Source: Candidatus Pacearchaeota archaeon (GTDB taxonomy: Archaea; Nanobdellota; Nanobdellia; UBA10117; JABICX01). From it: DNA of 64,000 nt. The position numbers and the translations under genes are program-made. The stretch lies in NCBI GenBank assembly GCA_017608025.1, contig JAFCGM010000001.1:3910-67909 (forward strand), written 5' to 3'. This document shows, in pieces, positions 1 to 64,000 of this stretch. The notes under the pieces are model-generated. The model was given only the letters and a program-made list of their open reading frames with translations, was not told the origin of the DNA and did not search any database. How positions within the stretch are numbered: the stretch's first letter is position 1; each line of letters begins with the position of its first letter.

Positions 1-252
1 CAAGAGAACTTTGACGAAGGAAAAGTTAGGCAGTCAGTTATTTCTGCAGCTAGAGAAGTAAATGCTACGGAGAAAGATATAGTTAAATCCTTAATTAGAG
101 TTGTTTCTGAAATTAAGGATTTAATTAAGAACAAGGAAATTGTTGATTCGCAGGATATACGGCAAAGAGTTCTTTTAACTCTTGATAAAATTCAACCAAA
201 GGTTTCTGCTGCCTGGAGAAAATTTGACAAAAGAAAACCTTCGAGGAGGTAG
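1..252 (+). CDS. C-terminal fragment of a CDS entering from the left edge (possibly an ATP-cone-like regulatory domain)
   Basis: Frame 1 is open from base 1 to TAG at 250-252 (...DKIQPKVSAAWRKFDKRKPSRR*). No start in window. The domain guess is weak pattern recognition. Confidence 0.3.
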   Translation, partial: QENFDEGKVRQSVISAAREVNATEKDIVKSLIRVVSEIKDLIKNKEIVDSQDIRQRVLLTLDKIQPKVSAAWRKFDKRKPSRR

Positions 253-265
253 TGCTGTAATTAAT

Positions 266-880
266 TTAGGCAAGAGGCACAAATGCGTATTCTTCAGAAG
301 TGTATGATTTTTTCAGTTTGCTATTAGATTTCTTTATTTTTATTAATGGACCAAGTTGGAAAGGGCATACAAGGATTCCGCCTTCTTTTAAATTTGTTTT
401 TGCGAAATTTTCAATTGCTTTTTCTTGGGGTTCTAAAATTCCTGCAGTGAAGATTATTCTGTCAAATTTTTCTCTCACTTTTTTAAAGTCCTGTTTCCGC
501 ACTTCCACATTTTCTATTCGTGCTTTTTTGAGATTATTTTTTGCCTTTTGCGCAAGTTCTGGGACAATTTCAAGAGTTATAACTTTTGCAGGTTTTACTA
601 AGTAAGTGAGGAGTGCGGCGTTCCAGCCAGAGCCAGTTCCGATTTCAAGGACTGAGTTGCTTTTTTGAGGTTCAAGGAGCTGAAGCATTCGAGCAACTGT
701 TGATGGCTGGCTTATTGTTTGGTCAAAGCCAATTGAAAGTGCTGTGTCGAGATATGCTTCCTGTATATTTTCAACAAAGTGCTTTCTTTCAATTTTTTTA
801 ATTGCTTTCAAAATTTTTGATTTGTTTTTGGTTTCTGGGAGATTGTAGCTGACTGAATTGAGAAGATTTTGCTTACCCAT
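266..880 (-). CDS. pcm: protein-L-isoaspartate O-methyltransferase
   Basis: ISQPSTVARMLQLL and SAM-binding VLEIGTGSGWNAALL motifs typical of PIMT. ATG at 880 preferred over the TTG at 898 used by the ORF track. Confidence 0.85.
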   Translation of the reverse strand: MGKQNLLNSVSYNLPETKNKSKILKAIKKIERKHFVENIQEAYLDTALSIGFDQTISQPSTVARMLQLLEPQKSNSVLEIGTGSGWNAALLTYLVKPAKVITLEIVPELAQKAKNNLKKARIENVEVRKQDFKKVREKFDRIIFTAGILEPQEKAIENFAKTNLKEGGILVCPFQLGPLIKIKKSNSKLKKSYTSEEYAFVPLA

Positions 881-914
881 ATAATATATTGAATGCAAAG
901 AAATTTAAGTCTCA

Positions 915-1913
915 CTAATTCATGATTTTCGGGAATTTTTTAATTAGATAAGTTATTGCAAGTGGAAAACTAATTGTTGTTAAGAGTGCAGTAATTACAA
1001 GTGCTGAGTATATTTCAACAGAGATTATGTTTATTTTGAATGCTATTAATGCAAGAGCAATTTCAATTGAGCCTCTGCTGTTCATTGCCCAACCAATTAG
1101 GTATAATTTTCTAAAATTAAGTTTTGTAAATGGTTTGGATATAAATGCTCCGATAAATTTACCGCTTATCGCAGTTGCGATCATTACTGTTAACAATAAT
1201 ATGTTTACTAAAAGCGAAGTTATACTGAAGTTTAAACCAATGGATACAAAGAAAAACGGCACTAAAAGCAATAGAAGTGCTTTTTCAAATGCAACGCGGA
1301 TTTTATTTTCTTTTTTAATAAAATGATTGCTTACAATTCCTATGAAGAAAAAGAATATAACTCCAAAGATAAGAAGCAATTCAGTAATGTGCATTTCATG
1401 GAGAAATGAAGTTATAATTATAAAAGAAAACAAACCCAACACATCATCTACAATTCCTGCACCCATTAATATTGATCCAATTTTTGTTTTTAGCTTGTTT
1501 AGGTTTAAAAGAACTTTGGCTCTTGTTGCTTCTGCAGAAATACTTAGGCATACTCCAATAATCAATGCGACGCTGAAAGGCAGCCCTAATAATAAGAACA
1601 CCCCAGTTGCAAGTATTAAAGGAACAATAAAAGATAAAAATGCAATTATTACTGAATCTTTCTTCTCTTTGTATAATATTTTCCATGAACTTTCAAGTCC
1701 TGCAAGAAACATTAAAGAAAATAGCCCCATTGTTCCCAGAAAGGAAACAAGCCCCTCATTTGGAACAATTAAAAAATTTCTCACTTCTGGAAAACTTATA
1801 ATAAGACCAAAAAGAATAAGGCTGACAACTTCAGGCCATTTTATCTTTTTTGATAATTGGGAAAGCAAATATGAAATTAAAATGATTAAAATTATTGTTA
1901 GTATATATTGCAT
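915..1913 (-). CDS. cation:proton antiporter family membrane protein (Kef/NhaP-like)
   Basis: 332 aa and highly hydrophobic, with about 10 predicted TM helices. The N-terminal LSQLSKKIKWPEVVSLILFGLII pattern resembles Na+/H+ exchanger family proteins. Confidence 0.6.
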   Translation of the reverse strand: MQYILTIILIILISYLLSQLSKKIKWPEVVSLILFGLIISFPEVRNFLIVPNEGLVSFLGTMGLFSLMFLAGLESSWKILYKEKKDSVIIAFLSFIVPLILATGVFLLLGLPFSVALIIGVCLSISAEATRAKVLLNLNKLKTKIGSILMGAGIVDDVLGLFSFIIITSFLHEMHITELLLIFGVIFFFFIGIVSNHFIKKENKIRVAFEKALLLLLVPFFFVSIGLNFSITSLLVNILLLTVMIATAISGKFIGAFISKPFTKLNFRKLYLIGWAMNSRGSIEIALALIAFKINIISVEIYSALVITALLTTISFPLAITYLIKKFPKIMN

Positions 1914-2124
1914 AAGATATGTTTATTTTTTTTGTATTTAAATTTTTTTAAGCTTAATAAATTTTAAGTTCAAAACAAAGTTTATTTTATTTATTGTGTT
2001 ATTACCTTTTATATTTTATGTTACAAAGTATTATATACTATTCTTTGTATTATTTAGTATAATCTGTTTAAAGATTCTAATTTTTATTTAATAATTCTTT
2101 ATTCAGATTATGTGGTGATTAAAA

Positions 2125-2268
2125 ATGACAGATGAAGAAGAAAATCAAACTACAAATGAAGAAGAATTAGAAGAAACATCTGAAGATAACTCTGAAGATG
2201 AAGAAACATCTGAAGATAACTCTGAAGATGAAGAAACATCTGATAATGACTCTGAAGATGAAGAATAA
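2125..2268 (+). CDS. 47-aa hyper-acidic repeat peptide (hypothetical)
   Basis: ATG at 2125 preceded by GGTGAT (2113-2118). Translates to MTDEEENQTTNEEELEETSEDNSEDEETSEDNSEDEETSDNDSEDEE*. Too short for the ORF track. Confidence 0.35.
   Translation: MTDEEENQTTNEEELEETSEDNSEDEETSEDNSEDEETSDNDSEDEE
2170..2259 (+). repeat. 30-nt tandem repeat x3 inside the acidic mini-ORF
   Basis: gaagaaacatctgaagataactctgaagat occurs at 2170 and 2200. A variant copy sits at 2230. Confidence 0.9.
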
Positions 2269-2445
2269 TTAGATAGTTAGTTTATTTTTTTATTTTATTT
2301 TTATTTTTTCTAAAAAGAATAATACTACTTATAGTTTCAACAATAAAACAGATTGGTTCAATAAGTAGAGCTATAATAAAAAGCCACTATTAAGAACATC
2401 AAATAATACTTTAATGTTTTCAAATACAATTCCCATTACATAAAA

Positions 2446-2697
2446 TTATGGAGAATTGTAAATAATAATGGTGCAATTGCCGAAGCTCCAGTTAATATTA
2501 GGAAACTTTTTAGTTTCCTTTTTTTTCTTTCTTGCAAGAACAATAAGTACTCTACTAAGAATTAAGAATAAAAGTCCCAAAATCCCTATTACATGAAAGA
2601 GATTCTTTGATTCTGATTGAATTGCAAAGAAAGTTACTAAAAATGCGAATATAATGAGTATTGAATAAAATGTGATTTTGAGATAATTTCGTTTCAT
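2446..2697 (-). CDS. small membrane protein (hypothetical)
   Basis: Two hydrophobic helices followed by a KKKKETKK stretch. ATG at 2697 preferred over the GTG at 2730. Confidence 0.4.
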   Translation of the reverse strand: MKRNYLKITFYSILIIFAFLVTFFAIQSESKNLFHVIGILGLLFLILSRVLIVLARKKKKETKKFPNINWSFGNCTIIIYNSP

Positions 2698-2768
2698 ATA
2701 AATTACCTGCACATTGTATTTAACTCTCACTTTTTCATTAACTTTTTATTCTGATGACTCTCACTTTT

Positions 2769-3422
2769 ATGTATGAAATTATATTTTAATGGGGGAGAAG
2801 CTCTTAAAGAAAGAAGTTCTGAGAAAATTAATAGAAAGATATTTGCTGAAGCTGGGAAAAATCCAGTTGTTCTTATTTTTCCATGGACTAAATATCAGAC
2901 AACTTCTAAGAGAAATACTAAGAGAGAAGTTTTAAAGAGATAGTTCTTAGATTTAGGAGCTAAAAAAGTTATTTTTGCGGAATTAAGTGATTCTAAGAAG
3001 AAAATTCAAAAGAAGATTTTTAATTCAGATATTATTTATCTTCCTGGTGGAGAACCAATTATATTAGTTAAGAGATTTTTGAGAAAGAATATAATTTTTT
3101 TAGATATAAAGGAATTATTATAGCTAATAGTGCAGGTACTTTGTCTATTTGTGATAAGTATTTTGTAGTTAAAGATCAAGGATTTAGAACTAAAACACAG
3201 TTTGAAAAGGGAATTGGATTAGTTGATTTTAGTGTTAGTGTTCATTATGCAAGTCCAATAGCATATTTTTCAGGTAAGAATTTTGAGGAAGAACATAGAA
3301 AAGCATCACTGAAGAGAGATATTTATGCTATTAAGGAAAATTCTTGTTTAGTTTATGATGAGAAAATTAGTTCTATTGGCGAAGTATATCGTTTTTCAAA
3401 AGGTAAAAAGACAAGAATTTAA
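2769..3422 (+). pseudogene. degraded peptidase S51 / dipeptidase E-like gene
   Basis: MYEIIF, then a frameshift into NGGEAL...PVVLIFPW. In-frame TAG at 2941-2943. DIIYLPGGEP, then a second frameshift near the T-run at about 3095-3110 into GIIIANSAGT...; the tail is ORF 3141-3422. Confidence 0.55.
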
Positions 3423-3835
3423 GTAGATTTTTAACAAAGTTACAAAAACAGCATACTTAGCGTATATTAATCAAGCATGTTTTAGTTAATTCTTAAAAAC
3501 ATATTAGAAAAACAGCATACATAAACGCTATTAAACTTTTTAATAACTCGATAAAAAGTTATAATAATTTATTAAATATTTTAATAATGAAATGAAAAAA
3601 TTAAAAACGTATTACATAGAGGCTCTTTTTAATTAACTTCTATATTGCAAATAATTCAAACTTAGTTTTTCAAGGTGTTAATTAAAGTTGAATGCAGTTA
3701 GATTTTTACAATATTGCAAAGAACTTATATACTTTTTAATATTTAAAGGTTGGATTTTACTGAGTCAAGGTATGTCCTACCTACGACTAACATTGAATAC
3801 AGTTTTATTCTAGTTAGAAAGAGATAGGAGAAAAT

Positions 3836-4185
3836 TTAAGATCCTATCTCAATTTCACCCAGAGCCATAATGGTCCTGAAGAACATTTCTTCATCCTCCT
3901 CACTGGTGCAGACCGCTAGTGGAGCTTGTTTAACCACGCAGACACTTCTCATTTTTTTCATTGTAATAATTATTAGAAACTGCTTGTTTATATTCGCGGC
4001 GGGAGGTTGTCTGATGTCCAGTAATTCCATGCGAGATGCAGGGTGAGAGGGTGCTCAGAACCACTAGATGGTGTAGTAGAATCTTCATCCATCATTGGCT
4101 CATGTCCGATTTTTTTGAGTTGATTATAAATCTCAACAAGTTTTTTTGCGAATTTTACACTTCCACAAATTGTGATTTTAATAGT
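3836..4185 (-). pseudogene. frameshifted, start-less gene remnant (possibly nucleoside 2-deoxyribosyltransferase-like) in a locally GC-richer island
   Basis: The minus strand reads TIKITICGSVKFAKKLVEIYNQLKKIGHEP... with no ATG, hits a stop, and continues in another frame as ORF 3836-4030. The family guess is weak. Confidence 0.25.
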
Positions 4186-4339
4186 AATTCGAGATTTGAA
4201 CTAAATTATATAAATTTATTAATCAATGGTGGATGTAGAGCAATTACATATAACATACATTAAACGAACTTTTGGTTTTTTTAATTATGCTTAAAACTTG
4301 TTTTGAAACATGTTTTTTTGCTAAGAAGGTAGGTTTAGA

Positions 4340-4618
4340 GTGAATAAAACCTTAAATTACAGCTGTTTTTCAGAATTGAATATGGTTGAAGAGTATAAAC
4401 ATTATATTCTTTTTGTTGGAGCTAGAAATGAATATAATATTAAAAAAGCAGTAGAAATTGCAGATAAGTTTTATGAAATTCCAGGAGTTCATGCTTCTAT
4501 TAAAATTATTCCTAATAATGAATCAACTTTTGATTTAGTTGATTTTATTACTAAGGAGCCTATAAAAATTGGTTTTTTTGAGGTTATTCGTTTTTCAGAT
4601 CATTATCCAAAATCTTAA
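4340..4618 (+). CDS. hypothetical protein
   Basis: 92-aa ORF with a GTG start (alternative ATG 14 codons in). No recognisable motif. Confidence 0.35.
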   Translation: MNKTLNYSCFSELNMVEEYKHYILFVGARNEYNIKKAVEIADKFYEIPGVHASIKIIPNNESTFDLVDFITKEPIKIGFFEVIRFSDHYPKS

Positions 4619-4977
4619 TTTTTTGTATGTATTTATTTCAATATTGCAAATATCTTACTTAGCGGTTTGTAGGCTTTGTGAATATATGAATTTTTTTGAG
4701 TATTTATTTTCAATAGTGCAGAGAATTAGAGCAGTTTTATATTCTCTTCAATATTGCAAAGATTTAAAGGGTTTCAAATATGAAAAACCTAGTTACTGAA
4801 ATGATTAAAAATTGAGTTAAAATTTTATTAAAAACAATGATTTTTGATTAAAACATTTAATTATAGTTTATTAAATTATTAAAATAAGCACTAAGTAATG
4901 CGTTTTTTAATTAAAATATTTATCTGCGCCTTTCAAAAAACAAATCTTTAATAAATAAAGAATTAATAAAAAGTATA

Positions 4978-5829
4978 ATGAGCGTCTTCGGTTGGATTTA
5001 TGATGTTATTGATGATTCAGGGTATTTTCTTAAAAGCGAGTATTCATTAAAAACAAAAATCAGAATTTTTCTAAATTGGTTAAAAATAAATTCAAAAAAT
5101 CTTCTACTTAATCGATTCTTTAATTTCAGAACAGAGTTCATTTTTGGATTTAAAATTGCGGGCTTAAAGTATCGTCTTATTCGTAATTTATATGAAGGAA
5201 TCTTTTTCAGAAATGAATATTTCTTCAAAACAAAGAAAAAGAATCCATTAATCCTTGATTGTGGAGCAAATATAGGTTTATCAACAATCTTCTTTAAATG
5301 GTTATACTCTAAAAGCAAAGTCTATGCATTTGAACCTGATAAAGCCTCATTTGAACTTCTAAAACGAAATCTGCAAATAAATAATTTGAAAGATGCCTAT
5401 GCATTTAATTATGCTCTTTCAAACAAAAACGGAAAAATAAGTTTTTATATTGACCAAAAAAACCAAGGATCTTTAATTATGAGTACTCGACCGGAACGAA
5501 CACCTAATCGAAAAAAGGTAACTGTCGACGCAATCAAACTTTCTGCGTTCATAAAAAAATACAAAATAAAACACATTGATTTCCTAAAAATGGATATTGA
5601 AGGGTCTGAGGTTGAAGTCTTCGCAGACTTAGAAAAAGAAAAACTGCTAAAACAAATTGAAACAATGGCAATTGAATATCATCATAAAATCGGATCTGAA
5701 AAATCAAGACTTGCAAATTTTTTAAAACGAATTGAAGATGCAGGATTTGAATATAAAATAAACGCTGTAAGTCTCCCTATTTATGCTGACAAATTCCAGG
5801 ACATATTCATATATGCATATAGAAAATAA
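4978..5829 (+). CDS. FkbM-family SAM-dependent methyltransferase
   Basis: LDCGANIGLSTIFF (SAM-binding glycine motif) and FLKMDIEGSEVEV are both characteristic of the FkbM family. Confidence 0.75.
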   Translation: MSVFGWIYDVIDDSGYFLKSEYSLKTKIRIFLNWLKINSKNLLLNRFFNFRTEFIFGFKIAGLKYRLIRNLYEGIFFRNEYFFKTKKKNPLILDCGANIGLSTIFFKWLYSKSKVYAFEPDKASFELLKRNLQINNLKDAYAFNYALSNKNGKISFYIDQKNQGSLIMSTRPERTPNRKKVTVDAIKLSAFIKKYKIKHIDFLKMDIEGSEVEVFADLEKEKLLKQIETMAIEYHHKIGSEKSRLANFLKRIEDAGFEYKINAVSLPIYADKFQDIFIYAYRK

Positions 5830-5831
5830 TC

Positions 5832-6884
5832 TTACTTCAAATACTTAACAATTGAATTTCTAATATTTTCAGATATTGGTGTTTTCTTAACCTTGCCTTC
5901 CACAAGGTTGTTAATAAACTTCAGATTATATACAAAGATCTGTCCACCAGACTCTTCTCCTACCTTTTTTTCACTATAATTATTTTCAGCATGTCGAGGA
6001 TCTAGCTCTTTCTTCTGAACAAACCATTCTCTAAACACAATTCCGTTCTTTGGAAGTTCAATATGGAACTGGCTGTACAAAGCAGCATAGTAAAGTCCAA
6101 GATATTTAACAAACTCTAAATTACGCAATCTTTTTCTTAAAACATAAAATCTCTGTTTTTCAGAAAGCTTTCTAATAAACATAAACTTCTTAAGAAACAG
6201 ATAAGTTTTCCGCCAATTCTTATAAAAATAAGACTTTCCAGGCCTATCATCATTAAATTTTGAAAGATATGCATCAATTTCTTTAGGATATTTTTTTCTA
6301 AATGGCTCAATCAAACGCATTAAATGACAAATACCCGGACCTATTGCATATTTAGTATAATAAATTTTATTATAATTCAATAGCTTTTTAGCATCAGCAC
6401 CAGATACAAGAAAACACTCATCAGACATAAAAAATGGACGAGTAAGCTCAAAATAAGGAACCCATACTTTTTCCTTGAAAACATTTCCACCTCGAAGATT
6501 TCTTTTAATTTTCAAAATTTTTTCTTTTTCACTTAAAAGTTTCTTAAGAAAATTCTTATTAAAGTAAAGATCTGTGCGTGTCTTTAGAATATATGTATTT
6601 TTTCCTGCTTTTTTTAAACCATTTTCATAAGCTTTCATTTGATGCCAGATGTGACCTGGAACTTCTTTTTTTGGCTGAATTGATTTTATTACTGTAATCT
6701 TATTCTTCTTCAAAAAATCATCCAAACCTCTAACTTTCTCAACTTGATTTTTCCATGTAGAAAAAATAATCTTGTTCACAAGACCTTTTTTTTGAAGATC
6801 AATTAAATCTTTTATTGATTTTTTGAACATATCTGGCTTTCTAGGCAGTCCACAAAAGATCACATCAGTCTTTTTTACTACCAT
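5832..6884 (-). CDS. hypothetical polysaccharide-synthesis protein (WavE-like)
   Basis: IIFSTW and ILKTRTDLYF patterns resemble the WavE LPS-synthesis family. Sits in a glycan-cluster context. Confidence 0.4.
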   Translation of the reverse strand: MVVKKTDVIFCGLPRKPDMFKKSIKDLIDLQKKGLVNKIIFSTWKNQVEKVRGLDDFLKKNKITVIKSIQPKKEVPGHIWHQMKAYENGLKKAGKNTYILKTRTDLYFNKNFLKKLLSEKEKILKIKRNLRGGNVFKEKVWVPYFELTRPFFMSDECFLVSGADAKKLLNYNKIYYTKYAIGPGICHLMRLIEPFRKKYPKEIDAYLSKFNDDRPGKSYFYKNWRKTYLFLKKFMFIRKLSEKQRFYVLRKRLRNLEFVKYLGLYYAALYSQFHIELPKNGIVFREWFVQKKELDPRHAENNYSEKKVGEESGGQIFVYNLKFINNLVEGKVKKTPISENIRNSIVKYLK

Positions 6885-6961
6885 TTCATAAACTAAACTA
6901 AATAAAGCTTTAAATAAGTTGTTGTAAAAAAAGAGATATCAAGTCAATAAAGGGTGAATTA

Positions 6962-9900
6962 ATGACGCTAGTTAAATCAATATGCGATGATATTCTTAAA
7001 AAACAAAATAAAAAATTAGTTACATTAGTGGGAATTGATGGACCAACTGCTTCTGGAAAAACAACTCTTGCTAACAATCTCAAAAAAGAATTAGAATCTC
7101 AGGGAGAAAACTGTTGGATTTATAGGCTTGACTGGACACTAAAAGAACGAAAAGAACGTGAAAAGGACCTTGAGAATCTAAACAAAAGCAAATACAGTTT
7201 TCCTTATGAAGCAGAATTGCATATGAATTTAAGAAAAGTTCAATCTTTTTTAGAAAGTGTAGCTCTGTTTAACCAAAGTTCTTCTTCTAAAAAGAAATTG
7301 CTTTTATTATCACTTTATTCTCGAGAAAATAACGGAACTCTTTCTGGAAAAGAAGAAGTTCATCTTGAACCAGGCATGATAATTATTCTTGAAGGTCACT
7401 ACACTTTACGAAACGAACTAGCCCGTTATATTGATTATAATATTCTTCTTATTGGAGAAATGGAAGAATTTCTCAGACGAAAAGTAAATAGAGTAAAAGG
7501 ATATCGCTCAACAGATATAGCAAAAAATTATTTCTGGAAAATAGATATTCCTTCTTTTAAAAATCATCTTAATCGTTTTGGAATAAATGCAAATTTGATT
7601 ATTGATAATACTAATTACAATCAACCAACAATCAAGAAAAAAGAATACATTGAATATTGGCTAAAACTTGAAAACAAGAATATCATACCTCAAATAAAAG
7701 TAAGTAAAATAAATCTTTCTTCATTTATTTTTTCAGATTCTACTTTAATTCCAAGCAAAATAAAGAAATATACTGAAAATGTAATATCAATGCTAAAAGA
7801 ATGGGACTTAAGTGTAGATAAATATTTGAGAACAAATATATCTAGTTTAAATTTAGATCTTACAGAAATAGCAAATACTCTTGTAGACAAGTTGAACAAA
7901 GAAAGTAACAAAGAATATTCGTTTAAGATTATGCACACAGATACACTTTACAATGTTTATAATAGAATTCTACCAATTTCGTTAGCTATTGGATTGTTTT
8001 ACAAAAACGCTCAAATCCCTGAAGTTTCAATAATAGCCGAAGTTTTTCATTCAGAACTAAGTCTTCAGATTATATGGGTGGGAAATTACAAAAGAATTAG
8101 TTTTATTCGAGAACTTGGGAAAATAACAAAAAACAGAAACTATGAAATAAAAGACACAACAGGAGAATTAATCCACACTAATGAGACTATTGATGTAATG
8201 ACTCCTACAAATTTCACTATCCCCTCTTTTCTTAGAGATTTTAATTATAAATTAATTTATATTAAAAAAGAAGATGAAGTAATTTCTGCATCTCAGGCAT
8301 TATCGCGTCTTATTCACGACGGCGGTGTTTGGATACATCGGTTTGCATTATTTTCAGAACTTAGATTTTATCAGGATATTTTAAGAAAAACTGGCGTCCA
8401 CAGCGTACAGGCAGGAAATTATCTTATTTCTGTTAAACACAAAAATTCAGATCTTCAAAATAAATTCAAATTATTTATCCGAGAATGGGAAAAGCCATTA
8501 TCAAAAAGATTATTGTTTAAAGAATCTGAAGCAGCAATAGATAAAATAATAATTGAAGAGAGAAATAAAATTAAACAATTTGTAAAACCACTAAAACATT
8601 TTCATCTAATGGATGGATATATATTTAGTAGATTTATGTATGAAGATGAAGAAGGAATTCAAGAAGCTATAATTGAATTAAGAAAAATGATGACTTCAGA
8701 AGAGCGACTTTTAAGAAAAAGAAGTTTTGATTTCTTACTGAAATTCTTCCCAAATATTCATCTCAGAACTTCAGCTTTGTGGTCTGATCTTCCAAGAAAT
8801 TCAATAAACGAAATTTCTCTTGGAAATTATCTTAAATTAAATCCATCCATAATGGCAGAAGTATATTTGTGGATGGCATTACGAGATGAGCGATCAGCAA
8901 TCCTTGCAACAAATATATATGACATTCGAAGAGAATCTTTTGATGCAATTTCATATTTAGAATCAGCAGCAGAAAACCAAACACCACTTGTTTTGCAGTC
9001 ATCTTTGAATGCAATTGGTCAGGAAGAGATTGATGAAGAAGGACACCGGCAGATAGGTTATTTAAAACTTTCAAATGGACCAATACAATTTATATCTTCA
9101 GTAATGCGTTCAGCAAGAAATCTTTACTTAACAAAAGGCATTCTACCCCCGCTATTTGGTATTGGGCTTGATCATGTCGCAGTGGATTATGATATCCCAA
9201 AAGGAAGAGCTCAGAGATTTTTTAAAAGAGCATACAAAACTGGAAAATTAACACACTATGTTCAGGACGGTTCATCTCTATTTAATGCAAAAACCAGAGA
9301 CAAAGCATCATTAATAGCTGCATACAAAAAAATGATTGACTTCTCAACAAGCTTGCTTGACAACCTGGAAAAAACATATCTTATTGATAGAGAAGTTTGT
9401 GCAGGCGAACTTAATTATGTTGAAGACAGTAAACAGAGTATAATTCCAACAGCAGAAGAAATGAAATTATTTATGGAGATTTATCAGCAGTCTCTTAAAA
9501 AAAGAGGATACTCTGCTCTAATAAGCAGACCTACTTTATTTATTGGAAATCTCGGAACAACACATCACGGTTATGATCAGATGAAGCCAAAAGTTGAATA
9601 TGCAAAAATCTGGCGAAACTATCTTAAAAATGAGAATTTTATATCTCCTGTTCTTCATGGAACAAGCAATAGTCATAGAGATGTCTTAGCAAATGCTTCA
9701 GAAGGATGTCATAAAATAAATGTCGCAGGAGATTTATTAGATGTTTTTATAGCAAATCTTCCTGAAAAAATAAGTCGGATTATTTCAGATTCAAATGTAG
9801 AGCCAAAGAAAATGATTGCAAGCGTCCGTTTTTTAATTGATGAACTAAATGAAAAAGAGCAAGATAGGCTTAAAGATGCTTTGAAAAGAATATCAAATGA

Positions 9901-10774
9901 TTTAATTCGAACAATTAATGCTCCAAAACTTTCTAAAATGGACAGCAATTATTTTAATTACAATACTTTTTCTTTTCCAGAAGAGCATATTAACTTGATT
10001 TTAAAATCTGTTTTAGAATCAATCGAAAAATATAGAATCTCAAAACAAGAAATTAAAGTAAGAGATTTAGAGTTCTCAGCAAGCATGATTGAAGTTCCTG
10101 AAGAAGATATGTTTAAACTTACAGATGTTTTATGGAAAAAAGGAATTAGAAATTTTCACATTGATGCTGGAGATGGAGAGTTTATAACTCGGAATTTTTC
10201 AGGAATAAAAAAAGCAAGATTCCTAAAAGAAAAATATCCAAAAGCAGAACTTCATGCACATTTAATGATTAAAAATCCCCATTTTCCATATAATGGAGAG
10301 CTTTCAGCAATCCAGCAATATGCTGAAGCAGGATGTGATGCAATTGCAATACATCCTCGATCATTTGACAATGAAAGAGACCTAATAAACGCTCTTAAAT
10401 TAATCAAAAATCTTGGAAAAAGACCAGGTATACTTATAGAAACACATGATTCGATTGGAGAAAATATAGAAAAAATAATTGATGAAGCAGACTTAGACTG
10501 GATAGTTATTATGGGTGTTCCAATCGGATATGGTGGACAGATGTTCCAGTTTACAACACTACAAACAATTAGTGATGCTTATGAATTCTTCAAAAGAAAA
10601 AACAAGAAAGCGCTTATTGAAGTTGACGGAGGATTAACATTGCAAACACTGAAATTATGTAAAAACGCAGGTGCAGAGTTGTTTGCAGGGTGGTCAATAA
10701 TCAAAGGCAACACTGAACAAGAAATAAGCAAAAAAATAGAGGAGATTAATAAAATTCTGAAAAATGGAAAATAA
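6962..10774 (+). CDS. 1270-aa multidomain fusion: PRK/uridine-kinase-family P-loop kinase + unknown region + class II aldolase + ribulose-phosphate 3-epimerase-family domain
   Basis: Kinase: GIDGPTASGKTTLANNL, IIILEGHY. Aldolase: LVLQSSLNAIGQ, GIGLDHVAV, VLHGTSNS, HKINVAGD. Epimerase: FHIDAGDGEF, HAHLMIKNP, VIMGVPIGYGGQMF, EVDGGL. Confidence 0.7.
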   Translation: MTLVKSICDDILKKQNKKLVTLVGIDGPTASGKTTLANNLKKELESQGENCWIYRLDWTLKERKEREKDLENLNKSKYSFPYEAELHMNLRKVQSFLESVALFNQSSSSKKKLLLLSLYSRENNGTLSGKEEVHLEPGMIIILEGHYTLRNELARYIDYNILLIGEMEEFLRRKVNRVKGYRSTDIAKNYFWKIDIPSFKNHLNRFGINANLIIDNTNYNQPTIKKKEYIEYWLKLENKNIIPQIKVSKINLSSFIFSDSTLIPSKIKKYTENVISMLKEWDLSVDKYLRTNISSLNLDLTEIANTLVDKLNKESNKEYSFKIMHTDTLYNVYNRILPISLAIGLFYKNAQIPEVSIIAEVFHSELSLQIIWVGNYKRISFIRELGKITKNRNYEIKDTTGELIHTNETIDVMTPTNFTIPSFLRDFNYKLIYIKKEDEVISASQALSRLIHDGGVWIHRFALFSELRFYQDILRKTGVHSVQAGNYLISVKHKNSDLQNKFKLFIREWEKPLSKRLLFKESEAAIDKIIIEERNKIKQFVKPLKHFHLMDGYIFSRFMYEDEEGIQEAIIELRKMMTSEERLLRKRSFDFLLKFFPNIHLRTSALWSDLPRNSINEISLGNYLKLNPSIMAEVYLWMALRDERSAILATNIYDIRRESFDAISYLESAAENQTPLVLQSSLNAIGQEEIDEEGHRQIGYLKLSNGPIQFISSVMRSARNLYLTKGILPPLFGIGLDHVAVDYDIPKGRAQRFFKRAYKTGKLTHYVQDGSSLFNAKTRDKASLIAAYKKMIDFSTSLLDNLEKTYLIDREVCAGELNYVEDSKQSIIPTAEEMKLFMEIYQQSLKKRGYSALISRPTLFIGNLGTTHHGYDQMKPKVEYAKIWRNYLKNENFISPVLHGTSNSHRDVLANASEGCHKINVAGDLLDVFIANLPEKISRIISDSNVEPKKMIASVRFLIDELNEKEQDRLKDALKRISNDLIRTINAPKLSKMDSNYFNYNTFSFPEEHINLILKSVLESIEKYRISKQEIKVRDLEFSASMIEVPEEDMFKLTDVLWKKGIRNFHIDAGDGEFITRNFSGIKKARFLKEKYPKAELHAHLMIKNPHFPYNGELSAIQQYAEAGCDAIAIHPRSFDNERDLINALKLIKNLGKRPGILIETHDSIGENIEKIIDEADLDWIVIMGVPIGYGGQMFQFTTLQTISDAYEFFKRKNKKALIEVDGGLTLQTLKLCKNAGAELFAGWSIIKGNTEQEISKKIEEINKILKNGK

Positions 10775-12821
10775 ATTAAATGTAATTATTCCAATGGCGG
10801 GATTTGGTTCTAGATTTAAACGCGCAGGATACTCAACATATAAACCCTTTATTGAGATTCAAGGAAAGAAAATGATTGATTATGTTCTTGAACCATTTCC
10901 AGAAGATATTCACAAATACTTTATTGTGCATCCAGATATTATTTCAGAAGATGAAATAAAATATTTAGAAAGCAAAACAAATGCACATATTATTAATTTA
11001 CAAGAATTTAGTCAAGGACCAAGTCATACAATATACTTAGCAAGAAACAATCTGCCTCTTGACGAATCATTTTTTGTTTCTTATTCTGATATTTATTGGA
11101 CATGGAACTGGGAGAATGTTAAAAAACTTCTTTATTATGATGGAATTATTTTTACTAGAAAAAAATGGCATCCGCATTTATTCAAAAATCCAAACTCAGC
11201 ATTTTGCCTACCAAAGTCAGACAACCCAAATCTTCTTCAGGAAATTAAAGAAAAAGGACATTTTACAGAAGATCATATGAAAGAACCTCTTTCAGTTGGA
11301 GTATTCTATTATAAATCTGGCCGCGACATGATAAGAGTTGCTGAGCAGTATATCAAAGAAGATATTAAAGTTAACAATGAGTTCTTCCCAACAGAGCCAT
11401 ACAACCAATTAGTTAAAGAAGGAAAGCAAATCTATCTGTCAGATGTTGATTTTTTTATTCATTTGGGATTGCCTGAACAACTTGAAGACTTTAATAACTG
11501 GAAGAAAATCTTGGAGTTTACGCCTCAAAAAACAAAATATGAAAATGTTTGCATAATGGGCGGACTTGGTGAACGAATGCAAGAGCTTGGCAAAAAGAAA
11601 GCACTTGTTGATATTCGCGGATTACCTATGTTTGAATTTGTTTTAGACCAATTTGGTTCAAACAGAAACACAATTGTAACAACAGATGCAATTGCAAAAG
11701 AACTTCCAACACCAAAGATTCCATATGAAATTATAAATATAGGCAAGCAAACAAAATCACAGATTGGAACAATTAAGAAGGCAATAGAGCAAATCAAAGA
11801 CAAAAAAAATTTTTTTATGACTAGCTGCGATTGCTATGGAATTTTTGATAATCAGCGCTTTGAGAACTTTATAGAAGAAAATAATCCCGATGCAATTATC
11901 TTTACATTTAATCCAACACTAATGCAGCAAAAAATGGCAGGACATCATACACATGTTTCTTTAAATGGAAACAGAATTACAGATGTTCACATCAAAGGAA
12001 AGTCTTCAGATAATGACCGCGGTCTTGCTGGATTTTTTTGGTTCAAATCCGGAGATTTAGTAGCTGAAGTTAACAATCTTCCAGAAGATCCAAACAACGA
12101 ATTAATTGCAGACCATTTGTTAAAGTATCTGGCAGACCAAGGAAAGAGAGTCTATGGCTATCCTTTGGATAATTATGTGCATATTGGAACAATTCCAGAT
12201 TATAAAGAGTTTAAATTCTGGGAAAATTATTCATCGATTTTTAGAGCAGAGCTTCTTAGAATTGCGCATAGAGTTAACACAATTGAAAAACTAAAAACCA
12301 TCCCAAAAGACTGCGGAATAGAAATTGATATACGTCCATATAATGGCAAATTAATTTTAAATCATGAACCTCATCAGAATGGAATAGAGCTTGAAGAATT
12401 TCTAAAGCACTATAATCACAAAACAATAATCCTTAATGTAAAGTCAGAAGGAATAGAAAAAGAAGTAATAGCACTTATGGAAAAATACAACATAACAGAT
12501 TATTTCTTTTTAGATGTAACGTTTCCATTTATAATTAAATTAATAAATTCAGAAACTAAAATTGCAGTAAGATTCTCTGAGTTTGAAAGCATAGAAACAT
12601 GTATGAATCTAGCAGGAAAAGTTGACTGGGTATTTATTGACAATTTTACGCATTTGCCAGTTGAAAACAATGCATTTGAGAAATTAAAAAAGCATTTCAA
12701 ACTTTGTATTGTTTCACCAGAATTGCTTAAACGACCAGAAGAAATCAAAGCAACAAAAGAACTGCTAAAAAAACACCAAGTAGATGCTGTTTTAACAGAC
12801 CATATTGAACTGTGGGATTAA
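10764..12821 (+). CDS. 685-aa fusion: two sugar/alcohol-phosphate nucleotidyltransferase domains + GDPD/PI-PLC-like phosphodiesterase domain
   Basis: IIPMAGFGSRFKRAGY and a second VCIMGGLGERMQELG signature (GT-A-fold NTP-transferase type). C-terminal IAHRVNT...GIEIDIR...LILNHEP. The ATG overlaps the upstream stop by 11 nt. Confidence 0.6.
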   Translation: MENKLNVIIPMAGFGSRFKRAGYSTYKPFIEIQGKKMIDYVLEPFPEDIHKYFIVHPDIISEDEIKYLESKTNAHIINLQEFSQGPSHTIYLARNNLPLDESFFVSYSDIYWTWNWENVKKLLYYDGIIFTRKKWHPHLFKNPNSAFCLPKSDNPNLLQEIKEKGHFTEDHMKEPLSVGVFYYKSGRDMIRVAEQYIKEDIKVNNEFFPTEPYNQLVKEGKQIYLSDVDFFIHLGLPEQLEDFNNWKKILEFTPQKTKYENVCIMGGLGERMQELGKKKALVDIRGLPMFEFVLDQFGSNRNTIVTTDAIAKELPTPKIPYEIINIGKQTKSQIGTIKKAIEQIKDKKNFFMTSCDCYGIFDNQRFENFIEENNPDAIIFTFNPTLMQQKMAGHHTHVSLNGNRITDVHIKGKSSDNDRGLAGFFWFKSGDLVAEVNNLPEDPNNELIADHLLKYLADQGKRVYGYPLDNYVHIGTIPDYKEFKFWENYSSIFRAELLRIAHRVNTIEKLKTIPKDCGIEIDIRPYNGKLILNHEPHQNGIELEEFLKHYNHKTIILNVKSEGIEKEVIALMEKYNITDYFFLDVTFPFIIKLINSETKIAVRFSEFESIETCMNLAGKVDWVFIDNFTHLPVENNAFEKLKKHFKLCIVSPELLKRPEEIKATKELLKKHQVDAVLTDHIELWD

Positions 12822-12877
12822 TTACTATTGTTAATAGTACAACAATATTTATATATTACTAGTAATACTAGTATAAA

Positions 12878-13423
12878 ATGAAGAAAAAAGTCTGGAAAAA
12901 CAAGTCAAATAAACAGCTATGCGTTACAATTCCAAGAAATTCTGGCATTGTTGAAGGTGATATAGTTAATATTGAAAAGCAAAAGATAAATCGCATTGTG
13001 TATTCCTCTGTCACAGCAGATTTGTTTCATTACGGACATCTTAGGGTTCTTGAAAAAGCAAACAAGCAAGGAGACTTTCATGTGTGCGGTGTTTTAACTG
13101 ACGATGCAATAAAATCTTACAAAAAACCGCCAATTGCAGGATTTAAAGACAGACTGTCAATTATATCTAATCTCCGCTGTGTAGATATGGTTATGACTCA
13201 GGACAGTAAGGACCCAACAGATAATCTAAAAAAACTTCATGAACAATTCCCAAATGCAACTCTTGTTGTTGTATATGGTTCTGATTGGAAAGAAGTTCCG
13301 GGAAAAGCATATATTAATAAAATAAACGGAGAAATATTCCAACCAGATTTTTATGAGAAACTCTCAACAGAAAAGATTGTTAAAAAAATCTTCAAAAATT
13401 ATAAAGGTGAATTTAATGAATAA
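12878..13423 (+). CDS. HxGH-type cytidylyltransferase (TagD/ECT-like) with a short N-terminal extension
   Basis: [19 protein letters not shown] nucleotidyltransferase signature. About 40-aa N-terminal extension ([23 protein letters not shown]). Confidence 0.65.
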
Positions 13424-14720
13424 CACTGTTTATGTAGCTATGAGTGCAGATTTAGTCCATCCAGGACATTTAAATATAATTAAAGAAGCAAAAAAATTAG
13501 GAAAGGTTACAGTTGGGCTTCTTACAGATCGAGCAATTGCATCTTACAAGCGCCTCCCATTTATGAATTATAATCAGCGAAAAGAGATTGTGGAGAATAT
13601 AAAAGGTGTAAGTAATGTTATACCGCAGGAAACTTTGGACTATGTTCCAAATTTGCAAAAATTAAAGCCAAAATATGTTGTTCATGGAGATGATTGGAGA
13701 ACTGGAATTCAGAAAAATACAAGACAAAGAGTTATTGATGCTCTTAAAGAATGGAATGGAAAATTAATAGAGATTCCATATACAAAAGGAATTTCTTCTA
13801 GTGCTTTGTATAACGCAATGAAAGAGATAGGAATAACACCTAATATTCGCAGAAAGAAATTAAGGCGTCTTCTTGAAGCAAAAGATATTGTTCGAATAAT
13901 TGAAGCGCATAATGGATTAACTGGACTTATTGCTGAAACATTAAAAGTTGAAAAGCCAGAAAAAATAAATGAATTTGATGGAATGTGGCTTAGCTCACTA
14001 ACAGATTCAACAGCAAAAGGAAAACCAGACATTGAGCTTGTTGATATCAGCTCAAGAACTAAAACAATTGAAGAAATAATGGAAGTTACAACAAAACCAA
14101 TTATCTTTGATGGAGATACTGGCGGAAAAGTAGAGCACTTTATTTTTACTGTTAGAACTCTTGAAAGACTCGGAGTCTCAGCTGTAATAATTGAAGACAA
14201 GGTAGGACTTAAGAAAAACTCTCTTTTTGGAACAGATGTAAAGCAAACACAAGCAAATCCAATGGAATTTGCAAAAAAAATCCAGGCAGGAAAAAAAGCA
14301 CAAGTTACAGATGATTTTATGATTATTGCACGGATTGAAAGCTTAATTTTAAAGCAGGGCGTTAATGATGCAATAAATCGTGCAAGAATTTATATTGATG
14401 CAGGAGCCGATGCAATAATGATTCACTGCAAAGACAAAGACCCCTCAGAGTTAATTGAATTTTGCAGAATATATCAAAAAATAGAAAACAAAGTTCCGTT
14501 GGTTGCAGTACCCACAACTTACAATCACATGACTGAAACTGAACTTAAGGAACTTGGGATTAATATTGTAATTTATGCAAATCATTTGCTAAGAAGCGCA
14601 TATCCTGCAATGGTAAATGCTGCTAAATCAATTCTTGAAAATGAACGAGGAAAGGAATGCCATGAACAATACTGCATGCCAATTAAAGAGATACTCACAC
14701 TCATTCCTGGAGGAAAATAA
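13416..14720 (+). CDS. cytidylyltransferase-PEP phosphomutase fusion
   Basis: N-terminal [19 protein letters not shown] (HxGH). C-terminal [19 protein letters not shown] and the PEP-mutase-diagnostic [15 protein letters not shown] at 13416 follows AAAGGTGA and overlaps the upstream stop (ATGAATAA). Confidence 0.85.
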
Positions 14721-14721
14721 A

Positions 14722-15846
14722 ATGATAAAACCAGAAAATTTTTACAAAGCACTTGAAAAAAATGAAATTGAATTTTTTGCAGGAGTTCCTGATTCTCTTC
14801 TGAAAAATTTCTGTGCATATATTACAGATAATGTTAAAGCAAAGAACAATATTATAGCAGCAAATGAAGGAAATGCAATTGCCCTTGCTGCAGGTTATCA
14901 TCTTGCAACAGGAAAAATAGCACTTGTTTACATGCAAAATTCAGGACAAGGAAACACTATAAACCCGCTTGCATCTCTTACAGACTCAGATGTGTATAGT
15001 ATACCTCTTATTCTTGTAATCGGATGGAGGGGAGAGCCTGGAAAAAAAGACGAACCACAACACAAAAAACAAGGAAAAATAACTCTTGGACTTTTAAATA
15101 TTTTAGGAATTCCTTATGAAATCTTGCCTGAAGAAAATGAACTTGCAGAAGCTTCAGTAGAAAGGGCAGTAAAGTATGCAGCAAAAAACAAGTCTGCATT
15201 TGCGCTTGTTGTCAGAAAAGGAACTTTTGACAAATATGAATTGAAGAATAAAATCAAAACAAATTTTGAACTAAACAGAGAACAAGCACTAAAACTTGTA
15301 ACAGACAGCCTTTCTGAAGATGACATTGTAGTTTCAACAACAGGAAAAACATCCAGAGAGCTTTTTGAATATCGTGAAGCCAAAAACCAAGGTCATAATC
15401 AAGATTTCCTAACTGTAGGTTCAATGGGGCACAGTTCATCAATAGCATTGGGAATTGCTTTACAAAAACCAGATAGGCATGTTTATTGCTTTGATGGTGA
15501 TGGTGCTGCAATAATGCATCTGGGCTCAACAGCAATAATTGCCGCACAGAAACCACACAACTTTAAACATATTGTGTTTAACAACGGAGCGCATGATTCT
15601 GTTGGAGGTCAGCCAACAGTTGGATTTAGCGCAGACATACCTGGAATTGCAAAAGCCGCAGGATACAGAAATATATATTCAGCAGAAACTAAAGAAGACA
15701 TAAAATTAAAACTAGAGCAGATTAAATCTGAACCTGGACCATCTCTTCTTGAAATAAAAGTAAACAAAGGCGCAAGAGAAAATCTTGGACGGCCAACAAC
15801 TACACCTGTACAAAACAAAGAAGCATTTATGACTTTCTTAAAATGA
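14722..15846 (+). CDS. phosphonopyruvate decarboxylase
   Basis: N-terminal FFAGVPDSLLKNFCAYI. ThDP-binding GSMGHSSSIALGIAL...FDGDGAAIMHLG. ATG at 14722 follows GGAGG, directly after the mutase gene. Confidence 0.85.
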   Translation: MIKPENFYKALEKNEIEFFAGVPDSLLKNFCAYITDNVKAKNNIIAANEGNAIALAAGYHLATGKIALVYMQNSGQGNTINPLASLTDSDVYSIPLILVIGWRGEPGKKDEPQHKKQGKITLGLLNILGIPYEILPEENELAEASVERAVKYAAKNKSAFALVVRKGTFDKYELKNKIKTNFELNREQALKLVTDSLSEDDIVVSTTGKTSRELFEYREAKNQGHNQDFLTVGSMGHSSSIALGIALQKPDRHVYCFDGDGAAIMHLGSTAIIAAQKPHNFKHIVFNNGAHDSVGGQPTVGFSADIPGIAKAAGYRNIYSAETKEDIKLKLEQIKSEPGPSLLEIKVNKGARENLGRPTTTPVQNKEAFMTFLK

Positions 15847-16946
15847 AAGAACTTGAAAAAATAATTCAAAAAGAAAATCCGCAAAGAATTATGCTTTTTC
15901 ACGGAAAAACCTCTTATGAAAAATCTGGAGCAAAAGAGTTACTTGAACCGCTTCTAAAAGAATATCAAGTTCACCATTTTTCTAGTATAAGCCCAAATCC
16001 AAAAATTAAAGAAATTGAAAATGGAATCTGCGCTTTCAACCAATTTAATCCAGATTTAATAATTGCTGTTGGTGGAGGAAGTGTTCTTGATGTTGCAAAA
16101 TCAGTTAATGTTCTCTCAAATAACAAACACCAGCCACTTGCTTATTTAATGAAAGAATATGTACTGCGCAGAAAAGGAAAGCCATTAATTGCAATACCAA
16201 CAACAGCAGGAACAGGTGCAGAAGCAACTCAATTTTCAGTAATATATGTAAATAAAGTAAAGCAGTCCCTTGATAGCATATTTCTTCTTCCAACTTATGC
16301 AGTTCTTATGCCTGAACTAACAAAAAGTATGAATCCATATCAAACAGCTGTAACTGGAATGGATGCTTTGACACAAGCAGTTGAATCTTTATGGAGCATT
16401 AATTCAAATTCAGAATCTGATTTCTATGCAAAAAAAGCAATTACAAAAATTTTAGACAATTTAGAAACTGCAGTTAATTCTCCCACACTAAAATCAAGAG
16501 AGCAAATGCTTAGAGGAGCCCATCTTTCTGGAAAAGCAATAAATTTAACACATACAACAGCATGTCACGCAATATCTTATCCAATAACATCCTATTATAA
16601 TATTCCGCACGGTCATGCTGTAGCTTTAACTCTCAGAGCTGTCCTAAAATTCAATTCAGAAATAGACTTAACTAATGCGCGACTAAATGTAAATCCAGAG
16701 CATATTAAAACGCAGATAAAAAAAATAAACTTTCTTTTCAAAACAGAGAGTGTAGAGAGAACTGCTGAAAAAATTGAAAATCTAATGAAGAACATAGGTC
16801 TTGAAACCAAGTTAACTAAATTAGGCATACCTGAAAGCAGTGGAATAGTAACAATATTAAATAATGTTAATTCTGAACGAATGACAAACAATCCGCGGAT
16901 AGTTCGCGCATATGATATTCTTAAAATTCTTGAAGAAATAAAGTAA
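15843..16946 (+). CDS. group III iron-containing alcohol dehydrogenase (candidate phosphonoacetaldehyde reductase)
   Basis: GGGSVLDVAKS and PTTAGTGAEAT Fe-ADH motifs. ATGA overlap with the decarboxylase stop. The specific function is inferred from context. Confidence 0.7.
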   Translation: MKELEKIIQKENPQRIMLFHGKTSYEKSGAKELLEPLLKEYQVHHFSSISPNPKIKEIENGICAFNQFNPDLIIAVGGGSVLDVAKSVNVLSNNKHQPLAYLMKEYVLRRKGKPLIAIPTTAGTGAEATQFSVIYVNKVKQSLDSIFLLPTYAVLMPELTKSMNPYQTAVTGMDALTQAVESLWSINSNSESDFYAKKAITKILDNLETAVNSPTLKSREQMLRGAHLSGKAINLTHTTACHAISYPITSYYNIPHGHAVALTLRAVLKFNSEIDLTNARLNVNPEHIKTQIKKINFLFKTESVERTAEKIENLMKNIGLETKLTKLGIPESSGIVTILNNVNSERMTNNPRIVRAYDILKILEEIK

Positions 16947-16995
16947 ACTAAAGTATCAAAATACATTTAAAGCTTTGGGCATAAGAAATAAAACT

Positions 16996-17724
16996 ATGAG
17001 ACAGTTAAAACCATCGTACTTTAAACGGTATCGCAAGGGAAAAAAAGATGATTACTTTGCAGATAAAATTTTTAGAAAATTTTCACTATATACTTCTTGG
17101 TTAGCAGTTAAACTTAAAGTAAGTCCAAATATGGTTACTTTTTCTAGTTTTATTATGGATGTTATTGCTGCAGGAATTTTTCTTTTTTCAGGAAAGTGGA
17201 TTTTTTCATTAATAGCAGGATTATTAGTATTTTTTTCATTTGTTTTAGATCATTCTGATGGTGAAGTTGCTAGATATTTAAATGAGAAAAATAAAGTAAA
17301 AAATCCAAAAAGATTTGGTTCATATGTTGACTCTATATTTGATATGCTTTGTTTTATTGTGTTGTTTTTAGGTATTGGTTTTGGAAGTTACTTTAGAAGT
17401 GGAAACTTTGACTTTATTATATTAATGATTTTTTCAATAATTGCAGCAACACTTCTTACTGCAACTGCTCTTGGTTCTAGAGCTTACTTTTCAGATAGTC
17501 TTAAATCTAGCTTATCTCTTTCAGCTAGAGAAAAGATTTCAAAAATCTTTTCTAAAATCGGTTTAAATTTAGATTATAGGTTATTCTCATTTAGTGCAGA
17601 TGTTCAAACATTAATAATTTCAGTTTGTGCTTTAATTGGATTTCCATGGATATCAATGATTATTTTTTCTACAGTAGGTAATTTTTACTGGATTTTAAAA
17701 TTCTGGTTATATCGAAAGTATTAA
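16996..17724 (+). CDS. CDP-alcohol phosphatidyltransferase family membrane protein
   Basis: DHSDGEVARYLN...D(x)3D-type signature in a polytopic membrane protein. ATG at 16996 preferred over the TTG at 16975. Confidence 0.7.
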   Translation: MRQLKPSYFKRYRKGKKDDYFADKIFRKFSLYTSWLAVKLKVSPNMVTFSSFIMDVIAAGIFLFSGKWIFSLIAGLLVFFSFVLDHSDGEVARYLNEKNKVKNPKRFGSYVDSIFDMLCFIVLFLGIGFGSYFRSGNFDFIILMIFSIIAATLLTATALGSRAYFSDSLKSSLSLSAREKISKIFSKIGLNLDYRLFSFSADVQTLIISVCALIGFPWISMIIFSTVGNFYWILKFWLYRKY

Positions 17725-17749
17725 TTAAATTACTAATTGAGTAATAAAT

Positions 17750-18880
17750 ATGAAAGTGCTTCAAATAACACATATGTCTGCTTCATTAATACATAAGGAC
17801 TATAATGATGCAGTTATTAGAAGTTGGAATTCTAAAGTGGCTCAAAAATTAAAGAAATATAATCCAGAAATTGATGTTGAATGTTGGGCTCAAGAAAGAA
17901 AGTTAAAGAGAGAAAGAACTTTTTCTAAAAATAAAATTAAATACCGCGTTTTTCCAACCACATTTTCACTAAAATTTTCATTTGAATTTTCTATTCCTTT
18001 GCTAAAAGCTTTGAGAAAAGAGAAAAAAGCAATACTTCATTTGCATGGATGCTACACTTTGCTGACTTATTTGATATGCTTGCTTTATGGGAAAAGGCAG
18101 CCCATTGTGATTCAGAATCATGGGGACAGGCATCCTTTAGGTCATTTTAAAAGATATCCTTGGTTGAAGCTTCTTTTTCCTGTTCTTTGGATTTTTGAGC
18201 AGTTTGCAAAATTTTGCTTAAAAAGAGCAGACGTGTTCTTTGTAAACTCAAAAAAAGAGAAAGATTTTTTGAGGTCGGTTACTAATGCCAAAGTTGAAAT
18301 TCAGGGAATGGGAGTATCTGACGAACTTTTTCCAAAAATCTCAAAGAAAAAAGCGAAAAAAGAATTGGGACTTAAGAAGAAGACCATTCTTTTTGTTGGA
18401 ACTCTGAAAAAGAATAAAGGAGCGCATCATTTAATTAAAGCAATGGAAGGAATAAATGCAGAACTTGTGATTGCTGGAAAAGGAAGTTATGAGCAAGAAC
18501 TTAAAAAAACAGCAAAAAAATATTTTCCAAATACAAAATTTCCAGGATATATACAGGGTAGAAAAAAGAAGCTTTATTTGTCTGCTGCAGATGTTTTTGT
18601 TCTTCCTTCATATACAGAAGGCAGACCTGTTTCAGTAATGGAAGCACTTTCTTACAAAATTCCTGTGGTTGCTACAAATGCAGGAGGAATTCCTAAGTTA
18701 GTTAACGAGGGAAAAAACGGATTTTTGATTCCAGTTAAAAATGAGAAAATTCTTTCAAAAAAAATTCAAAAAGCACTAAATTATGATTTCAGGGATTTTT
18801 CTGGAAACTTCAGATGGAAAAAAATTATTGAAAACACTATAAATCATTATAAAATAGTTTATAAATCTTATTTTGGATAA
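17750..18880 (+). CDS. GT4-family (GT-B) glycosyltransferase
   Basis: EGRPVSVMEALSYKIPVVATNAGGIPKLV, the E(x)7E region typical of GT4. Confidence 0.8.
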   Translation: MKVLQITHMSASLIHKDYNDAVIRSWNSKVAQKLKKYNPEIDVECWAQERKLKRERTFSKNKIKYRVFPTTFSLKFSFEFSIPLLKALRKEKKAILHLHGCYTLLTYLICLLYGKRQPIVIQNHGDRHPLGHFKRYPWLKLLFPVLWIFEQFAKFCLKRADVFFVNSKKEKDFLRSVTNAKVEIQGMGVSDELFPKISKKKAKKELGLKKKTILFVGTLKKNKGAHHLIKAMEGINAELVIAGKGSYEQELKKTAKKYFPNTKFPGYIQGRKKKLYLSAADVFVLPSYTEGRPVSVMEALSYKIPVVATNAGGIPKLVNEGKNGFLIPVKNEKILSKKIQKALNYDFRDFSGNFRWKKIIENTINHYKIVYKSYFG

Positions 18881-18886
18881 TAAACC

Positions 18887-19813
18887 ATGAAATATTTAGT
18901 AACTGGCGGAGCAGGATTTATTGGAAGTCATTTAGTTGATGCTTTGTTGTCAGAAGAACACGAAGTTATTGTTATTGATGATTATTCTTTTGGAAATGAA
19001 GAGAATCTTATTCAACATAAGTCAAATAAAAATCTTCGTATTTACAGAAAAAGCGTATGTGATGATTTAAAAGCGATTTTTGAAAATAATAAATTTGATG
19101 CAGTATTTCATTTAGCAGCAAATCCGCAAGTTCAGTATACAATAAAAAATCCCATTGAGACTCATAAAGTAAATGTGGATGGAACTTTGAATGTTCTTAA
19201 TATGTGCAGAAAATATAATGTTAAGAAATTTATTTTTTCTTCAAGTGCTGCAGTTTATGGAGATTCTGAGGAAATGCCTTTGTTTGAAAATCAAAAGTTA
19301 AATCCGCTTTCTCCATATGCTCTTCACAAAATTATTTGCGAGCAATACTGCAATCTCTTTTATAAATTATATGGAGTTGAAACAATTTGCTTGAGGTATT
19401 TTAATGTTTATGGAAAGCGACAGGATCCAAACAATCCGTATTCAGGAGTTATTTCAAAATTCATTAAAAAACTGAAAAATTCAGAAGACATTGAGATTTA
19501 TGGCAATGGAAAACAGAAAAGAGATTTTGTTCATGTTTTAGATGTTGTTAATGCAAATATTGCAGCTTTAAAATGTGAGAATCTAGAATGTTTTGGAAAT
19601 GTGTTTAATATTGGTACAGGAAAGGAAGTTTCAATTAATGAACTTTCAGAAATTTTAATGAATAAAATACATTCTAATTCAAAAATTATTCATTCTAAAC
19701 CAGTTATTGAGCCGAAACATTCAAGAGCAGATATTTCAAAAGCAAAAAAGCTTTTGAACTGGGAGCCAAAAGTTACTTTTGAAGAAGGAATTTCTGAGCT
19801 TATTTTATCATAA
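18887..19813 (+). CDS. NAD-dependent sugar epimerase/dehydratase (GalE-like)
   Basis: VTGGAGFIGSHLVDAL Rossmann motif and YALHK (YxxxK) catalytic motif. Confidence 0.8.
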   Translation: MKYLVTGGAGFIGSHLVDALLSEEHEVIVIDDYSFGNEENLIQHKSNKNLRIYRKSVCDDLKAIFENNKFDAVFHLAANPQVQYTIKNPIETHKVNVDGTLNVLNMCRKYNVKKFIFSSSAAVYGDSEEMPLFENQKLNPLSPYALHKIICEQYCNLFYKLYGVETICLRYFNVYGKRQDPNNPYSGVISKFIKKLKNSEDIEIYGNGKQKRDFVHVLDVVNANIAALKCENLECFGNVFNIGTGKEVSINELSEILMNKIHSNSKIIHSKPVIEPKHSRADISKAKKLLNWEPKVTFEEGISELILS

Positions 19814-20320
19814 TGGAACTGCGGCAGTAGGATTTTGCATTTCTGGGTTTTGTGGTTGGGCTTGCAGAGTTGGATTTGCTTGTTCTCCAAGAAGAATCTT
19901 TCTTATTTTCTTATGAGAGGCAAGAGATATGGCATTAAAAACAGGCAGTTTCTTTTTCTTTTTTATTTTGAATTTGAAGTAATATGCAACAGGCCCCACT
20001 TTTGAAAAGGCATAAAAAAACCAAAGGATTGTGAAAATTGGAATAAGGTCGCCAAAAGGAATCAGTTCAGATGCTATTCCACCAATCATAAGCCAGGCAG
20101 GAACAATTGGGAACATTGAGCCCTGGATTCCTCCATTTTTTAGAAAAGGAATCATTGGAAAGCCATAAGCAAGGGGAGCCCAAATAATGTCTAAAAAATC
20201 AAGTGCTACTCCAACACCAAAAAAATATAAAAGTGTTTGGCTCATGCTTATTAAATCACATACTAATGCTAAAGGAAGTAACCAAACCATTCTCCAGAAA
20301 TAGTGATTGTATCCAGCCAT
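19808..20320 (-). CDS. hypothetical membrane protein
   Basis: 170 aa with several hydrophobic helices and a basic KKKKK loop. Converges on, and overlaps, the epimerase gene end. Confidence 0.45.
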   Translation of the reverse strand: MAGYNHYFWRMVWLLPLALVCDLISMSQTLLYFFGVGVALDFLDIIWAPLAYGFPMIPFLKNGGIQGSMFPIVPAWLMIGGIASELIPFGDLIPIFTILWFFYAFSKVGPVAYYFKFKIKKKKKLPVFNAISLASHKKIRKILLGEQANPTLQAQPQNPEMQNPTAAVPL

Positions 20321-20416
20321 TGTTTTAATTTGTATTTCATTTATTATAAAGATATTCTTGACTATTTATCAGTTATAAAATATTTTAATAAATAATCAAA
20401 TCTTTTGATAATTAAA

Positions 20417-20851
20417 ATGGAAGGCAAAAGAACAAGTCGAGACATTCCTTTGAATGAGCTTACATTGAGGAAATATGAATCTCCAAAAGGAATAGAGAAA
20501 AAAGAGCTTTGCAGGAAAATTCTGCTTTCTCTGGGCCTTCTGCAGCCAGGAGAGTCAAGAGACATAATTGCTGAAATTTTCTACTTGCTTTCAAAAACAA
20601 ATTCGAGCTTAAGTGTTGAAATGATAGCAAAGAATCTTAAAGGCAAGCAGGGAGCTTCAGAGCCGAATATTCGAAGGCAAATTAGGAGATTAAGAGATAT
20701 GAAGCTTATTGAGAAGCATGAGCAAGGGTATCGGTTAATTGAAAACGGTTCAATTGAAAGTTCAATTAAGAATTATATAATTCCTTTCCTGATACAGCCA
20801 AGCACTGAAAGGTTGTTAGATTATGCAAGAGAATTAGACAAATATAGATAA
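20417..20851 (+). CDS. putative winged-helix transcriptional regulator
   Basis: Small protein with an HTH-like LSVEMIAKNLKGKQGASEPNIRRQIRRLRDMKLIEK segment. ATG at 20417. Confidence 0.4.
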   Translation: MEGKRTSRDIPLNELTLRKYESPKGIEKKELCRKILLSLGLLQPGESRDIIAEIFYLLSKTNSSLSVEMIAKNLKGKQGASEPNIRRQIRRLRDMKLIEKHEQGYRLIENGSIESSIKNYIIPFLIQPSTERLLDYARELDKYR

Positions 20852-20868
20852 TAAAAAAAGAAGGGAAA

Positions 20869-21012
20869 TTACTTTCCCATAATTCTGTACATTCCAGTAC
20901 CGCATTTAGGGCATTTACCTTTCATGGCTTTTCTGCCATTTTTCATGGTAACTTCTTTTGCATCAGACATTTGTCTTTTTGCTTTACATTTAACACAATA
21001 AGCTTCTACCAT
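20869..21012 (-). CDS. small zinc-ribbon protein (DUF5679-like)
   Basis: MVEAYCVKCKAKRQM...GKCPKCGTGMYRI, with CxxC...CxxC. ATG at 21012 preferred over the longer track ORF. Confidence 0.5.
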   Translation of the reverse strand: MVEAYCVKCKAKRQMSDAKEVTMKNGRKAMKGKCPKCGTGMYRIMGK

Positions 21013-21105
21013 TAAATTCACCTTGTAATTTAAAGAAGATAAGCATATATAACTATATTGTTTCAACTAAATAGAGATATAAAATAAGAATTTTAAAAAA
21101 AGACA

Positions 21106-21393
21106 TTAAAGTGTCTTATTTATCTGCCTGAAAAGTTCAGATACTGCTTCACCCTTGTTAGTTAGGCCGACTAATTTTAATCGCCCCTTTTTCTGGAAAT
21201 TAATTAAGTTTGCTTTTTCCATTTTCTGCAAAAGATGAACAGTGTGACTATAAGTGCATTTTGACTCTTTTGCAAGCAAAGAAGGGTATTGTGTTTTTGT
21301 TGTGTTCAAAAGGCATAAAAGCAATGCGATTGGTTTTTCCCTTAAAAATAGGTTAGATACATTTTCTTGTTCCCTTTGTTTTTCTACTAACAT
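21106..21393 (-). CDS. putative winged-helix (ArsR/MarR-like) regulator
   Basis: 95 aa with an HTH-like SLLAKESKCTYSHTVHLLQKMEKANLI segment. Confidence 0.4.
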   Translation of the reverse strand: MLVEKQREQENVSNLFLREKPIALLLCLLNTTKTQYPSLLAKESKCTYSHTVHLLQKMEKANLINFQKKGRLKLVGLTNKGEAVSELFRQINKTL

Positions 21394-21434
21394 TATAACA
21401 CCTCAATTATTGTATTTAATATATATATCAAAAA

Positions 21435-22232
21435 CTATATATATGTTTCGGAAAAGTTGTCTCTCTTTGTTAGTAACTCTTTAATTACATTTGAAGCCAG
21501 GGTTTGCGAAATTTGCTGTTTATCAAGGCACGGAAAGAATTCTACAATGTCGCAACCTATAATTCTCTTGAATTCCGGCCAAGTAGTGAATTTTTTAAAA
21601 TCCTTTAGAAAAAAGCCGTTTTTTTCTGGATATGCGGTTGCAACTGCCACTGATTGGTCAAAAAAGTCAATATCTACTGAAATATACAGGTTTCTGGCTT
21701 TTTTAATGAATTTTTCAATTTTTGAGGTAATTTTATGCTTTTTTTCTGATGCAAATGCAACTTTGATTTTGTTTTTTTGTATAAATTCCTCTTCTTTTTT
21801 CCAGTATTTTCTTGCTCCTACAATTAAAATATTGCTTGGTTTTATGATTTTCTCGTTCACTATTGCTTTTATTACATCTTCGTGAGAAGGCGGAATAAAG
21901 TCATCTTCAGCGTCAAGATGAGCGTCAAAATAGAGAAGAGAAATATCTTCAAAAACTTTTTTAGCTCCCTGCAATAAACCATATGTTACAGAATGGTCCC
22001 CGCCAAGGCTGATTACAAAGTTTCCCTTTGAAAATTCATTAAAAGCTGCTTTGGAAATGTTTTCTTGAGTTTCTTCAAAATTATATGTATTTACTTTTAC
22101 ATTTACTTTTCTTAATTTTGGAAATTTTTTAGAAAGAAGTTCAGGAGCTTTTGATGCTCCTTTTCTTTTCAAGTTTGCGCCATCAAAAGGAATTTTAAGT
22201 ATAACTTCCTTATTTTTTGGATTTTTCTTCAT
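21435..22232 (-). CDS. arginase-family ureohydrolase (agmatinase-like)
   Basis: Metal-binding GGDHSVTYG, FDAHLDA and SVDIDFFD motifs. ATG at 22232. Confidence 0.7.
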   Translation of the reverse strand: MKKNPKNKEVILKIPFDGANLKRKGASKAPELLSKKFPKLRKVNVKVNTYNFEETQENISKAAFNEFSKGNFVISLGGDHSVTYGLLQGAKKVFEDISLLYFDAHLDAEDDFIPPSHEDVIKAIVNEKIIKPSNILIVGARKYWKKEEEFIQKNKIKVAFASEKKHKITSKIEKFIKKARNLYISVDIDFFDQSVAVATAYPEKNGFFLKDFKKFTTWPEFKRIIGCDIVEFFPCLDKQQISQTLASNVIKELLTKRDNFSETYI

Positions 22233-22638
22233 CTTTTTCAACAAACTTAGGCATTTGCATTGGTGTTGGCAACCTTAATCTTTCACTTATTTCAAATGCT
22301 GTTTTGTAGCTGAGGGAAAGAGCGTGGTTCATTACTGAAATTATTTTTTTTGTATTTATTTTTTTGTTCTTTTTCCACTCTTTTTCAATTTTTTCAAGCT
22401 CTTTATGCTTCTTATCTTCGTAAAAAACAGTCCCTTTGAGTTCTATTTTGCTTGTTTTGTTATATGTTATTATAAAATTAAAGCTTATTTCAAGAATATC
22501 TTCATCTTTTTCAAATATAACTGCTTTTTTCTTTTCTATGTTGATTATTTCAAGATTTTTTGTAATTCTTATTTCTTTTGTTCCAAGATTTTTTCTTACT
22601 GCATTTATTTCATTAATTTGACTTCCAATTATTGCCAT
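22210..22638 (-). CDS. hypothetical protein
   Basis: 142-aa ORF with an ATG start. No recognised motif. Confidence 0.4.
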   Translation of the reverse strand: MAIIGSQINEINAVRKNLGTKEIRITKNLEIINIEKKKAVIFEKDEDILEISFNFIITYNKTSKIELKGTVFYEDKKHKELEKIEKEWKKNKKINTKKIISVMNHALSLSYKTAFEISERLRLPTPMQMPKFVEKDEEKSKK

Positions 22639-22685
22639 TTTTAAACCTCTTTTTTTAATCTAAAACCTTAAGTTTAAAAATTATT

Positions 22686-23816
22686 CTATTTTTTTGTTTT
22701 AAGTTTTTTAAGGACAGTAAAATAAAATATTGCATAGACTAGTAATATAAAACCAACAATTCCAATAACAAGGTATTTTAGCCAAGTTCCAGTGATTTTG
22801 TTTGAAATGCTCTTTAGCTCTTCCTGACATCGCGAGTCTATGCATTTTCCGCTTATGCATTCATAATTTTCTACACAAGGAACTGATTCTGCCTTTTGAA
22901 GGGTCCAAACATAGCCATTGCAAAAATAAGGCACAGCGTTATTTCTTGTTGTGTCTCCTTTTAAATAGCATTTTTTGTCAAAATCCTCTTTAATTTCAAC
23001 TTTTTCACCTTTAGCTTTTACAGTTAGTTCTTCAATATTTTTGATTTCAGTAATATTGGAAACAAATATGCACTCTTTTATTTTTATAGAGGGAAAAGCG
23101 TAGCAATAATCTGATGTTGAATCATTTCCATCATTACAGTTAGTATGTTTTATGCATTTGTTGTCTGGATGGCAGTCAAGGTCCTGAAGAGGATCTTCTT
23201 TGTTGTGCGTTAAAAAGCACCCATTTGGGCAAGTGTTATCGTGATTTATGCATTCAGTTATTATTTCATGAAAACATATATACTCTTTACAATAGTCTTT
23301 TGTTTCTACAATAGAGTCATTGCACATGCTGTTATTATAACATTCATAATCTGGACAATCGTTGTCTTTTTCATATCTGCAACCAGCTGGGCAGCAATTG
23401 TCATTGTCTTTACATTCTGTTATATTAAAATACTGACATTCTCTTTCTTGATTTCCAACACAGAAGTCAATTGTGCATGTGTTACTGTCATTGCAATCTG
23501 AATTTAAAGTGCATTCATTTTCCCATATTGTTCTCAAATAAAGTTCAGCAACACTACTTTTAAAACCAGGGTCATAGACAGAATCAATTACTTTTATGTA
23601 TAATCCTTCAATTGTGCCATTATTATTTATTTCATGATAAAGCCCATCTTCAAATCTTATTCTTACAGAGTTGTTTCCAGTTACTGCAGCAAGAGTTATT
23701 GTCCAGGAATCAAGAGTTCTAGACTGCCCTTGATAGAGAGTTACTGTTTCTGATGAAGCTGTTACAGGAAGAATTAGAATAAATGCAAACAAAATAAGCA
23801 GATATTTTTTGTTCAT
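22686..23816 (-). CDS. secreted, cysteine-rich, C-terminally membrane-anchored surface protein
   Basis: Signal peptide MNKKYLLILFAFILILPVTASS. Many C-x-D/N-x-C repeats. C-terminal TM helix plus a KKLKTKK tail. Ends in TAG. Confidence 0.6.
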   Translation of the reverse strand: MNKKYLLILFAFILILPVTASSETVTLYQGQSRTLDSWTITLAAVTGNNSVRIRFEDGLYHEINNNGTIEGLYIKVIDSVYDPGFKSSVAELYLRTIWENECTLNSDCNDSNTCTIDFCVGNQERECQYFNITECKDNDNCCPAGCRYEKDNDCPDYECYNNSMCNDSIVETKDYCKEYICFHEIITECINHDNTCPNGCFLTHNKEDPLQDLDCHPDNKCIKHTNCNDGNDSTSDYCYAFPSIKIKECIFVSNITEIKNIEELTVKAKGEKVEIKEDFDKKCYLKGDTTRNNAVPYFCNGYVWTLQKAESVPCVENYECISGKCIDSRCQEELKSISNKITGTWLKYLVIGIVGFILLVYAIFYFTVLKKLKTKK

Positions 23817-23852
23817 GTAATATTATCTGTTCTTTTTAATATATACTTTTTC

Positions 23853-23940
23853 ACTGCCTTTTTCAAAAAAAGGCAAGGTGCTAAAAAGCCCTTTTGGAAA
23901 AAGCGCAAGCAGAAAAACAGGTTAATCTCGCTTCGCGAAA
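23853..23940. repeat. left arm of an inverted repeat flanking the PAP2 gene (carries a 41-nt module insertion)
   Basis: actgcctttttcaaaaaaaggcaaggtgctaaaaa ... cgcttcgcgaaa is the reverse complement of 24722-24773, apart from an A-run length difference and the inserted 23888-23928. Confidence 0.85.
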
Positions 23941-23962
23941 AATCGTTTTTTTATTTGTTTTT

Positions 23963-24598
23963 TCAGATATATACTTTTTCCAATCTGCTTACAATAAATA
24001 TTGATATTGCTCCAAGTAAGAATCCAGCAAGAATGTCAATGAAATAATGCTGTTTTATTAAAATTGCAGAGGCGGAGAAGAGCAAAGCAAACAACAGAAT
24101 AATTATTCTTATTGTTAGTTGAGCTGTTTTGCTTGACATTATCTTTGCAAGAAATTCCTTTTTTGAGCTATACCAAAAGATAATCAAAGACCACGCAGCG
24201 TGCAGTGAGGGAAATACATTGTAAGGTGAGTCAAAAGACCTGAGCATTACAACTATTTGCGAAAATATGTCTGTTGTTTCAATTGGCGGCTTTATCATTT
24301 TCACTGGGAAAAATATGTAAAAGAAAATTGCAATAGACATTGAGAGAATTAAAGCAGAAATGTATTTTCTGGCATTTTTTTCAGAATACATAAACAAAAG
24401 AATTGCAGTAAGAACAAGGAACAAGTGGTAAAGAAAATATCCTATGCTAAAGGGAGCAATAAAAGGAATTAAGTTATCAATTTTCATGTTAAAAATGATA
24501 GCTTGCTTTAAAGGAAGAAACGAATTCATGAGAAGATAAAGAACAGGTATTAATAATCCTAGAATAATGAAATTTTTGTTTTCTTTTAAGATTTTCAT
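23963..24598 (-). CDS. PAP2-superfamily membrane phosphatase / phosphotransferase
   Basis: Polytopic membrane protein with SFPSLHAAWS and KQHYFIDILAG (PAP2 C2/C3-like motifs). Confidence 0.6.
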   Translation of the reverse strand: MKILKENKNFIILGLLIPVLYLLMNSFLPLKQAIIFNMKIDNLIPFIAPFSIGYFLYHLFLVLTAILLFMYSEKNARKYISALILSMSIAIFFYIFFPVKMIKPPIETTDIFSQIVVMLRSFDSPYNVFPSLHAAWSLIIFWYSSKKEFLAKIMSSKTAQLTIRIIILLFALLFSASAILIKQHYFIDILAGFLLGAISIFIVSRLEKVYI

Positions 24599-24721
24599 GG
24601 TTTAATTAAAAGATTAAATAGCCCTGCTCAGATTTGGAACGGAATTCCTTTTCAAAAAGGTCTGAACAAGTTCAGGCGCGAATTGGAACAAAAAGTTCGC
24701 TTCTTCCAACCTTAAGTAACA

Positions 24722-24773
24722 TTTCGCGAAGCGAATTTTTAGCACCTTGCCTTTTTTTTTTGAAAAAGGCAGT
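24722..24773. repeat. right arm of the inverted repeat; also the hairpin/T-run directly 3-prime of tRNA-Gln
   Basis: tttcgcgaagcgaatttttagcaccttgccttttttttttgaaaaaggcagt. It contains the GCCTTTTT...AAAAAGGC hairpin. Confidence 0.85.
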
Positions 24774-24775
24774 AA

Positions 24776-24848
24776 TAGCCCCGCCAGGATTTGAACCTGA
24801 GTCACGAGGTCCAGGGCCTCGTATGATTGGCCACTACACTACAGGGCT
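24776..24848 (-). tRNA. tRNA-Gln (anticodon CUG)
   Basis: Reverse complement is AGCCCTGTAGTGTAGTGGCCAATCATACGAGGCCCTGGACCTCGTGACTCAGGTTCAAATCCTGGCGGGGCTA. 7-bp acceptor stem, archaeal Gln-type D arm, anticodon loop CCCUGGA, GTTCAAATC T-loop. Confidence 0.8.
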
Positions 24849-24912
24849 ATTGTTTATATGTAGATTAAAATCAAAAATTAGTTTTTAAGTGTTGCTATTT
24901 GTTTTAGTTTAG

Positions 24913-25221
24913 TTAAAAATTAGGCATTATTACATACTGGGCGTGAGGCACTTTTTCAAAATAGATTATGTTCTTTTCTTTGACAAGGCCAAGTTCAACT
25001 GCTGCTTTTACTGTGTTTTTTCCAATAAGGTTTCCTGCTGAGCAGTTTTGCATAATTTTCTTAAGATTTTCAGAATTTGTTTCTTTTGAATTGTAAAAGC
25101 GCGGATTTACAAAAAACTCACATTCTTCTCCTTTTAGGGTCTTACCCACAATTTCAGAATCTGCTGCTGCAAGCAATGTTGTTTGCTTGCTTTCATGAAT
25201 TTTGTAAACTATTCTTTTCAT
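24913..25221 (-). CDS. DUF424-family conserved archaeal protein
   Basis: MKRIVYKIHESKQTTLLAAADSEIVGK...NLIGKNTV pattern. ATGA overlap with the aIF2-beta stop. Confidence 0.5.
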   Translation of the reverse strand: MKRIVYKIHESKQTTLLAAADSEIVGKTLKGEECEFFVNPRFYNSKETNSENLKKIMQNCSAGNLIGKNTVKAAVELGLVKEKNIIYFEKVPHAQYVIMPNF

Positions 25222-25637
25222 TTTATTGTGCGCACAGAGCTGCGAGCTCCGCAAGCTTCGCATTGCTTGAAAGTAATTCCCTGTTCTTTTTTAAGGAAAG
25301 TGTCTGGCTTTTTACACTGCTCGCAAAGCACAAATTCCTTTATGTACTTTTCAAGCTTTTTGTTGAGCATTTCTCCTGAAAATTTTCCAATGAACACATA
25401 ATTGTTGTTTTCTTCAAATCCAGTTGTTGCAAGTTCTTTAAGCATGAATTTTATTATATGCTCTTTTTTTCTTCTAAGTGTTTTTGCAATTTGAGAAATG
25501 TTTTTTATTATTGTTTTTTTTCCTTGAATTCTTCCATGGAAGCTTGGAATTTCAAATCTTTTTTTAGAGATTGTTATTTCTGGAAGTTCTTTGTATGCTT
25601 TGTCAAGCATTTGCTTGTAAGTGTGCTTGAATGCCAT
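25218..25637 (-). CDS. translation initiation factor aIF2 subunit beta
   Basis: C-terminal zinc ribbon CEQCKKPDT...CEACGA. Length and layout are typical of aIF2-beta. Confidence 0.8.
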   Translation of the reverse strand: MAFKHTYKQMLDKAYKELPEITISKKRFEIPSFHGRIQGKKTIIKNISQIAKTLRRKKEHIIKFMLKELATTGFEENNNYVFIGKFSGEMLNKKLEKYIKEFVLCEQCKKPDTFLKKEQGITFKQCEACGARSSVRTIK

Positions 25638-25671
25638 GTTTAATTAATTAAAGATGGCTTTATAACTCTTT

Positions 25672-26364
25672 TTAATCCAAAACCTTGAGATGCTTTTTTG
25701 TTGGTTCGAACAAATCACCTGATTTTAATAAGCCCACAATTAGGTTCTTTGCCGATTCTTCGTCAAGCCCAGACTTTTTGATTATAAGTTCAAGAGGTGC
25801 GCCTTCGCCAGAATCATTTTCTTTAATTATTTTAAGTATTTTTTCTGGCATGTTTTCGTCTTCTTCTTTTTTTTCCTCACTGATTTTTATTTTTTCCACA
25901 GATTCTGTTTTGCTTTCACTATTTTTTTCATTTTCTTGTGTTTCAACTTGTTGAGTTTCTGATTCTGCAAACATTTTTCTAGTTTTAAGAGCATGCACAA
26001 TCATCCAGTTTTTGTCTTTGAGAGGAAAGATAATTTCTGGCACAAGATAGCGTTCTTCATTATATTCTTTTATTTTTCCGACAAAACGAACAACATCGCC
26101 TTTGTTTGCTTTTTCAATTACTGCAACTTCTGGACCAAAGGCCTTTGCACGTATTGTGTCTGTTGAATCATCAAAAGTTATTGCAGCGTAGTTTCCATCA
26201 GCTGAAACATACTTTCCAACAATTGAAGCAACAAGATTCACTCGGGAGATTTTTTTTCCATTTGCTTCAATGTAGTTCGGTTCAAAGCCTTCTTGCTTTA
26301 CATATTTGCTAGAGTTTATTATTTTTATTGTTGTTTTGTATGCAATTTGCCTTTTTATTGCCAT
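25672..26364 (-). CDS. RPA-like OB-fold ssDNA-binding protein with acidic linker and C-terminal winged-helix-like tail
   Basis: OB-fold-like ISRVNLVASIVGKYVSADGNYAAITFDDSTDTIRAKAFG. Immediately downstream of mcm. ATG at 26364. Confidence 0.55.
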   Translation of the reverse strand: MAIKRQIAYKTTIKIINSSKYVKQEGFEPNYIEANGKKISRVNLVASIVGKYVSADGNYAAITFDDSTDTIRAKAFGPEVAVIEKANKGDVVRFVGKIKEYNEERYLVPEIIFPLKDKNWMIVHALKTRKMFAESETQQVETQENEKNSESKTESVEKIKISEEKKEEDENMPEKILKIIKENDSGEGAPLELIIKKSGLDEESAKNLIVGLLKSGDLFEPTKKHLKVLD

Positions 26365-26372
26365 TTTTATCC

Positions 26373-28400
26373 TCACATTCTTGAAATTATGCCATGCCTT
26401 GGCTCAAAAAGTTCGCCTTTTTTTAGCATATTTTGAAGTATCTCTTTTGCTTTTTGCTTTTCAATTCCTTCATTTTCTGCTTCAACCAAAATGTCTTCTT
26501 CTGGAATTTCATTTCCGAATTTGTTTTCAAGATTATCAAGTATTCTTATTATTTTTCCCATTCTATCCCTTTGGGTTGCAGTTACTCCTGTTGCGATTCT
26601 GTCAATGTCAAGCTGTCCTGTTTCTGGGTCTGTTCCAACTTCCTTAAGGTAATTTTTCAAAAGACGTATAGCTTTTCTTGCGTCAGAAGCTGTTGCAGTG
26701 TTATCTAACCGTATTCTTGCAGATGCTTCTGAAAGACGTACAAGAGCTTGGAGCTGGCGAGCAGAGATTGGAACTGATTTCACACCTTCGCTTGTTGCTG
26801 CAGAAGTAGAGCTTCTCAAGTCAACATAGAACTTTGTTATTTCCCGTTGTGCTTCCTTGCTTAGTTTTGGAAAGCAAGTCTGCCTTGCATATGCAATGTA
26901 TTTTCTCATTAATCCAGTGTCAATTTCTGGCTGAATTGATTCAATATCCCTTTGCAAAGTCAGAACATGCTTTGCAATTTCCCTGTCTTTGTCTTTGTCT
27001 GGCTCATCTTTTATTATGAAAATCAAATCAAAACGATTTATCAGTGTGTTTGGAAGGTCTATTTGCTTAGCTATTGGCTGGTAGGGGTCAAATCTTCCAT
27101 ATTTAGGATTTGCTGCTGCAAGAACTGTTGTTTCTGCACGAAGAGTTGCTTGAACATTTGCTTTTGAGATTGTAATTTTCTGCTGTTCAAGTGCTTCATG
27201 CATTGCGCTTCTATCTTCAGGAGTCATTTTGTCTAATTCATCTATGCAACAAATTCCATTGTTTGTTAGGACAAGAGTTCCTGCTTCCAGGGCCCAGCCA
27301 CGCATAAACTCATCTTTTACAACTGTTGCAGTAAGTCCTGCGCCTGTTGCACCTTTTCCTGATACGTATTTCGATTTCGGAGCAAGCTGCGCAATATATT
27401 TTAATAATTCAGATTTTCCTGCACCAGGGTCTCCAATTAAGAAGATGTGAATGTCTCCCCGCATTCTTGTTCCGTCTGCACGTTCTTTTTTTGCTCCTCC
27501 AAAAAGCTGCAGAACAATTGCTTCCTTAATGTCATTGTATCCGTAGATTGAAGGTGCTACAGATGCAACAAGCTTTTTGTAAATTTTCGGGTCTTTTGAA
27601 AGCGCTTTTATTTCTTCTTCTTCTTCTTTTGATATTTCAATTTCATCAAATTCCTCTTCAATTGTTTCCACAGAATTTGCATTTATTATTAAGTCAAATT
27701 TTGTTGATTCTCCACCTGTTCTTAAAGGAACAGGAACTTCTTTTAGAATCCCGACGATTTTTATTTTGTTTCCAGGATATCTATTCTTTTCTAAAGAAGG
27801 CTTTAGTATATCTCCCACAAGGAAAACAGAGATTCTTTTTGGCTGGTCTGCTCCTACAAGGCTTTCTGGACTTTCTTCAATAACAAGCCTTTGCATGTCA
27901 ACAAGCTCCTTGTCAACTAAAATGAATTTGTCTTTCTTTCTGCAAGAAGGGCAGCGAGGTGGTTTTTCAAGTTTGTTTTCTTTTTGAATTACAGTTATTT
28001 TGTTTCCGCAGGAGCATTCAAAAACAGCAGAAGTCATTTTAGGACGAACATCTGAGCTTTGCCTTATTATGCCATCAGTCCAGATTAGCTTTCCAATGTG
28101 CTTGTGGCGTATGTTTCTAATCTTGACATTCGAGCTTTTAGGAAGATTGACAAAACGCACCGAGATTTTTTGGTCTTCAACTATTTCTTCATCTTTTATT
28201 GCAATTTCAAAGCTCTTCAAAATAGGCTCTGGATTTTCAAGAAGCTCTTCAGCAAGGTCTTTGTTGAATTTTGACAAATTTGAGAAATTTACAATAAGGG
28301 ATTGCTCACCTTTTTTTATTATTTTTGTTAAATTTTTGTAGCAGTAGGTCTGGATAAAAGACCTAAGCAAAGAGTGAAGTTGATCATCATCAAAAACCAT
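26373..28400 (-). CDS. mcm: MCM replicative helicase
   Basis: Zn motif CSCG...CPSC, Walker A GDPGAGKS, Walker B CCIDELDKM, arginine finger SRFDLIF. Confidence 0.95.
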   Translation of the reverse strand: MVFDDDQLHSLLRSFIQTYCYKNLTKIIKKGEQSLIVNFSNLSKFNKDLAEELLENPEPILKSFEIAIKDEEIVEDQKISVRFVNLPKSSNVKIRNIRHKHIGKLIWTDGIIRQSSDVRPKMTSAVFECSCGNKITVIQKENKLEKPPRCPSCRKKDKFILVDKELVDMQRLVIEESPESLVGADQPKRISVFLVGDILKPSLEKNRYPGNKIKIVGILKEVPVPLRTGGESTKFDLIINANSVETIEEEFDEIEISKEEEEEIKALSKDPKIYKKLVASVAPSIYGYNDIKEAIVLQLFGGAKKERADGTRMRGDIHIFLIGDPGAGKSELLKYIAQLAPKSKYVSGKGATGAGLTATVVKDEFMRGWALEAGTLVLTNNGICCIDELDKMTPEDRSAMHEALEQQKITISKANVQATLRAETTVLAAANPKYGRFDPYQPIAKQIDLPNTLINRFDLIFIIKDEPDKDKDREIAKHVLTLQRDIESIQPEIDTGLMRKYIAYARQTCFPKLSKEAQREITKFYVDLRSSTSAATSEGVKSVPISARQLQALVRLSEASARIRLDNTATASDARKAIRLLKNYLKEVGTDPETGQLDIDRIATGVTATQRDRMGKIIRILDNLENKFGNEIPEEDILVEAENEGIEKQKAKEILQNMLKKGELFEPRHGIISRM

Positions 28401-28505
28401 AATTATTAATCTAGAAATTGATTAAAAAGCATTTGTTTAGTTTAATCTTTAATTGTAGTCTTAAGCTGTTATTGGCTATGAGTTAAAGGATTAATAAAAG
28501 CCAGA

Positions 28506-29129
28506 TTACATCTGGCTGTTTTCTTCATCAAGAAGTGCAGAATCAATAAGCTGTTTTCTCAATAATATAACAGCATCCTTGATTTCTTTCTCAGATTTTG
28601 CTCCGGTTATAACGATTTTTCCTGTTCCGAAAAGAAGGAAAGTTATATTGCTCAAAACCGGATTTCCAATTAATTTGTAAACAAGGCCTGGAAATTGTTC
28701 TGGCTCATATTCTGTGTTTTCAAATTCAAAAACAATTTCATTGAGGTTAAGGTTTCCTCCAACTGAGCCAGAAGCAACCATATTTTGGACTTCAATTTTC
28801 GGTTCAACATCAACTTTTATTTTTATTTTTTCTAGTTCCTCAACAATTCTTTTTATTGCGAATTTTGCTTCTTTTATTGATTTTGTTCCAGTGCAGATTA
28901 TTTTTCCAGAACTGAATAACAAGGACGAAGCTTCAGGGTTGCTTATTTTGAATATAAGGCCTGGAAATTGCTCAGGATTGTATTCTGCCCGGTCAAGCTC
29001 AATTGCTAGCTTTTCAAGAGGCAAGTCTCGTTCAATGCTTGCAGAGACAACAACATTTTCAGTTCGAGACCATACTTTTCCATCAGGTCCCTTATATTTT
29101 GATTTTTTAGGTATTTCAGAACTTTCCAT
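28506..29129 (-). CDS. tbp: TATA-box-binding protein
   Basis: Two direct TBP repeats with YNPEQFPGLIFK and YEPEQFPGLVYK. Confidence 0.9.
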   Translation of the reverse strand: MESSEIPKKSKYKGPDGKVWSRTENVVVSASIERDLPLEKLAIELDRAEYNPEQFPGLIFKISNPEASSLLFSSGKIICTGTKSIKEAKFAIKRIVEELEKIKIKVDVEPKIEVQNMVASGSVGGNLNLNEIVFEFENTEYEPEQFPGLVYKLIGNPVLSNITFLLFGTGKIVITGAKSEKEIKDAVILLRKQLIDSALLDEENSQM

Positions 29130-29217
29130 GTATTAATCACCAATATATTCCTTTATAAAGGAAGAAAGATTTATAAAAGTTTATGCAACTCAACAGCAGT
29201 ACTCAATCATACAAACT

Positions 29218-29697
29218 TTAGCTAAATAAAATTTTTAGATAATTAAAAAATCCAGCACTTCTGACTGGTCCAATATTGCATCTGCCTTTTGTGCAGTTTT
29301 GCTTATTTGGGCATTCAATTATTTTTGTTTGAAGTTCTCCAGCAGGCGAGCAATAAAATTCTTTTACATAAATTGAATCTCCTCCTAAAGTGAATTCACA
29401 CGCATTTGTGCCACGCATTCCATAAACATCAGTTACAGTTTCTGTTAGGTATACATTAATTCCGTTTGGATATAATTCTGTAATATCTGTATCTGAGCAC
29501 ACAAAACCCAGTTCTTCGCTGGGCTCAAAACCTTCTTCTTCCTAATTTAAAACTCTATAGTTATAGCTTTGAGTCATACTATATCCTTGTGGACTAACCA
29601 GCAAACCAGTAATCCTGAGCTCATTTAAAGCAATGTCCATTCCAAATACAAGAACTAAAACAATAAATATAATTTGCAACGCAGATAATTTATGCAT
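29218..29697 (-). pseudogene. small secreted cysteine-containing protein interrupted by one in-frame TAG
   Basis: ATG at 29697 gives the signal-peptide segment MHKLSALQIIFIVLVLVFG.... In-frame TAG at 29542-29544. The same frame then continues ...EEEGFEPSEELGFVCSDTD... to the stop at 29218. Confidence 0.45.
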
Positions 29698-29721
29698 ATT
29701 ATCGCTTTGTTTTTAAAATAT

Positions 29722-32700
29722 TTAAATTTTCCCAACCTTAATTGTAATTTTCTTGCCTTTTATGCTGAATTCAGTTCCTTTAATATGCGATTCAAATGAA
29801 ATTTCTTTTGCTCCGACTTTTTCTTTAATTTCCTTTTGGTTTTTTTCAAAAATCTGAACAGAGTCCATTGGTGCTGAAATTTGAAGATTTACTTTGTCTG
29901 ATTTTACTAAATTTTTGTTTTTTCTTTCTGCTTGGATTTTCCGGATTAATTCTCTGACAAAGCCCATTTCAATCATTTCTTTAGTTTCATCTGTTTCAAG
30001 ATATACTGATATTAAATTTTCTTTTATTCCAACAATGTTTTTCGGAAGCCTTTCATCAATTATTAAGTCTTCTGGCTCAAGAACAAAGCTGTTATTATCA
30101 ACTTTGATTACAACTTTTTTATTTCTTTCAAGTTCATTTACAATTGAATTGTCACTTCGCAAGGAGAGCTGGCCTAAAATTCTTCCAACATCATCTTTGA
30201 ATTTTGGACCGAAAGTTGAGAAGTTTGCTTTTACTTTGTATTCTGCATTTTGAAGCCGGTCTTCAACTTTTACTGAGAGGCAATTTGTCATTTGCTTTAT
30301 CAATTCTTTGTGATTTTCAATTGCTTTTTTCTGCGCTTTTTTCTTGGCAATGATTGTAACTTCTTTTATTGGCCACCGAATTCCCCGCTGTATTTTCTCG
30401 CGAAGAGAGAGAGTCATTGAAACTGCTTTTTTCACAGTTTTCATGTCTTTTTCAAGGGATTTGTTTATTTGCTTTTCATCTGCTTTTAGCCAAGGAAATA
30501 AAAGAATTGATTCTTGGTTTTCATGTTTTCTGAATATTTCCTGGTAGATTTTTTCTGAAATGAAAGGAGATATTAGAGAAAACATTCTCAAAATATTGAA
30601 TAAAACATTGTAAATTATATAAGCAACTTTTTCCTCATCTGCTTCATCTCTTGTTGCTTTTATGTACCATCTGCTAAGTTCGAGGAAAATTCCTTCGATT
30701 TTTTCAGGAACTTCGTTAAGCTTATAGCTGTTAAGACATTCGCTTACTTCTTTGATTTTTGAGTTTGTTAAGGATAGCATGTACTTTTCTTTTTTACCAA
30801 GATTTTTTGGAGATTTTCCAGGGACGTAATTAAGTGTTTTGAGGTATTTTGCTGTGTTCCACAAAACTTCAAGATTCCGATATTTTATTTTTGCATCTTC
30901 TGGAGAATATTTGAATTCCTGTCCTGGATTTGAACCAGAAACTGAGTAATAACGAAATGCGTCAACTCCTAAGGAATTGAAGACTTCATAAGGTGAGATG
31001 TAATTTCCAAGAGACTTTGACATTTTTCTACCCTGCTGGTCGTTTATCATTCCATGAACATACACGTTTTTGTAAGGGAACTTTCCAGTGGATACTATAC
31101 TGCAAAGAACAAGTGTGTTGAACCATAACCTAATTTGCTCTTTTGCTTCAAGAATGAAATCTGCTGGCCAATACCTTTCAAAAAGCTTTTTCTTATGAGG
31201 AAAGTCAAGCGATGCGAAAGATGTTGCTCCAGAATCTATCCACACGTCAATGACATCTGGAATTCTTTTCATTACGCCACCGCATTTGCAAGGAATTTTT
31301 ACCTTATCAATCCATGGAATATGTAGGTCAGAAGGGATTTTGCTTTTTGTGAGCTTTTTCAATTCTTTTTTAGATTCAATTACTATTATTTTTTTGCACT
31401 TCTCGCATTTCCAGATTGGCGCAGGAGTGCCCCAATATCTTTGCCTTGTAATTGAATTGTCCTTGAGGTTGTCTAGCCAGGAATTGAAAGCATTGCTTCC
31501 AGCCCAGTCTGGAACCCAGTGGACTTTTTTATTTTGTTTCTTCATTTTTTCCTTCAAGTCTTCAACTTTCATGAACCATTGTTTTGTTGCTCGAAAAATA
31601 ACAGGGGCTTTACACCTCCAGCAGTGAGCATACTCATGCTTAACTTCTGAAGTATGGATTAAGGAACCTATTTTTTTCAGCTCCTGTATGAATTTTTTAT
31701 CATCTTTTTTTGCATTCCAGCCAGCGAATTTTCCCATTTTTTCTGAGAATCTTCCGTTTTCATCAAGCTCATTGAAAGCAGGCAAGCCATAAGCTTCTCC
31801 AACTTCTTGGTCTTCTGGCCCGCAGCCAGGAGCGCAGTGAACAAGGCCAGAACCGGCAGAAAGGTCAACATACTGCTTAGAGAGAAGAACTGTGTACATT
31901 TTCTTGTGCTTTCTCTTTAGGTCCTGCAAAATCTTGAGATCATCTTCAAAAACTCCTTTGTACTCGTAACCTTCCAGTTTCTCGCCTTTAAAAGATTCAA
32001 GAACTTTGTATTTTTTTCCAATTAAGCTCAAGAAAATGTTTGTAAGCTGGGCAGCAATAATCCAAGTTTCATCGCCGACCTTGACTTTAAGGTATTCAAG
32101 CTCTGGATTGACCATTACTGCGAGGTTGAATGGGATAGTCCATGGAGTTGTTGTCCATATAATTAGAAATTCTTTTGGATTTTTCTTTGATTTCAGTTTT
32201 AGGAAAATTGAAGTGTCTGTATCTGTTTCATATTCAAGCTCATGCTTTGCAAGGGCTGTTCCGCATTCAGCGCACCAAGTCATAACTTTTTTTCCTTCAT
32301 AAAGCCGCTTTTTCTTGTGAGCCTGCTTCAGAACCCACCACACAGATTCAATAAAAGGATTATCAATTGGTTTGTAGGCATTCTCAAAATCCATCCAAAC
32401 TCCGGAAATTCGCATGTCATTTTCCATTTTTCCAAGATATTTAACTGCAGTTTTTCTGCATTCCTTGACAAATTTTTCAATTCCGAATTTTTCAATTCCA
32501 TCTTTGTCTTTTATTCCAAGTTCCTTCATTGTTGCATTTGCAGTTGGAAGTCCGTGCATGTCCCAGCCAGCCCTGTCCCAGACATCAAATCCTTTCATTT
32601 TCTTGTACTTTATTGTTATATCTTTTAAGACATTATTCCATGCATGAGCGATGTGAAAACTGCCAGAAGTGTAAGGAGGACCTTGGAGAAAGTAGAACGG

Positions 32701-32808
32701 CTTTTTCTTTTTATTGCCCTTGTTTTTAGACATTTTTGAGTAAATATTGTTGTCTTGCCAAAATTTCTGAATTTCCTTTTCTGTTTTTTTAAAATCATAT
32801 TCTTGCAT
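29722..32808 (-). CDS. ileS: isoleucyl-tRNA synthetase
   Basis: Class I HIGH variant PPYTSGSFHIAHAWN, a KMSKS motif, and a length of 1028 aa typical of archaeal IleRS. Confidence 0.9.
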   Translation of the reverse strand: MQEYDFKKTEKEIQKFWQDNNIYSKMSKNKGNKKKKPFYFLQGPPYTSGSFHIAHAWNNVLKDITIKYKKMKGFDVWDRAGWDMHGLPTANATMKELGIKDKDGIEKFGIEKFVKECRKTAVKYLGKMENDMRISGVWMDFENAYKPIDNPFIESVWWVLKQAHKKKRLYEGKKVMTWCAECGTALAKHELEYETDTDTSIFLKLKSKKNPKEFLIIWTTTPWTIPFNLAVMVNPELEYLKVKVGDETWIIAAQLTNIFLSLIGKKYKVLESFKGEKLEGYEYKGVFEDDLKILQDLKRKHKKMYTVLLSKQYVDLSAGSGLVHCAPGCGPEDQEVGEAYGLPAFNELDENGRFSEKMGKFAGWNAKKDDKKFIQELKKIGSLIHTSEVKHEYAHCWRCKAPVIFRATKQWFMKVEDLKEKMKKQNKKVHWVPDWAGSNAFNSWLDNLKDNSITRQRYWGTPAPIWKCEKCKKIIVIESKKELKKLTKSKIPSDLHIPWIDKVKIPCKCGGVMKRIPDVIDVWIDSGATSFASLDFPHKKKLFERYWPADFILEAKEQIRLWFNTLVLCSIVSTGKFPYKNVYVHGMINDQQGRKMSKSLGNYISPYEVFNSLGVDAFRYYSVSGSNPGQEFKYSPEDAKIKYRNLEVLWNTAKYLKTLNYVPGKSPKNLGKKEKYMLSLTNSKIKEVSECLNSYKLNEVPEKIEGIFLELSRWYIKATRDEADEEKVAYIIYNVLFNILRMFSLISPFISEKIYQEIFRKHENQESILLFPWLKADEKQINKSLEKDMKTVKKAVSMTLSLREKIQRGIRWPIKEVTIIAKKKAQKKAIENHKELIKQMTNCLSVKVEDRLQNAEYKVKANFSTFGPKFKDDVGRILGQLSLRSDNSIVNELERNKKVVIKVDNNSFVLEPEDLIIDERLPKNIVGIKENLISVYLETDETKEMIEMGFVRELIRKIQAERKNKNLVKSDKVNLQISAPMDSVQIFEKNQKEIKEKVGAKEISFESHIKGTEFSIKGKKITIKVGKI

Positions 32809-32937
32809 TGTTTAATACTTCCTTATTAAAATGAAATAATTTAAGAGTTTTGTGAATGCGTTTAGAATTCTTATTGTGTATGAATGGGGCACTCACCGAT
32901 TTCCATTATAGTTGATTATGGGATTGATTTAAAAAGT

Positions 32938-33234
32938 TTATTGTTTCTTATAAAAGTATTTTATTTTTTCATAATTTCTTAAGAATTTTCTTATGTTTTT
33001 AATGTAAAGTTCTCCTGAATTGAGTTTTTTTGCCAGAGATTTTGCTTTTTCAGTTAACTCCTTTTCATTAGTGTTATGGTTGAAATGGATGTACATCAAT
33101 GGCTTTGATTTCGGAAGAATTCTGTGAACATCTAAACTATTAATCTCTTCTGCTCCAACAAAAAGAATTGGCTCGTATTTGCCATTATTAATCGCTATTG
33201 CGAGAACATAATTATCCAGAGAAGCGCGTTTCAT
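32938..33234 (-). CDS. hypothetical protein
   Basis: 98-aa ORF with an ATG start. No recognised motif. Confidence 0.4.
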   Translation of the reverse strand: MKRASLDNYVLAIAINNGKYEPILFVGAEEINSLDVHRILPKSKPLMYIHFNHNTNEKELTEKAKSLAKKLNSGELYIKNIRKFLRNYEKIKYFYKKQ

Positions 33235-33337
33235 AAGTTAAGTTAAAAAGCATATTTGTATTTAATATTTTCTGAGATTGAGAATTGCTTTAAATTAAAC
33301 AAACAATTATAAATACTCTGATTGAAGGTATTTGAAA

Positions 33338-34288
33338 ATGGCACTTGAAATCTGGACAGAAAAATACAGACCACAGAAGCTTGATGATGTTAAGGGACAG
33401 GAAGATATTACTTCCAGGCTGAAAAATTTTGTTAAAAGCAAAAGCATGCCGCATCTTCTTTTTTCCGGTCCTGCAGGCGTTGGAAAAACTGCAAGCTCAA
33501 TAGCCATTGCAAAAGAGCTTTATGGAGATTCTTGGAGAGACAATATACTTGAGCTTAATGCAAGCGATGAAAGAGGAATTGACATAATAAGGAATAAGGT
33601 TAAGGATTTTGCAAGGAGCAAGGCAATTGAAAATGTTCCATTTAAGCTTATTTATCTTGATGAGTCAGATGCTTTAACAAAAGAGGCTCAGCAAGCATTG
33701 AGAAGGACAATGGAAAATTACGCATCAAACACCCGGTTTATTCTTTCATGCAATTATTCTTCTAAAATAATCTCACCAATTCAATCAAGGTGTGCGGTTT
33801 TTAGGTTTAAGCCATTGCCAAAAGAAATTCTAATAAACATACTTAAAAAAATAGCTGACAAAGAAGGACTTAAAGTTACAGACAAAGCACTTGAATTTAT
33901 TTACACTGCTTCAGAAGGTGATTGCAGAAAAGCAGAAAACATTCTTCAGTCTGTTTCTGCAATAACTAAAGATATTGATGAGAAAGCAATTGAGAAAGTT
34001 GTATCTTTTGCAGAGCCGGCAGAGATAAAAGAAGTTGTTAGTCTTGCTTTGAATGGAAATTTTGAGGAATCAAAAAAGAAGCTTTCTTCAGTAATAATTA
34101 AGCATGGTTTGTCTGGACTGGATGCTGTAATTCAGATTCAGAAGCAGATAATGAATTTTGACATTGATGAAAAACTTAAAGTTAAGCTTATTAAGATTTG
34201 CGGGGAATATGAATTTCGTTTAGTTGAAGGAAGCAATGAGTTTGTTCAGTTGAATGCTCTTTTAGCAGAGTTTTCAATGGTAAAATAA
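33338..34288 (+). CDS. rfcS: replication factor C small subunit
   Basis: WTEKYRP, Walker A GPAGVGKT, Walker B LDESD, SRC motif. ATG at 33338. Confidence 0.9.
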   Translation: MALEIWTEKYRPQKLDDVKGQEDITSRLKNFVKSKSMPHLLFSGPAGVGKTASSIAIAKELYGDSWRDNILELNASDERGIDIIRNKVKDFARSKAIENVPFKLIYLDESDALTKEAQQALRRTMENYASNTRFILSCNYSSKIISPIQSRCAVFRFKPLPKEILINILKKIADKEGLKVTDKALEFIYTASEGDCRKAENILQSVSAITKDIDEKAIEKVVSFAEPAEIKEVVSLALNGNFEESKKKLSSVIIKHGLSGLDAVIQIQKQIMNFDIDEKLKVKLIKICGEYEFRLVEGSNEFVQLNALLAEFSMVK

Positions 34289-34297
34289 GGTTTTAAT

Positions 34298-35458
34298 ATG
34301 CTTACAAAAAAATACCAGCCAAATTCACTTTCAGAAGTAATTGGGCAGGAATTGGCTTGCAAAAAAATTCTTAATTTTTACAAGAATTTTAAAAATTCAA
34401 GAGCAAAGGCTGTTTTTCTTTCAGGTCCGCCCGGATGCGGAAAATCTTCTTGTGTTCAGGCTCTTGCAAGTCAGGAAAATGCTGAAATAATTGAGATTAA
34501 TGCTTCTGACAAGAGAAACAAAAATTCTGTTCTTGAGATTTTAGAGCCAGCAAGTCAGCAAGTCAGTTTGTTTGGAAGCAACAAAATAATTTTTGTTGAT
34601 GAAATAGATGCTTTGTCTGGTACAAAAGACCGGGGAGGCGTTTCTGCACTTGCAGATATTATTAAAAAAACAAAGTTTCCTGTTTTTCTCACAGCAAATG
34701 ATCCTTGGAGTTCAAATCTCAAATCTATTAGAAAAATTTCTGAAATGATTTCAATGAGCAAGCTTTCACCTCAGCAAATTTTTAATTATTTGAAAAAAAT
34801 ATGCAAAAAAGAGAACATAGCTTATGAGGACAAGGCAATTATGAAACTTGCTTATTCTGTTGGCGGAGATTTAAGAGCTGCTATAAATGATTTGGAAGTT
34901 ATGTCTACAAAAGAAAAAATAACTTTAGATACTTTGAAATTGTGGGGCAGAGAGAAAGATGAAATAATCCAGGATGTTTTAAAGCTTATATTCAAGTCAA
35001 GAAGCTCAGAATCTTTGAATTCAGCTGTATTTAATTTAGATATAAGTGCAGAAGACACTATGTTGTGGGTAGAGCAGAATGTTTCAAAGGAATATTCTGG
35101 CGAAGACCTGCTTAAAGCATATAACTGCCTTTCTTTATCAGATATTTTCTTTTCAAGAATAATGAGGTGGCAGCACTGGAGATTTTTGTTTTATGCTTCA
35201 TATTTTTCAACTACAGGAGTGCAGCAGGCAAAAGAGAATATTAAGTCAAGTTTAGTTTATCATACAAAACCAGAGTTTTTCCTTAATATGTGGAAAATGT
35301 CTGCAAAGAAGAAGAAATACAAGGAATTGGCTGAAAAGTTTTCAGATAAATTGCATGCTTCAACAAAGCAGTTGCAAAAGGATTTTGCACCTTATTTAAG
35401 TTTTATTGAAAATCACAACAAAAAAATGCATGAGAAGATTATGAATTCTTTAAACTGA
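34298..35458 (+). CDS. rfcL: replication factor C large subunit
   Basis: KYQP...GPPGCGKSS, VDEID. Directly follows rfcS. Confidence 0.85.
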   Translation: MLTKKYQPNSLSEVIGQELACKKILNFYKNFKNSRAKAVFLSGPPGCGKSSCVQALASQENAEIIEINASDKRNKNSVLEILEPASQQVSLFGSNKIIFVDEIDALSGTKDRGGVSALADIIKKTKFPVFLTANDPWSSNLKSIRKISEMISMSKLSPQQIFNYLKKICKKENIAYEDKAIMKLAYSVGGDLRAAINDLEVMSTKEKITLDTLKLWGREKDEIIQDVLKLIFKSRSSESLNSAVFNLDISAEDTMLWVEQNVSKEYSGEDLLKAYNCLSLSDIFFSRIMRWQHWRFLFYASYFSTTGVQQAKENIKSSLVYHTKPEFFLNMWKMSAKKKKYKELAEKFSDKLHASTKQLQKDFAPYLSFIENHNKKMHEKIMNSLN

Positions 35459-35490
35459 AACCTTTTTAAACCTTAATTTTTTGGTTTTTA

Positions 35491-35763
35491 TTGGCAACTA
35501 GGCAGGCGAGTTAGGGGCTCGCTGTTACCTAAAATCCTCTTTAAGGGTGCTGAAGCTGCAGAGGCGGTTTTCATATTAATTGTCGTCTCTTTGCACTGGC
35601 GTCGAAGCGTTGCCTTCATTGGCATTTTGTTTATGTGAACCTGGTCAGGCCTTGACGGGAGCAGCCATAGCATGTTCAGAGTGCGCTTTGAAGATACAGC
35701 GTGGAGCTATGTAGAGAGGTTGCGGCATTTGGTATGGAAATCCACTTTGTGGCGTGTTGCCAA
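35491..35763 (+). ncRNA. signal recognition particle RNA (7S/SRP RNA)
   Basis: Helix-8 signature CCTGGTCAGGCC...GGGAGCAGCC. The ends TTGGCAAC (35491-35498) and GTTGCCAA (35756-35763) are perfectly complementary. TTTAAA box about 25 nt upstream. Boundaries are approximate. Confidence 0.7.
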
Positions 35764-35784
35764 AACTTTTTAGAAAAAAGTTTT
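35762..35784 (+). terminator. palindromic T5/A6 hairpin at the SRP RNA 3-prime end (candidate bidirectional terminator module)
   Basis: AAAACTTTTT AG AAAAAAGTTTT forms a perfect 10-bp stem and places an oligo-T run on both strands. Confidence 0.4.
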
Positions 35785-36171
35785 ATCAAAAACGTCTCGC
35801 TCCCGCTCGACAGAAAAGGGCAGAGAGTACTGAAAATTCATAGCAGTTACTCTTTCCACTCAGAAAAATGCTTTGCTTCAATAAATATGTTATTGCCAGA
35901 AACTTTTTAGAAAAAAGTTTCATCAAAAAGAAAATAGTTTTTCTTTGGGCAACTTGCACTTTTTTTTTAAAATAGAAAGAGCGGAGTGGGAAGGATGGTT
36001 TGTGAACCAGCAAACCCTTTAAAAAAGTGTTTGCATCCCCAAAGCCCCTTTTAGAAAAAGCGGCTAAGACTGCGTCTAAGGCGGCTACGCCTTCTGCGGA
36101 AACTTTTGGAAAAAGTTTCATCAAAAAGTTCTTTTTCGCCAGCGTTTTTCTTTCAAGAAAAAGGCTGAGTA

Positions 36172-36245
36172 TGGGAAGGGTGGGATTTGAACCCACGACA
36201 CCTAGATCTTCAGTCTAGTGCTCTCCCAGGCTGAGCTACCTCCCC
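36172..36245 (-). tRNA. tRNA-Phe (anticodon GAA)
   Basis: Reverse complement is GGGGAGGTAGCTCAGCCTGGGAGAGCACTAGACTGAAGATCTAGGTGTCGTGGGTTCAAATCCCACCCTTCCCA. Clean cloverleaf with anticodon loop CTGAAGA. Confidence 0.9.
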
Positions 36246-36523
36246 AGACCCTTTTAAGAAAAGCGTCCACGGAAAACGGACAGTTTCATCAAAAAGGAAA
36301 CCTTTTCGTTTGAGCAAAAACACCTAATTTCACTAAAGCGTATATGACTAAAATAAAGTTTAGTTTTAAAAGCTTTTTATTTTAATATGAAGATTTTATT
36401 TAAAAGGGTTTTTAATGATTTTTAATGAAAGATGTTTTAAGTGTATTACTTAATAGTAAGATTTATAAAGGCAATTTGTTACTATTATATAGTAGGCTAT
36501 ATAAGAGGTGCTGTTAATGAAGA

Positions 36524-36967
36524 ATGAAATCTATGCTGAAACTTCTGGCAACTGCTTTGGTATCTTTTGTTTTAGCAACAGTAATTAATGTTCCTCTTCA
36601 TGAAGTAGGCCACTATATTGCAGCTGATTCTTATGGAAATTCTCCAGAATTTCATTTTTTTGAAAAAGAGGAATTTGTAAATGAAAATGGTGTTCAGACC
36701 TCTGCTGCAGTTTTGGCTTATGTAAGCTATTTTTCTGACAGCATAATCTTTACAAATGAAGATGCTACAATTGCCTTTGCAGGACCGTTTGTTAATTTTC
36801 TTTTGGCTATGCTTGGAATTGCGCTTTTTGTTGCTTATCGTAAGAAGAATATTTATGTTAATGTTGGGTTAATGGTTTTTATAATTTTAAGTACAGTTGC
36901 TTTTGCATCAAATTTGATTCCGGTTGCAGGTTCTGATGGCTCAGTAATTCTTTCTGTTATTGGATAA
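36524..36967 (+). CDS. small membrane protein with HExxH motif (putative membrane metalloprotease)
   Basis: LHEVGHYIAA sits in the first TM region, followed by three more hydrophobic helices. AGGTG lies upstream of the ATG. Confidence 0.4.
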   Translation: MKSMLKLLATALVSFVLATVINVPLHEVGHYIAADSYGNSPEFHFFEKEEFVNENGVQTSAAVLAYVSYFSDSIIFTNEDATIAFAGPFVNFLLAMLGIALFVAYRKKNIYVNVGLMVFIILSTVAFASNLIPVAGSDGSVILSVIG

Positions 36968-37001
36968 AAAACCTTATAAAGCGAATTCTTATTTTAATAC
37001 T

Positions 37002-37652
37002 ATGACATCTATTATTGAGGATAAGGACTTTGTGAAGATTGATTTTGTAGGCAGAATCAAGTCTACAGGTCAGATTTTTGACTTAACTAAGCGAGATGTT
37101 GCTGAAAAAGAGGGAATTTTAAAAAAAGAATTTAAGTATGAGCCACTTACTGTTTGCGTTAATTCAGGCCAGACAATTCCTGGAATTGACGAAGCGCTTT
37201 TAGGGAAAAAAGTCGGTGACAAATTTCAGGTTGAGATTTCTCCAGAAAAGGGTTTTGGAAATAGAAATCCAAAAATGATTCAAATAACTTCAGAATCAAA
37301 TTTTAGAAAAAGAGGAACAAGGCCTGTTCCAGGAATGCAGTTTGACATTGACGGGAAGATAGCCACAATAAAAAGCGTGAACGGGGGCAGAGTAATTCTT
37401 GATTTTAATCATCCTCTTTCTGGAAAGAACTTGGTTTATGATATTGAAATTAAAGAAAAAATTGAAAAGCCAGAAGACAGGCTTGAAGAAATAAAAAAAT
37501 TAACTGGAATATATTATGATTACGAGGTTGATGGAAAAAAAGCAGAGATAAAAATTAAAATGAAAGAGGCAGATTCCAAACTTCTTCAAGTTATAGAAAA
37601 TAATCTTCAAAGCTTTCTTCCAGATTTGAAAGTTCAAGTAGTTTCTTCTTAA
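37002..37652 (+). CDS. FKBP-type peptidyl-prolyl cis-trans isomerase (long archaeal SlyD/FKBP type)
   Basis: DFVKIDFVGRIKSTGQIFD...GMQFDIDG...VILDFNHPLSGK. ATG at 37002 preferred over the TTG at 36960. Confidence 0.75.
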   Translation: MTSIIEDKDFVKIDFVGRIKSTGQIFDLTKRDVAEKEGILKKEFKYEPLTVCVNSGQTIPGIDEALLGKKVGDKFQVEISPEKGFGNRNPKMIQITSESNFRKRGTRPVPGMQFDIDGKIATIKSVNGGRVILDFNHPLSGKNLVYDIEIKEKIEKPEDRLEEIKKLTGIYYDYEVDGKKAEIKIKMKEADSKLLQVIENNLQSFLPDLKVQVVSS

Positions 37653-37747
37653 TATTATTCACTTAAACCCAATAATGCTTTTAAAATCAGAAGTTATTTG
37701 TTAGTTAAGTTTATATTAAATAAAAAACTTTATTGAGGTAGACAAGG

Positions 37748-38932
37748 ATGGATTCTATTATTGAAAGAGCATCACAAAGAGCAAATGAAGATTTTGGAGG
37801 AGAATTATCTGACCAAGAGTTTAGTTTTGGTTCAGATGACTTTGGAAAAGATTCTGGATTTGAAGATTCTAGCTCAGACATTCCAAAATCTGAAGATGAT
37901 GAGGAATTGAAAAAATATCTTGAAAATCGAAAAGCAAGAATAAAAGTTATTGGTTGCGGTGGTGCAGGAAACCACACTGTTTCACGAATTGCTGAAGTTG
38001 GAATTGTGGGTGCAGAGCTTATTTCTATAAACACAGATGCTCAGGATTTGCTTTCTTCAACAGCTGACAAGAAGATTCTTATTGGAAAAGACCTTACTTC
38101 AGGACTTGGAGCAGGCTCTGATCCTGAAGTTGGAAAGGAAGCTGCAAAAGAGTCTGAGCATGACTTAAAAGAGGTTTTAAAGGGAACAAACATGATGTTT
38201 ATTACAGCTGGACTTGGCGGAGGAACTGGAACAGGTTCAGCACCAGTTATTGCCCAGCTGGCAAAGAAAATGGGAATTTTAACAGTTGCAATTGTTACTT
38301 TGCCTTTTACAATTGAGGGGAAAAAGAGATTTGACAATGCAATGATTGGATTAGAAGAGCTGGAAAATGTTGTTGACACTCTTATTGTGATCCCAAATGA
38401 CAAGCTTATTGAACTTGCACCAGACTTGCCTTTGCATACAGCTTTTAGAGTTGCAGATGAGATTCTGACAAATGCTGTAAAGGGAATTGCAGAGCTGATT
38501 ACAAAGCCTGGACTGATTAATCTTGACTTTGCAGATATTAAGGCAGTTATGAAGTCAGGGGGAATTGCTATGATTGGAGTTGGCGAATCTGACACTGAGA
38601 ATCGAGGTATAGAGGCTGTTGAAAAAGCAATTTCAAATCCTTTGCTTGATGTAGATATTTCTGGCGGAAGCGGAGCACTGATTAATGTATGTGGCGGTCC
38701 GTCAATGTCGCTCGAAGAAGCAAAGAAAGTTGTTGAGACTGTTTCAGACAAGCTTGATGAGAATGCAAAGATAATATGGGGAGCACAAATAAGCCAGGAC
38801 TTACAGAACACAATTCGGGCAATGCTTGTTATTGTTGGAGTTCAGTCAAGCCAAATCTTCGGACCAAACAGAACTTTCTCAAAGAAGAAGATTGATGATT
38901 TGTCTAATGACTTAGGGATTGACTTTATATAA
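37748..38932 (+). CDS. ftsZ: cell division GTPase FtsZ
   Basis: GCGGAGNH and the tubulin signature GLGGGTGTGSAPV. Acidic N-terminal extension. C-terminal tail ...DDLSNDLGIDFI. Confidence 0.95.
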   Translation: MDSIIERASQRANEDFGGELSDQEFSFGSDDFGKDSGFEDSSSDIPKSEDDEELKKYLENRKARIKVIGCGGAGNHTVSRIAEVGIVGAELISINTDAQDLLSSTADKKILIGKDLTSGLGAGSDPEVGKEAAKESEHDLKEVLKGTNMMFITAGLGGGTGTGSAPVIAQLAKKMGILTVAIVTLPFTIEGKKRFDNAMIGLEELENVVDTLIVIPNDKLIELAPDLPLHTAFRVADEILTNAVKGIAELITKPGLINLDFADIKAVMKSGGIAMIGVGESDTENRGIEAVEKAISNPLLDVDISGGSGALINVCGGPSMSLEEAKKVVETVSDKLDENAKIIWGAQISQDLQNTIRAMLVIVGVQSSQIFGPNRTFSKKKIDDLSNDLGIDFI

Positions 38933-38949
38933 AATCCCTTTTTATTAAC

Positions 38950-39429
38950 ATGGATGGCTTAGAAAACACTTTAGAAAAAAGGCAGAAGGTTAAAGAATTA
39001 GTTGAAAAAAGAATAAAACAAGCTAAACAAAGAAAAATATGGGACAAGGCATGGTATGTTTCTGAAGTGTTGGGAACTAAAATATCAAAAAGTTTTAGTT
39101 TTATTAATAAAAACATAGAAATTAGTAATAATGAAGACTTTCAAAAAGATTACCATTCACCAACGCATCATATTTCTATCTATAAATTTGAGGATGATAA
39201 ATCTTGGATGGATGGAGAACCATTGAAGGAACTTGTTTTCAAAGCTGACGGTAGCTTTGGAAACATTGTTGATGAAATAAAAACATATGTTCCAGGCAAT
39301 TGGGAAAAAGAGTTAAATACATTATATAAAAAAGCTTTGAAGAAACCTGAAGAAGATAAAAAAGCTGAAGAACAGAAATACAAAAAAGACAATAAAGATA
39401 ACTGGGGTATTGACTTCAACGAACTCTAA
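38950..39429 (+). CDS. hypothetical protein with FtsZ-tail-like C-terminus
   Basis: 159-aa lysine-rich ORF starting 18 nt after ftsZ. Ends ...KDNKDNWGIDFNEL. Confidence 0.5.
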   Translation: MDGLENTLEKRQKVKELVEKRIKQAKQRKIWDKAWYVSEVLGTKISKSFSFINKNIEISNNEDFQKDYHSPTHHISIYKFEDDKSWMDGEPLKELVFKADGSFGNIVDEIKTYVPGNWEKELNTLYKKALKKPEEDKKAEEQKYKKDNKDNWGIDFNEL

Positions 39430-39627
39430 TCTATTTTCTCGCTTGTAATGACTTTTAAATACACATTTAATTAACTGAAAAGTTATTATGAAAATCCAAT
39501 ATGAAATATTCCTTGTGCTTATTAGTTTACTGCTGGTTCTGGCAGTTGCTGCTGAGACGCAATACAATGACACAGTGAAACATATACACTAGGCCTGACT
39601 CAGGACTATAATGTTGTACTGAAAGAA

Positions 39628-40251
39628 ATGAGTGAAAATTCTGTTACAATTAAAGTTGAAGGACCTACTAAATCAAGAACAAGAACACTTGAACTTGAAG
39701 AAGAATATAACTTCTTTGATGAGATATACATTAAAGTTCATGATATAAATTACACTGAAAATGAATTAGATATAAATGACGCGAACGGAGATGCAACTTT
39801 CGAGATATATGATGTAAATCGAGAAATTTGTAGTGAAAAAAAGATTTCATATTTTTCTACAATCGATTTTACACTTGACCACACCATTGATTTTCATCAA
39901 ACAGATGTATCTATGACATATATTGGAACAAACAAAGCAGAAATAAATTATAATTCAAATAAAAAGACGCTTTCAATTGGAGAATACTGCACTGCAGACA
40001 ATATTCAGGTTTATCTTGAATCAATTGACTATGATGATAATATAGTTAATCGAAGAGTTAGTTTAAAGATTTGTCAGCCAGGCGAAGGGTCAGCAGAAGA
40101 AGTTTCTCTTACAGCAACAGAAGAAGCACAAGAGCAAGTTGAAAAAATATATCGAGCAACAACTGAAGAAAAAGAAGAAACACCGCCAATGCCAGAACCT
40201 CGTCGCGGACTCTTAGCATCATTCTTTAACTGGTTATTCAGCTTGTTCTAA
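39628..40251 (+). CDS. secreted-protein paralogue (probably frameshifted; signal peptide encoded separately at 39488-39592)
   Basis: The ORF at 39488 encodes MKIQYEIFLVLISLLLVLAVAAETQ... and stops at TAG 39590-39592. Another frame opens at 39571 with SETYTLGL... and runs on to 40251. Confidence 0.5.
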   Translation: MSENSVTIKVEGPTKSRTRTLELEEEYNFFDEIYIKVHDINYTENELDINDANGDATFEIYDVNREICSEKKISYFSTIDFTLDHTIDFHQTDVSMTYIGTNKAEINYNSNKKTLSIGEYCTADNIQVYLESIDYDDNIVNRRVSLKICQPGEGSAEEVSLTATEEAQEQVEKIYRATTEEKEETPPMPEPRRGLLASFFNWLFSLF

Positions 40252-40488
40252 GCTGAATTTTTATTTCTTTTTATGAAATCTCTTTTTTGTAAGAAAAGTC
40301 TTCCAAACTCAAAGAATAAATTGTTAAGAAAAAATGTTCACAAAAGAGAAAAGCAGATTTAGCAAGTGATTTAGGAATTGACTTTATTTGAACTTTTTTA
40401 GAAGTGATGTTTTTGAAAGAAACTAATCTTCTTTTTGTTTGTTTTTCTAAAAGAAAACCTTTTTAAATTCAATATTGGTTTTATTGTT

Positions 40489-40752
40489 ATGGCTTTTGGA
40501 GTTAAGAATATTCATCGTAAGCAGAAAAAGTTGGAAAAGAAAAACTCCTTTGATAAGAAAAAATCTAGGGGTAAACTTAGCATTCTGCTTAAGTTAAAGC
40601 GAAAGCTTAGAGAATACAGAAGAGTACTTCGGATTACAAAAAAACCTACTTCAAAAGAATTTAAAATGATTGTAAAAGTTACAGGCCTTGGAATTGTAGC
40701 AATTGGCGCAATTGGTTTTGTTATATGGCTTGTGCTTACACTTATTGAATAG
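40489..40752 (+). CDS. secE: protein translocase subunit SecE / Sec61-gamma
   Basis: Basic N-terminus, KKPTSKEFKMIVKVTGLGIVAIGAIGFVIWLV single TM helix, and position directly upstream of spt5/nusG. Confidence 0.75.
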   Translation: MAFGVKNIHRKQKKLEKKNSFDKKKSRGKLSILLKLKRKLREYRRVLRITKKPTSKEFKMIVKVTGLGIVAIGAIGFVIWLVLTLIE

Positions 40753-40761
40753 GAGATAATA

Positions 40762-41220
40762 TTGGCAAACCTATATATTGTACGGACAGCAATTGGAAGA
40801 GAATCACAAGTAGTTGACTTTCTCTCCACAAATGCTAAAAGATATGAAGGAGTTTACTCTATTGTTTATCCGCACGGGATGTCTGGATACATTATTGTTG
40901 AGGCAGATTCAGACCAGATTGTGAAGCAGATTTCCTATAAGGTTCCGTATGTTAGAGGTGTTTTAACAAAAGCACTTCCTTATGAAGAAATTGAACATCT
41001 TATTGAATTCAAGCCAGAGGATGTTGATGTTCATGTTGGAGATATTGTGAGTATTATTGCAGGTCCTTTCAAAGGGGAAAAGGCAAAAGTTACAAGAGTA
41101 AACACTCAGAAGTCTGAAGTAATACTTGAATTGCTTGAGGCAGCAGTTCCAATTCCAATAACAATTAATTTAGACTCAATTAAAATAATTGACAAGAAAG
41201 AGGTAAAAGAAAATGAGTGA
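40762..41220 (+). CDS. spt5: transcription elongation factor Spt5 (archaeal NusG)
   Basis: NGN domain (YIVRTAIGRE...) plus KOW motif (GDIVSIIAGPFKGEKAKV). TTG start after AGGAG. Confidence 0.85.
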   Translation: MANLYIVRTAIGRESQVVDFLSTNAKRYEGVYSIVYPHGMSGYIIVEADSDQIVKQISYKVPYVRGVLTKALPYEEIEHLIEFKPEDVDVHVGDIVSIIAGPFKGEKAKVTRVNTQKSEVILELLEAAVPIPITINLDSIKIIDKKEVKENE

Positions 41221-41710
41221 AACAACTATTGAAGCATTAGTTGAAGGTGGAAAAGCAACAGCAGGACCTCCATTAGGACCGGAGTTAGGACCGACAGGAG
41301 TTAACATTGGACAAGTTGTTGCTGAAATAAACCAGAAAACAGCAGATATGAATGGAATGTCTGTTCCAGTTAAAGTAATTGTTAATGTTGAAAATAAGAC
41401 TTTTAAAATTGAAGTTGGAACACCTCCGACTTCAGGCTTGCTTAAAAAAGAAGCTGGAATTGAAAAAGGAAAACAAGGAACTGAGGAAAATGAGGAAAAA
41501 AAGTTTGTGGGAAATATTTCAATTGATTCAGTTGTCAAGGTTGCAAAAATAAAAAGAAACGCAGTTTTGGCAAAAACCATGAAGTCAGCTGTAAAGGAAA
41601 TTATTGGAACTTGCCAGACGCTTGGCATTACTGTTGAAAGCCTTACGCCAAAGGAAGCAATTCAGGCAATTGATGCTGGCCGATGGGCAGATAAGTTTAG
41701 GAAGGAATAA
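41213..41710 (+). CDS. rpl11: 50S ribosomal protein L11 (uL11)
   Basis: GGKATAGPPLGPELGPTGVNIGQVV. Confidence 0.9.
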   Translation: MSETTIEALVEGGKATAGPPLGPELGPTGVNIGQVVAEINQKTADMNGMSVPVKVIVNVENKTFKIEVGTPPTSGLLKKEAGIEKGKQGTEENEEKKFVGNISIDSVVKVAKIKRNAVLAKTMKSAVKEIIGTCQTLGITVESLTPKEAIQAIDAGRWADKFRKE

Positions 41711-41765
41711 TTGTAGGCATCGCATTTTGTTTGCCTGCTCAAAGCGCTAACTGATTTTGCGGCTG
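41711..41765. repeat. GC-rich hairpin element (family B), inverted copy
   Basis: Its reverse complement cagccgcaaaatcagttagcgctttgagcaggcaaacaaaatgcgatgcctacaa aligns with 54927-55021. Confidence 0.7.
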
Positions 41766-41794
41766 TGGGCAGATAAATTTAGGAAGGAAAAGTT

Positions 41795-42037
41795 ATGGCA
41801 AAAAAACAAGACAAAACAACAAAAATAATTATTGGATTTATTTTGAATATTCTCGTTTTTCCAGGTGCAGGAACTTTTCTTTTTGGAAAGAAGTATCAGA
41901 ATCAGGCAATTGGACAATTAGTTCTTTCAATTGTTAGCATACCTTTGATTTTCTTTGTTATTGGCATATTTACTTGGATGGCAGCATGGATTTGGGCTCT
42001 TGTTACCAGCGTTCAAGTAATTTCAAAGGAACTTTAA
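41795..42037 (+). CDS. small membrane protein (hypothetical)
   Basis: 80 aa with two hydrophobic helices. Confidence 0.4.
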   Translation: MAKKQDKTTKIIIGFILNILVFPGAGTFLFGKKYQNQAIGQLVLSIVSIPLIFFVIGIFTWMAAWIWALVTSVQVISKEL

Positions 42038-42079
42038 TTTCTCAATCTTTTTATATTAGCAGTTTGTTTTTATTTTATT

Positions 42080-42682
42080 ATGAAAACAAAAGGATTTTTG
42101 ATAGCACTTTTTGCTTTTGCAATTATTTTCTCAGCAGCAAGTGCTCAAACAATTTTAAGCAGTGAAGATATTGAAAGTGATTCTGTTTATTATTCAAATG
42201 CAGAACTTAGTGAAGAGGGATTTGCAATTGTAGTAACTGTTTTGAGTATGTTGCTTTTTATTGTTTTGATGCAATTTTCACTGGCGATTTACATATATTC
42301 TTCTTTTGCATACATGTCTCTTGCAAAGAAGACAAAGACAGAGCCAATCTGGCTTGCTTGGATTCCAATAGTAAGATATTACCTGATTTCCAAAATAGCT
42401 AAGATGCCTTGGTGGCCAATTTTGTTTTTGATTGGATGTGCTGTTCCATATCCAATGATTGGGCTTGCAAGCATGGTTGCATTTTCAGTTTTCTTTGTGA
42501 TTTGGAGCTGGAAAATCTTTGAAAGAGTTGGAAGACCGGGATGGTGGGCTTTACTTATGATAATTCCTGTTGCAGGACCTATAATCTTTTTCGTGCTTAT
42601 AGGAATTGCTGCATGGGGAAAAGCACCTAAAGCAAGACCAGTAAGAAAGAAAACTTTAGCAAAGAAAAAGAAGAGAAAGTAA
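42080..42682 (+). CDS. hypothetical polytopic membrane protein
   Basis: Signal-like N-terminus, about 5 TM helices, and a basic C-terminal tail KKTLAKKKKRK. Confidence 0.45.
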   Translation: MKTKGFLIALFAFAIIFSAASAQTILSSEDIESDSVYYSNAELSEEGFAIVVTVLSMLLFIVLMQFSLAIYIYSSFAYMSLAKKTKTEPIWLAWIPIVRYYLISKIAKMPWWPILFLIGCAVPYPMIGLASMVAFSVFFVIWSWKIFERVGRPGWWALLMIIPVAGPIIFFVLIGIAAWGKAPKARPVRKKTLAKKKKRK

Positions 42683-42690
42683 TTTCTCTA

Positions 42691-43251
42691 TTATTTTTTA
42701 TTTTTTAATTTATTTAAAAGAAAATTTATTTTTTCATCAAGTTCTTTAAGAGTACCTTCATTTTCAATTTTGTATTCGGAATTTTGAATAACTTCTTCTG
42801 AGCCCCAAGAGATTTCTGTTTCATCACGCTTTTTGAAAGCAGCAAAATCTGCTGAGTCGTCTGCTCTTCCGCGAACAGAATTTCTTTTAAATCTTGTTTC
42901 TTCAGATGCAATAATTGCTACAACTCTGAAGTCAAACATTGTCTTAAAGAAGTCAACTTCTTCTGGGCTTCGAATGCCGTCGATTATGATTAATTTAGAT
43001 TTGAAATTTTGGTTCTTGAGCTTTTCAGCAAGTCTTTTTGCCCAGATAATGTTCCCTTTTTCCTTTTTTTCTTTGTTTGAATATTCATTCATTTCTGAAG
43101 CAGGTTTTTCAGGACATTTGCGAGCAAACCACTCTCTTACAATATTTCCAATTGAGAATACAGGAATTCCGCGTTTTTTTGCAACTTCTGCAACTTCGCC
43201 TTTGCCTGAACCAGGCATTCCAGCAAGTCCGAGAAAGATTATGTCTTTCAT
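42691..43251 (-). CDS. P-loop nucleotide kinase (adenylate/CMP-kinase-related archaeal UPF0200-like)
   Basis: GLAGMPGSGKGEVAEVAKKRGIPV Walker A. IIDGIRSPEEVDFF. Confidence 0.5.
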   Translation of the reverse strand: MKDIIFLGLAGMPGSGKGEVAEVAKKRGIPVFSIGNIVREWFARKCPEKPASEMNEYSNKEKKEKGNIIWAKRLAEKLKNQNFKSKLIIIDGIRSPEEVDFFKTMFDFRVVAIIASEETRFKRNSVRGRADDSADFAAFKKRDETEISWGSEEVIQNSEYKIENEGTLKELDEKINFLLNKLKNKK

Positions 43252-43332
43252 TATAAGAATTTTTATTGTTTATATATAAAAGCTTTTTTTAGTTTCAAAA
43301 TACTTATTAAGTTTAAAATTCAGAAATATGTG

Positions 43333-44457
43333 ATGCGAAGAAATAGCTCTTTTTTACATTTTCTGAAAAATCGCGAACTGAATGAGCTTTACATTTGTGT
43401 TGCATTAAGGTCATTTTCAACTTCAATGATTGGGATTTTTATTCCGATTTACTTGTGGACAATAGGGCTTTCATTTTCAAGTATTTTTATTTTTTATGCA
43501 ATAATAAGTTTGTTTCATGCAATTAGTGTGTTTTTTGCTGGAAGATTTTCTTCAAAATTCGGGTTCAAGCACACTATTTTTTTTAGCATTCCATTTCTTA
43601 TTTTGTTTTACTTTTTGATTTATTTTGCAAGCACAAGTCTTTTGCTTCTTTTTTCTTTGGCAGTTATTTACGGTCTTCAAAGCGGTTTTTTTTGGCTTTC
43701 TTTTCATTCTGATTTTTCATTATTCAGCAAAAGAAACGAAAGATGCAAGTCAACAAGTTTTACAAAACTGCTGATTAAGCTTTTTAATGTTGCTGGACCA
43801 GCAATAGGAGGACTGATTATTGTTTTATTTAGCTATGAATTTTTGTTTATTTTTGTTGCTTGCTTGCTTCTCTTTTCAGCAATACCTCTTTTCTTTTCAA
43901 AAGATTCAAGGCCAAGAATAAGTTTTTCTTTAAAACATGTTTTTTTAGACCAGAAAATTAAAGATTTTTTCAGCCTTATTGGGTATGGAATAGAGATTGG
44001 AGCTGGGCAGGTTTTATGGCCACTTTTCATTTTCGGAATTTTGGGTTACAGTGTTGCTTCTTTAGGTTTTGTTGCAACAATTTCTCTTCTTTGTTCACTT
44101 GGAGCAATTTTTTTAATTGGCGTTTTTTCAGGCAAAAACAGACTTGCTGTTCTTAAAGTTGGAGCTTTGTTTAATTCTGCATTGTGGTTTGTTAAGATTT
44201 TTGTTTCAACAGTATTTCAGATTTTTCTTGTTCATGGATTTTACGGAATTTTAAGGCCAATGATTACAATTCCTTTTGATTCCATTAATTATGATACAGC
44301 AAACAAGACGAATATTCTTGAATACATTACTTTCAGAGAATTTGTGTATCATTCTGGAAGAGTTTTTTTCTTTGTTGCAATGGCATTTATACTAAACTTG
44401 AAAATTGGATTTGCAATTGCTGCAGTAGCATCTGTTTTGTATTTGCTGATTAGGTAA
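43333..44457 (+). CDS. MFS-type transporter
   Basis: About 12 hydrophobic helices. GRFSSKFGFK resembles the MFS loop 2-3 motif. Confidence 0.55.
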   Translation: MRRNSSFLHFLKNRELNELYICVALRSFSTSMIGIFIPIYLWTIGLSFSSIFIFYAIISLFHAISVFFAGRFSSKFGFKHTIFFSIPFLILFYFLIYFASTSLLLLFSLAVIYGLQSGFFWLSFHSDFSLFSKRNERCKSTSFTKLLIKLFNVAGPAIGGLIIVLFSYEFLFIFVACLLLFSAIPLFFSKDSRPRISFSLKHVFLDQKIKDFFSLIGYGIEIGAGQVLWPLFIFGILGYSVASLGFVATISLLCSLGAIFLIGVFSGKNRLAVLKVGALFNSALWFVKIFVSTVFQIFLVHGFYGILRPMITIPFDSINYDTANKTNILEYITFREFVYHSGRVFFFVAMAFILNLKIGFAIAAVASVLYLLIR

Positions 44458-44545
44458 TTTACATTATAAACAATAAGCTATGCGAGTATGGCTGTTTTAG
44501 ATTTGATTAAAAAACAATATATAACATTATTACAATTAGTAATTA

Positions 44546-45634
44546 ATGACTGATGAAATAGATGAGTTTGAGGAAAAGCCAAGAAAGCCTCTTAGAAATA
44601 TAAAGAGTTTTTTCAGAAAATATAAAAGTGCAATTATTTTTATTTCTCTTTTGCTTTTGTCTGCTCTTTTCATATTCAATGTATTTTGGTATTTTGGAGA
44701 TGATATGACAAATGCTTTTAAGAAAACTCTTAATTTGGAGCAGGACAATTCAGAGCGTATTTTTGTTGAAAAAGTAGAGATTTCAGATTTGAAGCTTGAG
44801 CCCAGTAAGTATTTTGGAAAGCAGGTTAAGGTTTCTGGTGAGCTTACAAAGTGTAAATACGTAATTACAGAACCTTCAAATGTAACATACAACAAGTCAA
44901 GTGAAGGTCTTGTTGTTGTCAGTTCAGATTTGGTTGAAAGAGAGAAAGATATAAGTGCTCTTTGCTTTTTTGAAGAGCGAGGCGAGGGTTATATTAAGGT
45001 TCCAACAAATATTTTGGAAATAAAGTCTTTTGAAGAAGGAAGTAATGTTACAGTTATTGGTTTTCTTAAAAAAGTTTCCAGGATTTCAGATGTTTTTATT
45101 GTTGAGCACATATTAAATAAAAAGTATGAAGAAATCCTGAATAAACAAAAAGAACTGCCGAAACAGAAAATTAATGTTTTTGAAGTTGAAGAAAGAATAC
45201 ATAAGCTTGTTAATGAACTAAGAAAAGAAAACAATGTTTCTGAATTGGAATATCGGAAGAATTTGGCAAACATAGCAAGATATTACAGCCAGGAAATGGC
45301 TTTAAAAAACTATTTTGATAATGTAGATTTAGTTGGAAAATATGCTGGGGCTCGAGCAAGAGATGCAGGTTTTTACTGCATTAGAAATGAAAGTTATGTT
45401 CGCCAAATTGGAGAGAATGTTTACAAAAATTACTTGTATTCTTCTGTTGAATATTCAATGGGTGTTCCAAAATACAGATGGGCAAGTGAAAAGGAAATTG
45501 CAGCTTCAACAATTGACGGCTGGATGAATGAATCTTCAAGTAGGGAATTCTTACTGAGTAAGGATTTTAGCAAGCAAGGAGTGGGTGTTGCTGTATCTGG
45601 AAATGAGGTCATAATTACACAGAATTTGTGCTGA
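44546..45634 (+). CDS. membrane-anchored CAP/SCP (PR-1-like) domain protein
   Basis: N-terminal TM anchor. C-terminal IHKLVNELRKENN...YSQEMALKNYF...GENV...GWMNESSSREFLL pattern of the CAP family. Confidence 0.55.
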   Translation: MTDEIDEFEEKPRKPLRNIKSFFRKYKSAIIFISLLLLSALFIFNVFWYFGDDMTNAFKKTLNLEQDNSERIFVEKVEISDLKLEPSKYFGKQVKVSGELTKCKYVITEPSNVTYNKSSEGLVVVSSDLVEREKDISALCFFEERGEGYIKVPTNILEIKSFEEGSNVTVIGFLKKVSRISDVFIVEHILNKKYEEILNKQKELPKQKINVFEVEERIHKLVNELRKENNVSELEYRKNLANIARYYSQEMALKNYFDNVDLVGKYAGARARDAGFYCIRNESYVRQIGENVYKNYLYSSVEYSMGVPKYRWASEKEIAASTIDGWMNESSSREFLLSKDFSKQGVGVAVSGNEVIITQNLC

Positions 45635-46471
45635 TTATTTTCTAATGTTCTTTTGAAGTGCTAGCAAGTCTTTTGTTGTCAACTTTTTTTTGTTCTTTAA
45701 AGCAGACATTATGTCTTTTTCTTTTGGTTTTAGAGATGGTTTTGGACTAATGTCCATGTTAATTTTTCCAGCGAACGAAGACCATTTTTTAAGAGTTACT
45801 TCAAGTTCAGAATTAAGTTGCTTTATTTCTTTTTTTATTTTTATTATTTCATTATACATTATTTTCTTTTTCTTTTTTATTTCTTGAATTTCCTTAGATT
45901 TTTTAGTTAGATTGCTGAATATGTTCGAGCTTTCATTTGCTTTTTCCTGGATTTTCTTATGATATTTGTCTGCTTCTTTTTTTAATCTTCTTGAATCTTT
46001 TCTTAAGTTAGAAATTTGCTTGAAGCTAAGGTTTTTTTCTGCTTCTTTTAGTTCATTTTTAAGTTCATTTATTTTATTCATTATTTTCTTTTCTTTTGAA
46101 AATGAAAGAACTTCTGTTTCAATTTTGTATTCAAGGTTTTCTATTTCCTTGTTTATTATTGAGATGGGTCTTGTTTTTACTTTTTTATCTTTTTTTGATT
46201 TTAAGGAATTTTTTATTTTATCAATTGTTGACTTTACTTTGTTATTTAGTTTGTTTCTGTTTGTTTTTAGTTTTCTTATTTCTTTATCTATGTTGTCTTT
46301 TTTTTCCTTGAGTGCTGTGGCTTTTTTAATTAACTTGTTTAGTGCCTCAGAAATCTTTTCCTTTTCCGCGTAACTTTTTTCTTTTTTAATATTAAGCTGA
46401 TTAAGAGCAGTGCTAATGCTGCTTATCTCTTTCTTAAACTTTGCAATGTTTTCCTTTGTTTTTTCATCCAT
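45635..46471 (-). CDS. lysine/glutamate-rich coiled-coil protein (hypothetical)
   Basis: 278 aa with heptad-like K/E/N-rich sequence throughout. Confidence 0.45.
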   Translation of the reverse strand: MDEKTKENIAKFKKEISSISTALNQLNIKKEKSYAEKEKISEALNKLIKKATALKEKKDNIDKEIRKLKTNRNKLNNKVKSTIDKIKNSLKSKKDKKVKTRPISIINKEIENLEYKIETEVLSFSKEKKIMNKINELKNELKEAEKNLSFKQISNLRKDSRRLKKEADKYHKKIQEKANESSNIFSNLTKKSKEIQEIKKKKKIMYNEIIKIKKEIKQLNSELEVTLKKWSSFAGKINMDISPKPSLKPKEKDIMSALKNKKKLTTKDLLALQKNIRK

Positions 46472-46489
46472 GAATATAAAAAAGCTGGT

Positions 46490-46807
46490 TTAGCCGAACA
46501 AAGCTCCTAAACCAGCTGCAGCTTCTTCTTCAGATTTTTCAGAATCCTCTTTTTCTTCTTTCTTTTCTTCTTTTGATTCCTCTTTCTTTTCTTCACCTGC
46601 TGGAGCACTTGCAGGGGCTGAAGTTGCTGCAATATTTGTTTCAGCGATTGTCTTGTCGATATCAACATCACCAAGCGCAGTTACAGTGGCCTTGACTCTT
46701 GCCTTGTCTACTTTTACTCCTGCTGCAGACAAGACTTTTTCCATTGCCTCTTCATTTATTTTTTGTCCTGCTTTGTGAAGTAACATAGCAGCGTATAGAT
46801 ATTCCAT
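46490..46807 (-). CDS. rpl12: 50S ribosomal stalk protein P1 (archaeal L12)
   Basis: [14 protein letters not shown]... and the acidic tail ...[12 protein letters not shown]. Confidence 0.9.
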
Positions 46808-46818
46808 TTTTTGCACCT

Positions 46819-47661
46819 CTAAGTATTAGTTTTTAATTTTAGAGCATTAGCTTGTGATTCTGCTTTTTTTAGCAGATATTCTTTTGTTTCGTTATTCAGG
46901 ATTTCTGCTCCTAATGCAAGTTTCTTAGCTTTTGTGTGAGCGTCCTGAATCATATATGGAGCTGTTTCTGCGTTTATAATATTTACTCCTAATGAGAGTT
47001 TCAATGAATCCATATAAGCATTTTTAATTTTGCTGATGAACTCTTCTTCATTAATATTAAGTATGTCTTTCACAAACACCTCTTTTCCTTCTAAAGCGCA
47101 GACAAGATTAATTCCAATTTTCATTGGCTTCATATTGAATTTTGACAAAATATTTGCAATATCTTCAGTTATTTCCTCGCTTTGCTTTACAATTGTCTTT
47201 TCATTTTTTATTGCGATTTTTCCGCCTTCAACAGAAGTTTTGAATCCAAATTTTCCTAGTTCAGAAATCATTGGTCCTGGTGTGAAAGGAGTTGGGCCTG
47301 CTTTTATTACAATATCTTTTGGAGCTATTTGCCCTGCCTTTGCAGGAGCATCGCTTCTATTTGTTTTCAGTATTTTGAAAAGCTCGAATGCATTTTCATC
47401 TGACAGAATTAAAGCAGCCATTCCGTTTACATACTCTTTCAGCTTTTTTGCTTCAGCTTTTTTCGCTTCATCAAGAGACAGATTTATTATTCTCCTTCGA
47501 CTCATTCTTATTTTTGCTTTGTTTCTTATTTTTTCCCGAATTGTTTGAAGCTGATATGCTGGAAGTTCTCTCATGTCAATTATGCCAATTGTTTTATACT
47601 TATCAATATCATGAGCAAGTTCTTTTACTTTCTGCTTCTTTTTTTCTGAAGGCGCTTTCAT
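46819..47661 (-). CDS. rpl10: 50S ribosomal protein L10 (uL10 / P0)
   Basis: Position between L1 and P1. Length and N-terminal [33 protein letters not shown] pattern. Confidence 0.85.
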
Positions 47662-48299
47662 ATTTTTACAACCTCTGGCTTTCCCATTGTTGTTTTGATT
47701 ATGATTTTCTTTATGTTTCCTTTTCCTTCTGGAAGTTTGTGAATCAAATGATTAATAATATAAACAGCATTTTTTGCAAGGTCTTCGTTTTTAAATTCTT
47801 CAGTTCCTATTTTGCAGTTTATTGTTGGATTTTTTGCTGCTTTTAATAGTGTATTGTTTTTTATTTTTGGAACAATGCTCTCAAGTTTTGCATTTGGAGG
47901 AACAATTTGCCCTGCTTTTGGGTTTGGCATTTTTCCATGAACACCAAGATACTTACCAAAAGTCTTAGCTACCAAAGGCATTATGTTTGCCTGAGCAATA
48001 AAGAAATCATATTCTTTTGCAAGATTTTTGCAGTCCTTTTTGCTTGTCCATAAAGGAAATTTTTTCTCTTCAATTACTTTGTCGCAGGTTTTTTCTGCTT
48101 GGCTTTTTAATTCTGTTCCAACCAGAGCACAAACTTTTTTTTCTCCTGTTTTAACTGGCAAAGTGATGTATTCTTCTATTTTATTATTTCCTTTTATGTC
48201 AAAATCTTTTAGAGCAATAATTAGGTCTATTGACTGCGTGAATTTTCTTTCTTTGCCTTGTCGGGCTTTTTTCAAAGCCTCAATAATTTTGTTTTCCAT
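47658..48299 (-). CDS. rpl1: 50S ribosomal protein L1 (uL1)
   Basis: FTQSIDLIIALKDFD...FFIAQANIMPLVAKTFGKYLG. ATG at 48299; the track extension to 48344 translates a conserved leader motif. Confidence 0.85.
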   Translation of the reverse strand: MENKIIEALKKARQGKERKFTQSIDLIIALKDFDIKGNNKIEEYITLPVKTGEKKVCALVGTELKSQAEKTCDKVIEEKKFPLWTSKKDCKNLAKEYDFFIAQANIMPLVAKTFGKYLGVHGKMPNPKAGQIVPPNAKLESIVPKIKNNTLLKAAKNPTINCKIGTEEFKNEDLAKNAVYIINHLIHKLPEGKGNIKKIIIKTTMGKPEVVKI

Positions 48300-48574
48300 T
48301 GTCTTTTTAGTGAAGGGACCTACGCTGAGCGTATTGCTTTGCAATGCACTGTTTCGCTATGCGAGAATTATCTTCGCAGAGACCCAATTATCCAGCACAC
48401 TAACAAGTAACAGAACCTCTTTATTTGCCTTTTCAAAAAAGGCAAAATACCAACCTTCTGCCGAAGCAGTATGCGGATGTTGTTATGATGTTATTAATCA
48501 AATTGTTTTCTTTTTAAATGTTTCGTTGCTTTTTCTATAAAATTTATATACTATTACTTTTGCTTTTAGCAGGG

Positions 48575-48841
48575 ATGGAAAAAATACTGAATGATTTAGT
48601 TGAAAATGTAAAAAAGAACTTTTCAAATGAATTAAACCCTGAAGAACTATCTGTGAGCTCGCTGAATGGAATAACCGTAATAAGTATTGCCAAAAGACCA
48701 GATGTTTTTCCTAGCGGAGTTGCTTCTTATTCAAAGGCAAATGGCTGTGCTTGTAAAATTCAAGAACTTATTAATAATTATACAAACTACAACATTGAAG
48801 TTGAAGAAGGAACTTTTGATTATAGGTTTCGGTTTCTGTGA
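48575..48841 (+). CDS. hypothetical protein
   Basis: 88 aa from the ATG at 48575. Converges on the HerA-like gene. Confidence 0.35.
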   Translation: MEKILNDLVENVKKNFSNELNPEELSVSSLNGITVISIAKRPDVFPSGVASYSKANGCACKIQELINNYTNYNIEVEEGTFDYRFRFL

Positions 48842-50911
48842 TTATTTTACTTGCAATGCGTAGCTCATTGCATCAATTATTTTTTCTGAATTTTTTGTTT
48901 TGACTTTGTAAAAAGGTATGTATGTAAGTTTTTTTTGTTTAACTTCAAGGTTTTGCCTTTCAAGAAAATTTATTATGTCTTGCTGATTTATTTTTGGTGA
49001 GAGCTTTTTTGCAGAAGGGCTTTCAATGTATTTCGGCCTTTCAGTGAAATTGTAATTTGAAAAGTCAATTACTGCTTGCGGATTTGCCTTGACTTTGTTT
49101 TTGTTTGCAATAACAAATTTGTTTTTCCACAAAAATTCTACTATTTTGTTTACTTCTGAGAAGCTCATTTTTGTTTTCATGAAAAGTTCTGATGCAGTTA
49201 CTTCTTTGTTTTTAGTTATTATGGAAAAGATTTCCCGCATTTTAGGTGAGAGTTTTGCTGTGTTTGAAGGTACAGGAAACATTTGAAGCTTGTTGGTTAT
49301 TTTGTAAATTCTTGGAATTATCAAATCAAAAACAATGTGAAAAGAGCGGTCATTTTTTCCCACCAGAACACTTAAGCATGGTCTGAGAAGGGTTTCCACT
49401 GTTTTTACTTCTGTTTCTTCTATTTTTCGAACATCATTAAGGGTTATTTTTGGCTGGAACATATATTCAAGCTCTTTTCCTTTTTCCGAGCCAGAGTCCT
49501 CAGTAGAAGGGCTTTTTCCAAAGTCAAATGTTTTTGAACGTCCGCCATGCTCTGATTTTCTGACTCGCACATCAACAAAAACAGGATAATCTGCAGCACC
49601 AATTACCAATGCTTTTCCAATTGGTAGGTTTTTAATTTCTTCTTCTGTTTCAGATGTGACTCCTTCAAATGACGTTGAAATTGCCTTTAAGTCATTTGGA
49701 TTTGTAACCTGCAGAGCAATTTGGCTTGTGCACTGGCTTAAAACAGATTTATCTACGCGAGCAGGCCTTTGAGAAATAACTGCAAGTCCGAGACCGAATT
49801 TTCTTCCTTCAGAAGCAACTGCACGAATTATTTTAGATGATTTTGCTTCTCCGAATCCACGGTCAGGGCAGAAGTTGTGAGATTCTTCAACAACAAGGAA
49901 AAAAGGCGGAATTTCTTCAACTTTTCTTTGTTCAAAAAGCTCAGATATTATTGCATTAGTAACAGTTTCTTGAATTTCTTTTGGCGACCCTTTCAAATTT
50001 ATAATAGTGATTTGATTTGGTTTAACCATTTCTGAAGCAGGTGTTGGATTGTGTGAAAATAATCCAAGCTTTTGCAGAGATTCAATTCCTGAAATTAGCT
50101 TCCATTTTGCATTTGAATCAGAAAATTCAAGCTCTGCTATAATGTCGTCAAAATTAAAATGAGATTTTTTTTCTTTTATGTTGCTGATAATGCTGTAAAT
50201 AAGACCTTTTTGTGCTGCAGTGAGCTTGAACGGATAGTTTTCAATAAGAGATATTGCATTTTGAGGAACAGGTATTTTTATTTGCTCAGCATCAAGATTT
50301 ACTTGGATGTTTGCAGTTAGTTCCTTAACTTGTTCAGCAAATCCTTTTGACTTTATGTCAAACTGACTGAAATACTTTTTGTCTTCACTGTCTGTGTTTG
50401 GATATTTTATTGAAGAATATTCTCCGTGCGGATCTATTACAACAACAGGAATTCCATAATTTATAAGTTCTTCAAGAAGCACTCCGATTGCATATGATTT
50501 TCCAGCTCCGGATTTTGCCAGGACTGCAAGGTGTTTTGTTATTATTTTTTTAGGGTCTATGAAAGCTTTTATATTGTCCTGTCCTTCAAGATATCCTAGA
50601 TAAAGGCCTTTTTGCTGCAGTCCAAGAGTGCTTTTTATAAGCTCCTGGTCTGCTAGAAAAACTTCTGTGTTGGGGGTAAGAGGAGTCCTTGGCTTTCTTA
50701 AGAATCCGCGTTCGTTTCTGTAGCCGATTATTGAGCAGGATGCTATTTCCTCTTTTGATGTTTTTATTATTTCATTAACTTGAGCAAGTATGTTCCCTAC
50801 ATCAGCGTGCCTTATTTTTACATAATCCCATTTTTGAGTATGAGATTCTACTTTGAAATTGAATTTTGTTGTGGTTATTTTTCCAAAAATTTGACCAAGA
50901 GGAATTTGCAT
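48842..50911 (-). CDS. HerA/FtsK-like (DUF87) hexameric ATPase with long C-terminal extension
   Basis: N-terminal barrel-like region. Walker A LAKSGAGKSY, Walker B FFLVVEESHNF. About 230 extra C-terminal residues with a winged-helix-like segment (TASELFMKTKMSFSEVNKIVEFLWKNKFV). Confidence 0.7.
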   Translation of the reverse strand: MQIPLGQIFGKITTTKFNFKVESHTQKWDYVKIRHADVGNILAQVNEIIKTSKEEIASCSIIGYRNERGFLRKPRTPLTPNTEVFLADQELIKSTLGLQQKGLYLGYLEGQDNIKAFIDPKKIITKHLAVLAKSGAGKSYAIGVLLEELINYGIPVVVIDPHGEYSSIKYPNTDSEDKKYFSQFDIKSKGFAEQVKELTANIQVNLDAEQIKIPVPQNAISLIENYPFKLTAAQKGLIYSIISNIKEKKSHFNFDDIIAELEFSDSNAKWKLISGIESLQKLGLFSHNPTPASEMVKPNQITIINLKGSPKEIQETVTNAIISELFEQRKVEEIPPFFLVVEESHNFCPDRGFGEAKSSKIIRAVASEGRKFGLGLAVISQRPARVDKSVLSQCTSQIALQVTNPNDLKAISTSFEGVTSETEEEIKNLPIGKALVIGAADYPVFVDVRVRKSEHGGRSKTFDFGKSPSTEDSGSEKGKELEYMFQPKITLNDVRKIEETEVKTVETLLRPCLSVLVGKNDRSFHIVFDLIIPRIYKITNKLQMFPVPSNTAKLSPKMREIFSIITKNKEVTASELFMKTKMSFSEVNKIVEFLWKNKFVIANKNKVKANPQAVIDFSNYNFTERPKYIESPSAKKLSPKINQQDIINFLERQNLEVKQKKLTYIPFYKVKTKNSEKIIDAMSYALQVK

Positions 50912-51004
50912 AACAATATTTTACCGTTTCCTAATTTAAAAGTTTATTTGGTTAATGAAACATATAAATTCAAGTAAATAAAGGGTTTTATATTTTTATT
51001 TAAG

Positions 51005-51352
51005 ATGTTTTTTATGAGCTTGAAAAAAGACCATTATTTTCGGGTTTTGAAGAACTCTGTTGGAAAACACTTTTCAAGTGAAAGAACACAATACAATTCT
51101 TCTCAAAAAGAGATAATTTCTGAAGAAAAAAATTTTTCTGAAGAAAAATTAGAGTCTTTGCTTTTTGATATTAGCAGTTCTTTTAAAAAAGAAAATTTTA
51201 ATATTTATTTTCATACAATTTCAAAATCAAGACAAAACAGAGCTGAACTTATTAATTTGGTTTCTGGAAGCGAAAAATACAATATAACAATTACTGCAGA
51301 TACTGATGAGAAAGGAACTCGGTATAAAATAAGCCTTTTCTTAGATTTTTAG
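51005..51352 (+). CDS. hypothetical protein
   Basis: 115-aa ORF transcribed divergently from the HerA-like gene. Confidence 0.35.
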   Translation: MFFMSLKKDHYFRVLKNSVGKHFSSERTQYNSSQKEIISEEKNFSEEKLESLLFDISSSFKKENFNIYFHTISKSRQNRAELINLVSGSEKYNITITADTDEKGTRYKISLFLDF

Positions 51353-51437
51353 AAAAATAAAATTCTTACCAAACAACATTGACTTCATCTGTTCTCTAGC
51401 AAACCCTTTAGAAAAGTGTTTGTATTCCCAAAGCTTT

Positions 51438-51567
51438 CTTAGAAAGAAAGCTTGCAAAGAACAAAATTTTTCTTAGAAAGAAAGCTTGCAAAGAACAAAA
51501 TTTTTCTTAGAAAGAAAGCTTGCAAAGAACAAAATTTTTCTTAGAAAGAAAGCTTGCAAAGAACAAC
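51438..51567. repeat. 34-nt tandem repeat, about 3.8 copies
   Basis: cttagaaagaaagcttgcaaagaacaaaattttt starts at 51438, 51472, 51506 and 51540. Confidence 0.95.
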
Positions 51568-51597
51568 AACCTAAACTTTGTTCTAAACAAAAAGAAA

Positions 51598-52587
51598 TTA
51601 CCAAACAACATTGACTTCATCTATTCTCCAATGCTGTTTTATTCCTGATTTTATGAGCCGTGTTTTTTTACCTGCTTTATGCTCAAGGATTCCCTGCCAA
51701 GCAATCATTGTTCCATTGTCTCCTGCTAATGAAGGCGGTACTGCTGAAAATTTTATGTTTCTTTTTCTGCACATAATTTCCATCATTTCCTTTAATCTGG
51801 AATTTGCAGCTACTCCGCCAGTAAGAAGAACTTCTTTTTTTCCAATGTGTGAGATTGCTCGTTCTGTTGCTTCAACAAGCTCTGAAAATGCAGTTTCCTG
51901 TGCTGAATAGCAAAGGTTTTGTTTTGAGTGCTTTTTTGAAATATTATTCAGCTTTGTTTGCAATCCAGAGAAAGCAAAATCCATTCCTTTTATTGTGTAA
52001 GGAAGCTTGATGTAATTTTTTCCTTTTTTTGCTAATTTTTCAATTTCTGGTCCAGCTGGAAATCCAATTCCGAGGGTGCGGCCAAAGGAATCAAGGAAGT
52101 TTCCAACCCCAATATCAAGAGTTTCGCCGAAAACGCGATATTTACCAGATGCAAGAGCCAGTATTTGGGTGTTTGCTCCTGACACATAAAGAGTTATGGG
52201 GTCTTTGAAACCAGAATAAAGCTTTCCGATTTCAATGTGAGCTATGCAGTGGTTTACTCCAATCAATGGCTTTTTTAGGAAAATTGACAGAGAGCGGGCA
52301 GCATTTGCCCCTATTCTAAGACACGCTCCAAGCCCAGGCCCTTGAGAAAAAGCAACCAAGTCAATATCTTTGAATTCAATTTTAGCGGATTTCATTGCTT
52401 TTTCAATGATTTTGTCGTAAATCAGCTTGTGATGCTCTGCTGCTTTTCTAGGGTGGATTCCTGCGTTTTCTGTTGTAAATACTGACTTTTCATTAGCAAG
52501 TATTTTTCCACTATTATCAACAATTCCAACTCCAAAAGTATGGGCAGTAGATTCAATTCCTATGCATATCATTTTTTGCTGTTTCAT
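51598..52587 (-). CDS. kae1: tRNA N6-adenosine threonylcarbamoyltransferase Kae1
   Basis: GIESTAHTFGVGIV, HCIAHIE, GGVAANSRL. No fused Bud32 domain. Confidence 0.9.
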   Translation of the reverse strand: MKQQKMICIGIESTAHTFGVGIVDNSGKILANEKSVFTTENAGIHPRKAAEHHKLIYDKIIEKAMKSAKIEFKDIDLVAFSQGPGLGACLRIGANAARSLSIFLKKPLIGVNHCIAHIEIGKLYSGFKDPITLYVSGANTQILALASGKYRVFGETLDIGVGNFLDSFGRTLGIGFPAGPEIEKLAKKGKNYIKLPYTIKGMDFAFSGLQTKLNNISKKHSKQNLCYSAQETAFSELVEATERAISHIGKKEVLLTGGVAANSRLKEMMEIMCRKRNIKFSAVPPSLAGDNGTMIAWQGILEHKAGKKTRLIKSGIKQHWRIDEVNVVW

Positions 52588-53599
52588 TTATTTTAGATTT
52601 TCCTTTTTTAAACAATCTTTCAAGCCATTCAACTACTTCATCAGTTACTTCAAAATCATGGTCTTTAAGATGTTCTATTAGAATTCTTTTTGTTTCACTT
52701 ATTTCTTTTATGCAAGTGTTTTTGTATTCTTCCTGGATATTTTGTATTTCTTTCATTATTTTATTTACTTCTTCAATTTCTTTGGAACTAATCTTTTTTT
52801 TGCTTAGTTTTTCAAGAGCTTCTTTTCTTTTTTCTGCAAGTCTCTTTTTAATCATAAGTAGCTCTTTGCTTTTTACAACACGCAAACGTTGAAATGTTGC
52901 TTTAGCACTTTTAAATACTACTAAGTGATCTTTTTCCTTTTTTTCTTTTATGTGATCTTTTACAATATGCCAAATCATTGAAGCATTTCTCCTAAAATAA
53001 TTATACAGTTCTTTTTCTAGAGCTTCATCTTTTTCAATTTGATGCCGCAATTTTTCAATTTTGCTTTTGTTTGTTATGTCTGGTTTTTCCATTTTTCTGT
53101 AATGTTTTGTTAGTTTTAAGTCAGCCATTTTTTCTTGAATTAATGCTGCTTCATATTCTGATAATTTTTTTAATGAATCTGAAAATTCTTTAAAATCTTT
53201 GCTATTTTTGAATTGAGATGTTACATGATTTAAAACTGTTTTTTCAAGATATGTTTTTGCAACATCAGAAAAAGATATTATTTCCTTTGCTTTTTTTATT
53301 AAATTATGGTATTCGTTACTATATTGTTTTATAGTTATTTTTTCAGGAGAAGACTCTGACTCTTTTATAAAAAGTTTAAATTCTTTGTATGAATTTTCAA
53401 TATAGTTTATAATTTCATTTGAAAATTTATTTTTTATTTTAGAATCATATTGCAGTTCATAACTCTCATAAAGTTCTTTTATGTCCTTGAAAATTTTTTT
53501 AATTCCTTTTCTTAATAGCCATTTTTTTAGTTTTTCATATCTCTTGCAGTAAATTTTAAGCTTGTTTATTATTTCACTAATATCAATTATATTATTCAT
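52553..53599 (-). CDS. K/E-rich coiled-coil protein (hypothetical)
   Basis: 348-aa ORF whose 3-prime end overlaps the kae1 start. Confidence 0.45.
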   Translation of the reverse strand: MNNIIDISEIINKLKIYCKRYEKLKKWLLRKGIKKIFKDIKELYESYELQYDSKIKNKFSNEIINYIENSYKEFKLFIKESESSPEKITIKQYSNEYHNLIKKAKEIISFSDVAKTYLEKTVLNHVTSQFKNSKDFKEFSDSLKKLSEYEAALIQEKMADLKLTKHYRKMEKPDITNKSKIEKLRHQIEKDEALEKELYNYFRRNASMIWHIVKDHIKEKKEKDHLVVFKSAKATFQRLRVVKSKELLMIKKRLAEKRKEALEKLSKKKISSKEIEEVNKIMKEIQNIQEEYKNTCIKEISETKRILIEHLKDHDFEVTDEVVEWLERLFKKGKSKINETAKNDMHRN

Positions 53600-53653
53600 A
53601 AAACTTAATATTTATTATCCTTAATAATTCTTATGAAATTATTCTTTAGAATC

Positions 53654-53775
53654 CTGGCGGAAAACGATTAGGAATAAACAACTAAAGGAAGAATTACAGT
53701 TGCACAGCCCTTTTAGAAAAAGCGCTGGCGGAAAACGATTAGGAATAAACAACTAAAGGAAGAATTACAGTTGCA
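53654..53775. repeat. 51-nt direct repeat x2 (20-nt spacer) duplicating the dhs 3-prime end
   Basis: ctggcggaaaacgattaggaataaacaactaaaggaagaattacagttgca occurs at 53654-53704 and 53725-53775. Confidence 0.95.
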
Positions 53776-54647
53776 TCTCCAGGGATTGTGACGAATTTTG
53801 CGTTTTCCTTGACTTTTCCCCAAGAAATTGCTTCCCTTATTCTTGCTCCAGACAGAGAGCCGTCCCATTCTGGGGCAGAAGTTATGTAAACAGCATAATC
53901 AAGTCCGTTTCTGAACTGCGCCCACCAGATTACATGGTGCTTTGATATTCCTCCGCCAAGCATTAATGCTCCGAGCTTTTTTGAGTCCATTACAAAATTG
54001 TATATTTTTTGCTCATCTTCAAAAAGGTTTAGTTTGAATTCCTTGTTTCTGTTCCAAAAAGACCATAATTGAGATCCAAGAGCGCCATCAAGCGGTCCGG
54101 GCAAGAATATAGGAATTTGATTTTTCCAGCACCAATAAAGAATTGATTCTGCTTTTTTATTTGATTTTGAGAGCTCTTTTCCAATTTCCCATACAAGCTC
54201 ATGAGTTGACCATTCTTTTTTTTCAGAAAAAAACTTTTTTAACATTGGCTGGATTTTATCTTCCATAACTGGACCATATGAATCTTCATCAAGGTAAATG
54301 TTTCCAAGGCGGAATAAATGCTTTTTGTGAAGCTCCTTGTCGTTTACAAACCATGAGCCTTTTTTGTAGTCTTTGTAAAGCCGAATCAAATCATGTGCTA
54401 CAAAAGCAGGAGTTGAAATAATTGCATCAACTTGATTTTTCCTAACTAAGTCCTTGATTAATCCGCGAGTGCCAACAGCAATTAAGTTTCCAGTAACAGA
54501 AAGAATTATTTTGCAGTCTTTTTCTGACTGCATTTTTTTCCAGATTTTACTTCCAGTTGCAACTTCTGTTGAAGAGAAGCCACCAGCTTCTGAAAATTGA
54601 GAAACCAAATCCTTAATTGTTTTTGGAGAGTTTATGTCCTTAATCAT
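53739..54647 (-). CDS. dhs: deoxyhypusine synthase
   Basis: LGALMLGGGISKHHVIWWAQF and ISWGKV patterns. About 300 aa. Confidence 0.85.
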   Translation of the reverse strand: MIKDINSPKTIKDLVSQFSEAGGFSSTEVATGSKIWKKMQSEKDCKIILSVTGNLIAVGTRGLIKDLVRKNQVDAIISTPAFVAHDLIRLYKDYKKGSWFVNDKELHKKHLFRLGNIYLDEDSYGPVMEDKIQPMLKKFFSEKKEWSTHELVWEIGKELSKSNKKAESILYWCWKNQIPIFLPGPLDGALGSQLWSFWNRNKEFKLNLFEDEQKIYNFVMDSKKLGALMLGGGISKHHVIWWAQFRNGLDYAVYITSAPEWDGSLSGARIREAISWGKVKENAKFVTIPGDATVILPLVVYS

Positions 54648-54901
54648 TATTCTTGCTTTTCAGATTCTTTATTTTCCTTTGCTTTTGAGGGCTCTTTCTT
54701 GAATTCTGAAAATCCGCATTTTCCGCAATGGTACCTGTCCTTGTGTTCAGCCATAAAAACACCATGACCGCATTTTGGGCATGACCTTTTTTCCCTTGAG
54801 ACAGAATTACCTTCAATTTTATAAAATAATGATTTTTTAGAAGTCTTGCTAGCTTTATGTTCTTTCTTACCTTTTTTCTTTACATTACGTTTTTTAGCCA
54901 T
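54647..54901 (-). CDS. rps27ae: 30S ribosomal protein S27ae
   Basis: CPKCGHGVFMAEHKDRYHCGKCGF zinc ribbon. ATG at 54901. Confidence 0.85.
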   Translation of the reverse strand: MAKKRNVKKKGKKEHKASKTSKKSLFYKIEGNSVSREKRSCPKCGHGVFMAEHKDRYHCGKCGFSEFKKEPSKAKENKESEKQE

Positions 54902-54926
54902 TGTCCTTTTACTGAAGGGACCCACT

Positions 54927-55021
54927 CAGCCGCAAAATCGGCTAGGGCTAAAGCCCAAGGCGGAACTAAGTTCCTTCTGGCGCTTTCATTAGGCAGATAT
55001 TGGTTTGATGCCTGATAGCGC
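54927..55021. repeat. GC-rich multi-hairpin element (family B) between rps24e and rps27ae
   Basis: Hairpins GCCGCAAAATCGGC, GGGCTAAAGCCC, GGAACTAAGTTCC and AGGCA...TGCCT nested in GCGCT...AGCGC. Homologous to 41711-41765. Confidence 0.7.
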
Positions 55022-55032
55022 AAAAGGAATCC

Positions 55033-55497
55033 TCACTTTGATTCCTCCTTTTCATTTTTAGTTTTTGATTCTGGAGATTTTACTCCTGGTTCTTCTTTAC
55101 TTTCTTTCTGAGGCTCTTTTTCTTCTATTTTTTCCTTAGATTTAGCTTCAGCAGATTCCTCTGCTTTTTGCTCTTGAGATTCTGCAGGTTTTTCTTCAGA
55201 CTTAGATCTCTTTTCTTCTTTTTCCTGATTCCGCTTTCTTATAAATAATGGCTCTAATTTTTCAAGAGATTTCTCATTTTCATAAATATAAGCATAACCT
55301 TTTGATTCTCTTTCTCCGAAAGCAGAATTAATTTTCTTCAGAACAAGAAGATTTTCTTTTTTTGTTTTTGTTGAGGATAACAGTAATTTTCGTACATCTG
55401 CTCTTGATGGTGTTGCATCGCTATCAAGAACTTTGAATTCAATTTCCTCACGATTAAAAATCGGATTTTTCTTTTTTGAGATTATTTCCAGTTTCAT
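55033..55497 (-). CDS. rps24e: 30S ribosomal protein S24e with acidic/lysine-rich C-terminal extension
   Basis: MKLEIISKKKNPIFNREEIEFKV...GYAYIYENEKSLEKLEP. Confidence 0.85.
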   Translation of the reverse strand: MKLEIISKKKNPIFNREEIEFKVLDSDATPSRADVRKLLLSSTKTKKENLLVLKKINSAFGERESKGYAYIYENEKSLEKLEPLFIRKRNQEKEEKRSKSEEKPAESQEQKAEESAEAKSKEKIEEKEPQKESKEEPGVKSPESKTKNEKEESK

Positions 55498-55506
55498 TTT
55501 TAGCCT

Positions 55507-55689
55507 TTATATTCTTATAGCGTATTCTCCTGCTTCGCTAATATTTAACTTTTTTGCAATCAAAGACTTTTCAGCATTGATTATAATAACTTTTCCTTTC
55601 CATGCTTCTATTAATTTTGCGTCTTTACAGACTGGGCATTTGCTTCCTTTTACCAGCCTTTTGCATTTCTTGCATGCTTTTAATCCCAT
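55507..55689 (-). CDS. spt4: transcription elongation factor Spt4 (RpoE'')
   Basis: MGLKACKKCKRLVKGSKCPVCKD zinc ribbon, downstream of rpo7. ATG at 55689. Confidence 0.8.
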   Translation of the reverse strand: MGLKACKKCKRLVKGSKCPVCKDAKLIEAWKGKVIIINAEKSLIAKKLNISEAGEYAIRI

Positions 55690-55775
55690 TATTTTTATGC
55701 TAAAGGGACACACAGAGCCCTTTTAGAAAAAGTGCTCGCAGAAAAAAACCGAGCAAAGCTCGATAATGTTAATCC

Positions 55776-56351
55776 CTATTTGCTTCCTCCTGCTGCCTTA
55801 GCAGCTTTTTTCTCCTTTTCAGCCTCTTCCTGAAGCCATTCAAGCTTTCCGAGAGCAGGCTGACGCATTGTAAGACCTATTTTCGGATTTTCAGGGTCTT
55901 TTAATGAAACTGCGATTATTCTTGCACGAACTTTATCTCCCTGTTTAAGGCTCTTTTTTGAGGACTTCCCTTGCAGAGTTCCCTGCTTGCTTACAGAGAC
56001 AAAGTCATCCATTGTCTGGGAGAGATGAACCATTCCTTCAAGAGGGCCGAAGTCAATGAATGCTCCGAACTTTGCAATGTCACGGATTTCCCCTTCGACA
56101 AGTTCATTTATTTCAGGAATATAGTGCATTGCTATGAACCTTGTTTTATAGTATGCTCCGCCGTCTCCAGGAATAAGGACTCCTTCCTTAATGTCAATGA
56201 TTTTCTCAATGAAAATAATTACTCCAAGTGTTTCATTGATTTTTCCTTCGTATGTTTCCTTGAGCTGTTTGAGGATTGATTTTTTGAGGTTTTTTCCAAA
56301 AAGATGGGGATTTACTCTTACAACTCCCTCGATTTCAGACTTGTAGTACAT
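55776..56351 (-). CDS. rpo7: DNA-directed RNA polymerase subunit Rpo7 (E')
   Basis: N-terminal Rpb7-like fold plus S1 domain (GEIRDIAKFGAFIDFGPLEGMVHLSQ). Confidence 0.85.
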   Translation of the reverse strand: MYYKSEIEGVVRVNPHLFGKNLKKSILKQLKETYEGKINETLGVIIFIEKIIDIKEGVLIPGDGGAYYKTRFIAMHYIPEINELVEGEIRDIAKFGAFIDFGPLEGMVHLSQTMDDFVSVSKQGTLQGKSSKKSLKQGDKVRARIIAVSLKDPENPKIGLTMRQPALGKLEWLQEEAEKEKKAAKAAGGSK

Positions 56352-56390
56352 AAATAATAGCTAAAACTAAACTGTTTTTAAAGTTTGTGA

Positions 56391-56765
56391 TTAGTTTAAT
56401 TTTTTCTTGTTGTTTAGATAAGTGTACTTTATGTTTTCTCTTTCTAATCTGCCCTGAAGGCGCAAGTCCATTGTTAGGACAACTACATCCTTGTTTTTTG
56501 AATATTGAATTATTGCGTCGTCAGCGTATTCTGCCTGTATTTTAACAACGTCGAACTTTTTTGTTTTTAAGATTTCAAGAGCTAGTTTTGCAGCTCTTTT
56601 GTCTGAGCCCTTTCTTGCTTTTTCGCTTAAATCCATTACTTCTCTTAAAACAAGATTTGGGATTTTGACAGGAACTGAGCCGAACCTTTCTTTTATTGCT
56701 TCAAAAAGGTCGATTCTTCTTTCAGTTGCATAAATAAGTATATTTGTGTCAATTACAATTTCCAT
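56391..56765 (-). CDS. PIN-domain protein (Fcf1/Utp24-like archaeal type)
   Basis: MEIVIDTNILIYA... with an acidic catalytic pattern. Conserved position upstream of rpo7. Confidence 0.65.
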   Translation of the reverse strand: MEIVIDTNILIYATERRIDLFEAIKERFGSVPVKIPNLVLREVMDLSEKARKGSDKRAAKLALEILKTKKFDVVKIQAEYADDAIIQYSKNKDVVVLTMDLRLQGRLERENIKYTYLNNKKKLN

Positions 56766-56953
56766 TAGCTTTTTTTAAATTTATTTAATATAAATGTTTT
56801 TAAGGTTTTAAGAGCTTTTCTTTAAGTTAAAATGGAAAGAGCACTTTTAGAAAAAGTTTCATCAAAAAAATGGCTTTGGGAAAAGCGCTCGCGGAAACTT
56901 TAGAAAAAGTTTCATCAAAAAATAAGGGCTTTGAGAAAAACGATCACTGGAAA

Positions 56954-57439
56954 ATGGAAAATTTATATGACAAATCAGCAAAATTTTATGATTTGAGGTA
57001 CAGGTCAATGCAGTTTGCGAAATACAGGAACGCCCTGCCATATGTTCATCTTAAGGGAAAGATTCTGGACCATGGCTGCGGAACAGGTCTTTTGCATGAA
57101 CATCTCAAGTATTTTGACATGATTGGCGTTGACAACTCCAGAGAAATGCTTAGAATTGCTGAATCAAAAGGAGAAAAAGTCAAATTTGGAGATATTCATG
57201 ATCTTCCTTTTGAAGACGGAGAGTTTGATTTTGTTTTGTCATTCACTACTTTGCAGAATTCAGATAAACCTGAAACTGCACTAAGAGAGATTAGAAGAGT
57301 ACTGAAAAATAATGGCAGTGCAATTATATCTTTTATTCATCAATTCCAGAAAAAACTTGAGCCTTTAATCAAGCAGCAATTCAAAATAATCTACTTTTTC
57401 AGAAATGTTGAAGATGTTACTTATATTTGCAAAATTTAA
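56954..57439 (+). CDS. class I SAM-dependent methyltransferase
   Basis: ILDHGCGTGLL motif I and DFVLSFTTLQ. ATG at 56954; the track extension translates repeat modules. Confidence 0.7.
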   Translation: MENLYDKSAKFYDLRYRSMQFAKYRNALPYVHLKGKILDHGCGTGLLHEHLKYFDMIGVDNSREMLRIAESKGEKVKFGDIHDLPFEDGEFDFVLSFTTLQNSDKPETALREIRRVLKNNGSAIISFIHQFQKKLEPLIKQQFKIIYFFRNVEDVTYICKI

Positions 57440-57996
57440 TTATTAACAAACAACTTATACCGGTCTTTGCCCTCAAGTTCTTCCATAATTCTTTTTATTA
57501 TGAGCTTTTTTGGGTCTGAAATTGAGCTTACCCTCTCTTTTATATCTTCAAAAGATTTAAATGGCTCTATTTCCCGTTCTTCAAGGATTTCCATAGCATG
57601 TCTTTTTCCAATTCCAGGCAAAAGCTCGAGCTGGTGAGCTCTAAGAGATATGCTGCCAGAATTGTTGAAAAAGTCAACAAATTTTTTTGAATTTTGGTCA
57701 ATAAGATTCTCAATTACATGAGGAAGTTCTGTTTTTGCGGACTGAGTTAGCTTTTCCATACTAAGAGTTCCTTTAATGTAAGAAATTCTTTCCCTTATTC
57801 CGTCGCCAATGTAAACCGTGTCATGCTGTGATATTTTTGCTTCTTTGTTTGGAACTAATTCAAGAAGTATGAAATGATTACAACCTATTGCTTGAATTAT
57901 TGGCTCTTTTTGGTGAAACGGTCGAGAGTCGTCTGAATAGCCGTTCTTTAATACATCCAATACTATTGCATATTCTTCTTTTTCTCTTTCTTTCAT
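57436..57996 (-). CDS. DUF655-family protein (OB-like + helix-hairpin-helix)
   Basis: EEYAIVLDVL...LELLPGIGKRHAMEILEER. Conserved position after rpo4. Confidence 0.6.
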   Translation of the reverse strand: MKEREKEEYAIVLDVLKNGYSDDSRPFHQKEPIIQAIGCNHFILLELVPNKEAKISQHDTVYIGDGIRERISYIKGTLSMEKLTQSAKTELPHVIENLIDQNSKKFVDFFNNSGSISLRAHQLELLPGIGKRHAMEILEEREIEPFKSFEDIKERVSSISDPKKLIIKRIMEELEGKDRYKLFVNN

Positions 57997-58010
57997 TTTT
58001 CACCTTAGAG

Positions 58011-58337
58011 CTATTTTTCATGTTTTTTTAGTGTCTCCAGTATTTTTTTAATGTTCTCTGAACTTACTGTTGTTTTTGAACCTGAAAAAACTGATTTCAG
58101 TTCAGATTCTGTTTTAGGAGCGAGATTAATTATCTGTATGAATTGTTCATCTTCAAGTCTTGGAATCTCTAAGGAGTTTAGCTCTTCTAATATTTTAAGA
58201 GCTTTATCTTTATTAAATTTGCTGAACTTCTTCATACTATCAAAAACTTTTTGTTGCAATGGTATGTCTTTTTTTTCTATATTTTCCCCAACTTCTTGTA
58301 AAAGAAGAGGTTTTTTGTTTATTATTTTTAGCTCCAT
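58011..58337 (-). CDS. rpo4: DNA-directed RNA polymerase subunit Rpo4 (F)
   Basis: 108 aa. Position in the L21e-Rpo4-DUF655 arrangement. Weak sequence pattern. Confidence 0.55.
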   Translation of the reverse strand: MELKIINKKPLLLQEVGENIEKKDIPLQQKVFDSMKKFSKFNKDKALKILEELNSLEIPRLEDEQFIQIINLAPKTESELKSVFSGSKTTVSSENIKKILETLKKHEK

Positions 58338-58345
58338 TTTTTATC

Positions 58346-58639
58346 CTAATTTGCTTTTCTCAAATGAATTGCATTTGCTATTATGTGCTTTTTCTTGTTA
58401 AAGTCTTTTACTTCAATTACATAAGCTTTGCCTTGTTTTTTTATAACTTTTCCTACTTTGTTTTTGTATTTTGGCATAGGCATTCCTTTATGGATTGCAG
58501 GCTCCTGAATTATTTGAACTCTGTCATCTCTTTTGAATTGCTGCAAAGCCAAATTTATATTTACTTTTCCTCGATTTCGGGGGCTTTTCTTGAGTTTGTG
58601 CCTGCTTTTCTTTCGAAATCCACCTGTTCGTTGTGTCAT
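58346..58639 (-). CDS. rpl21e: 50S ribosomal protein L21e
   Basis: MTQRTGGFRKKSRHKLKKSPRNRGK...IHKGMPMPKYKNKVGKV. Confidence 0.85.
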   Translation of the reverse strand: MTQRTGGFRKKSRHKLKKSPRNRGKVNINLALQQFKRDDRVQIIQEPAIHKGMPMPKYKNKVGKVIKKQGKAYVIEVKDFNKKKHIIANAIHLRKAN

Positions 58640-58763
58640 GATGTTCTGTATTTTTTGTAGGGCTTTTTAAACATTTTGTTTTATTTTAGAAATGCTTTTA
58701 TTTTGATTTTTGAAAAATAAGCATGGAAGAGAATAACAATGAAGAACATCATTTTTGTTATGT

Positions 58764-59093
58764 TTAGTTTTTAAGTTCCACAATTTTTTTTAAAGTATAT
58801 TTTTTTAGTAAAGTTCCGCTAGAATCAATAGACATACGAATTTTTTTTATTTTATGAATTCCGTCAACAAAATAAGATGCTTCAAGGTTGAATTCTTTGT
58901 AACCTTCCTGTTTTTTGTAAATTCTGTCGCAGTCAATTGTAAAGTCTTCAATGCTTTTTAATTTTGTTTCTCCAAGAAACTTTACAAGATTTTTTTCAAT
59001 AAGAGTCATCAAGTCAAATTTTTTTGAGAAAGAAAAATAGTTTTTAATTATTTTATCTTCAAGGCCAATAGTTCCAGCATACAAAGCATACAT
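58764..59093 (-). CDS. hypothetical protein
   Basis: 109-aa ORF with an ATG start. Confidence 0.4.
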   Translation of the reverse strand: MYALYAGTIGLEDKIIKNYFSFSKKFDLMTLIEKNLVKFLGETKLKSIEDFTIDCDRIYKKQEGYKEFNLEASYFVDGIHKIKKIRMSIDSSGTLLKKYTLKKIVELKN

Positions 59094-59200
59094 GAATTTA
59101 AAACAAAATTTAAATTTATAAGTGTTTGTTCAAGAAGGTATATATTATTATTTGTTTAATTCTGCTGTTGCTTTTAAAATGCTTTAAATTCTGTATTTTT

Positions 59201-59478
59201 TTACAGGAGCTCTGTGAAAACTAGGTTTATTTTCGCAGTTAGGGCAATAAGGAACATATTCATAATTACATTTTCCAGAGCCAGAAAGAGGAAACAGGCT
59301 GTCATGAATTAGATGAGCCACTCTTGCTCCTAGGATTTTTTTACCACATTTTGTACATGAGTAAGATTTACCATCATCTATGCTTTTGTATGCAAAATCA
59401 TTTCTTCTTTTTTCTTAAAATAAGCATTGCATTTTGGGTGTTCAGCAACTTTAGGATAGTATGAAGGTCTGTTTGGAT
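59201..59478 (-). pseudogene. 5-prime-truncated, frameshifted paralogue of the zinc-ribbon gene 59754-60134
   Basis: Reads NPNRPSYYPKVAEHPKCNAYFKKKEE, then a frameshift in an A-run, then NDFAYKSIDDGKSYSCTKCGKKILGARVAHLIHD...YVPYCPNCENKPSFH. A stop codon lies upstream of NPNRP. Confidence 0.75.
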
Positions 59479-59753
59479 TTGTTTATCTTGATGAAGGTGC
59501 TAAAGAACCTTTTTAGAAAAAGCACGAGTAGAAAAACAGGTTAATCTTACTTCGCTCGAAAAAAGCATTTGAGGATGCAAACACTTTTCTAAAGGGTTGC
59601 TGTTACATTAACCCTGAAGGTTAGGCATTTGCGTTATATTCTTAAGTGAAGCAAAATTATTTATATAAAACAAACCACTCTCTAAAGCCACAAAATTTTA
59701 AAAAACTATGCAGATAAAGAATTTTACAAGTATTAAGAACTCAAAGGTAAGCT

Positions 59754-60134
59754 TTAAATCGTCGGTTCTTCTATCACAGGATCTCCGTGAAAGTTTGGTT
59801 TTTTCTCGCAAGAAGGACAATATGGAACGATTTCATAATAACATTCTCCAGAACCTGAATTAAAGAATAAACCATCATGAATCGGATGAGCAACTCTTAC
59901 TCCTTGAATGTTACCACCGCATTTTGTACATGAGAAAGATGCACCATCATCTATGCTTTTGTATGCAAAGTCATTCTTATCTTTTTTTTCAAAATAAGCA
60001 TTGCATTCTGGACACTCTGCGATTTGTGGATGATAACTTGGACGATTTGGGTTAATAGAAATAATTTTAAATTCTAAATCTTTACCACAGCACTGTATGG
60101 CTTTATTCTTTTTTTTGTCTTCTTTATTACTCAT
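59754..60134 (-). CDS. multi-zinc-ribbon protein (hypothetical)
   Basis: CPECN...CTKCGG...CPSCE cysteine pairs. 126 aa. Confidence 0.55.
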   Translation of the reverse strand: MSNKEDKKKNKAIQCCGKDLEFKIISINPNRPSYHPQIAECPECNAYFEKKDKNDFAYKSIDDGASFSCTKCGGNIQGVRVAHPIHDGLFFNSGSGECYYEIVPYCPSCEKKPNFHGDPVIEEPTI

Positions 60135-60245
60135 TGTAACTAAATGAGAGTAATTTTATTTTAAAAAAATTTGTATGTTAAATTGTATATATTACATATT
60201 ATTCCAGAAAAGTTAGGCATTTGCGTTATAATTTAATTGGTGTTT

Positions 60246-60770
60246 TTATATTGTAGCAGAGATATTTAGAAGATCAGGATTTTCTTTTAATATTCTATCA
60301 AGAGTAAAAAATGGCATTCTTGTAATTTCTTCTTTTTCAGTATAAATTTTATCTGTAATAACTTTTATTTTAAGTGGTGAATCTAAATCAGTTAAAAATG
60401 CATGAACAGTTCCGGGTTCAACTCCAAATTGTTCACCAGAATGTAAATCTTTTACTAAATAATCAACTGAGCGTTGTGCAGGTACTTTGATGTATTGGCC
60501 ATTGCCGTCAATTACTGAAATTGCTTCATACATGTCTGGGTGTACATGAAGGTCTGAATGTCGCATAAATATAATTTCTGCATATGTGCTTTCAACGTTA
60601 TCAAGTAATTTTTCATTAAATGGAAATTTTAAAAAAAGTCCATTAACAAACTTAAAACCATCTTCTATTGCATTGAGATAATGAATAATAAATTTTTCTT
60701 CTTCCCAGTTTTCTAAAAACCATTTTTTAGTAACTTTTGGTTGATTTTCAAGAATTTCTTGCATTCTCAT
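60246..60770 (-). CDS. hypothetical protein, possibly cupin-fold
   Basis: HSDLHVHPDMYEAISVIDGNG...VEPGTVHAF resembles the cupin metal motifs. Weak. Confidence 0.35.
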   Translation of the reverse strand: MRMQEILENQPKVTKKWFLENWEEEKFIIHYLNAIEDGFKFVNGLFLKFPFNEKLLDNVESTYAEIIFMRHSDLHVHPDMYEAISVIDGNGQYIKVPAQRSVDYLVKDLHSGEQFGVEPGTVHAFLTDLDSPLKIKVITDKIYTEKEEITRMPFFTLDRILKENPDLLNISATI

Positions 60771-60821
60771 TTTAAAGAGAGTAAGAAGAAATCTTATAAA
60801 ACTTTTTGTTCGCTTGTTTAT

Positions 60822-62180
60822 TTACATGCCAGGCAATTTTGGAATTCCACCCTTGCCCATCATTTTCATGAGCTTTTTCATCTGGCCGCTTCTTCCAGAC
60901 ATCATCTTCATCATTTTGTTCATTTGCTTGTACTGCTTCAAAAGCTCTTTTACATCGTTTTCATTTCTGCCAGCGCCGGCAGCAATTCTTTTTATCCTGC
61001 TTGCTTTGATTATGTCAGGGTTTTCTTTTTCCTCTGGAGTCATTGAGTCCATTAAAAACTTCCATTTGTCTATATTCTTTTCCTGGCTTTTCAACGCGTC
61101 CTTTGGAATGTTTGCTCCAGCTAATCCTGGAATTAAGTTCATTATTTGAGAAAAAGAGCCCATTTTTTTCATAGATGATATTTGCTCATAGAGGTCATTC
61201 AAGTTAAAGCCTTTGCCAGTTAGCACTTTTTTTCCTATTTTTTCAGCAGATTTTTTGTCAATTGCTTCCTCTGCTTTTTTTAACAGGGTTTCAAGGTCGC
61301 CCATGCCAAGAAGCTGGGAAACAAAGTTCTTTGGCTTGAACTCTTCGAAAGCGTCAAGCTTCTCGCCGACACCGATGAATTTCACTCTTGCTTTTGTGGC
61401 AGAACACGCAGACAATGCACCTCCTCCTTTTGCAGTTCCGTCAAGCTTTGTGATTATAACTCCATTAATGTTAACAGTTTCATGGAATTTTTTAGCTTGA
61501 GCTTCTGCTGACTGGCCAATATCTCCAGAAATTACAAGCAATCTGTTTTCAGGATTCAGGAATTTGTTTATGTCATTTATTTCAGAGATAAGCTCTTCGT
61601 TAAGGGCATCTCGTCCTGCAGTGTCTATAATTACTGCATCGTATTTTTTGAATTGCTTTTCACTTTTTTTCAGAATCTCAACTGGCTTTTTAGCAGATTC
61701 ATCTCCATAGAAGTCTACTTTCACTGCCTTTGCAAGTTTCTGAAGCTGGGCATAAGCAGCGGGACGCCAGGTGTCTGTTTGAACTAAGGCAATTTTCAAA
61801 CCTTTCTTTTTCAGATATCTTGCTAGTTTTCCTGCTGTTGTGGTTTTTCCTGCTCCGAAAAGTCCACAAAGCATTATTTTTGCTGGCTTTTTGTCAAGCT
61901 CAAGACTAGAATGTTCTTTTCCAAGGTAATTTGTCAGTTCCTCATAAACTATGTTTACGGTGTGTTCTCGGGCAGTGAGAGTTTTTACTGGCTTTTCTTT
62001 AAGTGCTCTGTCCCGGATTTTCTGAGCAATTTCCTTTGCTAGCTTTACATTTACATCTCCAGAGATCAGGGCTTTCTTGATTTCAGCTGACAAAGATATT
62101 ACTGCTTTTTTATCAATATGTTCTTTAGTGATTTTTTTCAGAGCATTCCTAAGAGAATCTCCGAGCTTGTCTAATACCAT
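60822..62180 (-). CDS. srp54: signal recognition particle protein SRP54
   Basis: GLFGAGKTTT, DTAGR, TKLDGTAKGGGALS, and a methionine-rich M domain. Confidence 0.95.
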   Translation of the reverse strand: MVLDKLGDSLRNALKKITKEHIDKKAVISLSAEIKKALISGDVNVKLAKEIAQKIRDRALKEKPVKTLTAREHTVNIVYEELTNYLGKEHSSLELDKKPAKIMLCGLFGAGKTTTAGKLARYLKKKGLKIALVQTDTWRPAAYAQLQKLAKAVKVDFYGDESAKKPVEILKKSEKQFKKYDAVIIDTAGRDALNEELISEINDINKFLNPENRLLVISGDIGQSAEAQAKKFHETVNINGVIITKLDGTAKGGGALSACSATKARVKFIGVGEKLDAFEEFKPKNFVSQLLGMGDLETLLKKAEEAIDKKSAEKIGKKVLTGKGFNLNDLYEQISSMKKMGSFSQIMNLIPGLAGANIPKDALKSQEKNIDKWKFLMDSMTPEEKENPDIIKASRIKRIAAGAGRNENDVKELLKQYKQMNKMMKMMSGRSGQMKKLMKMMGKGGIPKLPGM

Positions 62181-62221
62181 TTGTTAGTAGAATTAGTCTA
62201 AAATTAGCATTTAAAAGCTTT

Positions 62222-63103
62222 TCAGTCCAGAATTTTAGAGATTATTTCGCTTTTTTCAAAGGATTTTAGGTCAGAATAATTTTGTCCGGTTCCCAAAAAC
62301 AGAATTGGCTTTTTAGTTTCATACGCTGCTGAGATTATTGCTCCGCCTTTTTCGTCTGCATCTGCTTTTGAGACAATTATGCCGTCAATTCCTATTTTTT
62401 GATTGAAGTATTTTGCCTGTTCAGAAGCATCATTTCCAGTTAATGAATCAACCACTAGTATTTTGAGGTCAGGCCTTACAACCATGTTCAGTTTTCTTAG
62501 TTCATTCATAAGATCTTCAGAAGCGTGCTGCCTTCCTGCAGTGTCTATAAGCACAACATCAATTCCCTTTGACTCAGCATGCTTCTTGGCATCAAATGCT
62601 ACAGCAGTAGGGTCTGCTCCGTAATCTTGCTTTATTAATTTAATTCCGAGCTTTTTTGCATGTTCTTCAAGTTGCTCAATTGCTGCAGCACGAAAGGTGT
62701 CTGAAGCAGCAAGTACAACTGAATTTCCGTTTTCTTGGAATTTCTTTGCCAGCTTTGCAATGGATGTTGTTTTTCCAACACCATTAACTCCAACAAAAAG
62801 GATTATTGCCGGCTTTTTCACTTCAGGAAGCTTTAGAATTTCAATTTCCTCAACACTTAAAACATCATTTAGAATTTCCTTTAATGCAGACTTTATTTTT
62901 TCCTTACTAATTTCCTTTCCTTTTAATTTCCTTTTTAAATCATTTTTTATTTTTTCAACAATTTCATAGGAAATATTGTTCACAATTAATTCCTCTTCAA
63001 GCTCTTCAAAGATTGATGAAAGTTTTTTCTCTTCGAATTTCTTTGCTACCTGCGTTGTCTTTTCCTTGAACTTTGAAAATGCTTTTTTCAGGGAACTGAA
63101 CAT
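62222..63103 (-). CDS. ftsY: SRP receptor FtsY
   Basis: GVNGVGKTTSIAKLA, DTAGR, SKADADEKGGAIIS. Confidence 0.9.
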   Translation of the reverse strand: MFSSLKKAFSKFKEKTTQVAKKFEEKKLSSIFEELEEELIVNNISYEIVEKIKNDLKRKLKGKEISKEKIKSALKEILNDVLSVEEIEILKLPEVKKPAIILFVGVNGVGKTTSIAKLAKKFQENGNSVVLAASDTFRAAAIEQLEEHAKKLGIKLIKQDYGADPTAVAFDAKKHAESKGIDVVLIDTAGRQHASEDLMNELRKLNMVVRPDLKILVVDSLTGNDASEQAKYFNQKIGIDGIIVSKADADEKGGAIISAAYETKKPILFLGTGQNYSDLKSFEKSEIISKILD

Positions 63104-63104
63104 T

Positions 63105-63518
63105 TTACTGCATTAAATCCTGCTGTATGGACTGCATGTTTTTTCCGATTTTCTGCATGTCTGCAAGGATTTCCTCATTAATATTTTGAAGTGTTTTTAT
63201 TTGTGAAGAAATTATTTCTTCAATTTCTTTTTGCGTTCTTTTTACAAGAAGATTTTTTCCTATATTTATTAGAAACTTGTCTCTCTTTTTTGTTTGTGTT
63301 TCTGCGAAAATTCCGAGCCCGATTTCTGAGAAAGATGTTTCCCCTTCTTTTGCTTTGAAATTAAGGATTATATCTTTCATATATTCCAGCTGCTGGATTT
63401 TTCCATTAATTTGAGAATACTGGCTTTTAAGGTTTTTCGCTTGCTGCTGCATTATTTGCAACTCTAATTGCGACTCTCTTTGCTTTTGATTATTATCTTC
63501 TTTCTTTTTTTCTGCCAT
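63105..63518 (-). CDS. pfdA: prefoldin alpha subunit
   Basis: 137-aa coiled-coil/beta-hairpin/coiled-coil layout. Conserved position between aIF6 and ftsY. Confidence 0.65.
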   Translation of the reverse strand: MAEKKKEDNNQKQRESQLELQIMQQQAKNLKSQYSQINGKIQQLEYMKDIILNFKAKEGETSFSEIGLGIFAETQTKKRDKFLINIGKNLLVKRTQKEIEEIISSQIKTLQNINEEILADMQKIGKNMQSIQQDLMQ

Positions 63519-63664
63519 TTTAAACCTCTTTTATAAGAATAAACTATTTAAAAGGTATTAAAGCTTTACTAAAACAAATTATTTCAGAAAGCAAGACTTT
63601 CCTTAATTCTACTAAGTTTAATATTAGGACTTTTTCTTGAAAGAAAAAACCTTCGCTAAAAAAA

Positions 63665-64000
63665 CTAATTTAGAAATCCTAGTGATTCATCAATTCTTCC
63701 GATTTCAATTCCTGAACTTAAACTTCCAACCAAGAAGCCGTTTGAGTTTGCAATTACTCCTGCGCCGAGAAACGGGGAACCCATATTTACTGTTCCAAGG
63801 CCGAGCTCAAAATTAGTTTTCTTTTCAATTTTCTTTATGTCTTTTTCCTGAGTTGAAGGGCTTATTATTCCACCAGAGTTTGTCAGAATTCCTGAAGAGC
63901 CGGGAACTGCCTTATTGATTGATGCAAGTGTTATTGGATTTTTTATTCCGAGTTTTCTTGACAAATGCTTTTTTTCTTCTGGTGAGAATTCATTGCTAAA
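63665..64000 (-). CDS. eif6: translation initiation factor aIF6 (C-terminal part; 5-prime end beyond window)
   Basis: The frame stays open to the window edge (...FSNEFSPEEKKHLSRKLGIKN...GSPFLGAGVIANSNGFLVG...). Repeated pseudo-symmetric aIF6 pattern. Confidence 0.7.
   Translation of the reverse strand, partial: FSNEFSPEEKKHLSRKLGIKNPITLASINKAVPGSSGILTNSGGIISPSTQEKDIKKIEKKTNFELGLGTVNMGSPFLGAGVIANSNGFLVGSLSSGIEIGRIDESLGFLN

Follow-up and report, generated by a model that had tools for sequence, protein, structure and literature searches.

Insertions bracketed by duplicated gene termini at gene 3′ ends in a compact archaeal genome

A 64,000-nt stretch of a Candidatus Pacearchaeota archaeon genome (hereafter the window) carries seven or more insertions that can be dated, each placed exactly at a gene end; at loci such as kae1, dhs and L11, the end of the gene is found twice, once attached to the gene and once as an orphan on the far side of the inserted DNA (Table 1). 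The original prediction, made from the sequence alone, had read this pattern as the footprint of a process that inserts DNA at gene 3′ ends and regenerates the terminus. Insertion is established by relatives with empty sites (kae1, dhs, rpb7/spt4, tRNA-Gln and ftsZ), and the prediction is further supported by orphans lying beside ancestral downstream DNA and by an excess of such duplications over chance. We tentatively interpret the loci as insertion scars of 3′-terminal displacement via break repair or one-ended recombination, a plausible reading that falls somewhat short of probable.

Table 1 Coordinates of genes, duplicated termini, inserts and modules in the window
Feature	Position	Strand	Details
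kae1 (tRNA t6A synthase) CDS	51598–52587	-	ORF; Pfam TsaD 1.3e-81; 100% match to database protein P0001
Gene-attached kae1 terminus copy	51598–51628	-	Last 10 codons and TAA
Orphan (displaced) kae1 terminus copy	51366–51396	-	Ancestral position
Convergent 115-aa ORF	51005–51352	+	Stop marks ancestral neighbour of kae1 stop
kae1 insert, 201 nt	51397–51597	.	Non-coding; missing in L001, L002, L177
Module C in kae1 insert	51399–51434	+	Hairpin CAAAC.c.CTTT-aga-AAAG.t.GTTTG, then TATTCCCAAAGC; adjoins orphan
34-nt tandem repeat	51435–51566	.	3.9 copies, 100% identical (Tandem Repeats Finder)
Gene-proximal hairpins	51561–51594	.	GAACAA..TTGTTC and CTTTGTT-cta-AACAAA(AA)G
dhs terminus duplication	53654–53775	-	Orphan 53654–53704; gene-attached 53725–53775; both 51 nt, perfect
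rpb7/spt4 junction	55680–55781	-	74-nt insert 55695–55768
L11 locus	41685–41792	+	Terminus 41685–41710; insert 41711–41766 (56 nt, module E); orphan 41767–41792
ftsZ locus	38879–40391	+	Terminus 38879–38932; island 38933–40337; in-frame orphan 40338–40391
tRNA-Phe locus	35988–36246	-	tRNA 36171–36246; insert 36011–36172 (modules B, A, C); orphan 3′ end 35988–36010
tRNA-Gln locus	24619–24849	-	tRNA 24775–24849; insert ~133 nt; orphan 3′ end 24619–24640
Module D with module A nested	23875–23937	+	Second filled copy 59494–59558; empty inverted D 24725–24748
Module B	35763–35792	+	AAACTTTTTAGAAAAAAGTTTyATCAAAAA; palindromic, promoter-like; repeat family

The clearest example is found at kae1, whose start is placed in the database at the Met codon at 52572. 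Its terminus was predicted to be duplicated over 32 nt; the duplication, stop codon included, spans 31 nt (TTACCAAACAACATTGACTTCATCT[G/A]TTCTC), and the 32nd base is unequal. The copies are spaced 232 nt apart and differ by a single mismatch (51391 G vs 51623 A), which on the sense strand is a C/T difference within the WRTD motif, where the gene-attached copy reads ATA (Ile) and the orphan retains the ancestral ACA (Thr). Of the 120 closest Kae1 proteins, 113 have threonine at this position, and isoleucine is found in the window protein only. The distance from the orphan to the stop codon of the convergent ORF is 13 nt. In three relatives (L001, L002 and L177) the site is empty, with 0–9 nt separating the kae1 stop from the convergent gene, and the window's orphan occupies the site held in these relatives by the kae1 stop, beside that gene.

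As predicted, the roughly 200 nt between the copies are non-coding, with no notable ORF and no Rfam family (the sole matches, to MIR396, scored 25 bits where the gathering score is 80). The insert contains module C, a perfect 34-nt tandem array and hairpins; the array had been placed at 51438–51567 with about 3.8 copies and was refined to the boundaries in Table 1. A TTTCTT-AGA-AAGAAA hairpin lies inside every copy of the unit, the first copy forms a perfect hairpin (AAGCTTTCTT/AAGAAAGCTT, 51431–51453), and the anticipated GAACAA...TTGTTC hairpin was found at 51561–51583. Core-like hairpins are found near both ends of the kae1 insert, with no clear terminal inverted repeats. The array is clearly a product of slippage. 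Its unit might conceivably have been made by inverted templating, the reverse complement matching the ancestral junction (51346–51372) at 19 of 27 positions, with only two such non-self matches in 64 kb.

The same architecture recurs, as anticipated, at dhs, L11, tRNA-Gln and tRNA-Phe. At dhs (gene at 53739–54647) the whole insert is one dispersed module of 34 nt, module A, whose hairpin (53705–53724) separates the two copies; the insert is orthologous in sister L001, which has a diverged ~60-nt orphan, and the site is empty in L002, L177, L084 and L085. Both the L11 duplication and its insert are orthologous in sister L083, where the tRNA-Phe orphan is also present with different modules. The tRNA-Gln orphan is followed by an ancestral-like spacer, and this site is empty in L165; the gene-attached acceptor stem contains a T.G wobble at a position where the orphan and L165 have A. 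A further junction, rpb7/spt4, holds an insert in which a terminator-like hairpin plus T7 is combined with module A and a TATA-like box; it is flanked by a ~13–15-nt duplication (AAATAGGGATTAA, 55769–55781, and AAATAATGGGATTAA, 55680–55694) of native sequence from both sides of the gene boundary, and is empty in L001, L002 and L177.

Elsewhere the prediction was borne out in part. The ftsZ terminus is duplicated, but the expected tiny non-coding insert proved to be a coding island of about 1.4–1.46 kb with two ORFs; the site is empty in L174, and in sister L083 it holds another island with unlike gene cargo and an orphan reduced to a vestige. The SRP RNA case is marginal, its repeat being limited to ~8 nt of the RNA end plus module B. 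Most inserts are 34–201 nt, with ftsZ alone reaching ~1.4 kb, so the description of inserts as tiny and encoding nothing suits most of them and fails for the ftsZ island and for the kae1 insert of L053, inside which lies a 42-aa ORF.

The frequency of such structures was assessed by searching the 400 nt after every ORF for its terminal 24 nt, counting matches of at least 20/24, across 2,373 ORFs in 1.9 Mb (the window's 80 included). Matches were over-represented in the window, at 3 of 80 ORFs (kae1 24/24, dhs 24/24, L11 21/24) vs 2 in about 2,290 ORFs from the other fetched loci, and two controls yielded 1 and 3 matches among 2,373 ORFs. Gene-end duplications in the window thus exceed chance, and the other archaeal loci sampled, by a large factor. 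Duplication lengths range from ~13 to 60 nt (about 0, 13–15, 22, 26, 31, 51–60 and 54 nt when duplication-free module insertions are included). The duplication ends 0–2 nt from the stop codon or tRNA 3′ end at kae1, dhs (in L001), L11, ftsZ, tRNA-Gln and the L053 kae1, at gene ends where the ancestral spacers offered 9–140 nt.

Comparison of the copies indicates which of them is original. At kae1, dhs, tRNA-Gln and ftsZ the orphan is contiguous with the ancestral downstream flank; it is the original copy, in the ancestral state, and the gene-attached copy is derived (the kae1 isoleucine, the tRNA-Gln wobble). The copies diverge like alleles: in three diverged pairs the differences fall at codon positions 5/7/17, with 14 synonymous vs 9 non-synonymous codon changes (simulated P = 0.009, 0.004 and 0.002, one value per pair), all stops are kept, and the lone indel is a whole codon, in frame. 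The L11 copies evolve in concert, with 4 of 5 lineage-specific substitutions common to both copies within each genome; short-tract conversion is therefore active there.

The inserts are made of dispersed palindromic modules, A to E, each with identical ends at unrelated loci and in several copies. Module C is found, as predicted, also at 36010–36045 (92% identical) and inverted at 59573–59600. Module A stands alone at dhs, is nested in module D and lies inside the rpb7 insert, while module E occurs at L11 and in sister contig L164. Stems read from the hairpin list covary (CAGC/GCTG, GAGC/GCTC, AGCC/GGCT, GAC/GTC and GCAAAC/GTTTGC) around a conserved mismatch. A hairpin module lies 0–6 nt from the orphan at kae1, dhs, tRNA-Phe (in both genomes) and tRNA-Gln, and the insertions of A in D and of E in L164, both in roomy spacers, have no duplication. 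Further copies of module B are found near 35900–35929, 36098–36127, 56839–56868 and 56892–56921. In Diapherotrites L026 its motif precedes the ATGs of kae1 and spt4 by ~12–20 nt and also stands immediately before an apparently non-coding sequence that is present in two copies. Module B looks like a promoter common to the window and a distant DPANN lineage. Module B was also considered as a C/D-box sRNA (TGATGA, minus strand) and rejected, having no D box and a motif just upstream of the L026 start codons. The modules probably serve as terminator/promoter spacers between formerly abutting or overlapping genes.

Pfam searches detected no integrase, transposase or other recombinase domain in the ftsZ-island ORFs, all insert neighbours, and the other scanned ORFs of the window and relatives' loci, no reverse transcriptase among the window ORFs scanned, and no Cas1; PHROGs gave no viral family for the ftsZ-island ORFs. 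Three candidate systems were set aside: a diversity-generating retroelement (no reverse transcriptase, a kae1 mismatch not at an adenine, and housekeeping targets), casposon- or CRISPR-type integration (no Cas1, and duplications of varying length), and a bulge-helix-bulge RNA intron, for which, by inspection, the direct repeats cannot pair mutually and the terminus is not self-complementary.

Under 3′-terminal displacement, repair would start from a break, or from a replication intermediate that has stalled, within the final 15–60 nt of a gene and would copy another template; candidates are a second copy of the chromosome, a strain present alongside and one of the dispersed module copies. Synthesis would pass through the gene end, creating a new terminus, and go on into non-homologous intergenic DNA of palindromic promoter- or terminator-like modules before aborting at a hairpin, and the new strand would rejoin the chromosome at a point upstream of the former gene end. 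In this way the gene would stay whole, its terminus newly synthesised or imported, and the original terminus would become the downstream orphan by the old flank; later, short-tract gene conversion could homogenise the copies and slippage could expand hairpin units, as in the 34-nt array. The break, template switch and end-joining are steps that we infer, and homology-facilitated illegitimate recombination together with C-terminal displacement leaving orphaned 3′ regions offers a precedent (PMC5361080).

Duplications are expected to stop at gene ends under displacement because homology between template and target ends there. The allele-like divergence, the kept stops and the derived gene-attached states argue for this reading, as do the hairpin modules adjoining orphans, the variable duplication length with none in roomy spacers, the empty-handed searches for an integrase, transposase or viral family, and the conversion at L11. 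Against it, no donor allele (kae1 natively followed by the window insert) was found among 160 kae1 loci, 82 of which were checked for module C; a metagenome scan returned no relative closer than 73% Kae1 identity, and exact-protein look-ups of the window's Kae1 and DHS gave no entry. Sliding identity profiles against a sister genome revealed no divergence step marking an imported tract along kae1, dhs, ftsZ or L11, which likewise counts against displacement. By eye, no junction microhomology was evident between insert and orphan at kae1 and dhs. The synonymous bias could also stem from ongoing exchange of orphans with functional alleles of empty-site chromosomes, and the gene for an enzyme could lie outside the region examined, which spans 64 kb of a 157-kb contig.

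Two loci point away from displacement and towards mobile elements: the dhs insert, as a single dispersed module, is more simply explained by one, and rpb7/spt4, which duplicates native sequence across a gene boundary, resembles a plain target-site duplication. It is possible, though on balance doubtful, that modules A–E are MITE- or REP-like non-autonomous elements moved by a transposase encoded elsewhere in the genome, whose long and variable stagger is filled in to duplicate 13–60 nt, with survivors only where the gene stays whole. Discrete modules with the same ends across contexts (three for A, three loci for C, L11 and L164 for E), pairs of filled and empty sites, and stems covarying around a conserved mismatch, like hairpins recognised by proteins, all fit such elements, and IS1634 and IS1549, from a family frequent in Euryarchaeota, generate direct repeats of 8–514 bp (PMC2266710). 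However, a transposase was found neither in the window nor in relatives' loci, the kae1 insert is bounded by no clear terminal inverted repeats beyond the common core motif, and duplications without a characteristic length, missing altogether for A in D and E in L164, stop precisely at gene ends instead of anywhere in the spacer. Synonymous-biased divergence would also be unexpected if one target gave both copies, and neither the ftsZ insert nor that of L053 is a module.

An unlikely reading takes the duplications as attL/attR of an integrative element (virus or plasmid) that carried a replacement terminus and was later deleted to a remnant, or of a non-autonomous mini-element mobilised in trans. 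Archaeal att sites measure 8–69 bp, and 14 of 68 thaumarchaeal elements lie in 3′-distal parts of protein genes (PMC6563490), which the window matches in its hits on tRNA and protein-gene 3′ ends and its repeats of 13–60 nt. Also in keeping are duplications that stop at the gene end, direct repeats of which one completes the target with empty sites in relatives, copies that diverge as expected of element-borne replacement termini, and an ftsZ cargo differing between two sister genomes. The originally proposed likeness to integrative elements accordingly stands for architecture; for mechanism it is undemonstrated, with no integrase in any of about eight events and no viral or plasmid family. 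At least six target genes in 64 kb would call for many specificities, no element-sized circularisable cargo is seen, the ftsZ insert alone reaching 1.4 kb, and the remaining inserts of 34–200 nt (at dhs, a single 34-nt module) are built from repeats common to ordinary spacers, modules A and C having no match in the viral contigs of IMG/VR.

A more speculative proposal, which we also think improbable, is that an undescribed insertion process in one DPANN clade plants palindromic, TATA-like spacer cassettes (terminator plus promoter) at gene 3′ boundaries, duplicating 13–60 nt as it does so. If true, its driver would be an unknown enzyme or hairpins during replication, and an ultra-compact genome would have its overlapping or abutting genes divided into distinct transcription units.

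Local mutation alone, in which slipped-strand tandem duplication, in-place divergence and hairpin expansion act with no imported DNA, is very unlikely. In formal terms, dhs in the window has a 71-nt unit in 1.7 copies, and both the slippage-derived 34-nt array and its inverted match to the ancestral junction would suit this account, but the dispersed modules largely refute it: the material between copies is new to each locus yet common to other loci. Moreover, the orphan adjoins the ancestral flank with no second insert copy (kae1, and dhs in L001), and slippage leaves unexplained why duplications stop at gene ends. Assembly artefact or chance similarity is hardly credible. The kae1 structure comes from a single assembly, and assemblers have difficulty with the number of copies in a perfect 34-nt array; but one base separates the two kae1 copies, their flanks are unlike, the over-representation is strong, and an independent assembly of the sister genome also shows the duplications at dhs, L11 and tRNA-Phe, which argues against artefact for those three.

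DPANN genomes are among the most compact known, and little is understood of how they acquire spacers, promoters and new genes. The window's host is a tiny-celled, Woesearchaeota-like DPANN archaeon. Each event left an essential gene (kae1, dhs, L11, ftsZ and the tRNAs) intact through duplication of its end, and gene-end insertion is a real and unusually frequent route of remodelling for a very compact genome. Orphan termini are molecular fossils by which the events can be dated and oriented, and they display short-tract gene conversion; in metagenome-assembled genomes they offer a practical marker for insertion hotspots, and they call for caution from gene callers and tRNA finders. If the process is repair-based, the loci would be evidence that homology-anchored illegitimate recombination shapes the core genome of an archaeon; should an enzyme drive it, this would be a new mobile element with long duplications.

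Several known systems share parts of this architecture. REP/BIME, pneumococcal BOX and Correia elements are dispersed imperfect palindromes at bacterial gene ends. They are modular, with an internal unit that varies in copy number, have promoter or terminator activity, and leave no duplication or one of 2 nt only. The window modules have a similar palindromic and modular build, although no RAYT or transposase was seen with them, and their core resembles an archaeal TATA box. IS1634 and IS1549 likewise leave variable direct repeats of tens of bases around the insertion, but are 1.5–2 kb insertion sequences with a transposase, whereas the window inserts are 34–200 nt and no transposase was found (PMC2266710). 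Archaeal integrative elements have 8–69 bp direct repeats that regenerate the target, empty sites, and both tRNA and protein-gene targets; unlike them, the window has many targets and spacer-repeat inserts with neither an integrase nor element-sized cargo (PMC6563490). C-terminal displacement, as proposed for Rhs, CDI and T6SS effector loci, is a mechanism not known from archaea, and the window differs from it in that housekeeping genes and tRNAs are affected, the displaced pieces span just 13–60 nt, the new terminus equals the old one in function, and the imported DNA consists largely of non-coding palindromic modules of 34–200 nt. The two nevertheless agree in that a new 3′ end is followed by the old 3′ end as a downstream orphan by the old flank, in allele-like copies and in requiring no dedicated recombinase (PMC5361080).

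The 201-nt block that separates two copies of the kae1 terminus in the window is an insertion. The original prediction had placed this duplication correctly to within one base, and the other copies that it reported of the insert's module are present at 36010-36045 and, inverted, at 59573-59600. An ORF search of the block returned no ORF of note, and no Rfam family matched it. The site is empty in the sister assembly (L001) and in two more distant relatives (L002 and L177), where a gap of just 0-9 nt, with no insert, separates the kae1 stop from either a convergent ORF's stop or the following gene. The L001 kae1 end aligns by BLAST to both window copies, and the alignment runs on from the orphan, the spare copy displaced downstream, into the convergent ORF and then herA; the orphan therefore occupies the former gene-end position.

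Features of the kae1 3′ end and its insert (window positions)
Feature	Position	Strand	Description
kae1	51598-52587	minus	protein ends ...HWRIDEVNVVW, then stop
kae1 terminus, gene-attached copy	51598-51628		31 nt including stop
kae1 terminus, orphan copy	51366-51396		one mismatch to gene-attached copy, spacing 232 nt
Module C	51399-51434
Perfect 10-bp hairpin	51431-51453
34-nt tandem unit	51435-51566		3.9 copies, zero differences
Two further hairpins	51561-51594

These comparisons draw on a window with a G+C content of 26-37% (2-kb bins) that carries archaeal core protein genes (kae1, dhs, S27a, S24e, rpb7, herA, ftsZ, mcm, SRP54, and FtsY) and genes for the archaeal SRP RNA, tRNA-Gln, and tRNA-Phe. 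The nearest named relatives are Candidatus Woesearchaeota MAGs, with Kae1 identities of 78% and 70%. The sister assembly (GCA_964558255.1), sampled through three contigs (L001, L083, and L164), is syntenic with the window at ~80% DNA identity, and the syntenic but more distant relatives comprise L002 and L165 (GCA_964435825.1), L177, and L174.

Duplicated gene ends recur at dhs, L11, ftsZ, tRNA-Gln, and tRNA-Phe, in agreement with the original prediction, although its description of the inserts as tiny and non-coding fails at ftsZ. There, an in-frame copy of the 54-nt terminus, stop included, lies 1.46 kb downstream, and the copies bracket an island with two ORFs, neither of which matched a viral family; the L174 site is empty (ftsZ, 45 nt, secE). 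The first island ORF (38950-39429) has the C-terminal residues WGIDFNEL, similar to the C-terminal peptide of FtsZ (DLGIDFI), and the orphan terminus (40338-40391) still encodes SQKRKADLASDLGIDFI and a stop; each could act as a decoy for, or a partner of, any factor that binds the FtsZ tail. At dhs, a perfect 51-nt repeat flanks a 20-nt module A hairpin. The sister dhs stop is followed directly by module A, a diverged ~60-nt orphan, and the ancestral spacer, while L002, L177, L084, and L085 have empty sites. The sister gene aligns over its full length (82%) apart from an in-frame TAA (L001 2351-2353) in place of the window's TAT (Tyr); for a gene that is otherwise essential, this means a nonsense mutation, pseudogene status, or a sequencing error. 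In both window and sister, the 26-nt L11 terminus is repeated beyond a 56-nt insert. In L001, L002, and L177, rpb7 and spt4 overlap or have a gap of 3-5 nt. The window has a 74-nt insert between them, containing a hairpin with T7, a TATA-like box, and module A, and bordered by a ~13-15-nt duplication. The kae1 terminus is also duplicated (~50 nt) on a contig of another lineage, Iainarchaeum (L053), where the copies flank 215 nt of inserted DNA with a 42-aa ORF.

Among the RNA genes, tRNA-Gln has a degenerate orphan 3′ end ~133 nt downstream, and the spacer beyond it resembles the post-tRNA spacer of L165, where the site is empty. The interval from this orphan to the next conserved gene holds a gene for a PAP2-family membrane phosphatase (23963-24598), flanked by inverted module D copies (23850-23945 and 24725-24775); L165 lacks the phosphatase gene at the corresponding place. 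An orphan tRNA-Phe 3′ end is found in window and sister, with different intervening modules. The sister tRNA-Phe (L083 983-1100), missed by ARAGORN, has an apparent ~40-nt intron in the anticodon region; the window gene (36171-36246) has none.

A scan of the final 24 nt of every ORF against the following 400 nt (match, at least 20/24) covered 2,373 ORFs in 1.9 Mb. It recovered terminus duplications for 3 of 80 ORFs in the window and two in ~2,290 ORFs of all other fetched loci, one being the sister's L11; two controls gave 1 and 3 matches per 2,373 ORFs.

A few dispersed units make up the inserts. Two of them, modules A and C, share the hairpin pattern N4-6. c. CTTT(T)-AGA-(A)AAAG. y. N'4-6, in which the hairpin top and a C.C/C.T mismatch are kept and the outer stems vary with complementarity preserved (CAGC/GCTG, GAGC/GCTC, AGCC/GGCT, GAC/GTC, and GCAAAC/GTTTGC). 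Neither was found in IMG/VR, in which eight contigs contain module B, AAACTTTTTAGAAAAAAGTTTCATCAAAAA. On the Diapherotrites contig L026, the module B motif precedes the start codons of kae1 and spt4 by ~12-20 nt and also directly precedes two copies of a sequence that appears to be non-coding, and these positions suggest that it may be a palindromic BRE/TATA-type promoter. The two copies (1786-1900 and 8426-8540) are near-identical, G+C-rich, and at least ~95 nt each. Inserts tend to have a hairpin and then a T-run at the gene-proximal end, and at gene-distal ends a hairpin module lies 0-6 nt from the orphan. Units also occur without duplications: module A is nested within repeat D (filled n = 2, empty n = 1) with no target duplication, and module E, which is part of the L11 insert, is also found between TBP and mcm in the sister, with no terminus duplication, but not in the corresponding spacer of the window. 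The TBP gene itself ends within a hairpin that spans its stop and precedes a T-run (window 28495-28530, L164 1810-1835, and L165 8925-8960). In this clade, terminator-like hairpins that overlap the final codons may be frequent, and could account for the need to duplicate gene ends upon insertion. At a small zinc-finger gene, a tandem paralogue or truncated copy (59196-59480 vs. 59754-60134; 76% identity over 225 nt, period 573 nt) has modules D, A, and C in place of its 5′ part, and a 19-nt upstream piece is also doubled (59620-59638 vs. 60212-60230).

Duplications range from ~13 to 60 nt, and are zero for modules in wide spacers. In six events they end 0-2 nt from the stop codon or tRNA end, although ancestral spacers offered 9-140 nt, an exactness that goes beyond selection alone. 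In three diverged terminus pairs (L001 dhs, window ftsZ, and L053 kae1), differences at codon positions 1/2/3 number 5/7/17, with 14 changed codons synonymous and 9 non-synonymous (P = 0.009, 0.004, and 0.002 under random placement of equal numbers of changes). A stop is retained in each of the three orphans, changed only from one stop codon to another, and the only indel is a whole codon. This bias and the kept stops indicate that the copies diverged as coding alleles, either with one copy coming from another chromosome or strain, or through ongoing exchange between orphans and functional alleles. The orphan retains the ancestral state, and the gene-attached copy the derived state, at kae1 and tRNA-Gln. 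The sole kae1 difference is ACA (Thr; 51389-51391) in the orphan, as in L001, L002, and L177, versus ATA (Ile; 51621-51623) in the gene. Thr occupies this position of the WRTD motif in 113 of the 120 closest Kae1 proteins and Ile in the window protein alone; the change could be a repair-synthesis error, a tolerated substitution, or a consensus error. At L11, four of five window-versus-sister substitutions are common to both copies within each genome, and the dhs copies are identical in the window and diverged in the sister; short-tract gene conversion is therefore active between the 26-51-nt repeats.

A fast-evolving ORF of unknown function between dhs and kae1 (window 52553-53599, L177 4213-5325, and L002 3271-3915; 22% full-length identity between window and L177) is absent from L001. 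Genes at 12878-17724 for a PEP phosphomutase-cytidylyltransferase fusion, TPP-dependent decarboxylase, Fe-alcohol dehydrogenase, and CDP-alcohol phosphatidyltransferase look like a phosphonate head-group pathway (e.g., 2-hydroxyethyl- or aminoethylphosphonate), notable for a reduced DPANN genome. A single 1270-aa ORF (6962-10774) joins kinase-like, class II aldolase-like, and ribulose-phosphate 3-epimerase-like domains.

Among the candidate mechanisms, 3′-terminal displacement through repair or one-ended recombination is tentatively favored. Synthesis primed within a gene end would copy another template past the gene end into foreign spacer DNA and halt at a hairpin, and the new strand would be rejoined upstream. 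The "junction" at the stop codon would be the mere end of homology, and the hairpin/orphan boundary the only true junction, while the variation in duplication length would follow from the position of the break. Against this reading, a scan along kae1, dhs, ftsZ, and L11 revealed no imported tract, neither a donor allele nor visible microhomology was found, and the rpb7/spt4 and dhs events resemble plain insertions of mobile modules. The main rival invokes MITE-like elements mobilized by a transposase whose stagger is long and variable, for which the 8-514 bp direct repeats of IS1634 and IS1549 are a precedent (PMC2266710). Pfam scans of ORFs from the window and relatives identified no integrase, transposase, reverse transcriptase, or Cas1 domains. 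Decayed att sites of integrative elements would agree in repeat sizes and targets (PMC6563490), but are improbable given tiny, non-coding inserts common to several loci and no integrase. Local slippage would account for the 34-nt array but leaves the imported modules unexplained, and is very improbable. The array's sequence also hints that the other strand of this locus templated part of the insert: when reverse-complemented, the unit (51452-51478) matches the ancestral junction of convergent ORF end, spacer, and kae1 stop (51346-51372) at 19 of 27 positions, and just two non-self matches of this type occur in the window. An assembly artefact may affect kae1 copy number, but is unlikely for events present in two assemblies.

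The original reading of insertion at gene 3′ ends that regenerates the terminus thus holds in general form, with the 31-nt kae1 duplication real and the empty sites it called for found at kae1, dhs, rpb7/spt4, tRNA-Gln, and ftsZ. Insertion-derived gene-end duplications and orphaned 3′ ends are known kinds of event; unusual here are how often they occur, that they target housekeeping and tRNA genes, that their cargo is very small, palindromic, and promoter- or terminator-like, and that the copies clearly evolve in concert. The favored displacement agrees with a model put forward for toxin loci, C-terminal displacement by homology-facilitated illegitimate recombination (PMC5361080).
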